Translations under genes and position numbers: made by a program
The notes under the pieces: model-generated
The model's database searches: none
What the model was told of the DNA's origin: nothing
What the model saw: only the letters and a program-made list of their open reading frames with translations
Shown here: positions 1 through 48,456 of the stretch, piece after piece
How the letters are laid out: each line of letters begins with the position of its first letter
Numbering within the stretch: position 1 is the first letter of the stretch
DNA from: a virus
Taxonomy: Duplodnaviria > Heunggongvirae > Uroviricota > Caudoviricetes
Reading direction: 5' to 3' (one strand)
Length of the DNA: 48,456 nucleotides
IMG/VR virus record: IMGVR_UViG_2850808358_000014

Positions 1-1011
1 GTGTTCACGAAAACAGCGCAGCTCTGGCATAACGCCACGCCGCATCCGCACTGGTGCGGCCTGACCCTGCTGGCCATCGATGGTGTGTTCTGGCGCACAC
101 CGGATACACCAGAGAACGATGCAGCCTTCCCCCGCCAGACACATGCCGGGAACCCGGCGCTCTACCCGCAGGTCAAAATGGTCTGCCAGATGGAACTGAC
201 CAGCCATCTGCTGACGGCTGCAGCCTTCGGCACGATGAAGAACAGCGAAAATGAGCTTGCTGAGCAACTTATAGAACAAACCGGCGATAACACTCTGACG
301 TTAATGGATAAAGGTTATTACTCACTGGGACTGTTAAATGCCTGGAGCCTGGCGGGAGAACACCGCCACTGGATGATACCTCTCAGAAAGGGAGCGCAAT
401 ATGAAGAGCTCAGAAAACTGGGTAAAGGCGATCATCTGGTGAAGCTGAAAACCAGCCCGCAGGCACGAAAAAAGTGGCCGGGACTGGGAAATGAAGTGAC
501 AGCCCGCCTGCTGACCGTGACGCGCAAAGGAAAAGTCTGCCATCTGCTGACGTCGATGACGGACGCCATGCGCTTCCCCGGAGGAGAAATGGCGGATCTG
601 TACAGTCATCGCTGGGAAATCGAACTGGGATACAGGGAGATAAAACAGACGATGCAACTGAGCAGGCTGACGCTGAGAAGTAAAAAGCCGGAGCTTGTGG
701 AGCAAGAGCTGTGGGGTGTCTTACTGGCTTATAATCTGGTGAGATATCAGATGATTAAAATGGCGGAACATCTGAAAGGTTACTGGCCGAATCAACTGAG
801 TTTCTCAGAATCATGCGGAATGGTGATGAGAATGCTGATGACATTGCAGGGCGCTTCACCGGGACGTATACCGGAGCTGATGCGCGATCTTGCAAGTATG
901 GGACAACTTGTGAAATTACCGACGAGAAGGGAAAGGGCCTTCCCGAGAGTGGTAAAGGAGAGGCCCTGGAAATACCCCACAGCCCCGAAAAAGAGCCAGT
1001 CAGTTGCTTAA
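1..1011 (+). CDS. insG: IS4 transposase InsG, C-terminal 336 aa (5' end cut by window edge)
   Basis: ORF translation matches the E. coli IS4 transposase C-terminus as I recall it ([17 protein letters not shown] ... KKSQSVA); the GTG at position 1 is an edge artefact. Confidence 0.92.
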
Positions 1012-1024
1012 CTGACTGGCATTA
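1..1024 (+). mobile_element. IS4 insertion sequence, right-hand ~1 kb (left part outside window)
   Basis: Carries the 3' 1011 bp of the IS4 transposase gene; the ~18 bp after the stop (about 1007-1024) read as an IS4-type terminal inverted repeat, then AT-rich non-IS DNA. Confidence 0.8.
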
Positions 1025-1295
1025 ACCGTAAGGGTTGGTTTTTTCTTGGCACGAGAGTAGTTTAATTGACCGTGTAACCGCATGATTTTAATCAATATTA
1101 TTGATTCAACTTTTAAACCGTATAACCAAACGTATAACTAAAATAATTTGCTGAAAAAATGCACAATTTAAACGGCGATTGCCCTAGCGACTTCCATGAT
1201 TCTACCTGGATTTTTTTTCGCTCATTCGTTTTTAAGCTGGTGGATGTTCCCCGATATGGGGATCACCACCTACCGGAATTTTTGCCAGGTTATAT

Positions 1296-1416
1296 GTTAA
1301 CCGCTGCCCTGTTAACATTTTTACCAAAAAGGTAGTTAACATTTTTTACACGCAACCAGATGAATCATAAAGGGAAAATCAATAAAAACGCTTCATCAGG
1401 TAGTTAACATGTTAAC
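1296..1416. repeat. cluster of five GTTAAC-core repeats (two as GGTAGTTAACAT)
   Basis: Read directly in AT-rich non-coding DNA; a sixth GTTAAC lies near 1520. Confidence 0.5.
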
Positions 1417-1570
1417 TACTACGAAACGGTAATTTTTTCTCTGCGTGAGAGTGGGCGCGGTGTCCGGCTTGTTCGTTGTTCGTGGCTAACCACTCCCCCC
1501 CATACCGAATTTTTTTCCGGTTAACCTTTAATCAGGCTGGTGGGCTTTACATACCCTTGATCACGGTAAT

Positions 1571-1739
1571 GATGATTCAGGTACGCATCTTTCCACCAAT
1601 GGTGGAAAAGCCCACAGCAGGCCGCCCAGCCTCCCCCAATGGGGGATTGTGGAAGAATCAACGGGTTAGGCCTTAATGGGCTGCGTCACCATGTTGGTGA
1701 TTCAGGTGCGCACCTTTCCCCCTGTGGGGTAAAAGCTCC
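1571..1739. repeat. two ~43-bp direct repeats about 125 bp apart, each with an internal hairpin
   Basis: GATGATTCAGGTACGCATCTTTCCACCAATGGTGGAAAAGC versus GGTGATTCAGGTGCGCACCTTTCCCCCTGTGGGGTAAAAGC; the stems CCACC/GGTGG and CCCC/GGGG differ by compensatory changes. Confidence 0.5.
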
Positions 1740-1782
1740 AACCGTAACGATGTTCGTTATGGTCAACGGTTAAACCGTCTCT

Positions 1783-1820
1783 TTGTCACTGTGTGTCACT
1801 GCTTGTCACTCTCCGTCACG
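1783..1820. repeat. four tandem TGTCAC-type repeats
   Basis: TTGTCACTG TGTGTCACTG CTTGTCACTC TCCGTCACG read directly. Confidence 0.45.
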
Positions 1821-2071
1821 ATTGGGCGTGGTCATTATGACCATTCCCAAAAACCCCATATTCGTGGTTTTTCTGTGTCGGGGCTATTCTGCTGTTGCCG
1901 TGCTGGTGGATATTCTCCGGTATGCGGCTCCCCATATCGGCATCAGGCCCACCAGCGTGAAGCGTTTTTCATTTTTCGCGGGTATAAAAAATCGATGGGG
2001 CTAGCAGTCCGGAAGAGGTCAGGGCACAGAGATTTGACCCGCCCCTCCCTGTGCATTAGCACAATAAGTGA

Positions 2072-2095
2072 CCGAAGGCGGAATTCCGCCCTCGG
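2072..2095. repeat. GC-rich near-perfect palindrome CCGAAGGCGGAATTCCGCCCTCGG
   Basis: Inverted repeat with one mismatch; no flanking T-run, so not a clear terminator. Confidence 0.4.
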
Positions 2096-2189
2096 TACTT
2101 ACATATGAGAAACGATATTTCTTCCACCGATACCCTTTATTTGGGTATCGCGAGTAAGCCCCAAAATCTGGGTGTTACTCTTACTACCC

Positions 2190-2272
2190 AAACTACGGGT
2201 AGTTTCCGTAGTTTCATAGTCGAGTTGCAGATCTGCAACTCGCCACCAGTTGCTAAGTGCATTTTTGCACTT
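2190..2272. promoter_or_regulatory. cluster of three palindromes 3' of the HTH gene (candidate protein-binding or packaging sites)
   Basis: AAACTACGG-N7-CCGTAGTTT; perfect 20-bp GAGTTGCAGATCTGCAACTC; AAGTGCA-TTTT-TGCACTT. Confidence 0.4.
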
Positions 2273-2289
2273 TCGGTAATATCAACCAG

Positions 2290-2674
2290 TTACCGCCGTA
2301 AGTGCTCCGGCTTCCTCCACTGGTAAGTATTTTTCGCGCTCTCCCTCCGTTGTTGAGAACGGCGACGATATGCCAGCAACTCAAGGACTCTTGTTCGTAT
2401 GTTGCGCATATCCACGCCGTTAAGCTCAATACCGTCACGGCGCATCACCTCAGCCACCACACGCGCGTAATTTTCAGCGGTGACGCTGTCCGGCTGCGTG
2501 GCCACCTGTTTGCCTGTTGCCTGACAGATTCCGGTAATACGGCGGATTACTTTCAGTAGTTCGGCGTCGGTCATGGTTATGGTTTCCATAGTGATGGGGG
2601 AACAATTTCTGTAATCTGCGAAGCTGGCGATCGGTCAGACTCAAATGCCTGGCAACTTCAGTCTGAGTAGCCAC
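2290..2674 (-). CDS. small HTH DNA-binding protein, reading frame apparently disrupted
   Basis: GTG-start ORF with SD GAGGTG (N-terminus MATQTEVARHLSLTDRQLRRL, HTH-like) overlaps a 99-aa ORF in another frame; the first frame ends in a His/Arg-rich tail. Confidence 0.45.
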
Positions 2675-2749
2675 TGTTCACCTCGCCCAAAAATCTCCCC
2701 TCATGCGTTTTAAACATGCATCTTGCGAACAACTTTATGAAACGCGGCA

Positions 2750-2850
2750 TATATGTCCGGTTTGAGTGTTCAATTTTTGCGCATGTCCGGTTCGCAGAAA
2801 GCGCATTTCTATATTTTTCAAATGGTTAACCTTCAGAGAAACCGGACATG
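2750..2850 (-). promoter_or_regulatory. promoter/operator region upstream of the HTH gene with three ATGTCCGGTT repeats
   Basis: Two direct copies and one inverted copy between the terminator at about 2940 and the gene start at 2674. Confidence 0.4.
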
Positions 2851-2932
2851 GTTTCCGAAAAATTTTCATAAATAGTGAAATTCTGCGCCGCTCCCGCCCC
2901 GTGGCAGGCCACCCCACCGGAAGGACCCGCAA

Positions 2933-2962
2933 AAAAAAGCCGGATTTCTCCGGCCTTTTCTC
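2933..2962 (-). terminator. rho-independent terminator after the 137-aa gene
   Basis: On the minus strand, GCCGGA-loop-TCCGGC hairpin followed by a run of 8 U. Confidence 0.6.
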
Positions 2963-3374
2963 AGATGGTTTTCAGTATGCGATCGATTTCGCCGTCATCA
3001 CCCTGATATCTGCCATCGTATGCCATGCCAGGGCTTACGGCCTGCGGGCTGTGCATGTCCATAAAGTTTTCAAAGGCTGCGGTAAGCTCCGGCGCAACCT
3101 TCGGGCGTTCCTGCTCTATGGTCATGTTCAGGATTTCCCGGGCATTATCGACGCTAATACATGGCACGTTTGCCATTGCACGTAACAGCGGCTGATAGTC
3201 GTCAGATTCATGAAGCGCCATAATCGCATCAGTGCGCGGCTTGTCCTGCTCTTCCAGTTTGTTAAGTTGATATATAGCCTCGTAGGTTGATAAACCTCTG
3301 TCCGCCATTGCCCGCGCTTCGGCTTTAAATTTACTCGCCAGCGGTAGCGCCATGATAGCTTCATTGATTGCCAT
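2961..3374 (-). CDS. hypothetical protein, 137 aa, last gene of the capsid operon
   Basis: Intact ORF directly downstream of the gpD-like gene and followed by a terminator; no family recognised. Confidence 0.6.
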   Translation of the reverse strand: MAINEAIMALPLASKFKAEARAMADRGLSTYEAIYQLNKLEEQDKPRTDAIMALHESDDYQPLLRAMANVPCISVDNAREILNMTIEQERPKVAPELTAAFENFMDMHSPQAVSPGMAYDGRYQGDDGEIDRILKTI

Positions 3375-3386
3375 CGTTCCCCCTGC

Positions 3387-3676
3387 TTATCGCACCAGTG
3401 GCTGAACGGATACGCCAGAACCCGCAAAAGCGGCGCATTTTTTCGCGTCGGTGTCGACGCTCTCGGGCCAGTTAACGGCGGCGATATTAAATATCCCCGT
3501 CTTGTAACACTGTGCTGATTTCTGCTTTGACGTGTCCACGGGTACGCCGTCAGATAAACAGCCTTGCCAGATTCCTGACCATCCCACGCCTTAAACTCGC
3601 CATTGTCCGCCAGCATCAGCGGAAAAATGTACCAGCGTCGTGGCAACCTGCTGTGTGCCTGCATATAACTCAACAT
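3387..3676 (-). pseudogene. lambda gpD-like head decoration protein, frameshifted
   Basis: Two overlapping ORF fragments; joined they read ...EFKAWDGQESGKAVYLTAYP|VDTSKQ...KKCAAFAGSGVSV, which resembles the lambda gpD core (KLVAWDG...KKRTAFAGTAISIV); the break is at a C run near 3541. Confidence 0.6.
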
Positions 3677-3700
3677 ATGGAGTGCCCATAGAATCTCCCG

Positions 3701-4756
3701 TTAACCAATTTTCACAGTAACAAATTTGCGGATATCTGCCGGAACCGGCTGCGGTGCGCTGTGCGTCTGCACGTACTCAATCGCCGGATCGCCGCTCTCA
3801 ATCCAGTTTTTCGGGTAGTACATGTTTTGCGTTGCGCCCGTTCTTACCGCTTCCGGATCCATAATCGCGCCATAGGCCACCAGACCTTTATTGCTGGTGT
3901 TGCCCAGGACAAGCAAATCAGGCTCAAGGAAATATTTTTCGGTGCCGTCGCTGTCGGTGTATTTGCCGGAATAGACGATAAGGGCCAGATCACCCAGATA
4001 GCCTTTAAAGCTCACCACTTCGCCCAGGTTTTTACACGCCAGCTCTGCGGCGGATTCTGAACCACGGGAAAGATCGTACAGCTCGCGGAATTTTTTAAAG
4101 CTACGTAAGGTGCGCCATACGTCAGCGCCCATAATCATGACGTTGGCGGGGCAGCTGGCCTGTTCGGCGTATAGCTCGATGTCATCTGTCGGATCATGCG
4201 TCTCTTTATTCTGCTCAGACCATTTTTTTCCTGGCCCCTGATGGACAATGCAGTTTGCCGGCATATTCCAGTCGATTTCATAGCGTTCTATGCCTTCGCC
4301 TTCAATGATGTTTTTTCCGGTCGTGACCGCATTCACTGCCAGCCATTCCACACGCGCTTTAATGGCGTTTATCTGGCGGCGCATGTTGCCAGTAATGAGG
4401 CGCATACGTCGCCAGGTGGGGTCGTTAAGCAGTGCCGGATCTTCTCCAGCCATGCGCATGATGGTTTTTGATGGATCGATTTCGTGTTTGGGTTTCATGT
4501 AGCCAGGGCGGATAGTGCTTGTTTCGTACCCTTTATCACGCTGAACCTGGCTACCCACCACAGGCGAACAAAACGCCGACATGGTGACTTCTTCAATGTC
4601 CAGGGTATCCAGCATGACATCTTGTGTGTTGAAGGTTGCTACTTTCGGGAAAAACAGCGTGGTAAACAGCGGACTGAATTTAAATTCCGGGATATCCCCG
4701 CGATTCAGGTACGCGAAAAGCTGGTTAGTGTTAAGTGCCGTTGCTTTGTCTGCCAT
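3701..4756 (-). CDS. lambda gpE-like major capsid protein, 351 aa
   Basis: Collinear similarity to lambda E as recalled (PGYMKPKHE, DPTDDIE, KGYLGD, YPKNW motifs) and near-identical length. Confidence 0.85.
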   Translation of the reverse strand: MADKATALNTNQLFAYLNRGDIPEFKFSPLFTTLFFPKVATFNTQDVMLDTLDIEEVTMSAFCSPVVGSQVQRDKGYETSTIRPGYMKPKHEIDPSKTIMRMAGEDPALLNDPTWRRMRLITGNMRRQINAIKARVEWLAVNAVTTGKNIIEGEGIERYEIDWNMPANCIVHQGPGKKWSEQNKETHDPTDDIELYAEQASCPANVMIMGADVWRTLRSFKKFRELYDLSRGSESAAELACKNLGEVVSFKGYLGDLALIVYSGKYTDSDGTEKYFLEPDLLVLGNTSNKGLVAYGAIMDPEAVRTGATQNMYYPKNWIESGDPAIEYVQTHSAPQPVPADIRKFVTVKIG

Positions 4757-4962
4757 TATTCACCCTCATGAGTCTGATTCATGCCAAGCGCCGCACGTAA
4801 ATAGGCGCGTACCTGCCAGCCTGTTGACGGCTCAACCATCGCCAGCGGATCAAGTCCTGCCGCAATGCCCGCTTTTACGTTCTGCTGGTGGCGTTCCTTG
4901 AGCGCCTCCACGATATCGGGGCTTATGTAAACTGTCACCCCGCCTTTTTTCTCTTCTGTCAT
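4756..4962 (-). CDS. hypothetical protein, 68 aa, translationally coupled to the capsid gene
   Basis: Its stop overlaps the capsid ATG (TAATG); no family recognised. Confidence 0.5.
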   Translation of the reverse strand: MTEEKKGGVTVYISPDIVEALKERHQQNVKAGIAAGLDPLAMVEPSTGWQVRAYLRAALGMNQTHEGE

Positions 4963-4991
4963 AGTCAGAAATTCCTTTTCGACTTAAAAAA

Positions 4992-5019
4992 TTATAACTG
5001 GATGTACATCCAGTTATAA
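4992..5019. promoter_or_regulatory. perfect ~27-bp palindrome TTATAACTGGATGTACATCCAGTTATAA upstream of the capsid operon
   Basis: Perfect dyad with a CTGG-N8-CCAG core about 30 bp upstream of the 68-aa gene; candidate operator. Confidence 0.45.
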
Positions 5020-5139
5020 TTATAATCATAGTTGCATTTTGTGCAATAGAATTGAGTTGCATTGCAAATTATGAAATGATTTACGGCAACAGTAGTCACC
5101 ATGCTGTTAACCTCGTAAGCAAAAGCCCGATAAGCTTCC

Positions 5140-5196
5140 TCCTGTACTTATCGGGCTTTTTTTGGGTACAAAAAGCCGGATTTTCTCCGGCCTGTG
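5140..5196. terminator. pair of hairpin plus T-run terminators (bidirectional)
   Basis: CCCGATAAG...CTTATCGGG followed by T7 on plus; GCCGGA-TTTTC-TCCGGC followed by U-run on minus, almost identical to the hairpin near 2940. Confidence 0.5.
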
Positions 5197-5199
5197 CGT

Positions 5200-5610
5200 T
5201 CAGAACGGAATATCATCACCGTAGGGGTCATCGTCTCCCGCTGGTGGCTGATTACCCTGTGTGCCTGTGGTTTTGCGTCTGTTCCCGCCAGGGCGTGCCG
5301 CTCGGGCACTGATTACGCTGTCGGCAATAACCTGATAACCCTGCCGCGTTTCCCCGTTCTGTCCGGTCCACTGGCTGACCTGCATCGTGCCGGATACGCT
5401 GGCAACGTCGCCTTTTTGATGTTTAGCCAGGAAGTCGGCCTGCTTACCAAATGCCATCACCGATAGCCATAACGTCGCCTGTCCGTCCTGTGCCTGGCTG
5501 CATGGCAGCGATACCGCCATACGCGCCAGCGTCATCGGTGTGCCCTTGCTGGTCTGTTTTACCTGCGGGTCGTCCACCAACCGTCCGTAAGCTGCTATCT
5601 GTGCTGTCAT
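5200..5610 (-). CDS. ssb: single-stranded DNA-binding protein (short phage/plasmid type)
   Basis: OB-fold-like N-terminus, Gly/Gln-rich linker and acidic C-terminal tail ending DDDPYGDDIPF. Confidence 0.85.
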   Translation of the reverse strand: MTAQIAAYGRLVDDPQVKQTSKGTPMTLARMAVSLPCSQAQDGQATLWLSVMAFGKQADFLAKHQKGDVASVSGTMQVSQWTGQNGETRQGYQVIADSVISARAARPGGNRRKTTGTQGNQPPAGDDDPYGDDIPF

Positions 5611-5885
5611 GATTCCACCTCTCCGGTTTTAACGTTGATGGTTGTTACCTGTTCCGCTTCGGCAATCTCCCGTTCTGTCAGCGTGGCAAAGTTTGCCGCT
5701 GCTGTGGTCATGAATGCGCTTATCAGGTCGGGATGTTCCTTCGCGTATCCTTCCCCCGCGTGGCGGTCTATCGTTCTGATTGCCACCTTTAAAGCGTGCT
5801 CTGTCATGTCTAACGCGCGATATTTCGGTTCTGTTCTGTCTCTGCGTTTTTTGAGTGATTTATTAAATTTTCCTGAAGTGTGCAT
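5607..5885 (-). CDS. hypothetical protein (92-aa ORF; true start may be internal)
   Basis: ORF between the origin and ssb; no family recognised. Confidence 0.45.
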   Translation of the reverse strand: MHTSGKFNKSLKKRRDRTEPKYRALDMTEHALKVAIRTIDRHAGEGYAKEHPDLISAFMTTAAANFATLTEREIAEAEQVTTINVKTGEVES

Positions 5886-5929
5886 GTTTATTTTTACCCC
5901 CTCGTTTAAAAAGTTTTGAGTTGTGCCTC

Positions 5930-6160
5930 CCCTTGTCTACCTTATCTACCTTGCTGGCCCTCATGCCAGTAATGGCGCGGCTTTCAGCGGGTAGAGTGTT
6001 TTTATCCACTATCTACCCCGTGTCTACCTCCCTGTCTGATTCAGGTAAAATCAGGTAGAGAGGGTAGATAGTGGGTAGACAGTAAAAAAAAGCTGTCTAC
6101 CTAACTTAATGTACTGAATTAAATGTATTTTCCTTTGCTCAGGTAGACAGCAATTACAAA
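5930..6160. repeat. replication origin: about 10 iterons of consensus YNTCTACC in both orientations plus an AT-rich stretch
   Basis: TTGTCTACC, TTATCTACC, CTATCTACC, GTGTCTACC, CTGTCTACC and inverted GGTAGAG/GGTAGAT/GGTAGAC copies directly 3' of the primase gene. Confidence 0.6.
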
Positions 6161-6163
6161 AAA

Positions 6164-7917
6164 TTATAAAAACGCGTCGCACTCGTCTGTTGTTATTGCG
6201 TTAGTCTGCGTTACCCCCTTAACTTTCCGCGTAATATATTCATGTCCGTAAACTTTTGCGGCAGGCTTCATAGCCTTGCCAAAGTCATTTACGTTTAGCG
6301 GTTTGCTCCTGCCTGCGTATGCCATAAACGCCAGATAGACGCGGTAAAGGCTGTTCCTGGTCGTGTACTTCACTGAATCACCACCGCCACCCATCATCAG
6401 GCCGCGCGCTTCCTCCAGAAAATTCAGGAACTGGCAAAACTCAATAACCGGATCCGTCTGTTGCTTTATTGCCAGTGCTTCATCACCGTCACGCTGTTCC
6501 AGTAGTAAAGCCCGTGCCTTCTCAGGGTCGGTAAAGTTCGCCAGCAATCGGCGGATAATAACGGGGATTTCAGCCGCAATCTTTTCCGGTAGCTCCCTGT
6601 CTTTTTCGGCCTCACTGACGATATTGTCGAAACGGAAAATCACGCGACGACGTGCCACACCTCCGGCCCGTTCGGTGAATATCATCGGGTTGTTGTCGGT
6701 CGCCAGCACCACCGCCCTGATTACCGCCGTGAAACGCTTTTCATATTTCGGGTTAATTTCCACGGGTCGCCGCCCGTGATTTTCTTGATGCCCGTTCCTT
6801 CGCCTGTATATTTCGGCTGGTCAGCCAGGACGATAAGACGACTCCCGACAACCTGCGCACGTCCACCAGCATCATCAAGCGATGTCATTTCAGCGCTTAC
6901 CGTGTTCTGTTTCCCTGCCAGAAGGCTGGCTATGTGTGTGAATGTACTTTTACCGCTCCCGCCGTCTCCGGTGGCCTCAATAAACATCTGCCAGTCGTAC
7001 CGGTTCGCCATAATCATGTAAAGCGCGGCACATATGCGCATCATCTTGCGCGGGTCTTTTCCGGCTGCGTGATCAAGCCATTTATGAAAGTTTGGCGCGT
7101 TGTCGCGGATATTCTCCCCTGGTGCTGGTGGCGTGTACTCAATGCCGTTGTGCGTGGTGATCCAGTTCTCCGGCGTGTGCGGGGAAAATTCCCCCGTTTT
7201 CAGGTTAAGCACACCATTAGTGAACGGTAGCAAATCACTGGACGGCTCGCCCATCGGGTCAGCAATAACTTTTAACGCTTCAACGGCGTTATTAATTGCC
7301 CGCTTGCTGAATGTGGCCCCGTGTTCTGAATAAACCGCCACCATTTCGCGGCTCAGTTCCATTGTGCTGACCGGACACCATATCCCGCCGCGCCATACGT
7401 GAACGATTTCACTTTCCGGATGCACACAAACGCCATCAAATCGACCAGCAAGCATCTGTGCGCGCTCACTGTCTGCCATCTGCGAAAGTTGCGCCTTTTG
7501 CTTTACCGGAAGCTCAATGACCAGACCATCAGAAAGATTCTGGCGTTCACGGGCCAGATATTCGCGCCAGTTCTGCACCTCCTGGCCGTGCATACCCTCA
7601 AGATAAAAATTTGCATCCTGTACACCTGCCGCCGCCAGCTTCTGACCAATCGCCTTGATCATTACAGGCTCAAGATGTCCGGCTCTGTATATGCGTGCTG
7701 ATTTTCTGCCATCCGGCACAATTTGCAGATTATCCAGTTCGGATAGCTGCTGCTCTCCAAGCCACACAGGAGGCTCATTATCTCCGGCTGTACGCGCGTC
7801 ATGTTCCTGCCACTGTTTCGCGTGTGCCCAGGCATCACTACCCGCAAAGATAATTACCTCTGTGTCTTTGTGTTTTATTCCGCGTGGCTGTTTTTTTACG
7901 TTCGGTGCCAGTTTCAT
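6164..7917 (-). pseudogene. P4-family primase/helicase, frameshifted
   Basis: 398-aa fragment with toprim-like N-terminus and Walker A GDGGSGKST, plus a 199-aa fragment in another frame; the join ...ITGGDP|VEINPKYEK falls at a G/C run near 6765. Confidence 0.75.
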
Positions 7918-8213
7918 TTTTTACCCCTGAATACGTTAAGCATCTTTTTTATTTCCTGAATATTGGCGCGTGCTTTCTCCCTGCTGGTGGGCACGTTACG
8001 CGGTACGGCCTGCACAAGAGAAAAATCACGGTCGAACTGATAAACAGGCATCACGCAATCATATTCGTAGCCTTCACGACGGTAGGTTACGCGCCGTTCC
8101 TCCACGCCCTTAATTATTACCGTGCCGCCGTACTTATCGCGGTAAATATCCCCGCGCATGAATTTAGTGCGAGTTTTGCCGCTGGCAGTTAAGCCAGGAT
8201 ATTTAAGTTTCAT
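7914..8213 (-). CDS. hypothetical protein, 99 aa
   Basis: Intact ORF whose stop overlaps the primase start; no family recognised. Confidence 0.5.
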   Translation of the reverse strand: MKLKYPGLTASGKTRTKFMRGDIYRDKYGGTVIIKGVEERRVTYRREGYEYDCVMPVYQFDRDFSLVQAVPRNVPTSREKARANIQEIKKMLNVFRGKK

Positions 8214-8218
8214 TATTT

Positions 8219-8452
8219 TTATTCTCCGGTGTGGGGCGCTTTATACTGGTCGTGTAATGTCTCTATTTCCTGCAACTCATTTATTACAGGCTCAAGAAGC
8301 GTTATTAATGCCGTGACAATCCTTGATTTCTGTTTATCACGCTCATTATCGCCAAATGTTTCCAGACACATTTGCAATATTTCCAACATATTTTCACTGT
8401 GAGAAAGTGCAAGAAATGCGCGGTCTGTTATTTCAATGTAAATATCACGCAT
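8219..8452 (-). CDS. hypothetical protein, 77 aa (AT-rich)
   Basis: Intact ORF abutting the IS110-family left end. Confidence 0.5.
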   Translation of the reverse strand: MRDIYIEITDRAFLALSHSENMLEILQMCLETFGDNERDKQKSRIVTALITLLEPVINELQEIETLHDQYKAPHTGE

Positions 8453-8459
8453 AACCCCG

Positions 8460-19390: not shown

Positions 19391-21555
19391 TTACCAGCCC
19401 GTAATGTAGTTATCGCCCGCGTAAATATTCAGCCCCATACCATCCCCGGTGACACGGGAACTGGTCAGGCGTAACCCCTCGCCAAGTTCGACGCGCAGCG
19501 AGGCTTCCGCATTCACTTTTTGTTCCTGCGGTTCCTTATCCGGGGCCGTCCATTTCTGATACAGGTCGGTTACAAAACCGCCCAGATACTCCCCGGCGAC
19601 ACTGCCCAGCGTGGCACCGGCAACCGTACCCAGCGGTCCGGCAAGGCTGCCAACGGCACCGCCGAGCCATGCACCGGCTGTACTGCCAATTGCGCCTGCT
19701 TTTTCATGGGTTGACGCCTGCTCATCCATCAGGACGGGGGCAAGCTGGAGTGCCCCCATTACCGGGCCACCCAGACGTGACAACGCACGACCGGCACCTT
19801 TCCCCATCCAGCCAGCGCCCCGGCACCTTTTGTCACAACCCGACCGATCGCACTGCCTGCAAGTTTGTTTCCGATACCGGAAAACCACCCGCCAGCGGCA
19901 CGCCCGGCATCAGCCAGCTTTCCGACCGTTCCCGTAACCAGTTGCCCGGCAGCACTGCCTGCAAGCCTGCTCAGAAGACCGGATTTACCGGGTAAAGGTA
20001 ATGGTGCAGGCCGTGCCGTTACCGGTACGCCGGGTGGGGGTAATGCCAGTACAGGGCGTGGTGCAGGTAATGCCAGCGGCTGTGGCCCGGACAGCAATAA
20101 CGGCTGGCGGGGTAACAGCGGGGCCATTCTTCCGCCGCTCCGTCCGCGACGACCGCCGCCACTCCCGTAGCCACCAAATCCACGGGGCCAGTTGATGACA
20201 AACACACGCTGAATGCCGGTGCCCTGCAACAGCGTCTCAGACGTCATGGCATCCGGCACCGGCAGACCTGCCCGCCCACGTTTGCGGTTCCGCATCCAGC
20301 GCCACATACGACGCCCGGTTTTAAACGGGTAACTGGCAACCTGCCACGAAGGTTTTGCCACGGCCCAGCCTGCTCTCAGGGCTTTATTGGCAAGCCAGAC
20401 AGACACCAGAACAGCAGCCAGTTTTTTCAGGCTGGCAATATTCTGGTCAACCCATGCCAGCGCATCTTTACCCGGTTTCAGCCAGCGCCATAATTCCTGC
20501 GCCGCGATTTTTACCGTTCTGAACGTGGTCAGAAATTTCTGACCAATGTTTTCTGCCAGTGCGTCAAGTTCCCCGGATTTATCCGCCATGTCGTGCCAGT
20601 TAAGTACCCGGCGCATCTCGTTCTTGATTTCTTCAAAGGGGCCGCTGTTTGCCACCTTTGTACGAAACTCAAGCAGATTGCCCTCCATCTGGGCCATCAT
20701 CCCGTCCCAGGAGTTCATGGCCGCCGCCTGTGCGCCTTTTGACTGTTCCAGTAAGATTCTGAACACCGTCAGGATGGATTTCAGGCCCAGTTTGCCTTTT
20801 TCACCCAGCTTACGGATTTTTTTCTCATCCTCACCCGTTGCATCTGCCAGCACCTTGTAAACGTTGATACCGTAACCGGTCAGCAGGTTGGCATCCGCCG
20901 CCGTGATTTGCTGACGGGCAAACATCTGTTTGAACTGTAACGAAGCCCCCTGTGCAGTGGGTAAATCCCAGCCATGCATCGCGCCCTGGTTCTGTAGCAT
21001 GGTGATGAACTGTTTTACCTGGGCATCAGTCATGCCAAACGCAGTTGATGTGCGGATCTCCTGCAGAACACCACCCAGCCCCCAGGTGGTTTCTTTTGCG
21101 TTCTGCTTCGCCCACGCCATCATGGCCTGTGCTCTGGCCTTATCGCCGTGATAGAGCGAGTTCATGGCGATAATCTGCTGCTCACGCTGGGCGGCTGCAC
21201 CAATAAACAGTTTATTGGCGGTGTAACCCACGCCAGCGATACCCAGCGCCCCGGCTGACAGCATTCGGAATGTACGGGTTGACAGAGAACCCATTCTGTC
21301 AATGGCACCAGAAACGCGCACAACCTCCATACGCAGGGCACGCAGGGAACTTTGTCCGCTACGGGACAGGGCGTTTATCTGGTTCGAATACTGGCGGGAA
21401 CGCCGGGAAAGATTGCCATTAAGATCAATAATGACAGACGCTTTTAAGCGTTTCCCGGTCACAGAAATCTCCTGATTTAACGGTGATATTGAGAGAGGGT
21501 TTTCGCCTGCTGGCAGTGCCGGAAAAAGCGGGACAGCGGGAGGGACAAGGCCCAT
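19391..21555 (-). pseudogene. tail tape measure protein (Mu gp42), frameshifted
   Basis: 598-aa and 165-aa fragments; Gly/Ala-rich; frame change near 19819. Confidence 0.8.
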
Positions 21556-21606
21556 TCCGGGCCACTTTTCAGAATGATGCCAATCGCTGTCGCCGCTTTC
21601 TCAATA

Positions 21607-22041
21607 TCATTCCGGCACCGCAGCCACTCGCCCCCGTTCTTGCGTCAGCGATGCCGCCACCGCCATGTCGCGCAGCTCCACTGCCAGCGACAGACGCTGG
21701 AAGTCATCGACGGACAGCTTACGCATCAGCGCCAGTGATAACGGGCCTTTGAGGCAGCCCACACCGGCAATCTGACGGCGCAGCATTTCCAGTCCCATCA
21801 GGGACGGGGAACTGACCAGCACCGGGCCTTCCTTGCTCATTACCACTTTTTCAGCCGCCATCTGGGCATCAATCAGATCGCCTGCGGTCAGTTCACGCAG
21901 CGTCACGTCATACTGCATTTCAGTCTCGTCACCGGTGCCGAACGGCAGGCCGTCTTTCAGTTTCAGCCCGCCGGACTGAAGTTCTGCCACAATGCTGTCA
22001 TGCAGTTCCTGTGCTTCAGGACTTAAATTCATTTCGTCCAT
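21607..22041 (-). CDS. tail assembly chaperone (Mu gp41-like)
   Basis: 144 aa between tube and tape measure genes. Confidence 0.8.
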   Translation of the reverse strand: MDEMNLSPEAQELHDSIVAELQSGGLKLKDGLPFGTGDETEMQYDVTLRELTAGDLIDAQMAAEKVVMSKEGPVLVSSPSLMGLEMLRRQIAGVGCLKGPLSLALMRKLSVDDFQRLSLAVELRDMAVAASLTQERGRVAAVPE

Positions 22042-22050
22042 TGTTTCCCC

Positions 22051-22407
22051 TTATGCAATGCGTTTGCTTTGTTTTGCCATCAGTACCAGCGAAATTTCGC
22101 CGCCGTCGTTTTTCGGTTCATCTGCCTGCCAGGCATTCGCCATCATCCAGGTTTCACCGGTGTCTGCCTGAAACTCTGCCGTGATGTTTTCCCAGCCGAT
22201 GATTTCATCCAGACCGATATCACCACCGCCCGGAATTTTGCATTCCAGCTTTGCGGCGCGGGGTTTCCCTTTCCAGCCGTAAACCCGCGAGCCGGTCACT
22301 TCTTCACGGGTGGTGCCGGACGGCGTGAAGGAAGCACCTTCCATTGATTCAAGCTCCATGCCATTGACACGGATGTACGCCACCCCCTGACGCTGATTTC
22401 CTGCCAT
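22051..22407 (-). CDS. M: tail tube protein M (Mu gp40)
   Basis: 118 aa directly downstream of the sheath gene. Confidence 0.9.
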   Translation of the reverse strand: MAGNQRQGVAYIRVNGMELESMEGASFTPSGTTREEVTGSRVYGWKGKPRAAKLECKIPGGGDIGLDEIIGWENITAEFQADTGETWMMANAWQADEPKNDGGEISLVLMAKQSKRIA

Positions 22408-22416
22408 AAATGCTCC

Positions 22417-23903
22417 TTACAGAATGAACTGGATCTGTGCCGCAAAGATGCGGAACTGGTTAATCAGGTTCGGGCCGCACAACACATCAAGACGATCCTG
22501 ATCGGCTGTATTACGCACGACATACAGCTCCTCTTTGAACGTGTCGAAGTCTTCAACCAGCCCGTCGTTTTCCCATTCTTCAAACAGTGCCAGCAACTCG
22601 GTCCGGATCACGGAAGGTGTCACCACCGCCTGACCGGTGGCAAAGCGGGTGCCATCACTTGCCAGTTTGTGGCGCGGGAATTTCTGTGTGATACGGGTTC
22701 GCAGCGAATAACGCAGATAACTCAGCGTGGCGATGGTGTTCACATTCAGATAAGACGGGTCACTGTCGCCGTACCTGTTCGTGCGGTACATTGTGATCAT
22801 GCGTTCAATCTGCATTTCACCGCCATCATTCACGTTAAACGTGGAGATGCCGTCAAACAGCAGCGCATTACGTTCTGACCAGGTGAAACGATCGCCCACC
22901 GCAGGCGGTAGCCTGCCGGGCAGCGTCAGCGTCTGGAGCGGACGTGCCGGGTCGATGGAAAGCGCCTGGCTGGCAACGGCACACAGTGTGGCGGCGTACA
23001 GATATGACGGTTCCGGTGCACCGGCAATCCCCATACAGGAGATCAGATGGTCATTACGGCTGACACCAAACGTGGAAATATCGCCATACGTGCCGGACAG
23101 CACTGTCACGGCAAAGCCATCAGCCTGATTGACCGGTCCCCAGCGTTCCTGTAATTCCGTGCGTAACAGGTTCAGGTTCGGTTCATCGGTATAGGGCATC
23201 ACAATGTATTTGTATTGCAGATCGCCCATCCCGCGATACTGGCGCTGATATCCGGGTTGCCGTTTTTCCCGGTGGCGGCTTTGAATGCCGTAATAATCCC
23301 GTAAGGGGTGGTTTCACCCGCGTAATAGTTCCAGCGCACGTCCACGGCAGATAATGCACCAATAAATTTTGCACTCAGAACCACATTCGCATGGGTGTCA
23401 TCATCTCCACTGTCTGCGCGAACTTCTGCCGTCACCGGTAAATCAGGCTGGCCTTTGATTCGGGCAACCAGCAGGTCAGCCAGCGCCGCTCCCGTTGCAC
23501 CTGCTGCGACAGATACCGCCAGTCGCTGACCGGCAATGTAAGTCACAAGCGAGCCGTTTTCGCCTGCCGTTCCTGACAGTGAAATTTCACCGACAGCAGC
23601 ATTACCGGTGCCGCTCCCCTGCGGAATACACCACAGCTCCGCCACGCGGTTAGCGTTCAGGAATGCATCTGCCATCAGTGCCAGCATGGAACCCTGACCA
23701 AACGCCGCACTGGCCTGTGAGCCGGAACGGATACGGACAGGCACGTCTGGTGCCGCACTGGCTTTACTTCCGCTTTGCCCGAACATCAGCACGCGCTGAC
23801 GGGGTGCCGGTGTTCCGCTGACGGCATTACTGTTATCAAATTCGATATACGTCAGAGGAACGCGAACATCTGACGGGATCGCGTTAAATGAAATATCGCT
23901 CAT
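22417..23903 (-). pseudogene. L: contractile tail sheath protein L (Mu gp39), frameshifted
   Basis: 234-aa and 270-aa fragments; frame change near 23231. Confidence 0.85.
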
Positions 23904-24106
23904 TTCGATTTACTCCGTTTTTTCGGCGCAGTGTCGGTATCATCCGCCGTGTTTTCGGTGCTCCCGACTTCAACCACATCACCGGCTGCAAGGCGACGTA
24001 TCCAGAAACTGTTACGGGGCTTTTCTTCTCCCTCAGACGCCAGTAATTTCATCGTGAGCGGGTCACGGATGGCTTTTCCCGCTGCGGGTTTAATTTTCAG
24101 CATCAT
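23900..24106 (-). CDS. small protein (Mu gp38-like)
   Basis: 68 aa, conserved position. Confidence 0.7.
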
Positions 24107-24638
24107 GATCCTCTTCCTGATTCACATTGATATGTGCGGCAAATTCCGGGGTTTCGTCCGGGAATTTCCAGGTCTGCCAGTGACGCTCGTAATCATCCAG
24201 CGAATCCATGTCCACACCTGACGGCAACGGCGTGATGCCACTGAAATAGATGCCGTACAGTGCGACACCTGAATTACCCTGAGCACTGGTATACAGGTTC
24301 TGGACGCTGGTCAGGCGCAGGCCGGTAGTCGGGCCAAACGTCTGTCCATTCATCCCGGCAATCAGACGCTCAACAATCTGGTAAATCCCCGGACGGTCGG
24401 TCTCCCGACCATTCAGCATTTTTGCCACCACATAAAACACCCAGCGGCTTTCCACCTCACGGCGGGTGCGGCCTTCACCGCAGCCCAGCCACGCCAGATA
24501 AACAGACGGTGGTGCAATCAGGATTTTTTTTATTGCGGCATCAGACCAGGTGCCCGGATGCGTTTTGATTTCGCGTAACGTTCGCCCGAACAGCCCGCGA
24601 ACGGTTTCAAGCAACGCAGCTTCTGTCGTGGCAATCAT
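24090..24638 (-). CDS. K: head-tail joining protein K (Mu gp37)
   Basis: 182 aa, conserved position. Confidence 0.8.
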   Translation of the reverse strand: MIATTEAALLETVRGLFGRTLREIKTHPGTWSDAAIKKILIAPPSVYLAWLGCGEGRTRREVESRWVFYVVAKMLNGRETDRPGIYQIVERLIAGMNGQTFGPTTGLRLTSVQNLYTSAQGNSGVALYGIYFSGITPLPSGVDMDSLDDYERHWQTWKFPDETPEFAAHINVNQEEDHDAEN

Positions 24639-25060
24639 CAGATGAATCCTCTCTGGTTACGGGAAAAAACAGCGGTATCAGATTTCACTTCCACCAGATT
24701 TTCGCTCACCGGTTCAGCGCCATGCGCGTCCGTTCCCAGCGGCAATTTTTCGTTAAGTACGTCATGCAGCCACTTAACGGCATCTTTATAACGTTGCGTG
24801 CACTGCTCGGTTGCCTGCGCATCACACAGGTAATAGAAGGCAATATCACAGCAGACGCGGGTCAGGGCGGCTGGCACAACAGATAACGGCAACGGATAAC
24901 GCGGGCTGATATAGCTGTCGATAAGTGCACGGGCATCCTGTAACGCCTGTTCAACCAGGCTGTCATCCGGTTCGCCCGAATCGGTTTTATCCGATGTCAG
25001 CGCGTCCAGGCTGCTGCGCCGGTAACGCTTTACCATGTCGTCAAGAGTGGCATAGCTCAT
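24638..25060 (-). CDS. J: head completion protein J (Mu gp36)
   Basis: 140 aa, conserved position. Confidence 0.8.
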   Translation of the reverse strand: MSYATLDDMVKRYRRSSLDALTSDKTDSGEPDDSLVEQALQDARALIDSYISPRYPLPLSVVPAALTRVCCDIAFYYLCDAQATEQCTQRYKDAVKWLHDVLNEKLPLGTDAHGAEPVSENLVEVKSDTAVFSRNQRGFI

Positions 25061-25467
25061 GCTTGTGCCTCAGCCAGCGCGGCTTTGATTTGCGCGCTGC
25101 TTACCGGTTCCCCCAGCGCCGCACTGACGGCTTTCACTTTGGGTTCCCCCCCTGCGGTAAAGTGTTCCGGGTTTGCCTTATCCAGACCGGCAACGGTCGC
25201 ACGGATACGGGCGTTCAGATCGCCCACACCCAGACCGTCCAGCCCCCCAGCCTCAGTGAGCGTTTCTGCTGACGATGCAGATACCACAGACAGCACGCTG
25301 TCGGCACGAATGATCGCCAGTTGTTCTTCGGTGACTTCCACGGTGTTTTCGCCACGTGTAAAGGCGATTCCGGCGCGGCGGTAGACCGGACGAAGGCATT
25401 TAATAATCGCCGTGCAAGTGATGCGAGAAGTGTCCAGCCGTTGTGAATTAAGCGAAGTGCCTGACAT
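25057..25467 (-). CDS. head-associated protein (Mu gp35-like)
   Basis: 136 aa downstream of the major head gene. Confidence 0.75.
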   Translation of the reverse strand: MSGTSLNSQRLDTSRITCTAIIKCLRPVYRRAGIAFTRGENTVEVTEEQLAIIRADSVLSVVSASSAETLTEAGGLDGLGVGDLNARIRATVAGLDKANPEHFTAGGEPKVKAVSAALGEPVSSAQIKAALAEAQA

Positions 25468-25533
25468 AACACATGCTCCTCCTTTTCCTTTAAATCAGGT
25501 TAAAAGGCGGTCTGAACCGCCTTTTAATGACGG

Positions 25534-26451
25534 TTACAGGTAGTCAGCGACAACCAGTTGCAGCTTGCCCTTCATCTCGTTGGAGACGGTGGTATTGCCA
25601 TCCGCGAACAGTTCACGGTTAAGCAGTTGCTCTGCGGCTTTTTCCAGCCCGACCGGTACAACGATATGCGTCGGCTTCAGGCCCAGCTTCTTACCGCCAT
25701 CACCTTCAAAAGATCGCATCAGTTGCCAGCCCTTCCAGAGGTTATCCAGCGTCAGATCGCCTTTTACCGCGACAGCCATCTGCCAGAAGCCGTAACCGGC
25801 AGCACGGCGGGCGCTGGCACCAAACAGGAACTCGTTATCCATAAAAACGTGGTCGTCATCGATACGGGTACGTGCGACCAGCTCCGGTTTGCGGCGCTCC
25901 TGGAAAATCAGCGGTTTGACTGCGCGGGAGCAGTCCAGCAGATAGAACGGCAGACCGCTGAAGCTGTCCTGCTCAACGATGTTGGAGGTATTAACCGCGC
26001 TGCCCGTGCCGTCCACATTCGGATATACCGGATGCTCCTTGTCGAAGAAGTTCTGACCGTCATAGCACGGCTGGGTAAAGCCATCTTTCAGAAGTTTAAA
26101 AATCAGCTCATCCGGCTGAACTGCCGCAGAACGGCCCATCTCCTGAAAAATCGGCGCATAAATACCCAGATTGTCATCCTCGAAGTCATCACGGGAAATA
26201 CCCACGGTGCCTTCAAACGTTTTATTGGCGATGGAGTAGCCATGCGCTTCCATTTGCTGAATGGTTCGCTTACCCACCCATTCTTTCAGGGTCGGGAATT
26301 TACCCAGCCAGCCATAGGTATTACTGCGGGTGGAAGAGTTCACCACCATTGCAATTTTGTTGTACTGCGACGGGGCGTCTTCAAGACCGCCCTGAAAATC
26401 CTTACGCCAGGAGGTCATCAGGGCTTTAATGGATGCCGGGGTGACAATCAT
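25534..26451 (-). CDS. T: major head subunit T (Mu gp34)
   Basis: 305 aa, MIVTPASIKALMTSWRKDFQ... matches Mu T. Confidence 0.95.
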   Translation of the reverse strand: MIVTPASIKALMTSWRKDFQGGLEDAPSQYNKIAMVVNSSTRSNTYGWLGKFPTLKEWVGKRTIQQMEAHGYSIANKTFEGTVGISRDDFEDDNLGIYAPIFQEMGRSAAVQPDELIFKLLKDGFTQPCYDGQNFFDKEHPVYPNVDGTGSAVNTSNIVEQDSFSGLPFYLLDCSRAVKPLIFQERRKPELVARTRIDDDHVFMDNEFLFGASARRAAGYGFWQMAVAVKGDLTLDNLWKGWQLMRSFEGDGGKKLGLKPTHIVVPVGLEKAAEQLLNRELFADGNTTVSNEMKGKLQLVVADYL

Positions 26452-27532
26452 TTTTCTTGTTCCTGTTTCATTTTCAGATACTCAGCCTCTGTAATGCCGA
26501 GCGCCTTCACTGCTGCCTGTTCATCAGCAGACAGCACCGCCACCGCCGTTTTTTCCTGCGACGGGATTTTCGCTGTGGTGGTCTGCATGGCAGATAACGC
26601 AGCGATGGGCTGTTTTTTCTCAAGCTGTGCCGACAGTGCCGCCACGCCAATCTGACCGCCAAGCTGTTCCAGGTAAGAGCGTTCGCTTTTGAAAATGCGG
26701 CCTTCCTGTTCCGCCTTGTCCAGAGCGGCGCTCAGGCTGGCTGTGGCGCTTTGTGCAGTCGCCTGTGCCAGTTCATCACGCAGGGCGTTGTAGCTTTCCA
26801 CCGGGACGTATTTCGTCAGGTCAACGGCGGCTTTCTGTGCCTTTTCCAGTTCGGCAGACAACGCCGCCACTTTTCCGGCATCTGTTTCGAGCGCATCAAG
26901 CGCACTCAGGGCCGCGATGGCCTGTTCATCGGTGATGTCTGCATTTTCGGGGACCGTCACCCCAAGACGCGCAAGCAGCTTGCGCAGCGTTTCATTCATG
27001 GGTTTGTTCTCCTGTTGAAGGATGTCGGGAAGGTCTGCCGCCAGTGCGGTCAGCTTTTTCATGCCGGTGGCACCGGGGTCATTGGTCAGCGCAGCAAGGC
27101 GGATTTGCAGCACCGCACCGGTGGCGGTGTCATACGGAAAAACCGCAGAGAGATAACCAAATTCGCCGTCATCGATGCGCTGCTGGGCCGCCGCCGTCCA
27201 GCGTGGGTGGATAAATAACCCTTCACCTTCACGCCACTGCATTTCATCGGCGTTAAACCAGCCAGCCGCGACGAGTTGTTCCGGGGCAATCCTTTGTCCT
27301 TACGTAGCTGGTTATGCTCGTAATCAATCAGCACGTCCTGGTTGAGCGCGCGAACGCCTTCAACCAGACGCCCGGCAATCTCACCGTCGATGAACCACCC
27401 CTGACCGCCTGTCACATCAAACGGACGACCATCACGGGCACTGAAATGACCGGCAGGCAATAGCTGGCACCAGCCGTCAGCGTCAATGGACAGCGCACTC
27501 AGTGCGGCAATGCCAATCGCGTGTTTTTTCAT
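26448..27532 (-). pseudogene. I: head protease/scaffold protein I (and nested Z), frameshifted
   Basis: 148-aa and 264-aa fragments; join ...KDKGLP|PEQLVAAGW... at a G/C run near 27284. Confidence 0.85.
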
Positions 27533-27728
27533 GTCCTGCTGCTCATCATGGTTTGTGAGCAGTCAGTTTGCGGGAGGTGCGGGAAAATCTGGGGTTATGC
27601 TATTTGAGTACTGGAGAAAGAAAGTGGAAGGAAGATAAAACGGGATTCATACACCGTTAAATACCGGTTTAAAAATCCCGTGGCGCGTTTTAAAAAATCT
27701 GTGCGGCTGATTTTATGTCTGATTCCGT
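27533..27728. other. central strong gyrase site (SGS) region
   Basis: About 200-bp non-coding gap between G and I at the genome centre, where the Mu SGS is known to lie. Confidence 0.55.
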
Positions 27729-28199
27729 TTATTGCCTCAGAGCGGCGCTGACGCGTTTTCTGATGGCATCAAAAATTTCCTGTTCCCCGGTCTTATCCAG
27801 CCCCATATAAGGACGCGCAGGAACGCCTGCCGGGCGGGGTGCCATATCGGGTGTACCGCCCCACTGATGAATGGCAGCATAAATTTTTGGCGAACCAATC
27901 AGGGCATAATCCTGTCCATAATCGGTGGTAATGCTGCGTGCCAGATCGCCATGCAGGGTAAGAATACTGCCCGGAACAAAACCATGATCCTGACGCCATG
28001 CCTGCCACGAATCGCTCCACGCTTCCCAGCCTTTCCCTGTATCCGGGTCTGCCTGCCGTTCAAATGCCTGTTCCGTGGATGACAGCAGCGCCGCAGCCAT
28101 CACACGGGGAATGGCGCGGTCACGTGTAATGGTTCCCAGTTCATCCAGTGCAAGCTGAATACGTCGCACATCCACGGCAACGTTCATATCAAGACTCAC
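27729..28199 (-). CDS. G: virion morphogenesis protein G (Mu gp31)
   Basis: 156 aa, conserved position. Confidence 0.9.
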   Translation of the reverse strand: MSLDMNVAVDVRRIQLALDELGTITRDRAIPRVMAAALLSSTEQAFERQADPDTGKGWEAWSDSWQAWRQDHGFVPGSILTLHGDLARSITTDYGQDYALIGSPKIYAAIHQWGGTPDMAPRPAGVPARPYMGLDKTGEQEIFDAIRKRVSAALRQ

Positions 28200-29514
28200 T
28201 TATTCACCTCCACATGCCCCTCCAGTATGTCAATCATCCCGTCAGCAATCGCGGCTTCAAGCGACAGTGCAGATACGCGGCTGATACTGACCAGCACATC
28301 CGCCCAGTCATTCTGTTTGCTGACAGCCTGCGATGTTCTGACCACAACTTTTGCAGTGCCGTCGCGGGTTGCCACAACATACAGCAACTGGTGGTTCTCC
28401 CTGTCCCACAATACCGCCTGTGGTTTTGCCATCAGCGACGGCAGACGCTGTAAATCTTCCGGTTTCAGGGCGGCATCAGCAGTGGTCGCCAGACTTTTCC
28501 CGTTCATTACAAGCAAACGGGCTGGCATATTCCCGGTGCGCTGATATACGGCTTCAGCCACGGATCCCGTCATAAAACCCAGCGCCCGGATTTCATGACC
28601 GGCCTGACGTGATCCTGCCAGGCGTTTAAGCCAGAGGGAAAAAGCAAGCTGACGCTCCCGGCTGTTATTCAGTGTCTGCACAACCTGCTCACGCAGCTGC
28701 GCGTCGTGAATTTCCACCAGTTTTCGAATCAGTGCCTGATCCGTACCAAATGCCGCCGAACCAGGGTTATATGACCAGCCTACATCCGGCGTCATTTTTA
28801 CCCGACCGTTGTCAAATGTGGTTGACGATGTGCGGAAAATCTCTCCGGTGCTTTCATCCGTACCGGCATCCACTTCGCGGGTGTTCATGAATGACGCACC
28901 ATAACTGACCTGTAGCCCCAGTTCTTTCATGCGGGCCGCAGACACCGCCCGGACGCGACAGCGGCAGTTCCAGCCATTGGGCGGGTAATGCGTCTGCCAG
29001 AAAATGTCGTCATACCTGAAAACCATATTGTGCAGCCGCGCATGTTCCGGGCGTGTTCTGCCATCCATAACGGCAACATACTGCCAGTACGGGTACAAAT
29101 CTGCGGTATTCATCATCTGCGCATAACGTCCTGCCCCATACGCCGTACGGGTATTGACGTTATAAATGGTTGCCAGACGACGCGGACTGCCCAGCTCGAT
29201 TACCTTTGCGTTTCCCTCTGCATCCACGATGATTTGTTTTCCCCACCATCCGAGTTTTTGCAACCGGGGGCCAGTGTGCGGGTAAATTCCTCACGGGTGA
29301 TGCCTTCACTGACAGCCCGCTCCACTTCCTCACGGATTGTGGTCAGGACATCCATCCGGGTGGCTTTGGCAACGGTAAAGGCGCGGGCGTGCGCGTCTGC
29401 CAGTTGTTCGTACCAGTTCCAGGTGATGTTGTAGCCTTTGGCGCGGAAATACGCGACAGCCTCCTTTGGCGGGAGGCGTGCGGCATACGCCAGATCAATG
29501 GTCTGCTGCGGCAT
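28196..29514 (-). pseudogene. F: MuF-like head morphogenesis protein F (gp30), frameshifted
   Basis: N-terminal and 355-aa C-terminal fragments; join ...TRTLAP|RLQKLGWWGKQ at a G/C run near 29268. Confidence 0.85.
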
Positions 29515-31033
29515 CCAGACGCCCCCATATATCGGCAACAAAAATGGCACGGGTCAGCATGTCGATAAGTTCTGCATCATCCATCTGCGGATATAATGAA
29601 GCGGCTTTGTTCATGGCGGCTTCCGGGCCATCTTTCAGCACAGAAAGAATGACGGGTTTCAGCAGGGGATCAACCGAACGCTGCCAGTCTTCCGGTGAAA
29701 CGCCCATCCGGTCGATATCATCCTCCTGCGGGATATCATCAGCGGATAATGCGGCTTCTTTCTGCGGACCGTTATCCATGACGACCGGTTGAGCAGTAAA
29801 CACGGCTTCATCACCGACCGGCTGTGGAATATGGAGTTTTTCCTGTATCCATGAGACCGGAATACGCATTCCCGCCGCCAGTTTCGGAATGGCGTCAGAC
29901 AGTGCCGTAATATCACCCGCTTCACTGGTATCAAATACAATGCCCGGCAGGCGGTTAATATCAATGGTGCTGCCACTGTTCAGTGCCAGCAGGGGATAAA
30001 TCAGATCACGGTTAATACTGCGGGCAAGCTGGCCCACATCCGCGTTACGGATTTCCCGGCGAACCTCATCATGCACTTCACCCAGCGACCGCGCGCCTTT
30101 ATCGCCAGCCTCTGTGGTCAGGGTGCCGCCCAGAATAGCTTTTGAAATCGCTTTTTCTGCCCAGCCAATCATCGCCATAAAGGGGTCTGACTGACCATCT
30201 GCGGCGCTCTGAAAATCCAGCGTCATCCCCATCGGAATAATGCCACCGGCACGTCGCCCGATATCCATCACGGCCTGCATCAGCGTGGCTTTCTCACGGT
30301 TCGTGGAGCCGGTCGGATATTTACCAACGCGCATGGGGAGTCCGTAAATTTCCAGAAACTCTGCAAAATCACGCACGGAATAGTTTTTAAAAATAAAAGG
30401 CCAGATAAGCGTGCGCACAAGGCCATTGGTGCCAACGTACCCGGTGCGGGATTTGGCCCGGTGCATAAACCAGCCGAACGGTTGCAGCTCCAGCCCGTGA
30501 TAAGACGCATCACGCAGGCGTAATTCGTTCAGATTGTCTGGGTTCGCGCAGAACAGCGCCGGATCGCGATGATGCAGCGCCACCGGTACGCGCATTTTCC
30601 CAAGCCCCCCCCATTCAATCTCCTGCATGGAATAGCCCTTGAGAATGGCATCACCGGCATCAAACAGGGCATCTTCAAACCACGCCGCATCATGCAGATA
30701 TTCATTCAGCATGTCGGCGTCTTTTTTCTCCTGTGCGCTGGCATCACGTGCCGGAGCGATGCGCCATTCCAGCGCCTGAATGGCAAGCCGGCGTTTGCTC
30801 AGTTCGGAAAAAAGGTGGGTGTCCTTTTCTTCCATATCAAAGGCCAGGTCAGCCTGTGCGGTCAGATCACCGCGTTCGGCATCACGCAGCATCTGCGCGG
30901 CCCGGTTCGGCGTCACACCACTGGAAGGATGCTCCTGCGTACGCTTCATGACCATTGCCAGCTCATCGCTGCGGGTCTGCATTTCATCGTCAAAATCAAA
31001 CGGCTGCCCGGAAATATCCAGAATACGGCCCAT
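29495..31033 (-). CDS. H: portal protein H (Mu gp29)
   Basis: 512 aa directly downstream of the large terminase. Confidence 0.9.
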   Translation of the reverse strand: MGRILDISGQPFDFDDEMQTRSDELAMVMKRTQEHPSSGVTPNRAAQMLRDAERGDLTAQADLAFDMEEKDTHLFSELSKRRLAIQALEWRIAPARDASAQEKKDADMLNEYLHDAAWFEDALFDAGDAILKGYSMQEIEWGGLGKMRVPVALHHRDPALFCANPDNLNELRLRDASYHGLELQPFGWFMHRAKSRTGYVGTNGLVRTLIWPFIFKNYSVRDFAEFLEIYGLPMRVGKYPTGSTNREKATLMQAVMDIGRRAGGIIPMGMTLDFQSAADGQSDPFMAMIGWAEKAISKAILGGTLTTEAGDKGARSLGEVHDEVRREIRNADVGQLARSINRDLIYPLLALNSGSTIDINRLPGIVFDTSEAGDITALSDAIPKLAAGMRIPVSWIQEKLHIPQPVGDEAVFTAQPVVMDNGPQKEAALSADDIPQEDDIDRMGVSPEDWQRSVDPLLKPVILSVLKDGPEAAMNKAASLYPQMDDAELIDMLTRAIFVADIWGRLDAAADH

Positions 31034-32688
31034 TACCAGCCCCCTCGTTCAAACTGGTGATAATCATCAAAATCATCGTTATCAACACCATCACCACGGT
31101 GGCGTGGTGGCAGCGCCTGTATGCTGTCCTCGTCGATAACAAAACCATTCATATAAGACGCCCTGACAGCCATACAGAGCGCCACGGCAAAGTCGCCATG
31201 TCGTCGGCCTTTACCGCCTTCGTCTTTTGTGCGCCCCTTATCAATCTGCGGAATACCTTTGTCCACCTTGATGTGGAGCAGGTCATCAAGTGTGGTCTGG
31301 TGCCGGGCAATCGTGATGTTCTGCGCTTCAAACTCGCCTTTCAGTTTCGGCATCCACTCCTGATACCAGGATGCGGTCAGATTCACACAGTCGATCATCT
31401 CCGGGCCATAAATCAGACGGGCGGCTTCTGCCAGATAACCGCCGTTACCGGTGGCATCAAATGCAGCGCCGGTAAAACGGGGCAAACGGGACAGAATGAA
31501 TAAAAGGATTTGTCGCTGCTGGTCATAGGTCACATTACGCAGCTCCACGCGGAAACATTCGCGTTTGCGTAAGTCAGGCGTGATGGCAAGCGGCACAAAC
31601 ACCGTCAGGTCGCCACGGCGTGCAAAGTCTTCGCCCAGTACGTGTTTATTGAGCGGCGACAGCGCATCGAGCAACGGGAGCAGCTCCTGTTCACACCAGT
31701 CCTGAACGATGCCGTGGCGCATTTGTGGTGTCAGCGATTCAAAATCGTCCGGGGCTTCAAAACGCAGAACCGGGATATCCCGCGCGGGTGTCATGGCAGC
31801 TTCAATCAGCACGCGTGACAGATAAGCGCCCCCGGATTTTTTAGGAATGCAGCCGTATTCCTCGTCGGCGCTCTCTTTATTCGGCGCATTCCGGTACAGG
31901 CCATCACGCCAGGCTTTTTCCGCTTCCGGCGACCACGGCTGATTCGTGACGTAACAGATACGCCGGTACAACCCGTCAGCGATGGCATCATCCAGTGTGA
32001 TGCGGTGAACGCTGTAATCCTTGCGCCCCTCGCGCGCATCCTGAATGTACTGGTTAAACAGGTTATCGACGCCGTTATGTGTCGATATGATGCGCACGCT
32101 GGCACCCCACATGTTTAGTGCAAAGGCCGCTTTCAGCAGTTCGTCCAGGGCTTCATGGAATGCCGCTTCATCAATCACCACGTCCCCCTGCAAACCACGC
32201 AGGTTAGACGGGCGGCTTGACAGCGCCTGTATCTTAAATCCGCTGTTCGGAAAGCGGATCATGTAGGTGAGGATTTCTTCTTTTTTGTCGCTGTCCCAGA
32301 AGGTCTGCTCCCAGACGTCAGCCTTTGCCAGCTGGTTAAAGGCGCGGGCAAACAGGGCACAGGCGGCGATGTATTCCAGCGCCATTTCCTGACGGGAACC
32401 CACATAAAAGACGTTGCGACCACCGCGACGCTTCGGCTTTGCTGCCGTCATGACATTGCGGCCCGCTTCAGCCCATGTCAGACCGGTACGACGGGATTTT
32501 TCAGCGATGCAAATCTGGCTTTCATCCTCAAACCAGCGGCGCTGATAGCCCAGAAAAACCGGTTCATTGCGGGGCTGTGCTTCCCCGATATCGGTCACGA
32601 TATTCACGCCGAGCAGTTCGGCTTCCTTACGCAGGTTGATTTTGCGGGGCGCATGAAGGGCTTTAAGTTTGCTTTCTCTGGTGCTCAC
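31033..32688 (-). CDS. E: terminase large subunit E (Mu gp28)
   Basis: 551 aa, GTG start, MSTRESKLKALHAPRK... Confidence 0.9.
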   Translation of the reverse strand: MSTRESKLKALHAPRKINLRKEAELLGVNIVTDIGEAQPRNEPVFLGYQRRWFEDESQICIAEKSRRTGLTWAEAGRNVMTAAKPKRRGGRNVFYVGSRQEMALEYIAACALFARAFNQLAKADVWEQTFWDSDKKEEILTYMIRFPNSGFKIQALSSRPSNLRGLQGDVVIDEAAFHEALDELLKAAFALNMWGASVRIISTHNGVDNLFNQYIQDAREGRKDYSVHRITLDDAIADGLYRRICYVTNQPWSPEAEKAWRDGLYRNAPNKESADEEYGCIPKKSGGAYLSRVLIEAAMTPARDIPVLRFEAPDDFESLTPQMRHGIVQDWCEQELLPLLDALSPLNKHVLGEDFARRGDLTVFVPLAITPDLRKRECFRVELRNVTYDQQRQILLFILSRLPRFTGAAFDATGNGGYLAEAARLIYGPEMIDCVNLTASWYQEWMPKLKGEFEAQNITIARHQTTLDDLLHIKVDKGIPQIDKGRTKDEGGKGRRHGDFAVALCMAVRASYMNGFVIDEDSIQALPPRHRGDGVDNDDFDDYHQFERGGW

Positions 32689-32743
32689 GGGTGAAAAATC
32701 CGGTATAAATTTTCAGGCATTAATCAGTAAAAAAGAGGTTTTT

Positions 32744-32938
32744 ATGAAAGAGAAACTGACCATTGATCAAAAAATCGAAATTGCCCGGATAGCCGTGCAA
32801 ATGTTTGAATCCACCCGGGCAAAAGGCGTTTCACTTGAGATCTCCTGTTCAGGAAAAGCATCAGTGGAAGAAAACACATTTAATGCTTTCTACAAAATTG
32901 TTGAAAAAACCGTTATCGGTGAACCTGAGAATAACTGA
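32744..32938 (+). CDS. hypothetical 64-aa protein on the opposite strand (low GC, strong RBS)
   Basis: AAGAGG-N5-ATG; about 37% GC; its 3' end overlaps the convergent 65-aa gene by about 25 bp. Confidence 0.5.
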   Translation: MKEKLTIDQKIEIARIAVQMFESTRAKGVSLEISCSGKASVEENTFNAFYKIVEKTVIGEPENN

Positions 32939-33110
32939 TCACCTGGCCCGCTGTAGCCGGGCCATCCACCAGTTGCATAACCAGATACAGGGCCTCGGCC
33001 ATAATTCGTGGATGGACTTCCGGATCCTCATCAATCTGTTTTTTCACAACGGGCCACAGTGCCATTGCCAGTTCTGTTGAGGTTTTGTATTTAGTTTTTT
33101 CATCCGCCAT
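32913..33110 (-). CDS. hypothetical 65-aa acidic protein
   Basis: GAGGAG SD; lies between gp27 and the large terminase. Confidence 0.5.
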   Translation of the reverse strand: MADEKTKYKTSTELAMALWPVVKKQIDEDPEVHPRIMAEALYLVMQLVDGPATAGQVISYSQVHR

Positions 33111-33120
33111 TTTCATCTCC

Positions 33121-33291
33121 TCAGGACAAAGTCCTTAGTTGTTTTATGGTCGTATGCCATGAATTGCCTGAAGCCATAGCCTGAACAAGCACATCCCGAA
33201 TCTGGTGTATCAACCGGACATCAGACAATGTTGCAATCCTGAAGGCTTTTTTATGGGCACTGATTAGCTGTGCTTTGTAATTATTTTTCAT
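33121..33291 (-). CDS. hypothetical 56-aa basic protein
   Basis: Starts 10 bp after the gp27 stop; no family recognised. Confidence 0.45.
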   Translation of the reverse strand: MKNNYKAQLISAHKKAFRIATLSDVRLIHQIRDVLVQAMASGNSWHTTIKQLRTLS

Positions 33292-33301
33292 AACGTAACG
33301 C

Positions 33302-33892
33302 CTACGCTTTCCCCAGCAGTACATCACGGATGCGCTGCTCCAGTTCTTCGCTGATGCCATCCTGCCCGCGCAGTTCTTCACTGACGGCGTTTGCCGCTTC
33401 TTCTGCGAACGCCTGGCGGATTTCTTTCTCGCGCCGGTGGCTGGACATTGCTGTGGATTCCAGACGCTGTGCCGCCAGCATGGCATTTTTCAGCAGGTCA
33501 ATATCCACGTCAGATTCCGGGTTTTCGATTTGCCGCATCATGGCCTTAAAAAGCTGGCTGCGGGCCATTTCCAGAATCAGCTTTGTGGTTTCGCCCATTG
33601 GCTTGTCGCCAAGCTCTGCGGTCAGTGCTGACGTCATTTCACGCATCTGTCGCAGGTTATGGCCTACCTGCTCGACGTTCGTCGCGTAACGGTTCAGACC
33701 GGAACGGGAGAGTTTCATCTCATCCGGCAGGCCAGCGTCTTCAATCAGTGCGTTAATTTCTTCAAGAATACGGGCCTGTGGGATCGCCTTATCACGCAGC
33801 ATTTCATGCAGCGTTTTACGTACGTTTTCCGGCAGTAAATCCACTTTTGAAGCCCGTCCCCGTGTTTTCCTGTCCATCACGCCTCCTGTCAT
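33302..33892 (-). CDS. Mu gp27-like DNA-binding protein (putative small terminase)
   Basis: 196 aa upstream of the large terminase. Confidence 0.8.
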   Translation of the reverse strand: MTGGVMDRKTRGRASKVDLLPENVRKTLHEMLRDKAIPQARILEEINALIEDAGLPDEMKLSRSGLNRYATNVEQVGHNLRQMREMTSALTAELGDKPMGETTKLILEMARSQLFKAMMRQIENPESDVDIDLLKNAMLAAQRLESTAMSSHRREKEIRQAFAEEAANAVSEELRGQDGISEELEQRIRDVLLGKA

Positions 33893-34179
33893 GCACGGGG
33901 ACGCGGACGCTTGACACCGGCAATGCGGGCACGGCCTTCCGCCACATCCTGACCACGGGAGGTCAGCGTTACGACATAAAAGCCGCGCAGGTTTTCCACG
34001 GTGACCAGTTGCTGCTCTGCCAGCCAGTCAATCTGGCCGCGAACCACATCACGGGAAACGTTGTGTCCGTATGCATCCAGACAGTCCTGAAGGATGGATT
34101 CGTTGGCTTCGTTATTGCAGTCCATCAGGGAACGCAGGATGACCAGACGACGGTCTTCGGTCAGAATATCGTTAATCAT
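33889..34179 (-). CDS. Mu gp26-like protein
   Basis: 96 aa, conserved position. Confidence 0.75.
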   Translation of the reverse strand: MINDILTEDRRLVILRSLMDCNNEANESILQDCLDAYGHNVSRDVVRGQIDWLAEQQLVTVENLRGFYVVTLTSRGQDVAEGRARIAGVKRPRPRA

Positions 34180-34496
34180 GAATTACTCCGGTTTACTGCG
34201 TTTTCAAGCAGCAGCTCCAGTTGATGGGAAAATGACTGCACCTGCCGGGACAGCACCCGGATATCGCCGGACAGCTCTGCAATTCGCAGGCGCATTTCGT
34301 GTACATCTTCTGTGCCAGGGATGCTGGCGTAGCGGGTTTCCATTTCGGTCATCCGGTTTTCAAGACGCTCCACACGCTCGGTGCTGGCAAAACTACGACG
34401 CATCGCCCAGACGGCCCCACCGGCGGCGACAGGCAACAGGTACAACAGGTAAGGCCATAACGCTAAAACTGAATCCATTATTCTGCTCCACGGCAC
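34176..34496 (-). CDS. membrane protein with N-terminal TM helix (Mu gp25-like lysis protein)
   Basis: 106 aa; hydrophobic N-terminus LALWPYLLYLLPVAAGGAVWA. Confidence 0.7.
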   Translation of the reverse strand: MPWSRIMDSVLALWPYLLYLLPVAAGGAVWAMRRSFASTERVERLENRMTEMETRYASIPGTEDVHEMRLRIAELSGDIRVLSRQVQSFSHQLELLLENAVNRSNS

Positions 34497-34672
34497 CAGT
34501 GGCAGTAGTTCGCCATCGGCTGCTGTCTCAGCACATCAGGCCGCAGCTTACGACCGCAACCGGCGCACAATACAGGCGGGTCATACGCCGCCGGACGGGG
34601 AATATCACGGGTATTCCCCTGCCAGAGTTCAGCGAGCAGCAGCGCCACCGCCCGGTTCTGGTCTTCGTTCAT
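34478..34672 (-). CDS. small Cys4 zinc-ribbon protein (Mu gp24-like)
   Basis: 64 aa with CxxC...CxxC. Confidence 0.65.
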   Translation of the reverse strand: MNEDQNRAVALLLAELWQGNTRDIPRPAAYDPPVLCAGCGRKLRPDVLRQQPMANYCHWCRGAE

Positions 34673-35216
34673 AAATTTCTTTCCTCCGGGTCTCCTGTTC
34701 CCGGACTGATGCCTTGTCGCGGTTGCACTGCCCGAGCGCTATCAGCAGGTCAGCATTCCAGAGCAGGGATGCTCCCCACGTCAGGGGCTGTGGCATGGGC
34801 GGAACGGGCGTTGCTTCCGTCAGTTCTGCATCAGTTTCGGCAGGATCACCACCGATGGCACGGGTGCGTTTTTCGAGTTCCCGCAACCTGTCAGCAGCAA
34901 CGGCAGGCACAGGACGAGTGCTGCAATTGTCACCGGTAATGGCGGTTGTAATTTTTTGTTTTGCATCATGATGTTCTGTCTCGTCTGCCAGCCGCGCGGC
35001 ACGATTTGCGGCACGGATAGCGGAAAATACCTGCATCGTCTGTTCCTGACTGTGTAACAACCATTCAGCCGTGTTGCGGGCCTGTTGCTCCGTCTGTAAT
35101 TCACGGCGCAGCGTCTGGTTATCGTGGCGGGTGCTGTCCAGCCTGTGCCACAACACCCCGGACAGAACGGCGGCAAACACGGCTGCCAGCAGTAAACTTT
35201 TACTGGCGAAGGTCAT
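34629..35216 (-). CDS. i-spanin-like lysis protein (Mu gp23-like)
   Basis: Begins MTFASKSLLLAAVFAAVLSGVLW (TM helix); in the sequence as given it is fused to lys by the frameshift. Confidence 0.65.
   Translation of the reverse strand: MTFASKSLLLAAVFAAVLSGVLWHRLDSTRHDNQTLRRELQTEQQARNTAEWLLHSQEQTMQVFSAIRAANRAARLADETEHHDAKQKITTAITGDNCSTRPVPAVAADRLRELEKRTRAIGGDPAETDAELTEATPVPPMPQPLTWGASLLWNADLLIALGQCNRDKASVREQETRRKEIYERRPEPGGGAAAR
34820..34969 (-). CDS. o-spanin-like lipoprotein embedded in an alternate frame of the i-spanin gene
   Basis: MMQNKKLQPPLPVTIAALVLCLPLLLTGC has a signal peptide and lipobox. Confidence 0.6.
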   Translation of the reverse strand: MMQNKKLQPPLPVTIAALVLCLPLLLTGCGNSKNAPVPSVVILPKLMQN

Positions 35217-35717
35217 CCGCCCCCTGATATTCCAGATAGCCATTTCCACTTCGCGACGGTTCATCAGTCCTTTCCATTTATGGCCTGCGGCAAACACCCA
35301 GCGGGCCATCTGGTCACGCGCTCCGGCGTAATCACCGGCATTGAGTTTTTTCAGCAGCGTTGATTTACTGAATGCGGTAACACCGGTGTTGAAAATAAAC
35401 GTTGCCAGCGCCGTTTTCTGATATGGCGTCAGCGGCACCCTGACAAGACGATCGATTGCCGCATAAACCGGTTTTAAATCACTGTCGAGAAAAGCCATAC
35501 ACTCCGCATGGCTGTAACGGCGCATTTCGATATCCGGCCCGGTATGTCCCACACAGACCGTAAGCACACTGGCAATATCGCGGTAAGGCATATAAGCGAT
35601 ATTTTCCAGATGGATCAGAGAATGACGGGTCATTTCCTGATAACCACCCACACCGCCACCGGCAATCGTTGCCGCCAGCAGTGCGGCTTTCAGTTTTTTT
35701 GGTATCCCCGCCATCAT
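35200..35717 (-). pseudogene. lys: endolysin Lys (Mu gp22), frameshift near the 3' end
   Basis: MMAGIPKKLKAALLAATIAGGG... matches Mu Lys; the frame slips at a G/C run near 35222 and reads on into the spanin frame (362-aa fused ORF). Confidence 0.85.
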
Positions 35718-35808
35718 GCTTCCCTGAAAAAATGCTCTGATGGCAGTCTAAAAAATCAGATGGCAGGTGCGGGATTATGGTGACAGGAAATAACCGGCAG
35801 GATGCCGG

Positions 35809-36230
35809 TTATTTCTGGCTTTCAGGTGAGAACAGATCAGGCTGATGACGTCGTGTATGCAGCTTTCTCTGGCGGGCAATAATCTGGTAGATCTGCGGCT
35901 GGGACAGGCGGTACTGGCGACGCAGTTCTTCCATGTTACGACCATTGAACTGGCAGTAAAGCAAATCGTCGCGTAACGCGGTCAGGATCGTATCGCCGCA
36001 GGGGATGTAAAACTGCCGCCCCCCAGAAAACAGGACAGGGCAACGGCCTGTTTACGGGCAAGCTCACGGGGATTGCTGACGTTCTGGCGTTTCAGTTCGT
36101 TTTCCAGAACATCAATCAGATCAACCACTGAACGGGGCCAGCGTGATTCCAGTTCCGGGGCCGGGATGTTATCAATATGCCCGATTAACTGGCGAATTGC
36201 CGGATCGTGTTCAAATAAATCATGCTGCAT
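35809..36230 (-). pseudogene. C: late transcription activator C, frameshifted
   Basis: MQHDLFEHDPAIRQLIGHID... matches Mu C up to ...SCFLGG, then slips at a run of about 6 G/C near 36021. Confidence 0.85.
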
Positions 36231-36341
36231 ATTTTCCCCGGTTAACAGACAAAAAGATACACCACGGCACTGATGGTTATCAGAACCACAAGGGCAATCA
36301 CTTTTATCGCATTAATCAGCGTGGACGGCCCGAAACATTCA

Positions 36342-36572
36342 TCACTGAATTTTCTGTACACAATATTTTTCCTTATAACGTTGACAGTGGTGAAGAATTT
36401 CCGGCATATCAACTGACTGCCAGCCTTTCATGTAATAACTGCCGTGGGTGCCATCATGACCGGTATAGTCGCGGGGCGCAGGCCGTGGCCCACCGGCGAC
36501 ACGGTGCAAAACCTCCTGACGCAGCCGCTCACGTCTGCCAAGATGAAAGGATGCATTCCAGCCTTTACCCAT
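36342..36572 (-). CDS. small hypothetical protein between mor and C
   Basis: 76-aa ORF; a possible 46-aa hydrophobic ORF follows at about 36231-36345. Confidence 0.55.
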   Translation of the reverse strand: MGKGWNASFHLGRRERLRQEVLHRVAGGPRPAPRDYTGHDGTHGSYYMKGWQSVDMPEILHHCQRYKEKYCVQKIQ

Positions 36573-36614
36573 GATGATTTCCCCCGGTACGGTTATTCAT
36601 CACAGGATATTGAG

Positions 36615-36645
36615 GACGTAAAAAAAGCCGGATTAACCGGCTTTA
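36615..36645 (-). terminator. rho-independent terminator directly after mor (early-operon terminator)
   Basis: GCCGG-ATTAA-CCGGC hairpin followed by U7 on the minus strand, 9 bp after the mor stop. Confidence 0.55.
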
Positions 36646-36649
36646 CTGT

Positions 36650-37039
36650 TTACAGAAGTGAGGGCTGGTACTGGCGGTATTTCAGCCGTCGCATCCGGCG
36701 AATGGCCTTGTAAACCGTATTGAAAGTGACACCATAACGGGTGGTCAGTTCGCTGACGTTGCGACCGTTAAAATCATTCCAGATACGCAAATCCCGAATC
36801 AGCGAGTCCAGAACCTGACCGCGTGGAATGTAGACCTGACCGCCGCCCAGATGCTTACAGATAGCCACAACAATCTCCAGTGAATGGGCAGGATCAACAC
36901 CCAGCCGGGACAATTCCCCGCGTAGTAAATCGTTCAGCTCCGCCAGCAGTGCCGGAAAGCGTGACGTATCCTCTGCGGGATTGTCAAGATGTGCCAGGAT
37001 GGTGTCATCCTGCAAATCACCAAATAAATCTTCCGTCAT
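36650..37039 (-). CDS. mor: Mor, middle operon regulator
   Basis: 129 aa, MTEDLFGDLQDDTILAHLDNPAEDTSRF... matches Mu Mor. Confidence 0.95.
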   Translation of the reverse strand: MTEDLFGDLQDDTILAHLDNPAEDTSRFPALLAELNDLLRGELSRLGVDPAHSLEIVVAICKHLGGGQVYIPRGQVLDSLIRDLRIWNDFNGRNVSELTTRYGVTFNTVYKAIRRMRRLKYRQYQPSLL

Positions 37040-37586
37040 TGTGCCATCCTCCGTGTCTTTCTGGCATGGGCATAAGCCGCCGTCATGGCATCATAGCCGC
37101 GCAGTTCACGACCAGACGGACTGACCGGCAATGGAATCCCGTGACGGGAAAAGGCTTCACGAATACAGCGGATGTGCCACTGTTTCAGGGTTTCAAGCAC
37201 AACTTGCAACGATTCTCCGTGGCACCAAGCCAGCGTGGAAACACCCTGTCCGCCATTACGTTTCGCCGTCAGGCGCTGAACATATTTATCCAGCGCCACA
37301 TCACCGCCATCGGTAATAAAACCGTCTTCTGCCATCTGCTGCCAGACTTTGTATACCTTCTCGCGGGAGTGACATGCCCCTTAAAGCGGCGACGTGGATG
37401 TTTATTCAGCTTCTTAAAGCCGCGTTCTTTCATGGCATCGAGCACCTGTTCCAGTTGCGTAACCGTAAGCTCGCGGCAACTGGTTTTGCCCGTTTTCTGC
37501 ATCAGAAAAGCGCGGTAAGTGTCGTCGTCGAGTTGTAGCTCCCGACGGGCGACATGGATTAATTTAATCAGGGATGTGCGATTCAT
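37036..37586 (-). pseudogene. gemA: GemA, frameshifted
   Basis: 105-aa and 99-aa fragments; join ...HPRRRFKG|ACHSRE... at a G/C run near 37378. Confidence 0.85.
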
Positions 37587-37655
37587 GATCGTACCTCCGG
37601 AAAGAGGCGGTGCTGCAACACCGCCTGAATTTACACATCAATCAGAGAGGATTTT

Positions 37656-37922
37656 ATGGAAAATAATGTACAACCTTATGATGTTGCAGGTTATGCGATT
37701 GCATCAGCACTGGTGCGCCTTCTGGTGAAGAAGGCGATCATCACCGCAGAAGAGGGCCAAGCCATTTTCAGCTCTTCAGCAGAGATTTTAAAAGATGCGC
37801 CTGCAATGAGAACAAGCCGCCGCGAAAAACTGCAACTGTCAAAGATCATGGAAGACATTATCAGTTCGTTAGACCCAGATGCTGACGGATCTCAAAAGCC
37901 TCAAACACATGAGCGTCAGTAA
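37656..37922 (+). CDS. opposite-strand 88-aa ORF with strong RBS in the early-operon gap
   Basis: AGAGAGGA-N4-ATG; overlaps the 3' end of the upstream early gene by about 60 bp; a competing 56-aa same-strand ORF exists. Confidence 0.35.
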   Translation: MENNVQPYDVAGYAIASALVRLLVKKAIITAEEGQAIFSSSAEILKDAPAMRTSRREKLQLSKIMEDIISSLDPDADGSQKPQTHERQ

Positions 37923-38178
37923 CAATATCCTGGTCTGATAACCCCAGCCTGCGGCGGATGTACTCCTCGCGGGCTGTTTCATTTTGCAGTGCCACTAATG
38001 TTTCCAGACGATTCATTTCGCGGTTGATAATGTCACGAACTTCTCTGGCAGTGAGAGCGTGCTTAATACCATATTCAACGATAGCGCGAACACGTTCCAG
38101 CATCCTTTTTTCAGCCATGACGTTATCAATATTAAGGGGAGTAAATTTAGTTTCATTATCCATATTATTCACCTTCAC
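37861..38178 (-). CDS. Mu early-region protein (gp14-like)
   Basis: 105 aa, conserved position. Confidence 0.75.
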   Translation of the reverse strand: MKVNNMDNETKFTPLNIDNVMAEKRMLERVRAIVEYGIKHALTAREVRDIINREMNRLETLVALQNETAREEYIRRRLGLSDQDIVTDAHVFEAFEIRQHLGLTN

Positions 38179-38347
38179 AATTCATGCACGCCGTGTCATC
38201 GCCCATATCGCAGTGGTTGCATTTCAGCCCGCCACAATGAGGGCACTCTTTCAGATATTCAGGGGCTTCATTACCGCAGGTCGGACATGCCTGTTTCACC
38301 GTGGTGAATGTCCCCAGCCACGAATACGATGTTTCATTGTTTTCCAT
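38165..38347 (-). CDS. small zinc-ribbon protein (Mu gp13-like)
   Basis: 60 aa with CPTC...CPHC...C motifs. Confidence 0.75.
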   Translation of the reverse strand: MENNETSYSWLGTFTTVKQACPTCGNEAPEYLKECPHCGGLKCNHCDMGDDTACMNCEGE

Positions 38348-38903
38348 TGTTTACCTCCGCCTGTTTTTGCGCCCGGATAAATTCGTCAGAAAGGATTTCA
38401 GTCATGCGGCCTTGTGCGGGTGTCATCCCCGTCATGACGTAAATCACATCACCAACACGGAACCACTGGAGAGGTCCGAATATTGTTGCGCTGAAATCCA
38501 GTCCCAGTGCGGGTAAGAGAGCGTCTGTGCGGGCATAAGTGACCGGAATATTCTCCTGCCATATTTTCGCCAGCTCTCTTGCCTGCACCCTGAGATGAGC
38601 AGGTATCCGCGAAGTTCTGGGCCTGCAACTGTTACCTGATGCGGGCCGTTGTACGGTCCACAGCTCCCGCGAGAAGGGGCGCTCATTCCCCGGAAAATTC
38701 ACGCCATGAAAATGACGCCCACCAATACCTGTGCTGAATACTGACCGACAACCACAACCCAGAACCTTATCAAGATGGCGGGCTTCTTCGCGTAGTTTCA
38801 GACAGTCCGCCATAAACTGGTCCCACGCCATCAGTGCTGCGGGATTTGACGTTTTAAAAAACATCACGCCACCTCCTGCACCGCTGCGGGAGCCGGAGAA
38901 CAA
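38334..38903 (-). CDS. Mu early-region protein (gp12-like)
   Basis: 189-aa ORF; N-terminal half has unusual composition. Confidence 0.65.
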   Translation of the reverse strand: MFSGSRSGAGGGVMFFKTSNPAALMAWDQFMADCLKLREEARHLDKVLGCGCRSVFSTGIGGRHFHGVNFPGNERPFSRELWTVQRPASGNSCRPRTSRIPAHLRVQARELAKIWQENIPVTYARTDALLPALGLDFSATIFGPLQWFRVGDVIYVMTGMTPAQGRMTEILSDEFIRAQKQAEVNNGKQ

Positions 38904-39394
38904 TCAAGAATGAGATAACGCAGTACATGGTCGGTGATATTCCAGGCGCTTGAACTGCAAATAAAACGCCCCAGCCGGATATCGATATAAGCCATCACAA
39001 AACGGGGCATTCCCTGTTCGCACATTCTGTTATCCACCTCAGCAACAATGTGGACTGACTCACAGGTCAGCACGCCCGTCGCAAACTCTTTTGCCAGCGC
39101 GGGGATGGTATTACCTTCCACCCAGGGTAATGAGCGACGCCAGTTGCACCACACCGCATCATCAACAGCAGGCTGCTCAGTTGCGTTTCGTCTTACAGGC
39201 GGCGTCGGACGCGGGCGCGGAACGTCATAAAATCCGTTGCATTCGGTGAGCACTCCGGCATCAACCGCATCACGCAGGAAATACACCATTGACGAGGGCA
39301 GCATATTCATTTTTTCAGCCAGAACTCCGCAGGTCAGGCGTCCGTAAGCCCGTAATAATGTGCTGACACCATTCAGAATTTTTGCATCAACCAT
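38864..39394 (-). CDS. Mu early-region protein (gp11-like)
   Basis: 176 aa downstream of gam. Confidence 0.7.
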   Translation of the reverse strand: MVDAKILNGVSTLLRAYGRLTCGVLAEKMNMLPSSMVYFLRDAVDAGVLTECNGFYDVPRPRPTPPVRRNATEQPAVDDAVWCNWRRSLPWVEGNTIPALAKEFATGVLTCESVHIVAEVDNRMCEQGMPRFVMAYIDIRLGRFICSSSAWNITDHVLRYLILDCSPAPAAVQEVA

Positions 39395-39492
39395 GTTTTA
39401 TTCCTCAGTAATCTGTTTCAGGCGCGAGCAATCCCCTGACGTATCGCGCCATAATTAAAAGAATGTGAATTAATTAAATATTAATGGTGGTA

Positions 39493-40017
39493 TTAAATAC
39501 CGGCTTCCTGTTCAAATGGAATAATAGAAAAATCCTCAATGCCTGATTTAACTGTAATTCCGGCAACGCCTGCGACCGCTTTCGGTTCCAGTAAAATCGC
39601 TTCCTTGTTGATTTCCTGCTTCGTGCGAATAAAGCGTTGCAGGCCAAGACGCTCCAGCGTTTCCATCACTGCATCCATACCACGAATACTTACTGATGGT
39701 GGACGGACCCGCCACGATACATCACCGGTGACAAGATTCGCCGTCTTCACTTTGCCGCCGTTCGTCAGTTCGTCGCGGTTCGCTTCACACCATCCCTGAA
39801 CGCCTTTTGAAAGGGTTTCAATATCGGTTTTAATCGGTGCAATCCGGGCTGCAAATTTCTCCGTAATTTCCGCGATGGCATCATTCATTTCCGTTTCCAG
39901 ACGTGATGCTTCGCGCTGTAAATCCCCGATGCGTTTAATATCGGTAATCACCGCATCGCGGTTTTGTGGCACATAAGCCGCTGCGGCACTTTTGATACGT
40001 TTTGCTGGTTTAGCCAT
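39493..40017 (-). CDS. gam: host-nuclease inhibitor protein Gam
   Basis: 174 aa, MAKPAKRIKSAAAAYVPQNRDAV... matches Mu Gam. Confidence 0.9.
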   Translation of the reverse strand: MAKPAKRIKSAAAAYVPQNRDAVITDIKRIGDLQREASRLETEMNDAIAEITEKFAARIAPIKTDIETLSKGVQGWCEANRDELTNGGKVKTANLVTGDVSWRVRPPSVSIRGMDAVMETLERLGLQRFIRTKQEINKEAILLEPKAVAGVAGITVKSGIEDFSIIPFEQEAGI

Positions 40018-40036
40018 AAATTAAAGCTCCTGTTAA

Positions 40037-40336
40037 TTAATATCCGCTGTATACAATGCTGGATACAGCTCGATTGCTTAATTCCATCTTTCGGGCAATG
40101 ACATGAATATCCAGTCCTTCTTTATAAAGTTCACGACATAAATATTTGTCGTGTTCACTGATTCGGTATACACACAATGATATTCCGTGCCTTCTGGCAT
40201 GTGCCCGGAGGGCGGTTGTGGCGACTTTCAGTTTTTCCGCCATTTCTTCAACGGTCATTTTCCCGACGTTGGCTTCGATAAATTCCCGGTCTTCGCGTGA
40301 CCAGCGCTTACGATTACACTTCATGTCAGCCACCAT
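40037..40336 (-). CDS. HTH DNA-binding early protein
   Basis: 99 aa with HTH-like segments (MTVEEMAEKLKVATTALRAHARRHG). Confidence 0.7.
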   Translation of the reverse strand: MVADMKCNRKRWSREDREFIEANVGKMTVEEMAEKLKVATTALRAHARRHGISLCVYRISEHDKYLCRELYKEGLDIHVIARKMELSNRAVSSIVYSGY

Positions 40337-40780
40337 TCAGTACAGCAGAGGCTCGCGCAGTGATGCCGGAATATGCCGCAGCGATAACTGAACCGCTTTC
40401 AGGGCAAGCGAGGAATAACAGCAGCGCGCCCAGCCTTTTGCCATTAACCGGTAATCGCGCCAGATACGCTGCCACATTTCCCGGGCTTCAGGATCTGATG
40501 CGCAGATGTATTCCCGGTCCATGACGTACTCCCATAAATCCACGTTGAACGCACCGCCAAATGCAATGGCGCGGGATATGCTTTCGCCGCAATAACGCGC
40601 ACAGATGCTGTAATGGTCGAAAGCAATCAGGTAAGTCTTTTCACCACAATCATCAACTTTCCGGGCGCAAATAAACTCGCGTAATTCACCACCGTTGTTA
40701 TTGCGTTCCTGAATTCGGATTAATGCCTGAATTTCATTTCGGATTTTGACATTCATTGTCAGCGTTCCTTTCAGTGACAT
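40337..40780 (-). CDS. Mu early-region protein
   Basis: 147 aa, conserved position. Confidence 0.7.
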   Translation of the reverse strand: MSLKGTLTMNVKIRNEIQALIRIQERNNNGGELREFICARKVDDCGEKTYLIAFDHYSICARYCGESISRAIAFGGAFNVDLWEYVMDREYICASDPEAREMWQRIWRDYRLMAKGWARCCYSSLALKAVQLSLRHIPASLREPLLY

Positions 40781-41034
40781 GTTTTTTCAACAGCCATTTC
40801 AGTGACACTGCCACCTGTGATGACACCATCGTTTTTCAAAATCTCAATGGCTTCATGAGCTGACTCATTAATTATTTTCTGGCTTTTGTTAAGCACCAAT
40901 AACGCCACCAGACCTGCAAGTGTAGCCTCATCCCCTTCCATTTCCACACTACCACCTACCGCAATACTGGTGCGCAAATGCCGTCCTTTAGTTCCAGATA
41001 CTGTATTTTTAATTTCAATAATTACCTTTGCCAT
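40771..41034 (-). CDS. Mu early-region protein
   Basis: 87 aa, conserved position. Confidence 0.7.
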   Translation of the reverse strand: MAKVIIEIKNTVSGTKGRHLRTSIAVGGSVEMEGDEATLAGLVALLVLNKSQKIINESAHEAIEILKNDGVITGGSVTEMAVEKTCH

Positions 41035-41045
41035 TTTGTTTCTCC

Positions 41046-41300
41046 TTATTGATTCTGAATAACTGCGCTGGCTTTTACCTTCGCGCCTTTTACCTGCTTA
41101 AAGAAAACCGCGCTGCACCACGGACAACATGCAAAGGAGTCCCATACTTCATTTTCTGGTGAGCATTGCGTCATAATTTGCTCTTTGCATTTGGGGCAAT
41201 TAAATGCAGTCAGAGGCACATTGTTATTCTGTACCCGTTTAACCCATTCAATATATTTTTCAGCTTTAGTACACATCGTTATCTCCAGATAATCTGGCAA
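41046..41300 (-). CDS. Cys-rich small early protein
   Basis: 84 aa with CPKC...CPWC. Confidence 0.7.
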
Positions 41301-41506
41301 CCATTAAGACGGGCCGTCCATACAGAACGGGCCACCCCGGACTTATGCTCCATAATTCTGACCGCGTTTTTTACCAGTTCCACCGGTGGGTAAGTGATTT
41401 CAAGAATCGGACGCGCTACGCCGAGATATGATTCATTTACATGACTCCCGCGCGCCTGTAACCAGTTCTGCGCATCCGTTGCCATTTTTATATTTCGGGC
41501 CATCAT
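41279..41506 (-). CDS. kil: Kil
   Basis: 75-aa ORF directly downstream of B, the position of Mu kil. Confidence 0.75.
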
Positions 41507-41521
41507 AATTTCTTCTCCTTC

Positions 41522-42459
41522 TTAATTACGCAGCAGCGTTGAAATATCAACGTCCAGGTCTAATTCACGGAAAGCCTGACGCAGATAATCTTCGTTAACA
41601 CGCTCACCTTTACCGTGAGCCGTCATGGCGGCAAGGCGAAGTGAATGATTCAGAATGCGAAGCGCACCTGGTTTCTGCGCAATCTGCTGTAATAACTCCA
41701 GTTCTTTTTCGCCGTTAATCTGCCAGGCATCCGCAATAGCTTTTACATCGGCTTTTTTGGTTTTATTAATTGCAGTGCGCTTTGCAATACGGGAAAACAG
41801 ACGGGCAAATTCAACCGTTCTGTTACCCCCGTCATATTTGAATAAACCCGGTGATTTCCCATCAGTACAAGGCCAATACGGGTTGATTCCTGTAACAGGC
41901 GGAGTTCTTCCAGAACTTCGGCACCAAGATGATCAGCTTCGTCGATGATAACCAGCCCCTGTGTACCTTCAAGGCGACGTCGCAGGGCACGGGAGAGTGG
42001 CCCTTTACGGCGTGGTGCGTCATTCATTCCCAGCTCAAACGCCAGTTCAGTAAGACATTCCAGAACGCTGGCACAGGATGGCGTAATGGTGATCATCCAG
42101 ACATTGTTATTGGTGCGGCGATATTCACGGGCCGCTTCGGTTTTGCCCACACCAGGATTGCCACATACAACAGCAATACTTTCAGTCAGGCTGGCAAAAC
42201 GCATACTTGTCCAGATTTGTTTTACCGTCTGCGTTTCCACAAAGCGGGGCGGTTCAGGTAGTTCTGCAACTGCATGATATTTTTCCAGCCAGCGTTGCAG
42301 CATTTGTGAAACACGCTCGTTATCCCCGTTGTACTTATCATTGATAAAACTACTGATAGTTCCGGTAGAAAGCCCGCTCTCAAGAGCAATTTGTTTAAAG
42401 GTGGTTTCTTCATTTTCTACAAGCGTGCGCAGTCCTGCGCGAATATCGGAAATATTCAT
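41522..42459 (-). pseudogene. B: transposition ATPase B, frameshifted
   Basis: MNISDIRAGLRTLVENEETTFKQIAL..., Walker A GNPGVGKT; frame slips after ...YSNMTG at a G/C run near 41829, C-terminal part continues in another frame. Confidence 0.9.
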
Positions 42460-42497
42460 CTGAATAACCTCGTAATTAAATTTTGTTTAAACGTTAA

Positions 42498-44494
42498 TTA
42501 AATGGCTTTTTTACGTCTGTTCTGTTCCAGAATATCCAGCGAATGATTCAGATATTCATCACGCTCAGTTTCGTATTCATCATCACGCTCCTGATTCTTC
42601 ACTCGTTCCGTATTACCGGAAGGCCGGAAAATGCCGACAATTCGTGATTCTGGTGCTTCAGGTTCGGCTATCTGCGGCAGCAGCTCTGCCACTTCCAGTG
42701 CATCCATTTGTTTCTGTGCCTTAATCGCTGCTTTCGTCGCAGATTTCAGTTGTTTCTGGCGGCGGCGATATTCACGGCCTGCCGCAGCATCATTAAACGC
42801 AACAGGTGCCAGACATTCCGCTTCACAGATAAACCGACCGTCCAGGGTGTAGCAATAAACCGTGCTGTGTAACTGCTGTGGATCAAATCTGACCACAACT
42901 TTTTTCACTCCGGCATTCATTAACGCCATGTTGTAATAAACGTTTTTCGCGCCTTTAAGGGAGCCGCCAACTTTAAGCGCGAACTCGCCTTTACGTGAAA
43001 CGTTCACCGCCTCGGCAGGCAGTAACAGCATCCGTTTTTGCTCTTCGGTAGGCTTACGCACAATCGTTCTGGCGTATTCACGCTCAAAAACGTCATCAAA
43101 CGAAAGTTTGCCTCCGCACATTTCTGTTTCACGGCCTGTTCTGGCATTGAACATCGCCACACCTTCGGCAAGGGTTTTCAGAAACAGCTCTGCATCAACA
43201 GCGCGGTCGCCATAGTTATCAGGTTTTGCCTGCGGATTTGGCCCCGTATATGCGCCAGCCAGTGCCGGATGCTTATCAACGTATTCCTCAAGCCCACCAA
43301 CACCGAAAGCACGTTCAACAGGTTTTGCCTGGCCCCAGCCTTTACCGGCAACAACGCTTGTCCAGTGCATTTTCGCCCCATCAGTAAAAACAGTCCTTTT
43401 GGATCGTCCTCTTTTACCTTAAAGCGGTAGCGATTGGGCGCGCCTCCCGTCAGCCATTTATTCGCAGCACCACGGGTGTTATCAATGGTGATGTGAAAAT
43501 CCTCCGGGATACCGTAGCGAGTCACAACATCCATGAACGAGAGGCGAATTGAATCAATGTTCTCGCTCACATCGCAGCGCCAGCCCAGAATTTTTCGGGT
43601 TTTCACATCCTGCCAGAACCATGTTTTCGGACGGATCACATCACCGTTAAACCAGCGTACAAAGACGTTATGCAGATAACCGTCGCCGTTGATCCACTGC
43701 ATGGCGTCCAGGTGTTCCACAGTTCGCTGCTGTGCCGGTATCAGATGCATCAGTGCATGTTCACCTTCACGACAGGCAACAACCATTGCCTCGTCCAGTT
43801 GCTGAATCCGGCGAAAGGCCGTGGCACGGGAGGGAATACTCCAGCCATGCTCGCGGGCTGCCAGTTCCAGACGCTCATAACATTTGCGGAAGGCGGGTTT
43901 TTCCGGTCGCAGATAATCTGCAATCAGAAACTGCCAGGCATCCTCGTCAAATTCACTTTTGTGAACATTGCGACGGGATGCTCCACGTCCATCAACAAGT
44001 GCAGCCGCCCAGTCAGGCTTCGCAAACTTCTGTACCTGGTAATACTTGTCCCGCAAAGTGGATGCGCTGACCTGGTAATGCCCTGCAACGGTCGCAAAAG
44101 CCGTTTTCGTTGAAATCCCCTGGTTCAGCATTTCGTCTGCAGCCTGAACCGCAGGCAACCATTTTTCAGCAAGTCTGCGCTGGGAATCGCTGGCGTTATC
44201 CCATTTGCTCCACAGTGCCTCACGATCATAATCATGGGCTTCCAGCGTGGGGCGGGCGATTTCAAAATACCCCTGGCTTGTTTCTATTTGCTCAGATTTT
44301 AATAACAACTCAGCACGTGCTGCCGCTGGTAGAACTGATATATGAAATTCCAAAGCCTTTGAACCCGTACGCTTGCGACGTAGTTCTGGATGATTGGCTG
44401 CAAGCTTTTCAAGATTGCGGCGAATACTCACCTCATGTTTAGGAAAGCATGACATTCCTACGCATTCTTGCGCTGTTACCCAATGGGTTAACAT
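42498..44494 (-). pseudogene. A: DDE transposase A, frameshifted
   Basis: 448-aa and 290-aa fragments both match Mu A; join ...FLLMG|AKMHWTSVV at a G/C run near 43377; N-terminal ~65 aa differ from Mu (D108-type). Confidence 0.9.
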
Positions 44495-44714
44495 GATGTT
44501 TTCTCCATATACCGAGAAGGCCAAATCTGGGCTGGTTCCATATCCAAATATCTAGCAATGATTGCTTCGTATCGTGGTATATGGCAGCGAAATACGTTAC
44601 GCATAGTGTCAGGCTTTAAGCCTGCCTCTCTGGATAATTGAGATAGTGTCTTCCCTTCATACGAACAGCAGCCTTTATCTGCTCTGCGTGCCAGTCTTGG
44701 TTTTTTGCTGACAT
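44488..44714 (-). pseudogene. ner: Ner-like early regulator (D108-type), frameshifted
   Basis: MSAKNQDWHAEQIKAAVRMKG then a frame slip near 44654; corrected it reads ...KTLSQLSREAGLKPDTMRNVFRCH... and ends overlapping the A start. Confidence 0.75.
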
Positions 44715-44883
44715 TCTGCGATCCTTACTCTCTTAACGTTTTCGGTAACTGATACCGGCTACCGCTATCGGGAAAAACGATAGCGCAGAAAAATGCGCAT
44801 TTCAAGAGCTGTGCGCATTTTTATTTTAACAAATGCAAATCAAAGCATTCTGTAAAATTCTTTATATAACAGAGAGATTGAAC
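44715..44883. promoter_or_regulatory. operator/promoter region between ner and c
   Basis: Divergent intergenic region, the position of operators O1-O3 and promoters Pe/Pc in Mu. Confidence 0.65.
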
Positions 44884-45492
44884 ATGACAGGCGAAAAAGA
44901 AAGCAAAAATGCAGAGCGCATTTTTATGCCCTCGGAAATAATGCGTTTCAAGGAACGCCTTGAAGAGGCAATGAATGGAGAATCAAGCCGGGCGTTTGCA
45001 GCTAAGTGCGGACTTTCTGATGGGGTTATCAGAAACTACCTGTCTGGCAAGACATACCCGTCTTTAGATCGATTAGCACAAATAGCCTACGCAACAGGGC
45101 GTCCAATAGAGTGGTTTATCCAAAGTCAGAGCATGCCAATGGTTGAGCATAAAAATGCTCAAGAGAATAAAAATCCTCAACCTGACCGCAGCACATTGAA
45201 AACTAAACTGATCGCAATTGTCGAATTGTTAGAGGACAAGGAACTGCATTCTGCGATTGAGTTGTTCAGAAAGAAAGGATTTGAAGCTCTTATGCCTGAG
45301 ATTTTTTCTTCCGATGATTCCATCCAGGCTGATTTGCAAGGTATTTCGCAGCAAACCTTACAAACAGCCAAAATGCTTGAATCATTACCAACAGATACCC
45401 GTAAAGAGATTTTGTCAAAGTATGGTATTTATGAACAGGAAGGTCTTGTAGCTCCTTCACAAGAACCACAAGATGTAAAAAAAGCCGTATAA
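44884..45492 (+). CDS. c: repressor c (non-Mu N-terminal DNA-binding region, Mu-like C-terminus)
   Basis: C-terminus ...ILSKYGIYEQEGLVAPSQEPQDVKKAV is close to Mu Repc; start taken at the second ATG, with an SD. Confidence 0.85.
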   Translation: MTGEKESKNAERIFMPSEIMRFKERLEEAMNGESSRAFAAKCGLSDGVIRNYLSGKTYPSLDRLAQIAYATGRPIEWFIQSQSMPMVEHKNAQENKNPQPDRSTLKTKLIAIVELLEDKELHSAIELFRKKGFEALMPEIFSSDDSIQADLQGISQQTLQTAKMLESLPTDTRKEILSKYGIYEQEGLVAPSQEPQDVKKAV

Positions 45493-45649
45493 CAACCATG
45501 AACCAGCTAAAACATACTTCACCTCACATAATCACACATGTAACATACCTAAACGGCATGAGCTGATTTGTGATATGAGTCATTTGGTTACAGCCTGGTT
45601 GTTATCGGTTTTGAACGTTTTTTGAAGCTGTTATTGAAATGATTTGCAG

Positions 45650-45830
45650 TGTTTTTGTTTTTCGTATTTTCAATGAAACAAAAGCAATTTTTTACTATCT
45701 TTCGCGTTTCATTGATTAACGACTAAAATTTGCGCTACAGGCTTGCAAGCCCCACCAAATCTAATCCCATCAGATCCCGAATAATCCAATGTCCTCCCGG
45801 TTTTTTTCGTACTTCAAGTGAATCAATACA
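45650..45830. other. Mu left end attL (MuA binding sites L1-L3)
   Basis: Reverse complement matches the Mu left-end sequence TGTATTGATTCACTTGAAGTACGAAAAAAACCGGGAGGACATTGG... as recalled. Confidence 0.85.
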
Positions 45831-45835
45831 GCCAG
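45831..45835. repeat. GCCAG target-site duplication, copy 2
   Basis: Identical to 8883-8887. Confidence 0.8.
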
Positions 45836-46830
45836 CTACCATCGGTGCGTTACCTGTCGCCGTTGCCCGCTCAGAAGGAGTCCTTGTCGGATACCTCCCT
45901 GGACTGGCCATGCGCCGCATAGCCGACTTACACGCCGGTGAAGCTAAAACTGATGCTCGTGACGCTGCCATCATTGCCGAAGCTGCCCGTACCCTGCCTC
46001 ACGCGCTACGCACGCTGAAACTGGCTGACGAGCAAATCGCCGAACTCTCCATGCTCTGCGGCTTCGATGATGATCTTGCCGCACAGACAACGCAGGCCAG
46101 CAACCGTATCCGCGGCCTTCTGACCCAGATACATCCGGCACTGGAGCGCGTTCTCGGTCCGAGACTTGAGCACCCGGCGGTACTCGATCTTCTCCAGCGA
46201 TATCCCTCACCAGAAAAACTCGCTTCGCTGGGTGAGAAGAAGCTGGCAGCCCAGCTCTGCAAACTTGCGCCTCGTCTGGGTAAACGCCTTGCAGCAGACA
46301 TAGCTCAGGCACTGGCCGAACAAACCGTCGTCGTTCCCGGCACGAATGCCGCTGCCGTAGTACTGCCACGTCTGGCACTCCAGCTCATCACGCTGCGTAA
46401 GCAAAGAGACGAGGTGGCGCTTGAGGTAGAACAGCGAGTTCTTGCTCACCCTCTTTACCCGGTCCTGACCAGTATGCCCGGAGTCGGTGTCAGGACCGCA
46501 GCCAGACTCCTCACCGAGGTCGCCTGCCGCGCCTTCGCCTCTGCCGCACATCTCGCTGCTTATGCTGGCCTTGCGCCGGTAACTCGGCGATCCGGCTCGT
46601 CAATACGCGGTGAGCATCTCTCGCGACGGGGTAATAAAGCTCTCAAACGGGCGTTGTTCCTGTTGGCCTTCGCCGCGCTCAGGGATCCGCTCTCCAGGGC
46701 TTACTACACCCGCAAAATGAGTCAGGGAAAACGACACAATCAGGCGCTTATCGCCCTGGCGAGACGACGCTGCGACGTTCTGTTCGCCATGATGCGCGAC
46801 GGGACTTTTTATACCCCGCAGGGGTCATAA
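45831..46830 (+). pseudogene. IS110-family transposase, C-terminal fragment (continues 8686-8887)
   Basis: In frame with the N-terminal fragment once Mu and one TSD copy are removed; about 60% GC. Confidence 0.85.
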
Positions 46831-46843
46831 CATGCTTGACAAC

Positions 46844-47065
46844 TTAATAGGGGCACCCCCCATTTTCACAATCAGCAACAAGAATATTTTTAGCGTCATT
46901 CAGCGACCGCGTTGCGATGTATCGGATACATTCCAGGGCGAACAATGTGTATTCTTCCCGTTCTTCCTTTCGTGCAAGCTCTGCTGTGCATTCAATATCA
47001 ATAAGCGCGTGCATCAGCGTAGTGAGTGCGGCGGCGGCTGCGTCCGGTGTGGTTTTATTGTGCAT
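46844..47065 (-). CDS. hypothetical protein, 73 aa
   Basis: Start overlaps the stop of the upstream gene (ATGCACAATAA); 3' end abuts the IS right end. Confidence 0.5.
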   Translation of the reverse strand: MHNKTTPDAAAAALTTLMHALIDIECTAELARKEEREEYTLFALECIRYIATRSLNDAKNILVADCENGGCPY

Positions 47066-47228
47066 AGGTTTCCCCCTGGCGAATACGGGCGACAAAAATC
47101 AGATGTGCGTGCGGCAGCTGCGCGCGGGCTTCGCGTTCAGTGGCTGCGGTAACGGTGAATATTGCAATGCTGTCTGTCAGGCACTGCATAAAGCGCCAGA
47201 CAAAGTAAGGGCGTGCGGATACAGCCAT
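47055..47228 (-). CDS. small protein, tandem paralog A (possibly Icd-like)
   Basis: 57 aa with WRF and TEREAR...FVARIRQG motifs; SD AAGGAG-N9-ATG. Confidence 0.5.
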   Translation of the reverse strand: MAVSARPYFVWRFMQCLTDSIAIFTVTAATEREARAQLPHAHLIFVARIRQGETYAQ

Positions 47229-47522
47229 GTGAAAGGCTCCTTTGCTTGATGTAAGGAGTCTCGCCAGCACGCTGTCAAACATGGTGGCGGGACGTAACAG
47301 GGTTGACAGACTGGCAGCAAAGAAACCAGCGAGCGCAAAGGCTCCCCCGTTACGCCCCGCCATAATGCGGGTATGGGTAGGTTTACGGACACAAAAAAAC
47401 CGCATATCGGAATGTAAGCGGCTGTCCGCTTTGCTATTCAGGCTGTCAAACCCGGTCGCCATGTGGGCGACGGGGGAAGAATACAGCCCCACGGTAATTT
47501 TTTGCAAGTTGTTTTTACGCAT
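47229..47522 (-). CDS. hypothetical protein reading in frame into paralog A (no stop as given)
   Basis: Start overlaps the paralog B stop (ATGCGTAA); may be a separate gene merged by a frame error. Confidence 0.4.
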
Positions 47523-47703
47523 GGCCAACCCCCTGACGAATACGGGCCGCGAATACAGCAACACAACCGGACGGGCAATGGTTACGCGCTTCGCGTTCAG
47601 TCCAGGCGGTGACGTGGATGATTTGGGACTCTGACGCACCAAAGGCGATAAAGCGCCAGAGAAAGGCGGTTTGAGAATGTACAAGGGTAGGGGTAGTAGC
47701 CAT
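47515..47703 (-). CDS. small protein, tandem paralog B (possibly Icd-like)
   Basis: 62 aa with WRF and TEREAR...FAARIRQG motifs; same SD spacing as paralog A. Confidence 0.5.
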   Translation of the reverse strand: MATTPTLVHSQTAFLWRFIAFGASESQIIHVTAWTEREARNHCPSGCVAVFAARIRQGVGHA

Positions 47704-47795
47704 GTCGGCAGCCTCCTTGATTGATGGAATGTAACCACCGCCGGAGGTCCTAAGCTCGCTGGCGGTGGACTGTACAGGGTTAGGACTACTGGCAA

Positions 47796-48053
47796 TCAAG
47801 GGAACCAGCCTACCCGAAGGTAGCCCCATACAGCCCACCATTGTATAGGTGTGCGTGTGCGTCGATACAAAAAAGACGCGTGCGGCGTCTGTATCGCCTC
47901 GATTGTCAGCGGGGTCCTAATCCCGGCACCCGTTTTATAAGGTGCACGCGAATCATAGCCTTGGCTGGCAGTGGCGATCAACTGGTTTTTCATACCCGCT
48001 TTATTCAGGTTGTGCGAGTCCCGCCCTTGCAGGTGTGTGGTATGATTTAACAT
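47796..48053 (-). CDS. hypothetical protein, 85 aa, first gene of the leftward operon
   Basis: Internal Met of a longer tracked ORF; lies just downstream of the operator region. Confidence 0.5.
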   Translation of the reverse strand: MLNHTTHLQGRDSHNLNKAGMKNQLIATASQGYDSRAPYKTGAGIRTPLTIEAIQTPHASFLYRRTRTPIQWWAVWGYLRVGWFP

Positions 48054-48054
48054 A

Positions 48055-48258
48055 GCTACCTCGATACTGTTGCTATCGTTGGTGGTTAGACGCCCTGCAT
48101 GTGTTGCGAGCACTGCGGGGCGTTGCTTAATTTGAGTGACAAAACTCAAACTGTGCGCACAGATTAAAATCATGTGTGCGCACATGTCAATACTTAACAT
48201 CTCATTTTTTTTGCTGTATTGTGTGCGCCCATAAAGTCCATTTAAGTGAGGTGCATCA
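48055..48258. promoter_or_regulatory. divergent promoter/operator region with TGTGCGCACA palindromes
   Basis: CTGTGCGCACAG, CATGTGTGCGCACATG and a half-site TGTGTGCGC between the divergent genes. Confidence 0.5.
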
Positions 48259-48456
48259 ATGTCTAGCGGTAACACAAACAACAAATCAGCAAAGAAAAAT
48301 ATTCGATTCCCACATGAGCTTATAGATGGGGTTTATGCCAGCGTTGAACAAGAAAAATTAACTAATCCTAGTGCTAATTTTTCCGCATGGGTCTTAGATG
48401 CCTGTGGACGCAAATTAAAATATGAACAGCGCAGGAAGGCCAAAGAATCAGAATAA
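48259..48456 (+). CDS. small putative DNA-binding regulator, 65 aa
   Basis: Basic N-terminus; divergent from the operon across the palindromic operators; no family confidently recognised. Confidence 0.5.
   Translation: MSSGNTNNKSAKKNIRFPHELIDGVYASVEQEKLTNPSANFSAWVLDACGRKLKYEQRRKAKESE

Follow-up and report, generated by a model that had tools for sequence, protein, structure and literature searches.

Results

Organisation of the interval between gene 14 and gemA

The window, i.e. the whole stretch of 48,456 nucleotides analysed here, contains a Mu-like prophage whose early operon lies on the minus strand. Between the gp14-like gene and gemA there is a gap of 274 bp (37587..37860), in line with the roughly 275 bp given in a preliminary description of this DNA, and inside it lie two mutually antisense open reading frames (ORFs). 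The features of the interval and its surroundings are as follows.

36650..37039, minus strand: mor
37036..37586, minus strand: gemA, in two pieces that both match PF06252, divergent from gp15 across a 69-bp spacer
37606..37625, no strand assigned: inverted repeat GGCGGTG-N6-CACCGCC, between the Shine-Dalgarno sequences of gemA and gp15
37641..37863, no strand assigned: putative dispensable cassette of 223 bp with flanking ATCA microhomology, missing from the Yersinia phages vB_YpM_3 and vB_YpM_23
37645..37651, plus strand: gp15 Shine-Dalgarno sequence GAGAGGA, its GAGG core 5 nt from the ATG
37656..37922, plus strand: gp15 coding sequence, 88 aa plus stop with an ATG start, ortholog of Mu Mup15/gp15, phrog_8747
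37691..37858, minus strand: same-strand ORF of 55 aa (Mu_54 of AF083977.1), probably not a gene
37861..38163, minus strand: gp14-like gene, 100 aa from its ATG, phrog_6075 (E=2.3e-52)
37945..37985, plus strand: predicted gp15 intrinsic terminator within the gp14 coding sequence, hairpin 37945-37976 plus the T-run TTTCATTTT at 37977-37985

The preliminary description had singled out the 88-aa ORF on the opposite strand, together with its Shine-Dalgarno sequence and an overlap of about 60 bp with the 3' end of the upstream gene. All of these are present as described, and the convergent overlap of the gp15 and gp14 3' ends measures 62 nt (37861..37922). The low opinion it held of the same-strand ORF was equally justified, as this ORF encodes 55 aa (56 codons including the stop), its product is rich in Ser, Ala, Arg and Phe with a pI of 10.0, and no Shine-Dalgarno sequence is visible upstream of it in the window.

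Existing annotations of the interval

With phage Mu the interval shares 97-98% identity, and the opposite-strand gene has been catalogued there before. RefSeq NC_000929 places Mup15/gp15 (NP_050619.1) at complement 7896..8162, on the strand opposite to the early operon. The window ORF is 98.9% identical to Mup15 over residues 1-88 (tblastn), the sole difference being Q35 in the window and K35 in Mu, and it matches phrog_8747 (E=4.7e-60) over profile positions 1-88 of 88. The idea that an antisense gene at this place would be unusual, and possibly new, for Mu is not upheld, since the original Mu annotation already contains it. An opposite-strand gp15 is also annotated in the SfMu record, and of four E. 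coli prophage records inspected, three have it as a PGAP call and one has the ORF intact but unannotated. A longer version, 'F-134', appears in the 1991 record of the Mu left end, labelled putative, and the UniProt/BFVD entry Q38493 is this older 134-aa version of Mu gp15.

In the updated GenBank record AF083977.1, gp15 has been dropped and a same-strand gene, Mu_54 (AAF01092.2), stands in its place with an annotated ribosome binding site (RBS) of 3 nt. The same record annotates a 'semi-early promoter' at Mu 8151..8217 (37602..37668 in the window), which spans the gp15 start and for which the reference given in the record is PMID 9454718, as well as a TransTermHP terminator within gene 14. An update of the Mu annotation is acknowledged in PMC9239132. 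The D108 records carry no annotation in the 376-bp gap between gene 14 and gemA. The comparison with Mu and D108 proposed in the preliminary description supports an opposite-strand gene in one respect, through the RefSeq gp15, and not in another, as AF083977.1 has the same-strand Mu_54; D108 is blank. Two public annotations of Mu are in conflict over this interval, RefSeq/PGAP with gp15 and AF083977.1 with Mu_54, and the opposite-strand gene found here is a rediscovery of the catalogued Mu gp15, the strand of which is disputed between databases. Our search of the literature for Mup15, gp15 or Mu transcriptome data returned nothing usable.

Relatives and conservation of gp15

A second gp15 allele with approximately 70% nucleotide identity occurs in E. 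coli genomes (loci L007-L009). When 1.84 billion representative proteins were scanned exhaustively with HMMER, gp15 relatives of 86-90 aa were identified at 47-52% identity, and a profile search added further ones, the diverged homologs being overall 44-52% identical. These relatives are found in Mu-like prophages of Salmonella and E. coli and have kept the ORF, the start codon, the Shine-Dalgarno sequence and the position, with gemA on the minus strand, a 69-bp gap, and the ORF on the plus strand overlapping a gp14-like gene by 56-62 nt. The ORF is thus more than a chance occurrence: each of the 42 fetched loci with the family motif, 15 distinct DNA alleles between them, has it intact. The start codon is preceded by a purine-rich, Shine-Dalgarno-like motif (GAGG, AAGG or GGAG) in 7/7 aligned upstream regions from six sequence types. 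Taken together, the family ranges over Mu-like elements of E. coli, Shigella and Salmonella and Mu-like phages isolated on Yersinia, and a search of the GTDB species-representative genomes yielded no relative. A 1438-aa acidic repeat protein (P0006), matched in 12 stretches, was taken as a low-complexity artefact and discarded.

Two observations on individual alleles were also made. The gp15 alleles of L007 and L008 differ mostly in one central patch at residues 39-58, KSAAVVAAEAPVLRTTNDSA in the former and EAAASGAAEAPALRTTNNPI in the latter; given a pairwise dN/dS of 0.7-0.95, this patch may be a locally fast-evolving surface. In a Salmonella Aberdeen prophage (L011), an IS256-family transposase gene (PF00872; 3236..4444, minus strand) is inserted in the 3' end of the gp15-like gene and replaces the C-terminal third of its protein (P0007).

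A superfamily of opposite-strand proteins upstream of gemA

We surveyed the region directly upstream of gemA, hereafter the slot, in 63 IMG/VR loci encoding GemA. In close enterobacterial relatives the slot holds the Mu-type gp15, the E. coli-type gp15, a D108-type ORF of 119 aa, a 79-aa ORF (L030/L031), an 80-aa ORF (L066) or an unrelated gene of 134-138 aa. Some slots are empty, either as deletion variants or as loci without a convincing divergent ORF. In every locus examined, members of the gp15 family are divergent from gemA across a spacer of 63-73 bp and overlap the 3' end of gp14 convergently. The D108 member is located as follows.

L004 (GQ357916.1) 1056..1415, about 7853..8212 of the record, plus strand in the locus: D108 ORF of 119 aa, phrog_38610, with the Shine-Dalgarno sequence AAAGGA

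A canonical terminator with a 13-bp stem and TTTTTTGTT lies downstream of this ORF, which is unannotated in GQ357916 and NC_013594; only Mu_3F6 (LR595867.1) annotates it. The slot proteins of D108 and L066 are related by BLASTP (E=7e-15). Plain BLASTP detects no relationship between gp15 and the D108 protein, which is seen with profiles only: an alignment of the D108, L066 and L030 proteins matches the gp15 alignment with an hhalign probability of 94.6% (E=7e-8) over gp15 residues 3-46, and phrog_32893 is matched by all four slot-protein types. On the strength of these BLASTP, hhalign and phrog_32893 matches, the small slot proteins are assigned to one superfamily found only in enterobacterial Mu-like phages, of which D108 has an unannotated member. 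The 119-aa protein of D108, the 80-aa protein of L066 and the 79-aa proteins of L030/L031 resemble gp15 in slot, orientation, Shine-Dalgarno sequence, gene 14 overlap and terminator, but are only 16% identical to it in the aligned core, and the D108 protein further differs in its C-terminal half and in having an additional acidic stretch at the N terminus.

The 134-138-aa gene (L036-L038, L046, L047, L050, L051, L053, L058, L062, L073) matches phrog_585 (E=3e-31) and, weakly, DUF2513, and starts 30 nt from the gemA start. Its kinship with the superfamily was considered and is not supported, hhalign of the D108-type alignment (A4) giving a probability of 6%. Separately, two Salmonella prophages (L012 and L013) carry a second opposite-strand gene of 111 aa without a Pfam match (2052..2387, plus strand) beside a 63-aa same-strand gene, both inserted between gemA and mor.

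Codon statistics of the two antisense frames

Because gp15 and Mu_54 share their third codon positions, plain 3-periodicity cannot tell the frames apart. Third-position periodicity was dropped as a frame discriminator for this reason and used for gp15 codons 1-12 alone, which lie outside Mu_54; for the remainder, the frame tests used diverged relatives. In codons 1-12, the differences at codon positions 1, 2 and 3 number 1, 2, 7 and 0, 2, 6. Over the 56 shared codons, the between-clade BLOSUM62 sums are 116-135 in the plus frame versus 61-85 in the minus frame, and in gemA, which served as a control, the true frame beats the equivalent antisense frame in 13/13 sliding windows. A control with gp13 was not usable, as the E. 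coli prophage gene at the gp13 position could not be aligned. Codon differences confined to position 3 are synonymous in, for example, 13/16 cases in the plus frame versus 11/20 in the minus frame. The NG86 between-clade dN/dS is 0.16-0.39 in the plus frame versus 0.45-0.57 in the minus frame, values that are rough because dS is saturated between the clades, and all of these frame statistics come from a small family. They point to purifying selection on gp15 in the plus frame. With 15 phage genes as the training set, the codon-usage log-likelihood ratio is +38.6 bits for the plus-strand ORF versus -7.1 bits for the minus-strand ORF; the true and antisense frames of the controls scored +62.7 versus -84.9 bits (gp14) and +59.2 versus -84.5 bits (mor).

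The Mu_54 frame is open in the E. coli alleles of about 70% identity, where its start is shifted by one codon; an in-frame stop interrupts it in the Salmonella alleles, which also lack its ATG. The openness of this frame carries no weight: when gp15 is recoded with synonymous codons, 57% of the recodings still have a stop-free antisense run that equals or exceeds the observed length. The antisense frame is so often open because Tyr and His are missing from gp15 residues 14-68 and Gln occurs there only twice. Conservation of the Mu_54 ORF, start codon and RBS was not found in the relatives, and its product has no PHROG or Pfam match.

Transcription signals around gp15

The predicted terminator of gp15, which corresponds to the TransTermHP terminator of AF083977.1, is strand-specific. 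The region folds with -26.4 kcal/mol (z -2.9) on the plus strand versus -21.1 kcal/mol (z -0.4) on the minus strand, and a GC-rich hairpin with a T-run follows the slot gene, on the strand of that gene and inside the gp14 coding sequence, in 6/6 sequence types. Across the six types, 92% of cells in the 13-bp helix are paired versus 37-56% in slid controls, and three pairs show compensatory double changes. Several pairs are G-U on the plus strand and would be A-C mismatches on the minus strand. These alignments provide good evidence for a plus-strand transcript that would end at the gp14-embedded terminator.

Scanning the 200 nt that precede the gene in each of the seven aligned upstream regions, we found no plus-strand sigma-70-type promoter, and there was none further upstream through gemA and mor; the scans were consensus-based, so that a weak or activator-dependent promoter could escape them. 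The only promoter-like consensus in the interval, TTCTCA-16-TAAAAT at 37785..37812 on the minus strand (9/12), lies inside the gp15 ORF and is directed towards gemA, and the count of such matches in the interval is no higher than in shuffled sequence. Rfam gave no relevant match in the interval.

The inverted repeat lies 19-21 nt upstream of the gemA start in the window and in L004, L006, L007, L011-L015 and L030. The Mu, D108, 79-aa and deletion types all retain it; it has a one-base change in L066, is absent from the loci with the 134-138-aa gene, and stays with gemA where the cassette is deleted. Read in the early direction, the repeat leads into a T-rich run whose strength varies: TCTTTCC in Mu, TCTTTTTC in L012 and TTTTTTTT in L011. 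The repeat may be an attenuator or terminator before gemA-mor, a 5' hairpin or stabiliser of the gem transcript, or an operator.

Loss and composition of the gp15 cassette

The slot behaves as an accessory-gene cassette, filled in D108 and other prophages by alleles that look unrelated. The Yersinia phages vB_YpM_3 and vB_YpM_23, which form plaques, have lost it cleanly and retain no more of gp15 than residues 69-88; in vB_YpM_3, the hairpin and gemA come immediately after the gp14 stop. The GC content of the slot is 44% (range 39-45%; 0.39 in D108) versus 53% for gemA plus mor and 0.52 for the prophage; that of gp13-14 is also low (0.47).

Predicted properties of the gp15 protein

The gp15 product is a small, soluble protein of 88 aa with a pI of 5.3. 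An AlphaFold2 model built from an 8-sequence alignment predicts four helices at moderate confidence (mean pLDDT 67), consistent with the helix-rich product anticipated in the preliminary description. The helices at residues 8-25 and 31-46 belong to the better part of the model (pLDDT 80-89 over about residues 11-40), and the C-terminal tail is predicted to be disordered; this tail is the part encoded in the gp14 overlap and is poorly conserved. Fold searches with Foldseek against PDB and BFVD returned only Mu's own entry, and gp15 has no match in Pfam or PADLOC.

Discussion

The results of the current study allow a choice between the two annotations of the gene 14-gemA interval of Mu. Conservation, frame statistics, codon usage and the strand-specific terminator agree in supporting the plus-strand frame as the coding frame, and this comparative evidence identifies the ORF at 37656..37922 as a genuine protein-coding gene, the ortholog of Mu gp15, read against the early operon. 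RefSeq and PGAP are probably right to call gp15, and AF083977.1 is probably wrong to call Mu_54, which is probably a non-coding shadow, a by-product of the gp15 frame. A conserved same-strand gene in the references had been named in advance as the finding that would speak against an opposite-strand gene; Mu_54 is a same-strand reference gene, yet it is unconserved in diverged relatives, and the opposite-strand gene is therefore not refuted by it.

Three other explanations of the interval were weighed. The converse of our reading is that Mu_54 is the real gene, translated from the early polycistronic mRNA, and that the 88-aa ORF is its accidental shadow. Mu_54 is curated in AF083977.1 with an RBS, it would leave all early-region genes on one strand, and its frame is open beyond Mu, in the second E. 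coli allele. Its frame is nevertheless interrupted in the Salmonella alleles, has the lower BLOSUM sums, the higher dN/dS and a negative codon-usage score, and lacks both a visible Shine-Dalgarno sequence and a family match, while openness of the kind observed is expected in more than half of gp15 recodings. Moreover, Mu_54 leaves unexplained the 3-periodic substitutions in gp15 codons 1-12 and the plus-strand terminator, and D108 has no Mu_54 homolog but does have an opposite-strand ORF of the gp15 superfamily; we therefore regard Mu_54 as very unlikely to be the gene of this interval. It is also highly improbable, and to a similar degree, that neither ORF is translated and that the interval is regulatory DNA or RNA, be it the gem 'semi-early' promoter with its leader or an antisense RNA acting on the early transcript. 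The annotated semi-early promoter, the conserved inverted repeat with its early-strand T-run just before gemA, and the full complementarity to the early mRNA of a plus-strand RNA ending at the terminator would all suit such a role. Regulatory DNA would not, however, account for a protein conserved at 44-52% identity with dN/dS well below 1 and synonymous third-position changes, for the preservation of start codon, Shine-Dalgarno sequence and length, or for the profile-profile homology to the D108-type proteins, and the interval is without a match in Rfam. An antisense-RNA role is possible alongside coding, not instead of it.

The remaining explanation accepts gp15 as a gene and makes it a divergently transcribed DNA-binding regulator of gemA-mor, acting on the inverted repeat in the spacer. 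The divergent architecture, with a perfect 7-bp inverted repeat between both start codons, invites this idea, as do the motif L-x-x-L-V-x-K-G-I-I-T, which is superficially like the end of a winged-helix recognition helix, and the weak DUF2513 match of the 134-138-aa gene that occupies the slot of other prophages. The inverted repeat, though, is invariant while the slot proteins diverge to below 20% identity, and it persists where the slot gene is deleted. The gp15, 79-aa and 80-aa proteins have no Pfam match of the HTH or winged-helix kind, the D108 protein has only a sub-threshold match to CARD, the D108-type alignment shows no kinship to the DUF2513-like group by hhalign, Foldseek finds no structural match, and most members of the superfamily are acidic. 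We consider a regulator of this kind very improbable.

The best overall explanation, which we hold to be likely, is a genuine gp15 gene that forms an accessory unit expressed when the early operon is repressed. We propose that a short plus-strand transcript would start in or near the 5' region of gemA, be translated from the GAGG Shine-Dalgarno core, and stop at the terminator embedded in gp14. Transcription from the early promoter (Pe), strong in lytic growth, would collide head-on with this unit, and for that reason the lysogen, with its early operon repressed, would be the most likely setting for gp15 expression, as for a moron or lysogenic-conversion gene. The gp15 protein would most likely bind another protein, of the host or of an incoming phage, rather than be an enzyme.

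Several features of the gp15 slot are those of morons or lysogenic-conversion cassettes, as defined in PMC4378225. Between one constant pair of neighbours, related phages either carry a single gene or lack it; the GC content of this gene is below that of the flanks, and it appears to have a terminator of its own. Unlike morons, gp15 shows no promoter of its own in plus-strand consensus scans of the seven upstream regions. From these features we infer that gp15 is a dispensable, moron-like accessory gene. A further comparator is olg1/sie1 of the Pseudomonas Mu-like phage Fc02, a superinfection-exclusion gene with transcription in the lysogen (PMC9936078). Like gp15, it runs opposite to the early lytic operon of a transposable phage and overlaps early genes, but its location, the repressor-ner region with full overlap of gene 10 (PMC9936078), differs from that of gp15, which lies before gemA and overlaps only 62 nt of gp14. 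The resemblance is one of architecture only, and a sequence relationship is not expected.

A broader and more doubtful proposal is that the slot is a dedicated hotspot for small opposite-strand genes that diversify rapidly, comprising the gp15 superfamily and the unrelated 134-138-aa gene. These genes would be active in the lysogen and shut off by head-on early transcription once the prophage is induced, would encode either a protective function (superinfection exclusion or defence) or a counter-factor against a host or phage factor, and their mRNA would act as an antisense brake upstream of gemA-mor. We offer this only tentatively and think it rather unlikely to hold as a whole.

Mu is a reference phage with two public annotations that disagree, and the comparative evidence supports the older gp15 call. 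Beyond the known gp15, the present analysis adds the evidence on the strand, the D108 homolog with the wider superfamily, and the conserved terminator embedded in gp14. If expression in the lysogen is true, gp15 would be the only gene of the Mu early region read against the early operon, and a candidate for a lysogenic-conversion or exclusion function. For Mu biology overall it is a minor accessory gene.

Other features of the prophage

In the window, gemA is split into two ORFs on the minus strand (37269..37586 and 37036..37335). The split is caused by a 1-nt deletion near 37368, where the window has CAC-TCCCG and Mu, D108 and E. coli RM8082 have CACGCCCCG; this represents either a pseudogene or an assembly indel. 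The MuA transposase gene (42498..44524, minus strand) is likewise split into overlapping ORFs, 43178..44524 and 42498..43370, with the break inside the DDE_2 domain (profile positions 1-118 and 118-221); this second frameshift suggests a defective prophage or assembly indel errors. At the left end, at the position of the Mu repressor gene, a 219-aa ORF (44833..45492, plus strand) is divergent from the early operon. The only Pfam match of its product at E<=0.001 is HTH_3 (Cro/C1-type), and this prophage may have an immunity region different from that of Mu.

Follow-up and report, generated by a model that had tools for sequence, protein, structure and literature searches.

The window, which is the whole 48,456-nucleotide stretch of DNA analysed here, contains the prophage of a Mu-family transposable phage (genus Muvirus) inserted in an E. 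coli chromosome. Its early-control region has most probably been exchanged for a cassette from another enterobacterial Mu-like lineage. With this cassette the Mu/D108 backbone has a fourth immunity type, beside the Mu, D108/SfMu and PhiR68_1 types; alone among the four, its repressor carries a head of the XRE family. The features discussed below are collected in Table 1.

Swaps of immunity cassettes have long been known in temperate phages, in Mu versus D108 in particular, so the basic finding is an expected one and falls within ordinary phage mosaicism. Since 1985-86, the N-terminal homology of repressor and transposase has served to explain why both proteins bind the operator/enhancer. An XRE head on a Mu backbone means that this homology is not fixed in Mu-type phages.

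Table 1. Features of the prophage and its early-control cassette (window positions unless residues are stated).
Feature	Position	Strand	Description	Basis
Complete Mu-family prophage	8888..45830	(-)	36,943 bp	blastn against Mu and D108
Target-site duplication, right-end copy	8883..8887		GCCAG	sequence read directly
Target-site duplication, left-end copy	45831..45835		GCCAG	sequence read directly
Mu-type left end	45373..45830	(-)	attL with transposase-binding sites, and last 40 c codons	
Heterologous early-control (immunity) cassette	44288..45372		1,085 bp; corresponds to Mu nt 459-1528	
MuB ATPase gene	41525..42459	(-)		
Transposase A	42498..44494	(-)	665 aa in intact copies	
ner	44488..44714	(-)	75 aa in intact copies; Pfam HTH_35	
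c-ner control region	44715..44883		holds predicted early promoter and candidate operators	
Short CGG/CCG palindrome array	44739..44775		CGGTAACTGATACCG, ACCGCTATCGG; between predicted Pe -10 and ner start	
Predicted early promoter Pe	44777..44805	(-)	directed towards ner-A-B	consensus scan
Candidate repressor operators	44789..44822		AAAAATGCGCA - 12 nt - TGCGCATTTTT; perfect inverted pair	
Repressor gene, c homologue	44884..45492	(+)	202 aa	Pfam, AlphaFold, alignments
Repressor head	residues ~16-79		XRE/HTH_3, five-helix	
Repressor linker	residues 83-98		disordered	
Repressor helical domain	residues 102-179		in common with Mu c	
Repressor tail			...SQEPQDVKKAV, Mu-like	

By blastn, the prophage is collinear with Mu throughout, Mu nt 1 corresponding to window position 45830 and Mu nt 36717 to position 8888. 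Nucleotide identity to Mu (NC_000929) is 94-98% over 8888-44287 and 45373-45830, and identity to D108 (NC_013594) is likewise 94-98%, over 8888-44287 and 45472-45830. The left end alone, 45373-45830, is 95% identical to Mu nt 1-458. In tblastn comparisons, 53 of the 54 Mu proteins are present in order, most of them 90-100% identical, B for its part being 91-100% identical to MuB; gp19 is the sole Mu protein of the 54 without a match in the window. The Mu-like synteny includes gin with the G segment and com/mom. Upstream of the duplication at 8883-8887 lies the N-terminal part of an ISEc20 transposase gene, and the rest of ISEc20 (IS110 family) follows the duplication at 45831-45835, this flank being 98-100% identical to annotated ISEc20 copies. 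The two flanks of the prophage join into a single ISEc20 transposase gene, which points to transpositional insertion with a 5-bp duplication. The flanking ISEc20 was also checked for homopolymer deletions; the segment is too short for this and its best matches differ. The left flank has only distant relatives, of 88-92% identity.

The cassette gave no blastn alignment to Mu, D108, SfMu or PhiR68_1, and when it was compared by blastn with 50,697 phage records, using 11-nt words, nothing within it was matched, only the Mu-like edges. Conversely, D108 nt 361-1475 has no nucleotide alignment to the window. Within the cassette lie the first ~163 codons of the repressor gene, the c-ner control region, ner and A codons 1-67. 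At both of its edges, it takes only a few bases for identity to drop from ~98% to an undetectable level. The A-side junction is at Mu A codon 67, the border of I-alpha and I-beta, and is common to all pairs among the window, Mu, D108, SfMu and PhiR68_1; the point at which homology is regained is Mu nt 1519 for Mu/D108 and Mu nt 1529 for window/Mu, placing the two junctions within 10 nt of each other. The c-side junction falls just before the last 40 c codons, the only part of c with a likeness to Mu at the DNA level (95% identity). It is 100 bp further in than the Mu/D108 junction, and a Mu-type C-terminal tail is thereby retained.

An earlier note, made from the letters of this DNA, had described the N-terminal domain of the repressor, Ner and the first ~65 residues of A as unlike Mu, and the repressor C-terminus and the remainder of A as Mu-like. 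The comparisons bear this out. Repressor residues 1-100 are 25-32% identical to the Mu and D108 repressors in a forced global alignment, and the head belongs to another Pfam family; Ner is 38-39% identical to those of Mu and D108, with 22 invariant columns in common, and for A residues 1-67 the figure is 29-35%. Over repressor residues ~105-202, identity to Mu c reaches 53%, with motifs conserved across both head types, and A from residue 68 to its end is 99% identical. The figure of ~65 residues is accurate, as the junction is at Mu A codon 67. The boundaries that had been proposed, 44488-45492, fared less well: they take in ner, the intergenic region and c, but the heterologous 5' part of A (44288-44494) is left out and the Mu-like 3' end of c (45373-45492) included. 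The alignment against Mu and D108 that had been suggested as a check gave none over 44288-45372, and near-identity to Mu is absent there.

Each of the previously described cassettes was considered as a candidate for the immunity type of the window. The Mu type was ruled out (repressor head 25%, Ner 38% and A 1-67 29% identity), as was the D108 type (repressor segments 32-41%, of which the head 32%, Ner 39% and A 1-67 35%), and the SfMu and PhiR68_1 cassettes were excluded by the same comparisons as D108. In SfMu, c, ner and the N-terminus of A are 89-98% identical to those of D108 (PMC4406740).

The Mu/D108 pair resembles the window in its architecture, having a near-identical backbone in which the heterology comprises the repressor head, the control region, ner and the 5' end of A. 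Mu and D108 are said to have been described as a heteroimmune pair, together with the D108 control region, by Mizuuchi, Weisberg and Mizuuchi in 1986, a paper listed as ref. 52 in PMC3820752. The likeness to the D108-versus-Mu pattern that had been pointed out in the earlier note was well seen, the composition of the block and the A junction both being the same, although the cassette itself is not that of D108. This same agreement might suggest a D108-type phage whose block is just the immunity cassette of D108 (or SfMu), but without a DNA alignment, with Ner and the A N-terminus at such low identity and with a head in a different Pfam family, such an interpretation is almost certainly wrong.

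The closest cassettes are those of Citrobacter-type Mu-like prophages (L009-L012, repressor clusters P0005-P0014), which have the gene order and the conserved operator-like motifs of the window. They are identical to it at 84-92% in Ner, 60-81% in A 1-67, 64-66% in the repressor head and 50-86% in the repressor middle; the A N-terminus of L012 was left out of this comparison because the called gene starts internally. Unlike the 202-aa repressor of the window, the Citrobacter-type repressors are 172-180 aa in length and close with a short tail of another sequence, ...KKxG, and between the Citrobacter-type A core and the Mu-type core of the window identity is only 66-74%. In L009, Ner is 92%, A 1-67 81% and the repressor middle 86% identical to the window, but A from residue 68 to the end only 74%. 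The window tracks the L009 cassette upstream of the A junction, whereas downstream it is ~100% Mu/D108 and L009 diverges; the c junction is likewise sharp, L009-type on the cassette side and Mu-like beyond. A search for a possible donor, in which a near-identical cassette would sit on a backbone other than that of Mu, found none.

Could the block instead descend from a Mu-type cassette that evolved fast where it stood, with no recombination? The repressor middle and C-terminus, Ner and the I-alpha domain of A are still homologous to those of Mu, as this would predict. It is hard to reconcile, however, with the collapse of identity at both edges, with a repressor head of a different fold family, or with a cassette that is far closer to cassettes on other backbones than the backbone of the window is to those backbones, and it is highly improbable. 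Under the preferred reading, that of cassette exchange, recombination would have taken place in flanking homology. The unit exchanged would comprise the DNA-binding head and middle of the repressor, the promoters/operators, ner and the enhancer-binding I-alpha domain of A, parts which must recognise one another's DNA sites and would therefore travel together.

The repressor c of Mu consists of a winged-helix head (PF02316), a leucine-rich middle domain and a protease-sensitive tail. The window repressor has in common with it a ...LMP... middle motif and the tail SQEPQ(D/E)VKKAV, but the heads differ. Pfam assigns the repressors of Mu, D108, SfMu and PhiR68_1 to PF02316; in the window repressor this family matches residues 103-170 only, outside the head, and HTH_3 matches residues 35-78 with 30.8-31 bits against a curated cutoff of 23. 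PHROG 7148 matches residues 101-198. A sequence search of the PDB with the whole repressor gave a best E of 0.3, and the fold was therefore examined via a predicted model. In the AlphaFold model, pLDDT is ~90 for residues 20-80, and the head superposes on C.AhdI with an rmsd of 1.3-1.5 A (target TM 0.81-0.84), on P22 c2 with 1.3 A and on 434 Cro with 1.6 A; Foldseek E-values are weak (at least 1.6e-3) because just one third of the query aligns. As modelled, the head is a helix-turn-helix of the XRE/Cro-CI family, lambda/434-style, unlike the winged helix of Mu. Binding to palindromic operators as a dimer is a trait of the XRE family, and candidate palindromes are present. Pfam detects no Peptidase_S24 self-cleavage domain in the repressor at E up to 0.1-1, and its C-terminal half is Mu-c-like. 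As a self-cleavage domain of the LexA/CI type is lacking, the Mu-like C-terminal tail probably keeps control protease-dependent, in the Mu style.

The head finds relatives in the CI-like repressors annotated in Pseudomonas transposable phages (JBD88a, Spike, D3112-like), which are 46% identical to window residues 19-85 and are encoded at the phage's left end, in the same position as in the window. The likeness ends after the head, and the phage backbones are unrelated at the nucleotide level. Proteins with HTH_3 domains have many roles, and repressor function is predicted here, so that the XRE-type protein might be some other regulator, with immunity arising from something else. This is very improbable given the kinship of the head with annotated CI-like repressors, the place of the gene in the exact position and orientation of c, leftmost and divergent from ner, the middle domain and tail in common with Mu c, and a match over the full length of the protein to the phage repressor family PHROG 3037; the cassette, moreover, has no second regulator gene.

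Ner, the product of the first gene of the early operon, matches PF13693 with an E of 1.9e-25 (intact copy) and has an ...IWPSRY motif. The cassette-specific codons of A (44294-44494) encode a diverged I-alpha winged helix, and A residues 1-75 match the solved MuA I-alpha domain 1TNS (E 8.6e-5). In the intact A of the SE11 copy, Pfam recognises PF02316, PF09039, PF02914 and PF09299 (I-alpha, I-gamma, DDE_2 and C-terminal). In Mu and D108, taken as controls, the N-termini of repressor and transposase are homologous, at 41% identity (E 1e-17) and 58% (E 2e-20), respectively, whereas in the window phage the repressor head and the A N-terminus are unrelated and give no BLASTP alignment (E>100). The classic repressor-transposase homology is absent because the head is XRE and not the Mu winged helix.

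Unlike the corresponding domains of Mu and D108, an XRE head and a winged-helix I-alpha domain cannot recognise one sequence in an identical manner. It is possible, though we lean towards doubting it, that on a backbone whose transposase core is 99% identical to that of Mu the repressor and I-alpha have been uncoupled into two unrelated DNA-binding folds. If this were true, the phage would be a natural test of a feature of textbook Mu regulation. Were such a phage fully functional, either the enhancer and operators would be separate, merely interleaved sets of sites, or competition of repressor and transposase for shared sites would be dispensable for Mu-type immunity. The I-alpha subclass concerned (...RRKRxGSKAxEF...), co-inherited with XRE-type repressors in the 10 phages in which this was observed, would then read its own enhancer motif, for which the CGG/CCG array at 44739-44775 is a possible candidate.

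Members of the same I-alpha subclass (...RRKRxGSKAxE[FY]xI..LP) are found at the A N-terminus of the Yersinia phages vB_YpM_5 and vB_YpM_6 (Muvirus) and of Klebsiella phage Kp4866-3, which are Mu-like and have repressor heads of the XRE or Phage_CI_repr type. Their repressors, however, are only 32-38% identical to that of the window, and the whole of A differs (28-30% identity beyond residue 67). In the Yersinia phage paper the gene is named 'C-repressor' and its different head goes unremarked (PMC10434027). A literature search on the SE11 Mu-like prophage or on XRE-type repressors in Muvirus found nothing relevant.

In the control region, the predicted Pe has a -35 hexamer TTGAAA, a 17-nt spacer and a -10 hexamer TATCGT. 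The call is a bare consensus match, with 1 found in the scanned region against 3 expected by chance; the -35 hexamer and the spacing are conserved in L009 and weaker in other cassettes. The left copy of the candidate operator lies within the palindrome AAATGCGCATTT, inside the Pe spacer. As an exact 11-mer, the sequence occurs just twice in the 48 kb window, both times at 44789-44822, and it is conserved in related cassettes. With one mismatch allowed, the whole window holds 6 occurrences where 2.7 are expected, and at least as many are seen in 9 of 100 shuffles, so that the candidate 11-mer would be notable solely for its exact inverted pair and its clustering. A third copy, AGCGCATTTTT at 44915-44925, is inside c; as this is conserved coding sequence (NAERIF), its conservation may reflect the protein alone. 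The pattern of CGG/CCG palindromes is conserved in four related cassettes, and the array may perhaps represent a Ner operator or a transposase-enhancer element. Its motif, TACCG-N4-CGG, has 8 matches in the window, only one of them within the cassette; it is not cassette-specific and thus cannot be called an operator on statistics.

A mode of action can be proposed for the cassette. The repressor would dimerise or oligomerise through its Mu-c-like helical domain and bind the candidate 11-mer operators, palindromes of the TGCGCATTTTT type lying on either side of the early promoter and reaching into it, shutting off ner-A-B. Ner of the same cassette would act at its own site downstream of Pe. 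With a foreign cassette and control of this kind, the phage should be heteroimmune to Mu and D108, and to judge from its sequence its immunity specificity very likely differs from both. Strains with a window-type prophage should then not repress Mu- or D108-based genetic tools, and vice versa. Annotation pipelines label the repressor gene only as 'helix-turn-helix domain-containing protein', and prophages of this type would escape any typing that uses c/ner PCR or homology to Mu c.

In the window copy, ner, A and B each have the reading frame disrupted by the loss of 1 nt from a C-run (at ~44652, ~43376 and ~41826-41831, respectively), and these frameshifts, if real, would make this copy defective. 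The prophage as a whole has about 18 one-base deletions in G/C runs, which probably arose as artefacts of sequencing. Were they real, the window copy would be a decaying, non-functional prophage whose cassette controls nothing any more, an alternative to which the number of genes affected (ner, A, B, gemA, C, gp30, I, L, gp42, N twice, and P) and the occurrence of internally deleted derivatives of the same phage in other assemblies (L016, L018) lend some weight. It is nevertheless unlikely. Every change is a single-base deletion, nearly all of them shortening a G or C run, with no compensating insertions, in-frame stops or large deletions, a pattern characteristic of homopolymer sequencing error; the prophage has both its ends and its target duplication intact, and copies with an identical repressor elsewhere have full-length A and Ner. 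Prophages of E. coli SE11 and N1286 carry the cassette at 99.6-99.8% identity, at two further sites, and an identical repressor occurs in 304 blocks of the assembly collection, many draft genomes being among the carriers of the cassette. Inspection of 10 of these places revealed about nine host contexts and an intact 665-aa A in eight of the ten. The cassette is alive in nature, at many insertion sites.

The blastn alignments of the window with Mu (NC_000929) and with D108 (NC_013594) both break off at 44287/44288, and pick up again at 45373 for Mu (nt 458) and at 45472 for D108 (nt 360). The 1,085-bp block is without any match among 50,697 phage records (blastn, 11-nt words). Within it, residues 1-100 of the repressor are only 25% identical to Mu and 32% to D108 in a forced global alignment, Ner is 38% and 39% identical to the two phages, and A 1-67 is 29% and 35% identical. 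A is 99% identical to both phages from residue 68 to its end, repressor residues ~105-202 are 53% identical to Mu c in a local alignment, and over its final 40 codons the repressor gene has 95% DNA identity to Mu. Thus, the earlier note correctly described a repressor N-terminal domain, a Ner and a first ~65 residues of A that are unlike Mu, next to a Mu-like repressor C-terminus and remainder of A. The interval that it proposed, 44488-45492, needs correction, as the heterologous block runs from 44288 to 45372. Its comparison with D108 holds for the kind of block and for the junction in A, although the cassette is not that of D108.

Coordinates of the prophage and of its early-control features
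Feature	Position	Strand or orientation	Remarks
Complete Mu-family prophage	8888-45830	reverse	blastn vs Mu and D108; Mu nt 36717 = 8888, Mu nt 1 = 45830
Target-duplication pentamer GCCAG	8883-8887 and 45831-45835		flanks both prophage ends
Repressor gene (c homologue), 202 aa	44884-45492	+	codons 1-163 inside block
c-ner control region, 169 bp	44715-44883		inside block
ner	44488-44714	-	inside block
Transposase A codons 1-67	start codon 44494-44492		inside block
Inverted 11-mer pair	44789-44799 and 44812-44822		perfect; 12 nt between
One-mismatch 11-mer copies	44915-44925 and 45151-45161
Predicted promoter	-35 TTGAAA 44805-44800; -10 TATCGT 44782-44777	ner strand	only sigma-70-like one found on this strand

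Pairwise comparison of the left-end 3.5 kb from Mu, D108, SfMu, PhiR68_1 and the window shows that in every heterologous pair identity returns to ~98% at nearly one place in A (Mu nt 1481-1529). In a five-way DNA alignment all converge at ...ATTGAAACAAGCC.GGGGTATTTTGAAATCGCC..., which is the I-alpha/I-beta domain border of MuA. D108 and SfMu have one cassette in common (92% identity), whilst Mu, PhiR68_1 and the window each have a separate one; on this comparison, the D108 cassette was rejected as the identity of the window's block. Among 5,426 complete E. coli genomes, the Mu cassette occurs in 27, many of them laboratory lineages, the D108 cassette in 45, that of PhiR68_1 in 15 and the window type in two, SE11 and N1286. 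The cassettes of these two are 99.6-99.8% identical to that of the window, and their chromosomal sites differ.

A protein search with the repressor leads to a repressor family of HTH_3 type, 172-216 aa in length, the loci of which are Mu-like prophages with the gene order c / ner / A / B / kil. In the closest, a Citrobacter-type locus (L009), Ner is 92% and A 1-67 81% identical to the window, and the repressor is 86% identical in its middle and 66% in its head. The A core of L009, however, is only 74% identical, as against 99% for Mu and D108. In the alignments, the window tracks L009 before the junction in A and Mu/D108 after it. In c, it tracks L009 as far as ...GCTCTTATGCCTGAGATTTTT (~45300), beyond which there is a Mu-family but diverged stretch and, from 45373, at least 95% identity to Mu and PhiR68_1. 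Judged from these alignments, the pattern at the block edges is of the kind that recombination in flanking homology produces. Local divergence was rejected as the source of the block in view of the switch from L009-like to Mu-like at the junctions.

The repressors of Mu, D108, SfMu and PhiR68_1 all match Pfam PF02316, the Mu winged-helix DNA-binding domain, with E-values of 1e-22 to 1e-54. On the window repressor this match is limited to the middle part, residues 103-170, and residues 35-78 instead match HTH_3 (XRE/Cro-CI) with 30.8 bits against a curated cutoff of 23. An AlphaFold model based on 15 homologues predicts a confident five-helix head (pLDDT ~90 at residues 20-80), followed by a disordered linker (83-98), helices at 102-141 and 156-179, and a disordered tail. 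The modelled head superposes on C.AhdI (rmsd 1.3-1.5 Å), P22 c2 (1.3 Å) and 434 Cro (1.6 Å), and also on SinR and ImmR. Pfam finds no peptidase S24 domain in the repressor, and PHROG 3037 covers it at full length.

The N-terminus of A is still of the winged-helix kind, though diverged: over residues 4-75 it matches 1TNS, the solved structure of the MuA I-alpha domain (E 8.6e-5), and residues 1-69 alone reach 22.2 bits with PF02316, slightly below cutoff. BLASTP aligns nothing between this N-terminus and the repressor head at E<=100, since the one is of winged-helix and the other of XRE type. For Mu the same comparison yields 41% identity (E 1e-17), and for D108 58% (E 2e-20), reproducing the repressor-transposase N-terminal homology that was reported in 1985-86 and that PMC3820752 cites (its refs 51 and 52). 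Across ten phages, a small and phylogenetically non-independent sample, the XRE head always accompanies an A N-terminus of the subclass ...RRKRxGSKAxE[FY]xI..LP and the winged-helix head the other.

By sequence, this cassette is not alone in having an XRE-type head. The window head has 46% identity to CI-like repressors of Pseudomonas transposable phages, and XRE-type repressors also occur in the Yersinia Muvirus phages vB_YpM_5 and vB_YpM_6 and in Klebsiella phage Kp4866-3, although, unlike in the window, their entire A gene is different. In an alignment of the repressor family, Mu-family repressors have one common middle domain (L..KL..I..LL...E...A..L....G...LMP), alternative winged-helix or XRE heads, and tails of at least two types, ...VKKAV or ...KKxG. 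In P0021, a Yersinia similis repressor cluster, an XRE head is joined to a C-terminal segment that resembles Mu with only 33% identity, and this combination is therefore old.

The exchanged unit would consist of those parts that need to match each other's DNA sites, namely the repressor head, operators and promoters, Ner and the enhancer-binding I-alpha domain of A. Such mutual matching would explain both their movement as one block and the reuse of one junction in A. The Mu c tail and ClpXP are the known basis of protease-dependent repressor control. The window repressor retains both a middle domain of Mu type and the tail of Mu (...SQEPQDVKKAV), and by analogy it probably oligomerises, and is controlled by proteolysis, in the manner of Mu c. 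Immunity is expected to be separate from that of Mu and of D108.

In the control region, the exact 11-mer TGCGCATTTTT has only two copies in the 48-kb window, which form the inverted pair. The left copy belongs to a palindrome, AAATGCGCATTT, and lies within the spacer of the predicted promoter. When three related cassettes are aligned with it, this 11-mer/promoter block is the best-conserved non-coding stretch, and the second and third 11-mer copies are also recognisable; the copies are probably repressor operators. Short CGG/CCG palindromes form an array between the predicted -10 and the start of ner. Its pattern is conserved in related cassettes, although the motif is too common across the window for an argument from counts. 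The Ner site of Mu presumably lies likewise between early promoter and ner, and the array could be a Ner site or, alternatively, the A I-alpha enhancer.

Compared with SE11 and N1286, the window is one base short in ner (~44652), A (~43376) and B (~41826-41831), each time within a C run. Compared with Mu, well-conserved parts of the prophage show ~18 single-base length differences, all of them deletions in the window, nearly all shortening a G or C run, with no insertion; they split gemA, C, gp30, I, L, gp42, N (twice) and P. Against Mu, D108, SE11 and N1286, one-base deletions lie at 17730, 18347, 18887, 19812, 23229, 27283, 29266, 34839, 35220, 36019, 36236, 37369, 37608, 41826, 43376 and 44652, and at least 12 phage genes are split. 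Contraction of homopolymers in one direction is a mark of sequencing error rather than of gene decay, and the frameshifts are therefore treated as probable artefacts of systematic homopolymer error in the source assembly. Were they real, the window copy would be in decay, which is unlikely: prophage ends and target duplication are both intact, and the identical 202-aa repressor is recorded in 304 blocks of the assembly collection. Ten inspected places with this repressor have about nine different host flanks, with an intact 665-aa A gene in eight and a called 75-aa Ner in seven. These many insertion sites show that phages with the window cassette transpose and lysogenise in nature. Two loci from other assemblies that have the identical repressor, L016 (1-2110) and L018 (1-2331), derive from the same phage by internal deletion; truncated A adjoins a baseplate-hub (gpP-like) gene in L016, and ner adjoins tail-fibre assembly genes in L018.

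A heteroimmune Mu relative arising by cassette exchange is a well-known kind of object. The cassette sequences have been public for years under the sole annotation 'helix-turn-helix domain-containing protein', and no paper on the window cassette, or on an XRE-headed repressor on a Mu/D108 backbone, was found in a literature search of incomplete coverage. A paper on Yersinia Mu-like phages names the repressor gene merely 'C-repressor' (PMC10434027). The interest lies in how enhancer and operators are arranged once repressor and transposase have different DNA-binding folds.

The prophage aligns as well with D108 as with Mu (94-98% identity by blastn). By tblastn, 53 of 54 Mu proteins are found in Mu order, most 90-100% identical, the exception being gp19; gin, com and mom are present, and the G segment is in the G(+) arrangement. 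The flanks are two halves of one ISEc20 (IS110-family) transposase gene, which, with GCCAG at both ends, identifies a transpositional insertion of the canonical Mu type that has kept its 5-bp target duplication. The interrupted gene occupies ~8686-8887 and 45831-46830, and an ORF called at 45730-46830 is an artefact in which the Mu left end and the ISEc20 reading frame run together. ISEc20 in turn sits within a P4-like or satellite-type island (1-8600 and 46830-48456), making this a three-level nested insertion. In the left flank there are matches, at 88-92% identity, to genes for primase, major capsid, head decoration, SSB and small terminase; the right flank holds small ORFs at 47055-47841, putatively Icd-like from their translations, and a DUF3950 ORF (48259-48456).

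Elsewhere on the backbone, a 618-bp insertion absent from Mu and D108 (32688-33305), which may be a moron, separates the gp27 (small terminase) and gp28 homologues. Of its two small ORFs, one encodes 67 aa (- strand) and the other ~64 aa (+ strand); they have no Pfam match and match PHROGs 21398 and 25148, both without assigned function; part of the insertion recurs in Yersinia phage vB_YpM_Tongde (87% identity). There is no counterpart of Mu gp19 (E19; Mu nt 9462-9832), and the gp18 and gp20 homologues adjoin at ~36358-36360. Further mosaic patches lie at 24093-25060, 12643-13420, 40774-41276 and 41830-42459. Identity to Mu is 50% for gp36, 72% for gp37, 79-88% for gp6 and gp7, and 77% overall for tail fibre S, the C-terminal part of which is diverged. 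Over its N-terminal two thirds, B has 91% identity to Mu, is close to that of N1286 and has diverged heavily from that of SE11.

Follow-up and report, generated by a model that had tools for sequence, protein, structure and literature searches.

The window analysed here is a 48,456-nt stretch of viral DNA (IMG/VR record IMGVR_UViG_2850808358_000014). Two small genes, copy B and copy A, lie in tandem in it, each behind a set of elements that resemble the regulatory RNAs of phages P4 and P1; gene and upstream elements together are called cassette B and cassette A. All features of both cassettes are on the minus strand, and they are given below in reading order, with model scores against the gathering threshold where there is one.

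47796..48053, minus strand: upstream ORF, overlapping the promoter and leader of cassette B and part of C4-B; matches phrog_29966 positions 6-70
47952..47981, minus strand: cassette B promoter-like site, -35 TTGATC (47981-47976) and -10 TATGAT (47957-47952), 9/12 in a consensus scan
47869..47945, minus strand: cassette B seqA/isrK-type leader, Rfam RF01394 (isrK), 64 bits against 50
47758..47845, minus strand: C4/CI-type antisense RNA B (C4-B), Rfam RF01695, full-length model, 78.6 bits against 45
47712..47753, minus strand: targets a2-B (TTAGGAC, 47753-47747) and b2-B (CAATCAAGG, 47723-47715)
47703->47515, minus strand: copy B, Icd/Kil-like, 62 aa, NF033153, 60.1 bits, E=1.5e-16
47229..47522, minus strand: putative eta-type in-frame extension of copy A, spanning all cassette A RNA parts, open in 12 of 12 distinct relatives
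47478..47507, minus strand: cassette A weak promoter-like site, TTGCAA-18-TATTCT, 8/12 by eye and below the scan threshold
47393..47484, minus strand: cassette A a1/b1 leader, Rfam RF03163 (c4-a1b1), 48.5 bits against 46.7
47280..47367, minus strand: C4/CI-type antisense RNA A (C4-A), Rfam RF01695, full-length model, 74.8 bits against 45
47237..47278, minus strand: targets a2-A (TTGACAG, 47278-47272) and b2-A (AGCAAAGGAG, 47246-47237), the latter covering the SD
47228->47055, minus strand: copy A, Icd/Kil-like, 57 aa, NF033153, 53.6 bits, E=1.7e-14
46844..47065, minus strand: next ORF, 73 aa, phrog_5146 and phrog_2512; its ATG at 47065 overlaps the copy A stop (ATGCACAATAA)

The first-pass annotation had described copies A and B as paralogs of about 60 aa with common motifs. 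The paralogy is real: WRF, TEREAR and ARIRQG are invariant in both copies, and BLASTP gives 44% identity between the proteins (E=6e-12). The guess that they belong with the Icd-like proteins of P4-type elements was borne out by profile search. Both copies lie above the curated cutoff (25 bits) of NF033153, the NCBIfam model phage_ICD_like that represents P1 Icd and P4 Kil; as controls, the P4 Kil region scored 73.9 bits and P1 Icd 52.6 bits with this model. Copy B is 35% identical to P1 Icd. When expressed, P1 Icd (PMC8198154; P1 record note) and P4 Kil (PMC10111431) are known to block division of the host cell or to kill it. The start contexts had been called identical (AAGGAG-N9-ATG); AAGGAG does precede both ATGs, but the spacing is 8 nt in copy A (SD ending at 47237, ATG at 47228) and 9 nt in copy B (SD ending at 47713, ATG at 47703), so that the two contexts are similar rather than identical. 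A PDB sequence search gave no match, tblastn of copy B against phages returned one 16.5-kb record only and did not reach P1 Icd, a profile search of genome contigs with the two-protein alignment found a single locus, and nothing was found in viral contigs with a back-translated DNA pattern.

The likeness between A and B is not limited to the proteins, as sequence comparison extends it over the entire upstream non-coding part. In cassette B, the predicted transcription start (about 47945) falls at the 5' end of the isrK match. The leader carries sites a1 (TTAGGAC, 47920-47914) and b1 (CAATCGAGG, 47905-47897) and a terminator made of a hairpin and a T6 run (47890-47869, terminator scan). C4-B follows, with its b' loop at 47802-47793, its a' segment at 47786-47780 and a 5' AUG (47841) in frame with copy B, and b2-B overlaps the SD AAGGAGG (47718-47712). 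In cassette A, the weak promoter-like site occupies the position homologous, by alignment, to the cassette B promoter. It is followed by a1 (TTGACAG, 47449-47443), b1 (TAGCAAAG, 47436-47429), a terminator-like hairpin with a T7 run (47421-47393), and C4-A, whose b' loop is at 47325-47316, whose a' segment is at 47309-47303, and whose 5' AUG (47363) is in frame with the copy A ATG, 135 nt upstream of it. At the ends of the C4 RNA, the GG of the predicted 5' end lies inside the AUG, and GCCACC stands at the 3' end as in P1. Each cassette exceeds the threshold of one of two overlapping leader models, the cassette A leader scoring 35.4 bits against 50 with RF01394 and the cassette B leader 17.7 bits against 46.7 with RF03163. 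Each cassette would thus be laid out, on the minus strand, as a promoter, an a1/b1 decoy leader with an intrinsic terminator, presumably the counterpart of P4 seqA and Salmonella isrK, a C4/CI RNA of about 79 nt, the a2/b2 targets, and a Kil/Icd-like gene. The stop codon of each small gene overlaps the next start codon.

A check against Ash-like families had also been proposed. PF10554 (Phage_ASH, gathering threshold 26 bits) matched neither paralog nor any cassette A form in a Pfam search. In the 108-aa long form of copy B, it did match residues 1-56 (42.1 bits), and this part is the conceptual translation of the C4-B RNA. In P4's old 'cI' ORF, the CI RNA region scored 59.7 bits with this model.

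The a' and b' segments of each C4 are single-stranded and complementary to a1/b1 of their own leader and to their own a2/b2. In the C4 stems, 9 of 24 predicted pairs are kept by changes on both sides among 18 distinct sequences. The 56 related modules contain 13 different b' loops and 8 different a' segments, and the sequences of these change together with those of their target sites, in a three-way co-variation. Pairing was scored with single loop segments against targets, in place of RNAduplex on whole RNAs, which discriminated poorly because it ignores intramolecular structure. Mean b'/b2 pairing energy was -13.3 kcal/mol for cognate versus -6.7 kcal/mol for non-cognate combinations, and the cognate b2 was the best target in 12 of the 13 b' rows. 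For the cassette B targets a2 and b2, C4-B gave -9.3 and -12.4 kcal/mol, versus -5.6 and -7.3 for C4-A; for those of cassette A, C4-A gave -8.4 and -11.4, versus -4.5 and -7.3 for C4-B. Overall, cognate pairs in the window ranged from -8.4 to -13.2 kcal/mol and seven of the eight cross pairs from -4.5 to -7.3, the exception being a'-B against the cassette A leader (-9.8). Judged by these predicted energies, the two cassettes are mutually orthogonal.

C4 RNAs do not accompany every Icd-like gene. With nhmmer, seeded with the two C4s of the window, C4 was detected at only 45 of the 84 loci. Of the 39 other loci, 38, among them L003, were without C4 by Rfam models at their gathering thresholds, and the exception, L077, had only a match to an int-alpA RNA. 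Where C4 is lacking, a promoter with a divergently oriented repressor gene stands immediately before the Icd-like gene.

The locus probably consists of two tandem antisense-RNA "immunity" switches of the P4/P1 type; the phage satellite that carries them at its regulatory end is degraded. The switch mechanism is of a known kind, here doubled and with two different specificities; this tandem heterospecific arrangement appears to be undescribed so far. A recent tandem duplication was considered and rejected, the A and B proteins being 44% identical and the C4 sub-lineages different, P1-like in cassette A and P4/Stx-phage-like in cassette B.

An ORF between the paralogs had been reported to run without a stop into the second one, and it does so over 98 codons, from ATG 47522 into the ATG of copy A. 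The full frame with copy A is 155 aa (47522->47055). ATG 47522 overlaps the copy B stop as ATGCGTAA (47522-47515), and all 12 distinct relatives have this ATG unchanged. The first-pass annotation had offered two explanations, a frame error or a genuine fusion. That a sequencing or assembly indel artificially joined two ORFs is barely credible. The window does have other frame problems, namely a split MuA gene and T6 versus T7 in the cassette B terminator, but the 286-nt spacer and the in-frame layout recur in 18 of 18 related tandem loci (12 distinct), which are independent assemblies and include complete RefSeq chromosomes, and records of the identical 155-aa product exist for 30 contigs.

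A genuine two-domain protein, in which a 98-aa N-terminal domain with its own function would be joined to the Icd-like domain, could be argued from the conservation of the frame and from PGAP, which calls a 154-155-aa product an Icd-like protein in E. coli and Shigella. However, no Pfam, NCBIfam or PHROG family matches the 98-aa part. Among relatives, variable sites are in excess at the third codon position in copy A (18:16:31) and copy B (12:12:27), but not in the extension 47229..47522 (22:23:16 by codon position) or in the leaders (26:24:16 for A-type and 57:51:59 for B-type sequences). Moreover, a compensated frameshift in one lineage (L012, L017 and L021) causes about 30 codons to be read in a different frame, and RNA family matches account for the whole stretch. 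We therefore consider such a protein highly improbable; as far as substitution patterns tell, protein-level constraint is confined to the Icd-like genes. The choice between fusion and frame error misses the nature of the DNA, which by its matches is a seqA/isrK-type leader plus a C4/CI antisense RNA.

The long frame is nevertheless kept open among the relatives, without amino-acid constraint. It is open in all 12 distinct A-type sequences and in 24 of 27 B-type ones. With the three frameshifted sequences left out, the long frame has no polymorphic stop site, versus 7 and 11 in the other two frames of A-type sequences and 37 in the other frames of B-type ones. The mutational target for new stops is of similar size across frames, and these stop-avoidance statistics are approximate, since the related loci are phylogenetically non-independent. 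The only indels that keep the frame among relatives are a 3-nt block and a compensated +1/-1 pair.

An alternative, somewhat doubtful in our view, accepts the RNA cassettes and the Icd-like genes but regards the connecting open frame as incidental: inherited from an A-poor, structure-constrained ancestor, it would never be usefully translated and would only have misled gene callers. In its favour, an open 98-codon frame arose in 3.2% of dinucleotide shuffles of the stretch, and the amino-acid sequence of the frame is unconstrained. Phages P1, P7 and D6 have no intact frame between the C4 AUG and icd, where it is either closed or shifted, so the RNA switch works without a long ORF; cassette B of the window and one Stx2 phage also have broken frames. 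Against this stand the absence of polymorphic stops in the long frame, compared with 18 (A-type) and 37 (B-type) in the others at comparable targets, the narrow range of tolerated indels, the invariant ATG over the copy B stop, and two experimental precedents, P4 eta and Gifsy-1 orf45. We consider it probable that the joining ORF is an eta-type frame laid over DNA that encodes regulatory RNA.

The closest known system is P4, whose order is PLE - seqA - CI RNA - seqC - kil/eta - epsilon - alpha (for P1 and P4 immunity, see PMC10111431, PMC5320573 and the P1 record notes). Shared with P4 are the order of parts (isrK leader, C4-type RNA, Icd-like gene), AGGAGG in the b2 site of the small gene, a C4 5' AUG that is in frame with the small gene and precedes it by 138 nt (likewise in cassette B), a nested eta that starts at an ATG overlapping an upstream stop (the ATG triplet at the orf88 stop), and a position upstream of satellite replication genes. 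The single P4 frame yields products of 197-199 aa (eta), 111 aa (from the C4 AUG) and 65 aa (kil). On the other hand, P4 has one cassette, whereas two with different a/b specificities are found in series here; the cassette A long ORF is coupled to an upstream Kil-like gene and not to an alpA/vis homologue; the P4 leader is about 110 nt longer from isrK to C4; and epsilon lies downstream in P4, in contrast to the small ORFs, DUF4222 and primase/RepA helicase of the relatives.

P1 immI is close to cassette A, with about 80% DNA identity over the leader and c4 and a common a site, TTGACAG. Its annotated order is likewise a1-b1-c4-a2-b2-icd; b2 covers the SD, and the next gene, ant1, overlaps the stop codon of icd. 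As between P1 and P7, specificity differences sit in a' and b'. The b specificity differs (AGCAAAG here, GTTAGTG in P1), and whereas P1 is a plasmid prophage, the element here is a satellite. No antirepressor gene (ant) is coupled downstream of icd; instead, a second cassette and then the 73-aa ORF follow.

In Gifsy-1 (isrK - orf45 - anrP; PMC4825925), an isrK-type sRNA also has its own promoter and terminator. There, orf45 lies just 3' of isrK and overlaps the stable processed RNA STnc1160. It is translated, in coupling with the gene that follows, and shows conservation of its nucleotides but not of its amino acids (PMC4825925). STnc1160 may be C4-like, following those authors' own analogy to P4 CI. 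In contrast to the frame seen here, orf45 ends at the antirepressor start (AUGA) and does not run into an Icd-like gene. Gifsy-1 itself was not found in the phage collection with the isrK consensus.

The isrK-C4-antirepressor module of Stx2-converting phages (for example F039, LC710660) is 85-89% identical to the cassette B leader and C4. Sites a1, b1, a', b', a2 and b2 are identical to those of cassette B, and one C4 stem shows compensatory changes. It differs in its downstream gene, which encodes a 215-aa antirepressor/Rha-like regulator and not an Icd-like protein, and in its frame upstream of C4, which is broken.

By analogy with P1, P4 and Gifsy-1, C4 would be excised from the transcript by RNase P and pair with a2/b2, blocking translation of the Kil/Icd-like gene. 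Premature termination would follow and leave the downstream replication genes off, and the leader RNA would compete for C4 through a1/b1. Having finished copy B, ribosomes may reinitiate at ATG 47522 and read across the terminator and C4-A into copy A. Translation of eta prevents termination in P4 (summarised in PMC10111431). From this literature, and from the selection to keep the frame open with no constraint on its amino acids, we infer that translation of the long ORF prevents Rho-dependent termination. We propose that such eta-type translation suppresses termination and bypasses the C4-A block, so that transcripts translated from upstream would escape immunity. Few transcripts may reach the long ORF, however, as a terminator lies inside it.

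Cassette B appears to have possessed a similar frame. Copy B matches phrog_29966 at positions 125-186, in the same profile as the ORF at 47796..48053, and we take this ORF for what is left of an eta-type frame; in the window it is not in register with copy B. It is in frame with copy B in L004 and L007, both of which have T7 in the terminator run. The window has T6, versus T7 in the near-identical L007, and in the sequence as recorded this T6 run breaks its cassette B long frame.

Only a remnant of the satellite is left: an IS110-family element and a Mu-like prophage have cut it and sever the operon 3' of the cassettes. The 3' end of the 73-aa ORF has been replaced by the IS110-family insertion, and L007 has an intact 78-aa form. 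Downstream genes in relatives are a 77-aa ORF, DUF4222, and a primase or RepA helicase. With the cassette B long frame broken and the operon cut, the element is probably non-functional here. Elsewhere in the window, the MuA gene is itself split by a frame problem.

On a more speculative reading, which we judge unlikely as it stands, the two cassettes are a serial, translationally coupled relay, running from an upstream ORF on the alpA side to eta-B/kil-B, then eta-A/kil-A, then the replication genes, and transcripts translated from upstream would override two orthogonal RNA locks. Each lock would be tuned to a different type of resident phage, as cassette B has all six specificity sites of the module of an Stx2-converting phage and cassette A the P1 a site. 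Satellite and such phages could then silence or derepress each other in trans by way of C4 and isrK-type RNAs, and this would open an RNA-level channel for sensing or interference between helper and satellite. Doubled orthogonal cassettes, one of them matched to an Stx2 phage, offer a testable route to RNA cross-talk among satellite, helper and competitor phage.

The P4 eta/kil device seems to be widespread in satellites of E. coli and Shigella; in it, a frame would be preserved because its being translated matters, whereas the protein made does not. Diversification of the antisense specificity sites resembles P1/P7 heteroimmunity, with at least 13 b' and at least 8 a' variants. These observations also explain a recurrent annotation artefact: the C4/CI and isrK RNA genes are themselves unannotated in most records, and the 154-180-aa "Icd-like" and "ash family" proteins called by PGAP include their translations, as do phrog_29966, phrog_995 and at least part of PF10554.

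Two small paralogs, a copy A and a copy B, had been picked out in the first-pass annotation. They lie on the minus strand together with RNA parts found by an Rfam search over window positions 44000-48456 and by a scan for promoters and terminators. We call each copy with its own upstream RNA parts a cassette (A or B).

47228 to 47055, minus strand: copy A, 57 aa, Icd-like
47280-47367, minus strand: C4 antisense RNA A (RF01695, 74.8 bits)
47435-47484, minus strand: a1/b1 target motif of cassette A (RF03163, 48.5 bits)
47703 to 47515, minus strand: copy B, 62 aa, Icd-like
47758-47845, minus strand: C4 antisense RNA B (RF01695, 78.6 bits)
47869-47945, minus strand: isrK of cassette B (RF01394, 64 bits)
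47890-47874, then a T-run, minus strand: terminator of cassette B, from the same scan as the promoter-like site
47981-47952, minus strand: promoter-like site of cassette B, TTGATC-18-TATGAT

At the protein level, A and B are 44% identical (E=6e-12), and the motifs WRF, TEREAR and ARIRQG are the same in both. AAGGAG precedes the ATG in both copies, as had been noted, but the spacing is not a constant nine nucleotides, being 8 nt in A and 9 nt in B. Between them, an ORF of 98 codons starts at ATG 47522, which overlaps the stop of copy B (ATGCGTAA), and runs without a stop up to the ATG of copy A. Coordinates, motifs, AAGGAG and the stop-free ORF thus show that the initial observation was correct. 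The suspected resemblance to Icd-like proteins of P4-type elements was also borne out: the NCBIfam model NF033153 ("host cell division inhibitor Icd-like", cutoff 25 bits) is passed by copy A (53.6 bits), copy B (60.1 bits), P1 Icd (52.6 bits; 35% identical to copy B) and the C-terminal part of the old P4 "cI" ORF (73.9 bits). Among relatives, variable icd sites are distributed 18:16:31 (A) and 12:12:27 (B) over the three codon positions, with third positions enriched. Judged from their sequences, copies A and B are real protein-coding genes.

The two units align across their entire upstream non-coding portions, which suggests that the repeat is more than a gene pair. From the Rfam matches, the make-up of each unit is that annotated for P1 in its genome record, with the same order in both: leader sites a1 and b1, c4, the downstream targets a2 and b2, the latter over the icd ribosome-binding site, and icd. 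As in P1, the gene after icd overlaps the icd stop. From the promoter-like site of cassette B, transcription is predicted to start where the isrK match begins.

The antisense pairing was compared among 80 related IMG/VR loci and RefSeq, P1, P7, D6, P4 and Stx2-phage loci. Compensatory double changes preserve pairing in 9 of 24 predicted C4 pairs across 18 distinct sequences. Variation between the 56 modules lies in the hairpin-2 loop (antisense segment b', 13 distinct) and in the 3' single-stranded segment (a', 8 distinct), and the sites a2 and b2 (over the SD) downstream and a1 and b1 upstream change to match, module by module. Mean b'/b2 duplex energy was -13.3 kcal/mol for cognate versus -6.7 for non-cognate pairs, the best target being the cognate one in 12 of 13 rows. 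Cassette A carries a=TTGACAG and b=AGCAAAG(GAG), and cassette B a=TTAGGAC and b=CAATCAAGG. Cognate pairings in the window range from -8.4 to -13.2 kcal/mol, and seven of the eight cross-pairings between A and B from -4.5 to -7.3, the exception being a'-B with the cassette A leader (-9.8 kcal/mol). The two cassettes are predicted to be orthogonal on their b sites and downstream a2 sites.

Between the leader and C4 of cassette A and the immI regions of P1, P7, D6 and relatives, identity is 75-82%; the a site of P1 is the same, whereas its b site is different, and the a site of P7 is used by other satellites. A region in 169 phage records, mostly of Stx2a-converting phages, shares 85-89% identity with the leader and C4 of cassette B. 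As one is P1-like and the other Stx2-phage-like, the pair did not arise by a recent duplication. In the Stx2 phage F039 (L084 2516-2757 against window 47704-47945), a1, b1, a', b', a2 and b2 are all identical to those of cassette B, while one C4 stem differs by compensatory changes and the gene downstream of the module encodes an antirepressor/Rha-like protein. With six specificity sites shared, RNA cross-talk in trans is possible. A limited literature search found no description of a satellite cassette matching the specificity of an Stx2 phage.

The in-frame middle ORF had been viewed as either a genuine fusion or a frame error. A frame error is contradicted by the relatives: in 18 of 18 related tandem loci the 286-nt spacer is kept, with a frame open back to an ATG overlapping the stop of the first gene. 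The fused 154-155-aa product is annotated by PGAP in complete genomes, and the exact 155-aa sequence is found on 30 contigs, named for Shigella boydii. As for a fusion, no conserved protein is discernible: the 98 codons had no match in Pfam, NCBIfam or PHROG, variable sites are distributed 22:23:16 over the codon positions (26:24:16 across 300 nt), and a compensated +1/-1 indel pair in three relatives (L012, L017, L021) puts about 30 codons in another frame. Over 300 nt of the leader region, all 12 distinct A-type sequences have the long frame open, as do 24 of the 27 distinct B-type ones; the B sub-lineages are otherwise separated by a single indel, of 3 nt. When the three frameshifted sequences are excluded, no polymorphic stop site occurs in the long frame, versus 18 (A) and 37 (B) in the other two frames; the mutational target for creating stops is of comparable size across frames (21 versus 30 and 44 in A, 29 versus 34 and 36 in B). 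Random sequence of the same composition is open in 3.2% of shuffles. The frame of the middle ORF is, as far as its sequence evolution tells, maintained open without being a conserved protein.

A similar arrangement exists in P4 (NC_001609), where Rfam matches were as follows:

8692-8615, P4: isrK, corresponding to seqA
8507-8420, P4: C4, corresponding to CI RNA

Both correspondences are also made in PMC10111431. The P4 frame ending at 8168 has starts for 199, 198 and 197 aa, overlapping the stop of the alpA-like orf88; a start for 111 aa, which is the C4 5' AUG and lies 138 nt before the small gene, the same distance as in cassette B; and a start for 65 aa, with AGGAGG just before. The nested starts are those of eta and kil (Forti et al. 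1999). As that work is summarised in PMC10111431, a constitutive promoter lies inside eta, early termination is caused by CI and seqA, and Kil, a truncated form, kills the cell; full-length Eta is translated only from a late promoter further upstream, in coupling with the alpA homologue, and its translation prevents termination. In Gifsy-1, orf45 lies just 3' of isrK, overlapping the processed RNA STnc1160, is translated and coupled to the following gene, and is conserved in nucleotides without amino-acid conservation (PMC4825925). These precedents argue that the "fusion" in the window is an eta/kil layout, in which the long frame of cassette A is coupled to the stop of an upstream Kil-like gene, whereas that of P4 is coupled to the alpA homologue.

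By analogy with P1, P4 and Gifsy-1, each promoter would yield mostly a short leader RNA ended at the terminator, and C4 would be released from the read-through transcript by an RNase P cut at the GG inside the AUG (for RNase P release of C4, with P1 coordinates from the P1 record, see PMC5320573). C4 bound to a2/b2 would block initiation of the Kil/Icd-like gene, leading to premature transcription end. Based on the conservation of the frame and the P4 precedent, we propose that ribosomes coming from upstream translate the long frame through terminator, C4 and targets, and thereby defeat the lock. With two serial cassettes, the downstream genes (in relatives small ORFs, DUF4222, and a primase or RepA helicase) would stand behind two orthogonal locks linked by overlapping stop and start codons. 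The components and their logic are already known from P1, P4 and Gifsy-1, and matches of the C4 and isrK models in Gram-negative PICIs have been noted (PMC10111431); our limited literature search found no description of two serial cassettes with orthogonal specificities.

A profile search for Ash-like families had been suggested too, and PF10554 (Phage_ASH) does score 42.1 bits, but on the translated C4-B RNA gene (47758-47845). In the obsolete 137-aa P4 "cI protein" CDS, it covers the CI RNA part (L089 8420-8584, 59.7 bits) and NF033153 the C-terminus. At least in its C-terminal half, PF10554 seems to be a model of a translated ncRNA gene, or of an eta-type frame without amino-acid constraint. 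Translations of leader and C4 are included in some PHROG profiles (window 47515-48053; L084 2758-3402): phrog_29966 (188 aa) matches the leader ORF at positions 6-70 and copy B at 125-186, and phrog_995 has a ~100-aa N-terminal extension before an antirepressor. The label "transcriptional repressor" on the Icd-like families phrog_1743 and phrog_6196 probably goes back to the former notion of a "c4/cI repressor protein".

The window edge coincides with the end of a divergent YlcI/YnfO-family gene (48259-48456, plus strand; 57.9 bits). In the related locus L004, a 437-codon ATG frame (1376-2689) runs antisense over ylcI, through promoter, isrK and C4, into copy B, and may be an eta-type frame of great length or an artefact of an antisense ORF; in 20 of the 37 loci with C4 upstream, this frame stays open over roughly 1 kb or more in the upstream direction. 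In a second class of loci (L040-L083, e.g. L040 2170-2500), the first Icd-like gene comes straight after a promoter and a divergent repressor-like gene; upstream of it there is only a short GC hairpin, with no C4 at the Rfam gathering score. In several of them (L042, L069, L073, L079-L081), a C4 and a second Icd-like gene come next, and the spacer is again 286 nt long.

In the cassette B terminator, the T-run (47869-47874) is T6 in the window versus T7 in the near-identical locus L007 and in F039. Because of this 1-nt difference, the long ORF upstream is not in frame with copy B; either a genuine mutation or a sequencing error in the homopolymer may account for it. Past copy A, the next ORF has lost its last codons to an IS110-family element. 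The transposase gene of the latter (window 45730-46850) lacks about 54 N-terminal domain positions and is cut at 45830 by the left end of a Mu-like prophage (TGTATTGATTCACTTGAAGTACG..., starting at 45830 on the minus strand, which we take to be the canonical Mu left end), which indicates that the prophage inserted into the IS110-family element. From this nesting, the IS110-family element would have entered the 3' end of the ORF first, and the Mu-like prophage second. The element in the window is a remnant. The Mu transposase A gene (window 42498-44524) is in two overlapping ORFs (43178-44524 and 42498-43370); the break falls at profile position 118 of its DDE_2 domain, indicating a frameshift or a sequencing error. 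Further left are MuB-like, Gam and gp11-like genes and a lysozyme gene. The same IS110-family element lies inside C4-A in L004 (2882-4077), and L007 has an IS3-family transposase gene (4077-4895) 3' of its DUF4222 gene; these insertions fit decay in IS-rich Shigella-type genomes.

What the first reader, a model, noticed from the sequence alone, without database searches (positions are those of the whole stretch)
48055..48258. Divergent control region with repeated perfect TGTGCGCACA palindromes
Two perfect palindromes and a half-site lie between a small putative DNA-binding gene on plus and the leftward operon on minus. This is the layout of a repressor-operator switch and likely the element's immunity or induction control.
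Basis: seen in the sequence. Interest (0 to 1): 0.4.

Follow-up and report, generated by a model that had tools for sequence, protein, structure and literature searches.

The report
Satellite repressor-operator switch with antisense RNA
The repeated TGTGCGCACA palindromes are very probably operator sites for the small neighbouring protein, and together with a previously unlisted antisense RNA they form the on/off switch of a phage satellite, a type of element for which no repressor had been identified.

Summary
TGTGCGCACA occurs exactly at 48152-61 and 48175-84, and a 9/10 copy sits at 48222-31; 0.1 exact copies are expected in the window.

The region belongs to a Gram-negative PICI-type phage satellite, not to the Mu prophage that fills most of the window. 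The satellite's leftward operon is split by an IS110-family element that carries Mu.

In 47 related loci from Enterobacterales and Orbales the layout is fixed: site 1, 13 nt, site 2, then the -35 of a leftward promoter, with site 3 abutting the -10 of the promoter of the small gene. The site sequence changes between loci, but all sites within a locus change together. It tracks residues 12-14 of the 65-aa YlcI/YnfO (DUF3950) protein (Mantel r=0.64). It does not track the rest of that protein or the Icd-like gene on the other side.

The protein has ribbon-helix-helix-like features, but profile evidence for that fold is below threshold.

The left 75 bp of the interval also encode a plus-strand structured RNA. 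It has its own -10 and terminator, strong covariation, and lies antisense to the start region of the first leftward gene.

Verdict: a repressor-operator switch is supported by comparison, not by experiment. It is a new member of a known kind. Interest 0.55.

The parts
48259..48456 (+). 65-aa YlcI/YnfO-family (DUF3950) gene, the proposed ribbon-helix-helix-like repressor. GAGG Shine-Dalgarno at 48248-48251.
   Evidence: ORF. NCBIfam NF041551 scores 57.9 bits against a cut-off of 30; Pfam PF13132. AF2 gives an extended N-terminus plus helices 18-33 and 41-64. Residues 12-14 covary with the operator sequence.
48222..48231 (.). Operator O3 (TGTGCGCCCA, 9/10). It starts on the last base of the -10 of the ylcI promoter.
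   Evidence: A homologous site abuts a TA(T/A)NGT hexamer in most of 41 distinct loci.
48194..48222 (+). P_right, the promoter of the small gene: TTAACA, 17 nt, TATTGT.
   Evidence: Promoter scan. The -10 is conserved as TATAGT, TATGGT, TATTGT or TATATT across loci.
48161..48190 (-). P_left, the promoter of the leftward operon: -35 TTGACA (48190->48185), 18-nt spacer, -10 TAATCT (48166->48161).
   Evidence: Read from the sequence. -35 TTGAC(A/G) in 31 of 37 distinct loci, and TAnnnT at a fixed 18-nt spacing in 32 of 37. The independent scanner calls the homologous TTGACG-18-TATGGT in L012 and L007. The window's own -10 is too weak for that scanner.
48175..48184 (.). Operator O2 (perfect TGTGCGCACA). 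It fills the -35-proximal 10 nt of the P_left spacer.
   Evidence: Same position in 47 loci.
48152..48161 (.). Operator O1 (perfect TGTGCGCACA). It runs from the last base of the P_left -10 across the predicted start site.
   Evidence: Fixed 23-bp start-to-start distance from O2 in nearly all of the 47 loci (3-4 rows are shifted by 1-2 nt or do not align).
48038..48046 (+). P_as: extended -10 (TGG TATGAT) of the plus-strand antisense RNA. It lies inside the first codons of the leftward ORF.
   Evidence: Sequence. TAnnnT is kept in relatives while the overlapping codons change (H, S, D, I).
48053..48133 (+). Predicted ~80-nt cis-antisense RNA. It comprises hairpin 1 (48062-66 / 48074-78), conserved GUGGUUAGA (48082-90), and terminator hairpin 48090-48123 followed by a T-rich tail. 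It is complementary to the 5' UTR, Shine-Dalgarno and AUG of the first leftward gene.
   Evidence: RNAalifold and pair counts on 35 loci: 96.5% of cells paired, 15 of 18 pairs with compensatory changes, 0 of 500 shuffles as good. 63 G.U cells on + against 7 that would be G.U on -. Mean MFE is -23.8 kcal/mol on + against -17.5 on -. No Rfam family matches. The ends are predicted, not mapped.
47796..48053 (-). First leftward ORF. Only its first 18 codons match the 60-70-aa Icd-like first gene of relatives; the rest runs through inserted RNA genes.
   Evidence: No family hit for the 85-aa product.
47869..47945 (-). isrK-type RNA (P4 seqA-like), with its own terminator.
   Evidence: Rfam RF01394, 64 bits against a gathering score of 50. 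Terminator at 47890-47874.
47758..47845 (-). C4 antisense RNA (P1 c4 / P4 CI type), copy 1.
   Evidence: Rfam RF01695, 78.6 bits against 45.
47515..47703 (-). Icd-like gene 1.
   Evidence: NF033153, 60.1 bits against 25.
47280..47484 (-). Second module: c4-a1b1 targets (47435-84), isrK-like (47393-471), C4 copy 2 (47280-367).
   Evidence: Rfam scores 48.5, 35.4 and 74.8 bits.
47055..47228 (-). Icd-like gene 2.
   Evidence: NF033153, 53.6 bits.
8888..45830 (-). Mu-like prophage with 5-bp target duplication GCCAG, inserted in an IS110-family transposase gene (8687... / ...46830). That IS in turn interrupts the satellite's leftward operon.
   Evidence: Collinearity of 2256-8244 and 47072-48446 with satellite L002.

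Best explanation
The interval is the regulatory hub of a Gram-negative PICI-type phage satellite.

**Protein switch.** The 65-aa YlcI/YnfO-family protein is proposed to be a ribbon-helix-helix-type dimeric repressor. It would read 10-bp TG-N6-CA sites with residues of its N-terminal strand: residues 12-14 (K-K-N here) specify the centre, and invariant R16 is likely to contact the TG/CA ends.
- Two perfect sites bracket the -10 of the leftward promoter P_left. O2 lies in the spacer next to the -35; O1 runs from -7 across the start site. Occupancy would shut off the operon that, in intact relatives, runs icd-like, DUF4222, primase, SSB, capsid.
- One weaker site, O3, starts on the last base of the -10 of the protein's own promoter. 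This would give negative autoregulation at higher protein concentration.

**RNA layer.** An ~80-nt plus-strand RNA starts inside the first leftward gene and ends at an intrinsic terminator about 20 nt before O1. It is fully complementary to the leader, Shine-Dalgarno and AUG of the P_left transcript, and should block translation of the Icd-like first gene.

**Extra layer in this window.** This variant has also acquired two tandem isrK/C4/icd modules of the P1 immI / P4 CI type.

**Shown versus inferred.** Shown by sequence and comparison: the sites, their fixed geometry on conserved promoter elements, their concerted evolution, covariation with the protein arm, and the RNA structure and its strand. 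Inferred: binding, repression, autoregulation, RNA expression and action, and any link to helper-phage induction.
For: **Sites and geometry**
- Exact copies exceed chance: 2 observed against 0.10 expected. The sites are confined to this intergenic region.
- Site 1, 13 nt, site 2, xGTCAA is the same in 47 loci from Enterobacterales and Orbales.
- P_left -35 and -10 are conserved at an 18-nt spacing and are called independently in L012 and L007. P_right is called in the window, and its -10 abuts site 3 in most loci.

**Concerted evolution**
- Distance between site 1 and site 2 is 1.4 within a locus and 3.6 between loci. With one representative per operator type it is 1.75 against 4.2. Permutation p<5e-5 in both cases.

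**Specificity coupling (Mantel correlations with operator distance)**
- YlcI residues 12-14: r=0.64. Residues 10-14: r=0.58.
- The 40-aa core of YlcI: r=0.06, not significant.
- The Icd-like neighbour: r=-0.04.
- Partial r is 0.54-0.57 after controlling for the physically intervening residues 2-8 or the 5' UTR.
- Natural swaps: L012, L007 and L014 have near-identical cores but arms YKG, TKG and QKK, with operators TGTTTAAACA, TGCAYAWACA and TGCACCCCCA. L037 and L027 have divergent cores but (Y/F)KG arms and TGTTTAAACA.

**Protein fold**
- AF2 topology is an extended N-terminus plus two helices.
- NIRFPHEL aligns with Arc NLRWPREV.
- A G/S-A-N turn precedes helix 2.
- Sub-threshold hits converge on RHH families: HicB_lk_antitox, Arc, NikA, CopG_antitoxin, RHH_1 and RHH_5.

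**RNA:**

**Literature:** no function is known for YlcI/YnfO. [quoted passage not shown]
Against: - There is no experimental binding or expression data.
- RHH membership is not established by any significant profile or structure match. hhalign against Arc gives probability 6%. PDB sequence and Foldseek searches were empty.
- The window's own P_left -10 (TAATCT) matches only 3 of 6 consensus positions and falls below the scanner threshold.
- Mantel tests on related sequences can be inflated by shared ancestry and by linkage between the 5' end of the gene and the adjacent DNA. The partial tests reduce this concern but do not remove it.
- Site 3 is poorly related to sites 1 and 2 in some loci, with 3-4 mismatches.
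- In this window the regulated operon is interrupted by about 38.5 kb of IS and Mu, so the switch may be a relic here.
- PHROGs label the Icd-like protein families 'transcriptional repressor', which is a nominal competing candidate.
Confidence: 0.68

Rival explanations
1. The palindromes are operators, but for a different element-encoded or helper-phage-encoded DNA-binding protein, for example the AlpA-like or other HTH regulators or Bro-N proteins of the neighbouring zone, or the Icd-like protein. YlcI would have another role.
For: - HTH and Bro-N genes lie next to ylcI in L001 and L002.
- PHROGs annotate the Icd-like families as 'transcriptional repressor'.
- The RHH fold of YlcI is not proven.
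Against: - Operator sequence does not covary with the Icd-like protein (r=-0.04), but it does covary with three residues of YlcI.
- The window, L001 and L002 share an identical operator-plus-ylcI cassette, while the genes to the right (Bro-N and HTH content) and to the left differ.
- I did not test covariation with the HTH or Bro genes.
Confidence: 0.12
2. YlcI binds the sites but acts mainly as an activator or a bifunctional regulator, as P22 Mnt represses P_ant and stimulates its own promoter, rather than as a simple repressor with negative autoregulation.
For: The back-to-back divergent promoter layout with an RHH-like protein resembles P22 mnt/P_ant (my own knowledge). The -35 regions of P_right are poor (T-rich) in many loci, as is typical of activated promoters.
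Against: All three sites overlap core promoter elements, either the spacer or -7 to about +3. This is the classic geometry of steric repression. No site lies upstream of a -35.
Confidence: 0.1
3. The repeats are binding sites for a host global regulator, or are structural, replication or packaging sequences (ori iterons, cos, att) rather than operators.
For: TG-N6-CA ends superficially recall CRP- or LexA-like half-sites. Lambdoid YlcI homologues lie next to cos.
Against: - The central 6 bp differ between loci in at least 12 types, while all copies within a locus agree. A host factor would need one conserved sequence.
- The spacing does not fit LexA (CTGT-N8-ACAG) or CRP (TGTGA-N6-TCACA).
- The sites sit precisely on promoter hexamers.
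- GN-PICI origins are reported downstream of pri (PMC10111431).
Confidence: 0.04
4. Chance palindromes in an AT/GC-mixed intergenic region, with no function.
For: With one mismatch allowed the decamer is not enriched window-wide: 5 observed against 3.1 expected.
Against: Exact copies are 2 observed against 0.10 expected. Positions are conserved across 47 loci in two bacterial orders, and the sites change in concert.
Confidence: 0.01

Closest known systems
Phage P22 immI region (Mnt and Arc ribbon-helix-helix repressors, P_ant/P_mnt divergent promoters, sar antisense RNA)
   Same: A small RHH-type repressor gene is transcribed divergently from the operon it controls. Short symmetric operators overlap the promoter core. 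A small cis-antisense RNA covers the translation start of a downstream gene. The strand motif NIRFPHEL resembles Arc NLRWPREV. Knowledge of P22 is my own; the Arc sequence was verified against PDB 1arq.
   Different: There is no significant homology to Arc or Mnt (hhalign probability 6%). The operators are 10-bp TG-N6-CA sites in three copies, not 21-bp O_arc/O_mnt. The controlled genes are icd-like plus a replication/packaging operon of a satellite, not ant. The antisense RNA targets the first gene's leader, not an arc-ant junction.
Phage P1/P7 immI operon (Op51 operator, c4 antisense RNA, icd, ant) and P4 P_LE / CI RNA / seqA immunity
   Same: The leftward unit carries C4 (78.6 and 74.8 bits), c4-a1b1 targets, isrK (a seqA-like detector) and Icd-like genes. 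A protein-controlled promoter lies upstream of an RNA immunity module, as C1/Op51 does in P1.
   Different: There is no C1-type operator and no ant gene. C4/isrK are present only in the window and L002, and are absent from 18 other loci that have the same YlcI/operator/antisense core. They are therefore an add-on, not the core of this switch.
SaPI / Gram-positive PICI master repressor Stl (Rpr) with divergent str/xis-rep operon
   Same: Same logical position: a divergently transcribed regulator at the head of the satellite's replication and packaging operon (PMC6092414).
   Different: Stl proteins are large HTH repressors transcribed together with int. Here the regulator is a 65-aa DUF3950 protein, the only gene on its strand. 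De-repression by a helper protein is unknown.
Gram-negative PICI / cf-PICI / helper-embedded PICI organisation (int-alpA, Bro zone with immunity RNAs, replication zone, late zone)
   Same: Relatives L001 and L002 have int, an AlpA-like HTH, Bro-N, Icd-like, DUF4222, primase, SSB and capsid genes. The int-alpA RNA motif is found in several loci. The zone scheme and the C4/isrK hits were described in PMC10111431.
   Different: In the papers I could read, control is attributed to the activator AlpA, and the existence of a repressor is called 'unclear'. A YlcI/DUF3950 repressor, its operators and the antisense RNA are not mentioned in the papers found.
IS10 RNA-OUT / hok-sok-type cis-antisense control
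   Same: A short, terminator-ended RNA is transcribed from inside the 5' end of the target gene, complementary to its ribosome-binding site and start codon. The two promoters face each other about 100 bp apart.
   Different: It is unrelated in sequence and has no Rfam match. Here it is coupled to a protein operator switch.

Membership tests
YlcI/YnfO family (NCBIfam NF041551; Pfam DUF3950 PF13132; phrog_949) | Profile match above the curated cut-off | tested here: met
   NF041551 scores 57.9 bits against 30. PF13132 scores 26.1 against 25. phrog_949 E=3e-26.
Ribbon-helix-helix (Arc/MetJ/CopG) DNA-binding superfamily | Significant sequence or profile similarity to an RHH family, or to a solved RHH structure | tested here: inconclusive
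   Only sub-threshold hits, but they converge on RHH families. HicB_lk_antitox matches 9 of 40 members (best E 0.002), Arc 0.009, NikA 0.026, CopG_antitoxin 4 of 101 (1.6e-4), RHH_5 0.005. hhalign against Arc gives E 0.006 but probability 6%. PDB profile searches were empty.
Ribbon-helix-helix (Arc/MetJ/CopG) DNA-binding superfamily | Strand-helix-helix topology with a G-X-S/T/N turn before helix 2, and a dimer forming a two-stranded sheet | tested here: inconclusive
Ribbon-helix-helix (Arc/MetJ/CopG) DNA-binding superfamily | Sequence-specific binding to short repeated sites via side chains of the N-terminal strand | not testable with these tools
   Indirect support only. Operator sequence covaries with residues 12-14 (r=0.64; partial r 0.54-0.57) and not with the core.
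Repressor-operator switch with divergent promoters | Repeated sites overlapping core promoter elements of both divergent promoters | tested here: met
   O2 lies in the P_left spacer. O1 and O3 each begin on the last base of a -10 hexamer. The geometry is conserved in 47 loci.
Repressor-operator switch with divergent promoters | Repression of transcription on binding | not testable with these tools
   Needs reporter fusions or in vitro transcription.
P1/P7 immI-type or P4 CI-type RNA immunity | C4/CI RNA with target sites upstream of an icd-like gene | tested here: met
   RF01695 at 78.6 and 74.8 bits (gathering score 45), RF03163 at 48.5 (46.7), RF01394 at 64 (50), NF033153 twice. These lie at 47055-47945, downstream of the finding.
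P1/P7 immI-type or P4 CI-type RNA immunity | C1-type operator (Op51) at the promoter; ant gene downstream | tested here: not met
   There is no ATTGCTCTAATAAATTT-like site near the region with up to 3 mismatches. In relatives the operon continues into DUF4222 and primase, not ant.
Gram-negative PICI / cf-PICI satellites | int + alpA, primase-based replication module, unidirectional genes, captured capsid or terminase genes, small size | tested here: met
   For relatives L001 and L002. Window 2256-8244 and 47072-48446 are collinear with L002. int and alpA themselves lie beyond the window end and were not seen here.
cis-encoded antisense RNA | Conserved secondary structure on the antisense strand, with own promoter and terminator | tested here: met
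   96.5% of cells paired, 15 of 18 pairs compensatory, 0 of 500 shuffles as good, slid controls about 40%. Strand bias is 63 G.U against 7. The T-tract is on the + side only. TAnnnT -10 is conserved.
cis-encoded antisense RNA | The transcript exists and down-regulates its target | not testable with these tools
   No transcriptome data were available.

The most novel reading that the evidence does not exclude
DUF3950 (YlcI/YnfO) proteins are a previously unrecognised branch of ribbon-helix-helix repressors. In a large clade of Gram-negative PICI and cf-PICI satellites they are the long-sought master repressor of the replication and packaging operon.

They would come in at least a dozen hetero-immune specificity classes, set by about three residues of the DNA-reading strand (KKN with GCGC centre, YKG with TTAA centre, and so on). 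They would work together with a new family of cis-antisense RNAs against the Icd-like first gene.

Induction would then need either a helper-encoded anti-repressor or AlpA-driven convergent transcription through ylcI.
Probability: 0.35. Interest if true: 0.7.

Novelty: new member of a known kind. Interest (0 to 1): 0.55.

Why it matters
[quoted passage not shown] A conserved, autoregulated repressor-operator cassette at the head of the icd/primase operon gives a concrete, cheaply testable candidate for how these satellites stay silent, and for what a helper phage must overcome.

**A function for a DUF.** It would also give DUF3950/YlcI/YnfO a first function. Members of that family are found in E. 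coli K-12 cryptic prophages and in phage lambda itself.

**Specificity-swap experiments.** The natural arm/operator pairs form a ready-made table for such experiments and for predicting satellite hetero-immunity groups from sequence.

**An RNA that annotation misses.** The antisense RNA is a well-supported structured RNA with no Rfam family. Annotation pipelines currently overlook it.

**Frequency.** This exact cassette type is present in 69 of 5,426 complete E. coli genomes. Other types occur across Enterobacterales and Orbales.

Tried and rejected
- **Host-factor sites.** LexA-like CTGT-N8-ACAG and CRP TGTGA-N6-TCACA were rejected on spacing and because the site centre varies between loci.
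- **P1 C1 operator.** None found near the region.
- **Icd-like protein as the binder.** No covariation with the operator.
- **Literature.** There is no functional paper on YlcI/YnfO/DUF3950. TGTGCGCACA appears only in unrelated eukaryotic primer lists. The cf-PICI preprint does not mention a repressor. The EcCIMP1 'repressor' is a PerC/ANR-like protein, unrelated.
- **Hairpin at 48090-48123 as part of the leftward leader, or as the EHEC anti-sRNAs AgvB/AsxR.** Strand analysis puts the structure on the plus strand. AgvB and AsxR map to the lambdoid moron site instead.
- **'Transcriptional repressor' annotation in Pasteurella phage Pmp7.** It belongs to a long opposite-strand ORF whose label I attribute, without having scanned it, to an Icd-like PHROG match; it does not refer to the YlcI homologue.
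- **Terminator or convergent ORF downstream of ylcI.** My scan, meant to judge read-through from the Bro zone, was uninformative.
- **Phage lambda's YlcI homologue.** I saw no obvious repeated TG-N6-CA sites upstream of it, but I only looked by eye.
Full report
**1. Observation**

The decamer TGTGCGCACA occurs exactly at 48152-48161 and 48175-48184 and nowhere else in the window. Dinucleotide-preserving shuffles give 0.10 exact copies on average, and none of 100 shuffles gave two. A third copy with one mismatch, TGTGCGCCCA, lies at 48222-48231. It is a full-length site, not a half-site. The interval is bounded by divergent start codons: ATG 48259 (+) for a 65-aa ORF and ATG 48053 (-) for the first leftward ORF.

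**2. Context**

Most of the window is a Mu-like prophage in inverted orientation, at 8888-45830. Both Mu ends match exactly, and there is a 5-bp target duplication GCCAG. Mu sits inside the transposase gene of an IS110-family element, which starts at 8687 and resumes at 45831-46830.

That IS in turn interrupts a small phage satellite. Window 2256-8244 and 47072-48446 are collinear with a satellite of E. coli EH41 (L002) at 81-91% identity. L002 is annotated, in order: int, HTH, YlcI/YnfO (opposite strand), Icd-like x3, DUF4222, primase, SSB, capsid, decoration protein, small terminase. A relative in E. coli 042 (L001) is inserted in a prophage terminase gene and carries portal, protease and capsid genes.

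This is the Gram-negative PICI, cf-PICI or helper-embedded PICI organisation described in PMC10111431 and PMC6092414. So 'the element' controlled by this region is the satellite, not Mu. In this window the leftward operon is cut by about 38.5 kb about 1 kb downstream of its promoter.

**3. The small protein**

The protein belongs to the YlcI/YnfO family (NF041551, 57.9 bits; DUF3950; phrog_949, 'unknown function'). I found no functional study of it.

In an alignment of 40 homologues, R16-F17-P18-H19-E20 and F41-S42-x-W44-V45 are invariant. The five residues just before (10-14) are highly variable.

AF2 gives an extended N-terminus followed by helices 18-33 and 41-64 (pLDDT 76). This is the topology expected of one chain of a ribbon-helix-helix dimer. 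The segment AKKNIRFPHELIDGV aligns with Arc PQFNLRWPREVLDLV (Arc sequence verified). A (G/S)-A-N turn precedes helix 2. Weak Pfam hits of family members fall repeatedly on RHH families: HicB_lk_antitox, Arc, NikA, CopG_antitoxin, RHH_1 and RHH_5.

None of this is statistically decisive. Sequence searches against PDB and the available Foldseek libraries found nothing. RHH membership therefore remains probable but unproven.

**4. Comparative anatomy**

A scan of one genome per species returned 45 loci that encode relatives, from Serratia, Klebsiella, Rahnella, Pectobacterium, Xenorhabdus, Proteus, Morganella, Pantoea, Gilliamella, Orbus and others. When anchored on a conserved (C/T)GTCAA, every locus shows the same order:

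- a GC-rich hairpin
- site 1
- exactly 13 nt
- site 2
- xGTCAA
- about 25 T-rich nt
- TA(T/A)NGT
- site 3
- 17-36 nt
- ATG

**5. Promoters**

On the minus strand, xGTCAA reads TTGAC(A/G) in 31 of 37 distinct loci. Exactly 18 nt downstream there is a TAnnnT hexamer (TAAGGT, TATGGT, TAATCT, TATATT and so on) in 32 of 37. This is a sigma-70-type promoter, P_left. In the window it is TTGACA (48190->48185) and TAATCT (48166->48161). The generic scanner finds this same promoter, and no other on that strand, in L012 and L007 (TTGACG-18-TATGGT). The window's own -10 is weaker and falls below the scanner's threshold.

Site 2 occupies the ten spacer positions next to the -35. Site 1 begins on the last base of the -10 and covers the predicted start site.

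For the small gene, the scanner calls TTAACA-17-TATTGT at 48194-48222. Site 3 begins on the last base of that -10. The same abutment holds in most of 41 distinct loci.

All three sites therefore sit on core promoter elements, which is the geometry of steric repression. In the window the two sites at P_left are perfect and the one on the gene's own promoter is imperfect, as expected for tight repression of the target with looser autoregulation.

**6. The sites are element-specific operators**

The 10-mers share TG...CA ends, but their centres fall into at least 12 types:

- TGTGCGCACA
- TGTTTAAACA
- TGCAYAWACA
- TGTGTAGACA
- TGTGTAAACA
- TGTGAACCCA
- TGTCCGYACA
- TGCACCCCCA, with site 2 inverted
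- TGCGGCCACA, and others

Within a locus the copies agree. Mean distance between site 1 and site 2 is 1.4 within loci and 3.6 between loci. With one representative per type it is 1.75 against 4.2. Permutation p<5e-5 in both cases. A host regulator cannot explain sites that change together in each element. An element-encoded specificity factor can.

**7. The specificity factor is most likely YlcI**

Mantel correlations with operator distance are:

| Compared with | r | Note |
|---|---|---|
| YlcI residues 12-14 | 0.64 | |
| YlcI residues 10-14 | 0.58 | |
| Next 40 residues of YlcI | 0.06 | not significant |
| Icd-like protein on the other side | -0.04 | not significant |

The arm codons are physically close to the operators, so I controlled for the sequences that lie between them. 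The partial r is 0.57 given residues 2-8 and 0.54 given the last 25 nt of the 5' UTR (p=3e-4).

Natural 'swaps' illustrate the point:

- L012, L007, L014 and L005 have almost identical cores (IRFPH(E/D)LIEEIDASVEREK...SAWVLDACGRKLK). Their arms are YKG, TKG, QKK and KKA, and their operators are TGTTTAAACA, TGCAYAWACA, TGCACCCCCA and TGTGC(G/A)(A/C)CCA.
- L037 and L027 have very different cores but (Y/F)KG arms, and their operator is again TGTTTAAACA.

In Arc the corresponding strand residues (Q9, N11, R13) read the bases (my own knowledge). Here K12, N14 and R16 occupy those positions. This is the strongest argument available without an experiment. Shared ancestry can still inflate such correlations.

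**8. An unlisted component: a plus-strand RNA**

The GC-rich hairpin to the left of site 1 (48090-48123) is followed by a T-rich tract only on the plus strand. It folds better as plus-strand RNA in 40 of 41 loci, with mean MFE -23.8 kcal/mol against -17.5.

An alignment of 35 loci gives a consensus of two hairpins:

- 96.5% of cells are paired.
- 15 of 18 pairs show compensatory changes.
- 0 of 500 shuffles reach this level.
- Only about 40% of cells pair when partners are slid.
- 63 cells are G.U on the plus strand, against 7 that would be G.U on the minus strand.

About 45 nt upstream of the conserved GGTTAGA there is a conserved TAnnnT. In the window it is TATGAT at 48041-46, preceded by TGG, which makes an extended -10. 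This pattern is kept while the amino acids encoded on the other strand change.

The predicted RNA runs from about 48053 to about 48130. It is fully complementary to the leader, Shine-Dalgarno and AUG of the P_left transcript. In most loci the anti-SD CCUC lies in the loop of hairpin 1. No Rfam family matches it.

I interpret it as a cis-antisense RNA that blocks translation of the first leftward gene. Its expression is not shown.

**9. What the switch controls**

In most relatives the first leftward gene is a 60-70-aa Icd-like protein that starts at the conserved ATG. DUF4222, primase, SSB and morphogenesis genes follow it.

In the window and in L002 only 18 codons of that gene remain. They are followed by two tandem modules of isrK, C4 antisense RNA and icd-like genes (Rfam scores 64, 78.6, 48.5 and 74.8 bits; NF033153 twice). 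These are the P1 immI / P4 CI-seqA type of RNA immunity already noted for GN-PICIs (PMC10111431). They are absent from 18 other loci that have the same YlcI/operator/antisense core. They are therefore an acquired extra layer, not the core of the switch.

**10. Comparison with known systems**

- **P22 immI** is the closest in logic: RHH repressors Mnt and Arc, divergent promoters, and the sar antisense RNA.
- **P1 immI and P4** are the closest for the downstream RNA modules.
- **SaPI Stl** is the closest in role.

Membership in the RHH superfamily is unproven. Membership in the P1 immI system fails on the C1 operator and on the ant gene.

In the papers I could read, GN-PICI control is attributed to the activator AlpA, and a global repressor is called 'unclear'. 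None of the papers found mentions DUF3950, these operators or this RNA.

**11. Verdict**

It concerns a satellite. The third site is a full-length copy. Part of the interval is an antisense RNA gene. RNA immunity modules add further layers.

It is a new member of a known kind, a small-repressor/operator switch with antisense back-up. It assigns a probable function to a DUF family and offers a testable candidate for the missing repressor of Gram-negative PICIs.

- Confidence in YlcI as the operator-binding repressor: about 0.68.
- Confidence that the plus-strand structured RNA exists: about 0.75.
- Interest: 0.55.

Noticed in passing
window 48038-48133 (+): A conserved plus-strand structured RNA: extended -10, two hairpins, intrinsic terminator. 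It is antisense to the leader and start codon of the first leftward (Icd-like) gene. Covariation is strong, with G.U pairs only on the plus strand. No Rfam family matches.
   Followed up: yes
window 8888-45830, with 8883-8887 and 45831-45835: A complete Mu-like prophage (36,943 bp, inverted) with a 5-bp target duplication GCCAG. Its repressor region differs from Mu c: only about 70% of 36000-48456 aligns to Mu, and the ORF at 44833-45492 is a different, 219-aa product.
   Followed up: partly
window ~8470-8887 and 45831-~46850: An IS110-family insertion sequence (transposase ATG 8687, stop 46830) split by the Mu insertion. The IS itself interrupts a small satellite gene (fragments about 8230-8460 and 46844-47095, minus strand).
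   Followed up: partly
window 47055-47945 (-): A tandem duplication of a P1-immI / P4-CI-like module (isrK/seqA-like, C4, icd-like). It is inserted after codon 18 of the ancestral Icd-like first gene. It is present in L002 but absent from 18 other related loci.
   Followed up: partly
window 47952-47981 (-): A promoter-like site, TTGATC-18-TATGAT, immediately upstream of the isrK match. The inserted RNA module may have its own promoter, independent of P_left.
   Followed up: no
L050 (phage lambda 48142-48303, minus strand) and lambdoid phages: Phage lambda and many Stx and lambdoid phages encode an unannotated or 'hypothetical' YlcI/YnfO homologue (41% identity, MSTKNRTRRTTTRNIRFPNQMIEQ...) about 200 bp from the right end. 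In the circular form it is divergent from Nu1 across cos. Its upstream region contains ACCACGTCAA, which resembles the site 2/-35 junction of the satellites.
   Followed up: partly
L048 (Pasteurella phage Pmp7, 10.7 kb) and L049 (vB_KppS-Ant, 16.5 kb): Records deposited as 'phages' are satellite-sized genomes with int, primase and capsid or terminase genes. The YlcI homologue is not annotated in them. A long opposite-strand ORF, labelled 'transcriptional repressor' in Pmp7, covers it instead.
   Followed up: partly
A3 members: Eleven remote DUF3950 relatives of 120-145 aa also match the Pfam 'Recombinase' domain (PF07508) of large serine recombinases. One matches Terminase_2. These are possible fusions or shared helices.
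   Followed up: no
L003, L004, L005, L012, L018, between terminator and site 1: A conserved block, CACCTGTGGATAAGG, precedes site 1 in several loci with different operator types. The window has instead a small inverted repeat, TTTGAGT-N6-ACTCAAA (48132-48151). Function is unknown.
   Followed up: no
L017, L020, L021, L012, L027, L037: Loci with the (Y/F)KG arm carry a fourth TGTTTAAACA-type copy, 8-9 nt beyond the -35 on the ylcI side. This group therefore has four operators rather than three.
   Followed up: no
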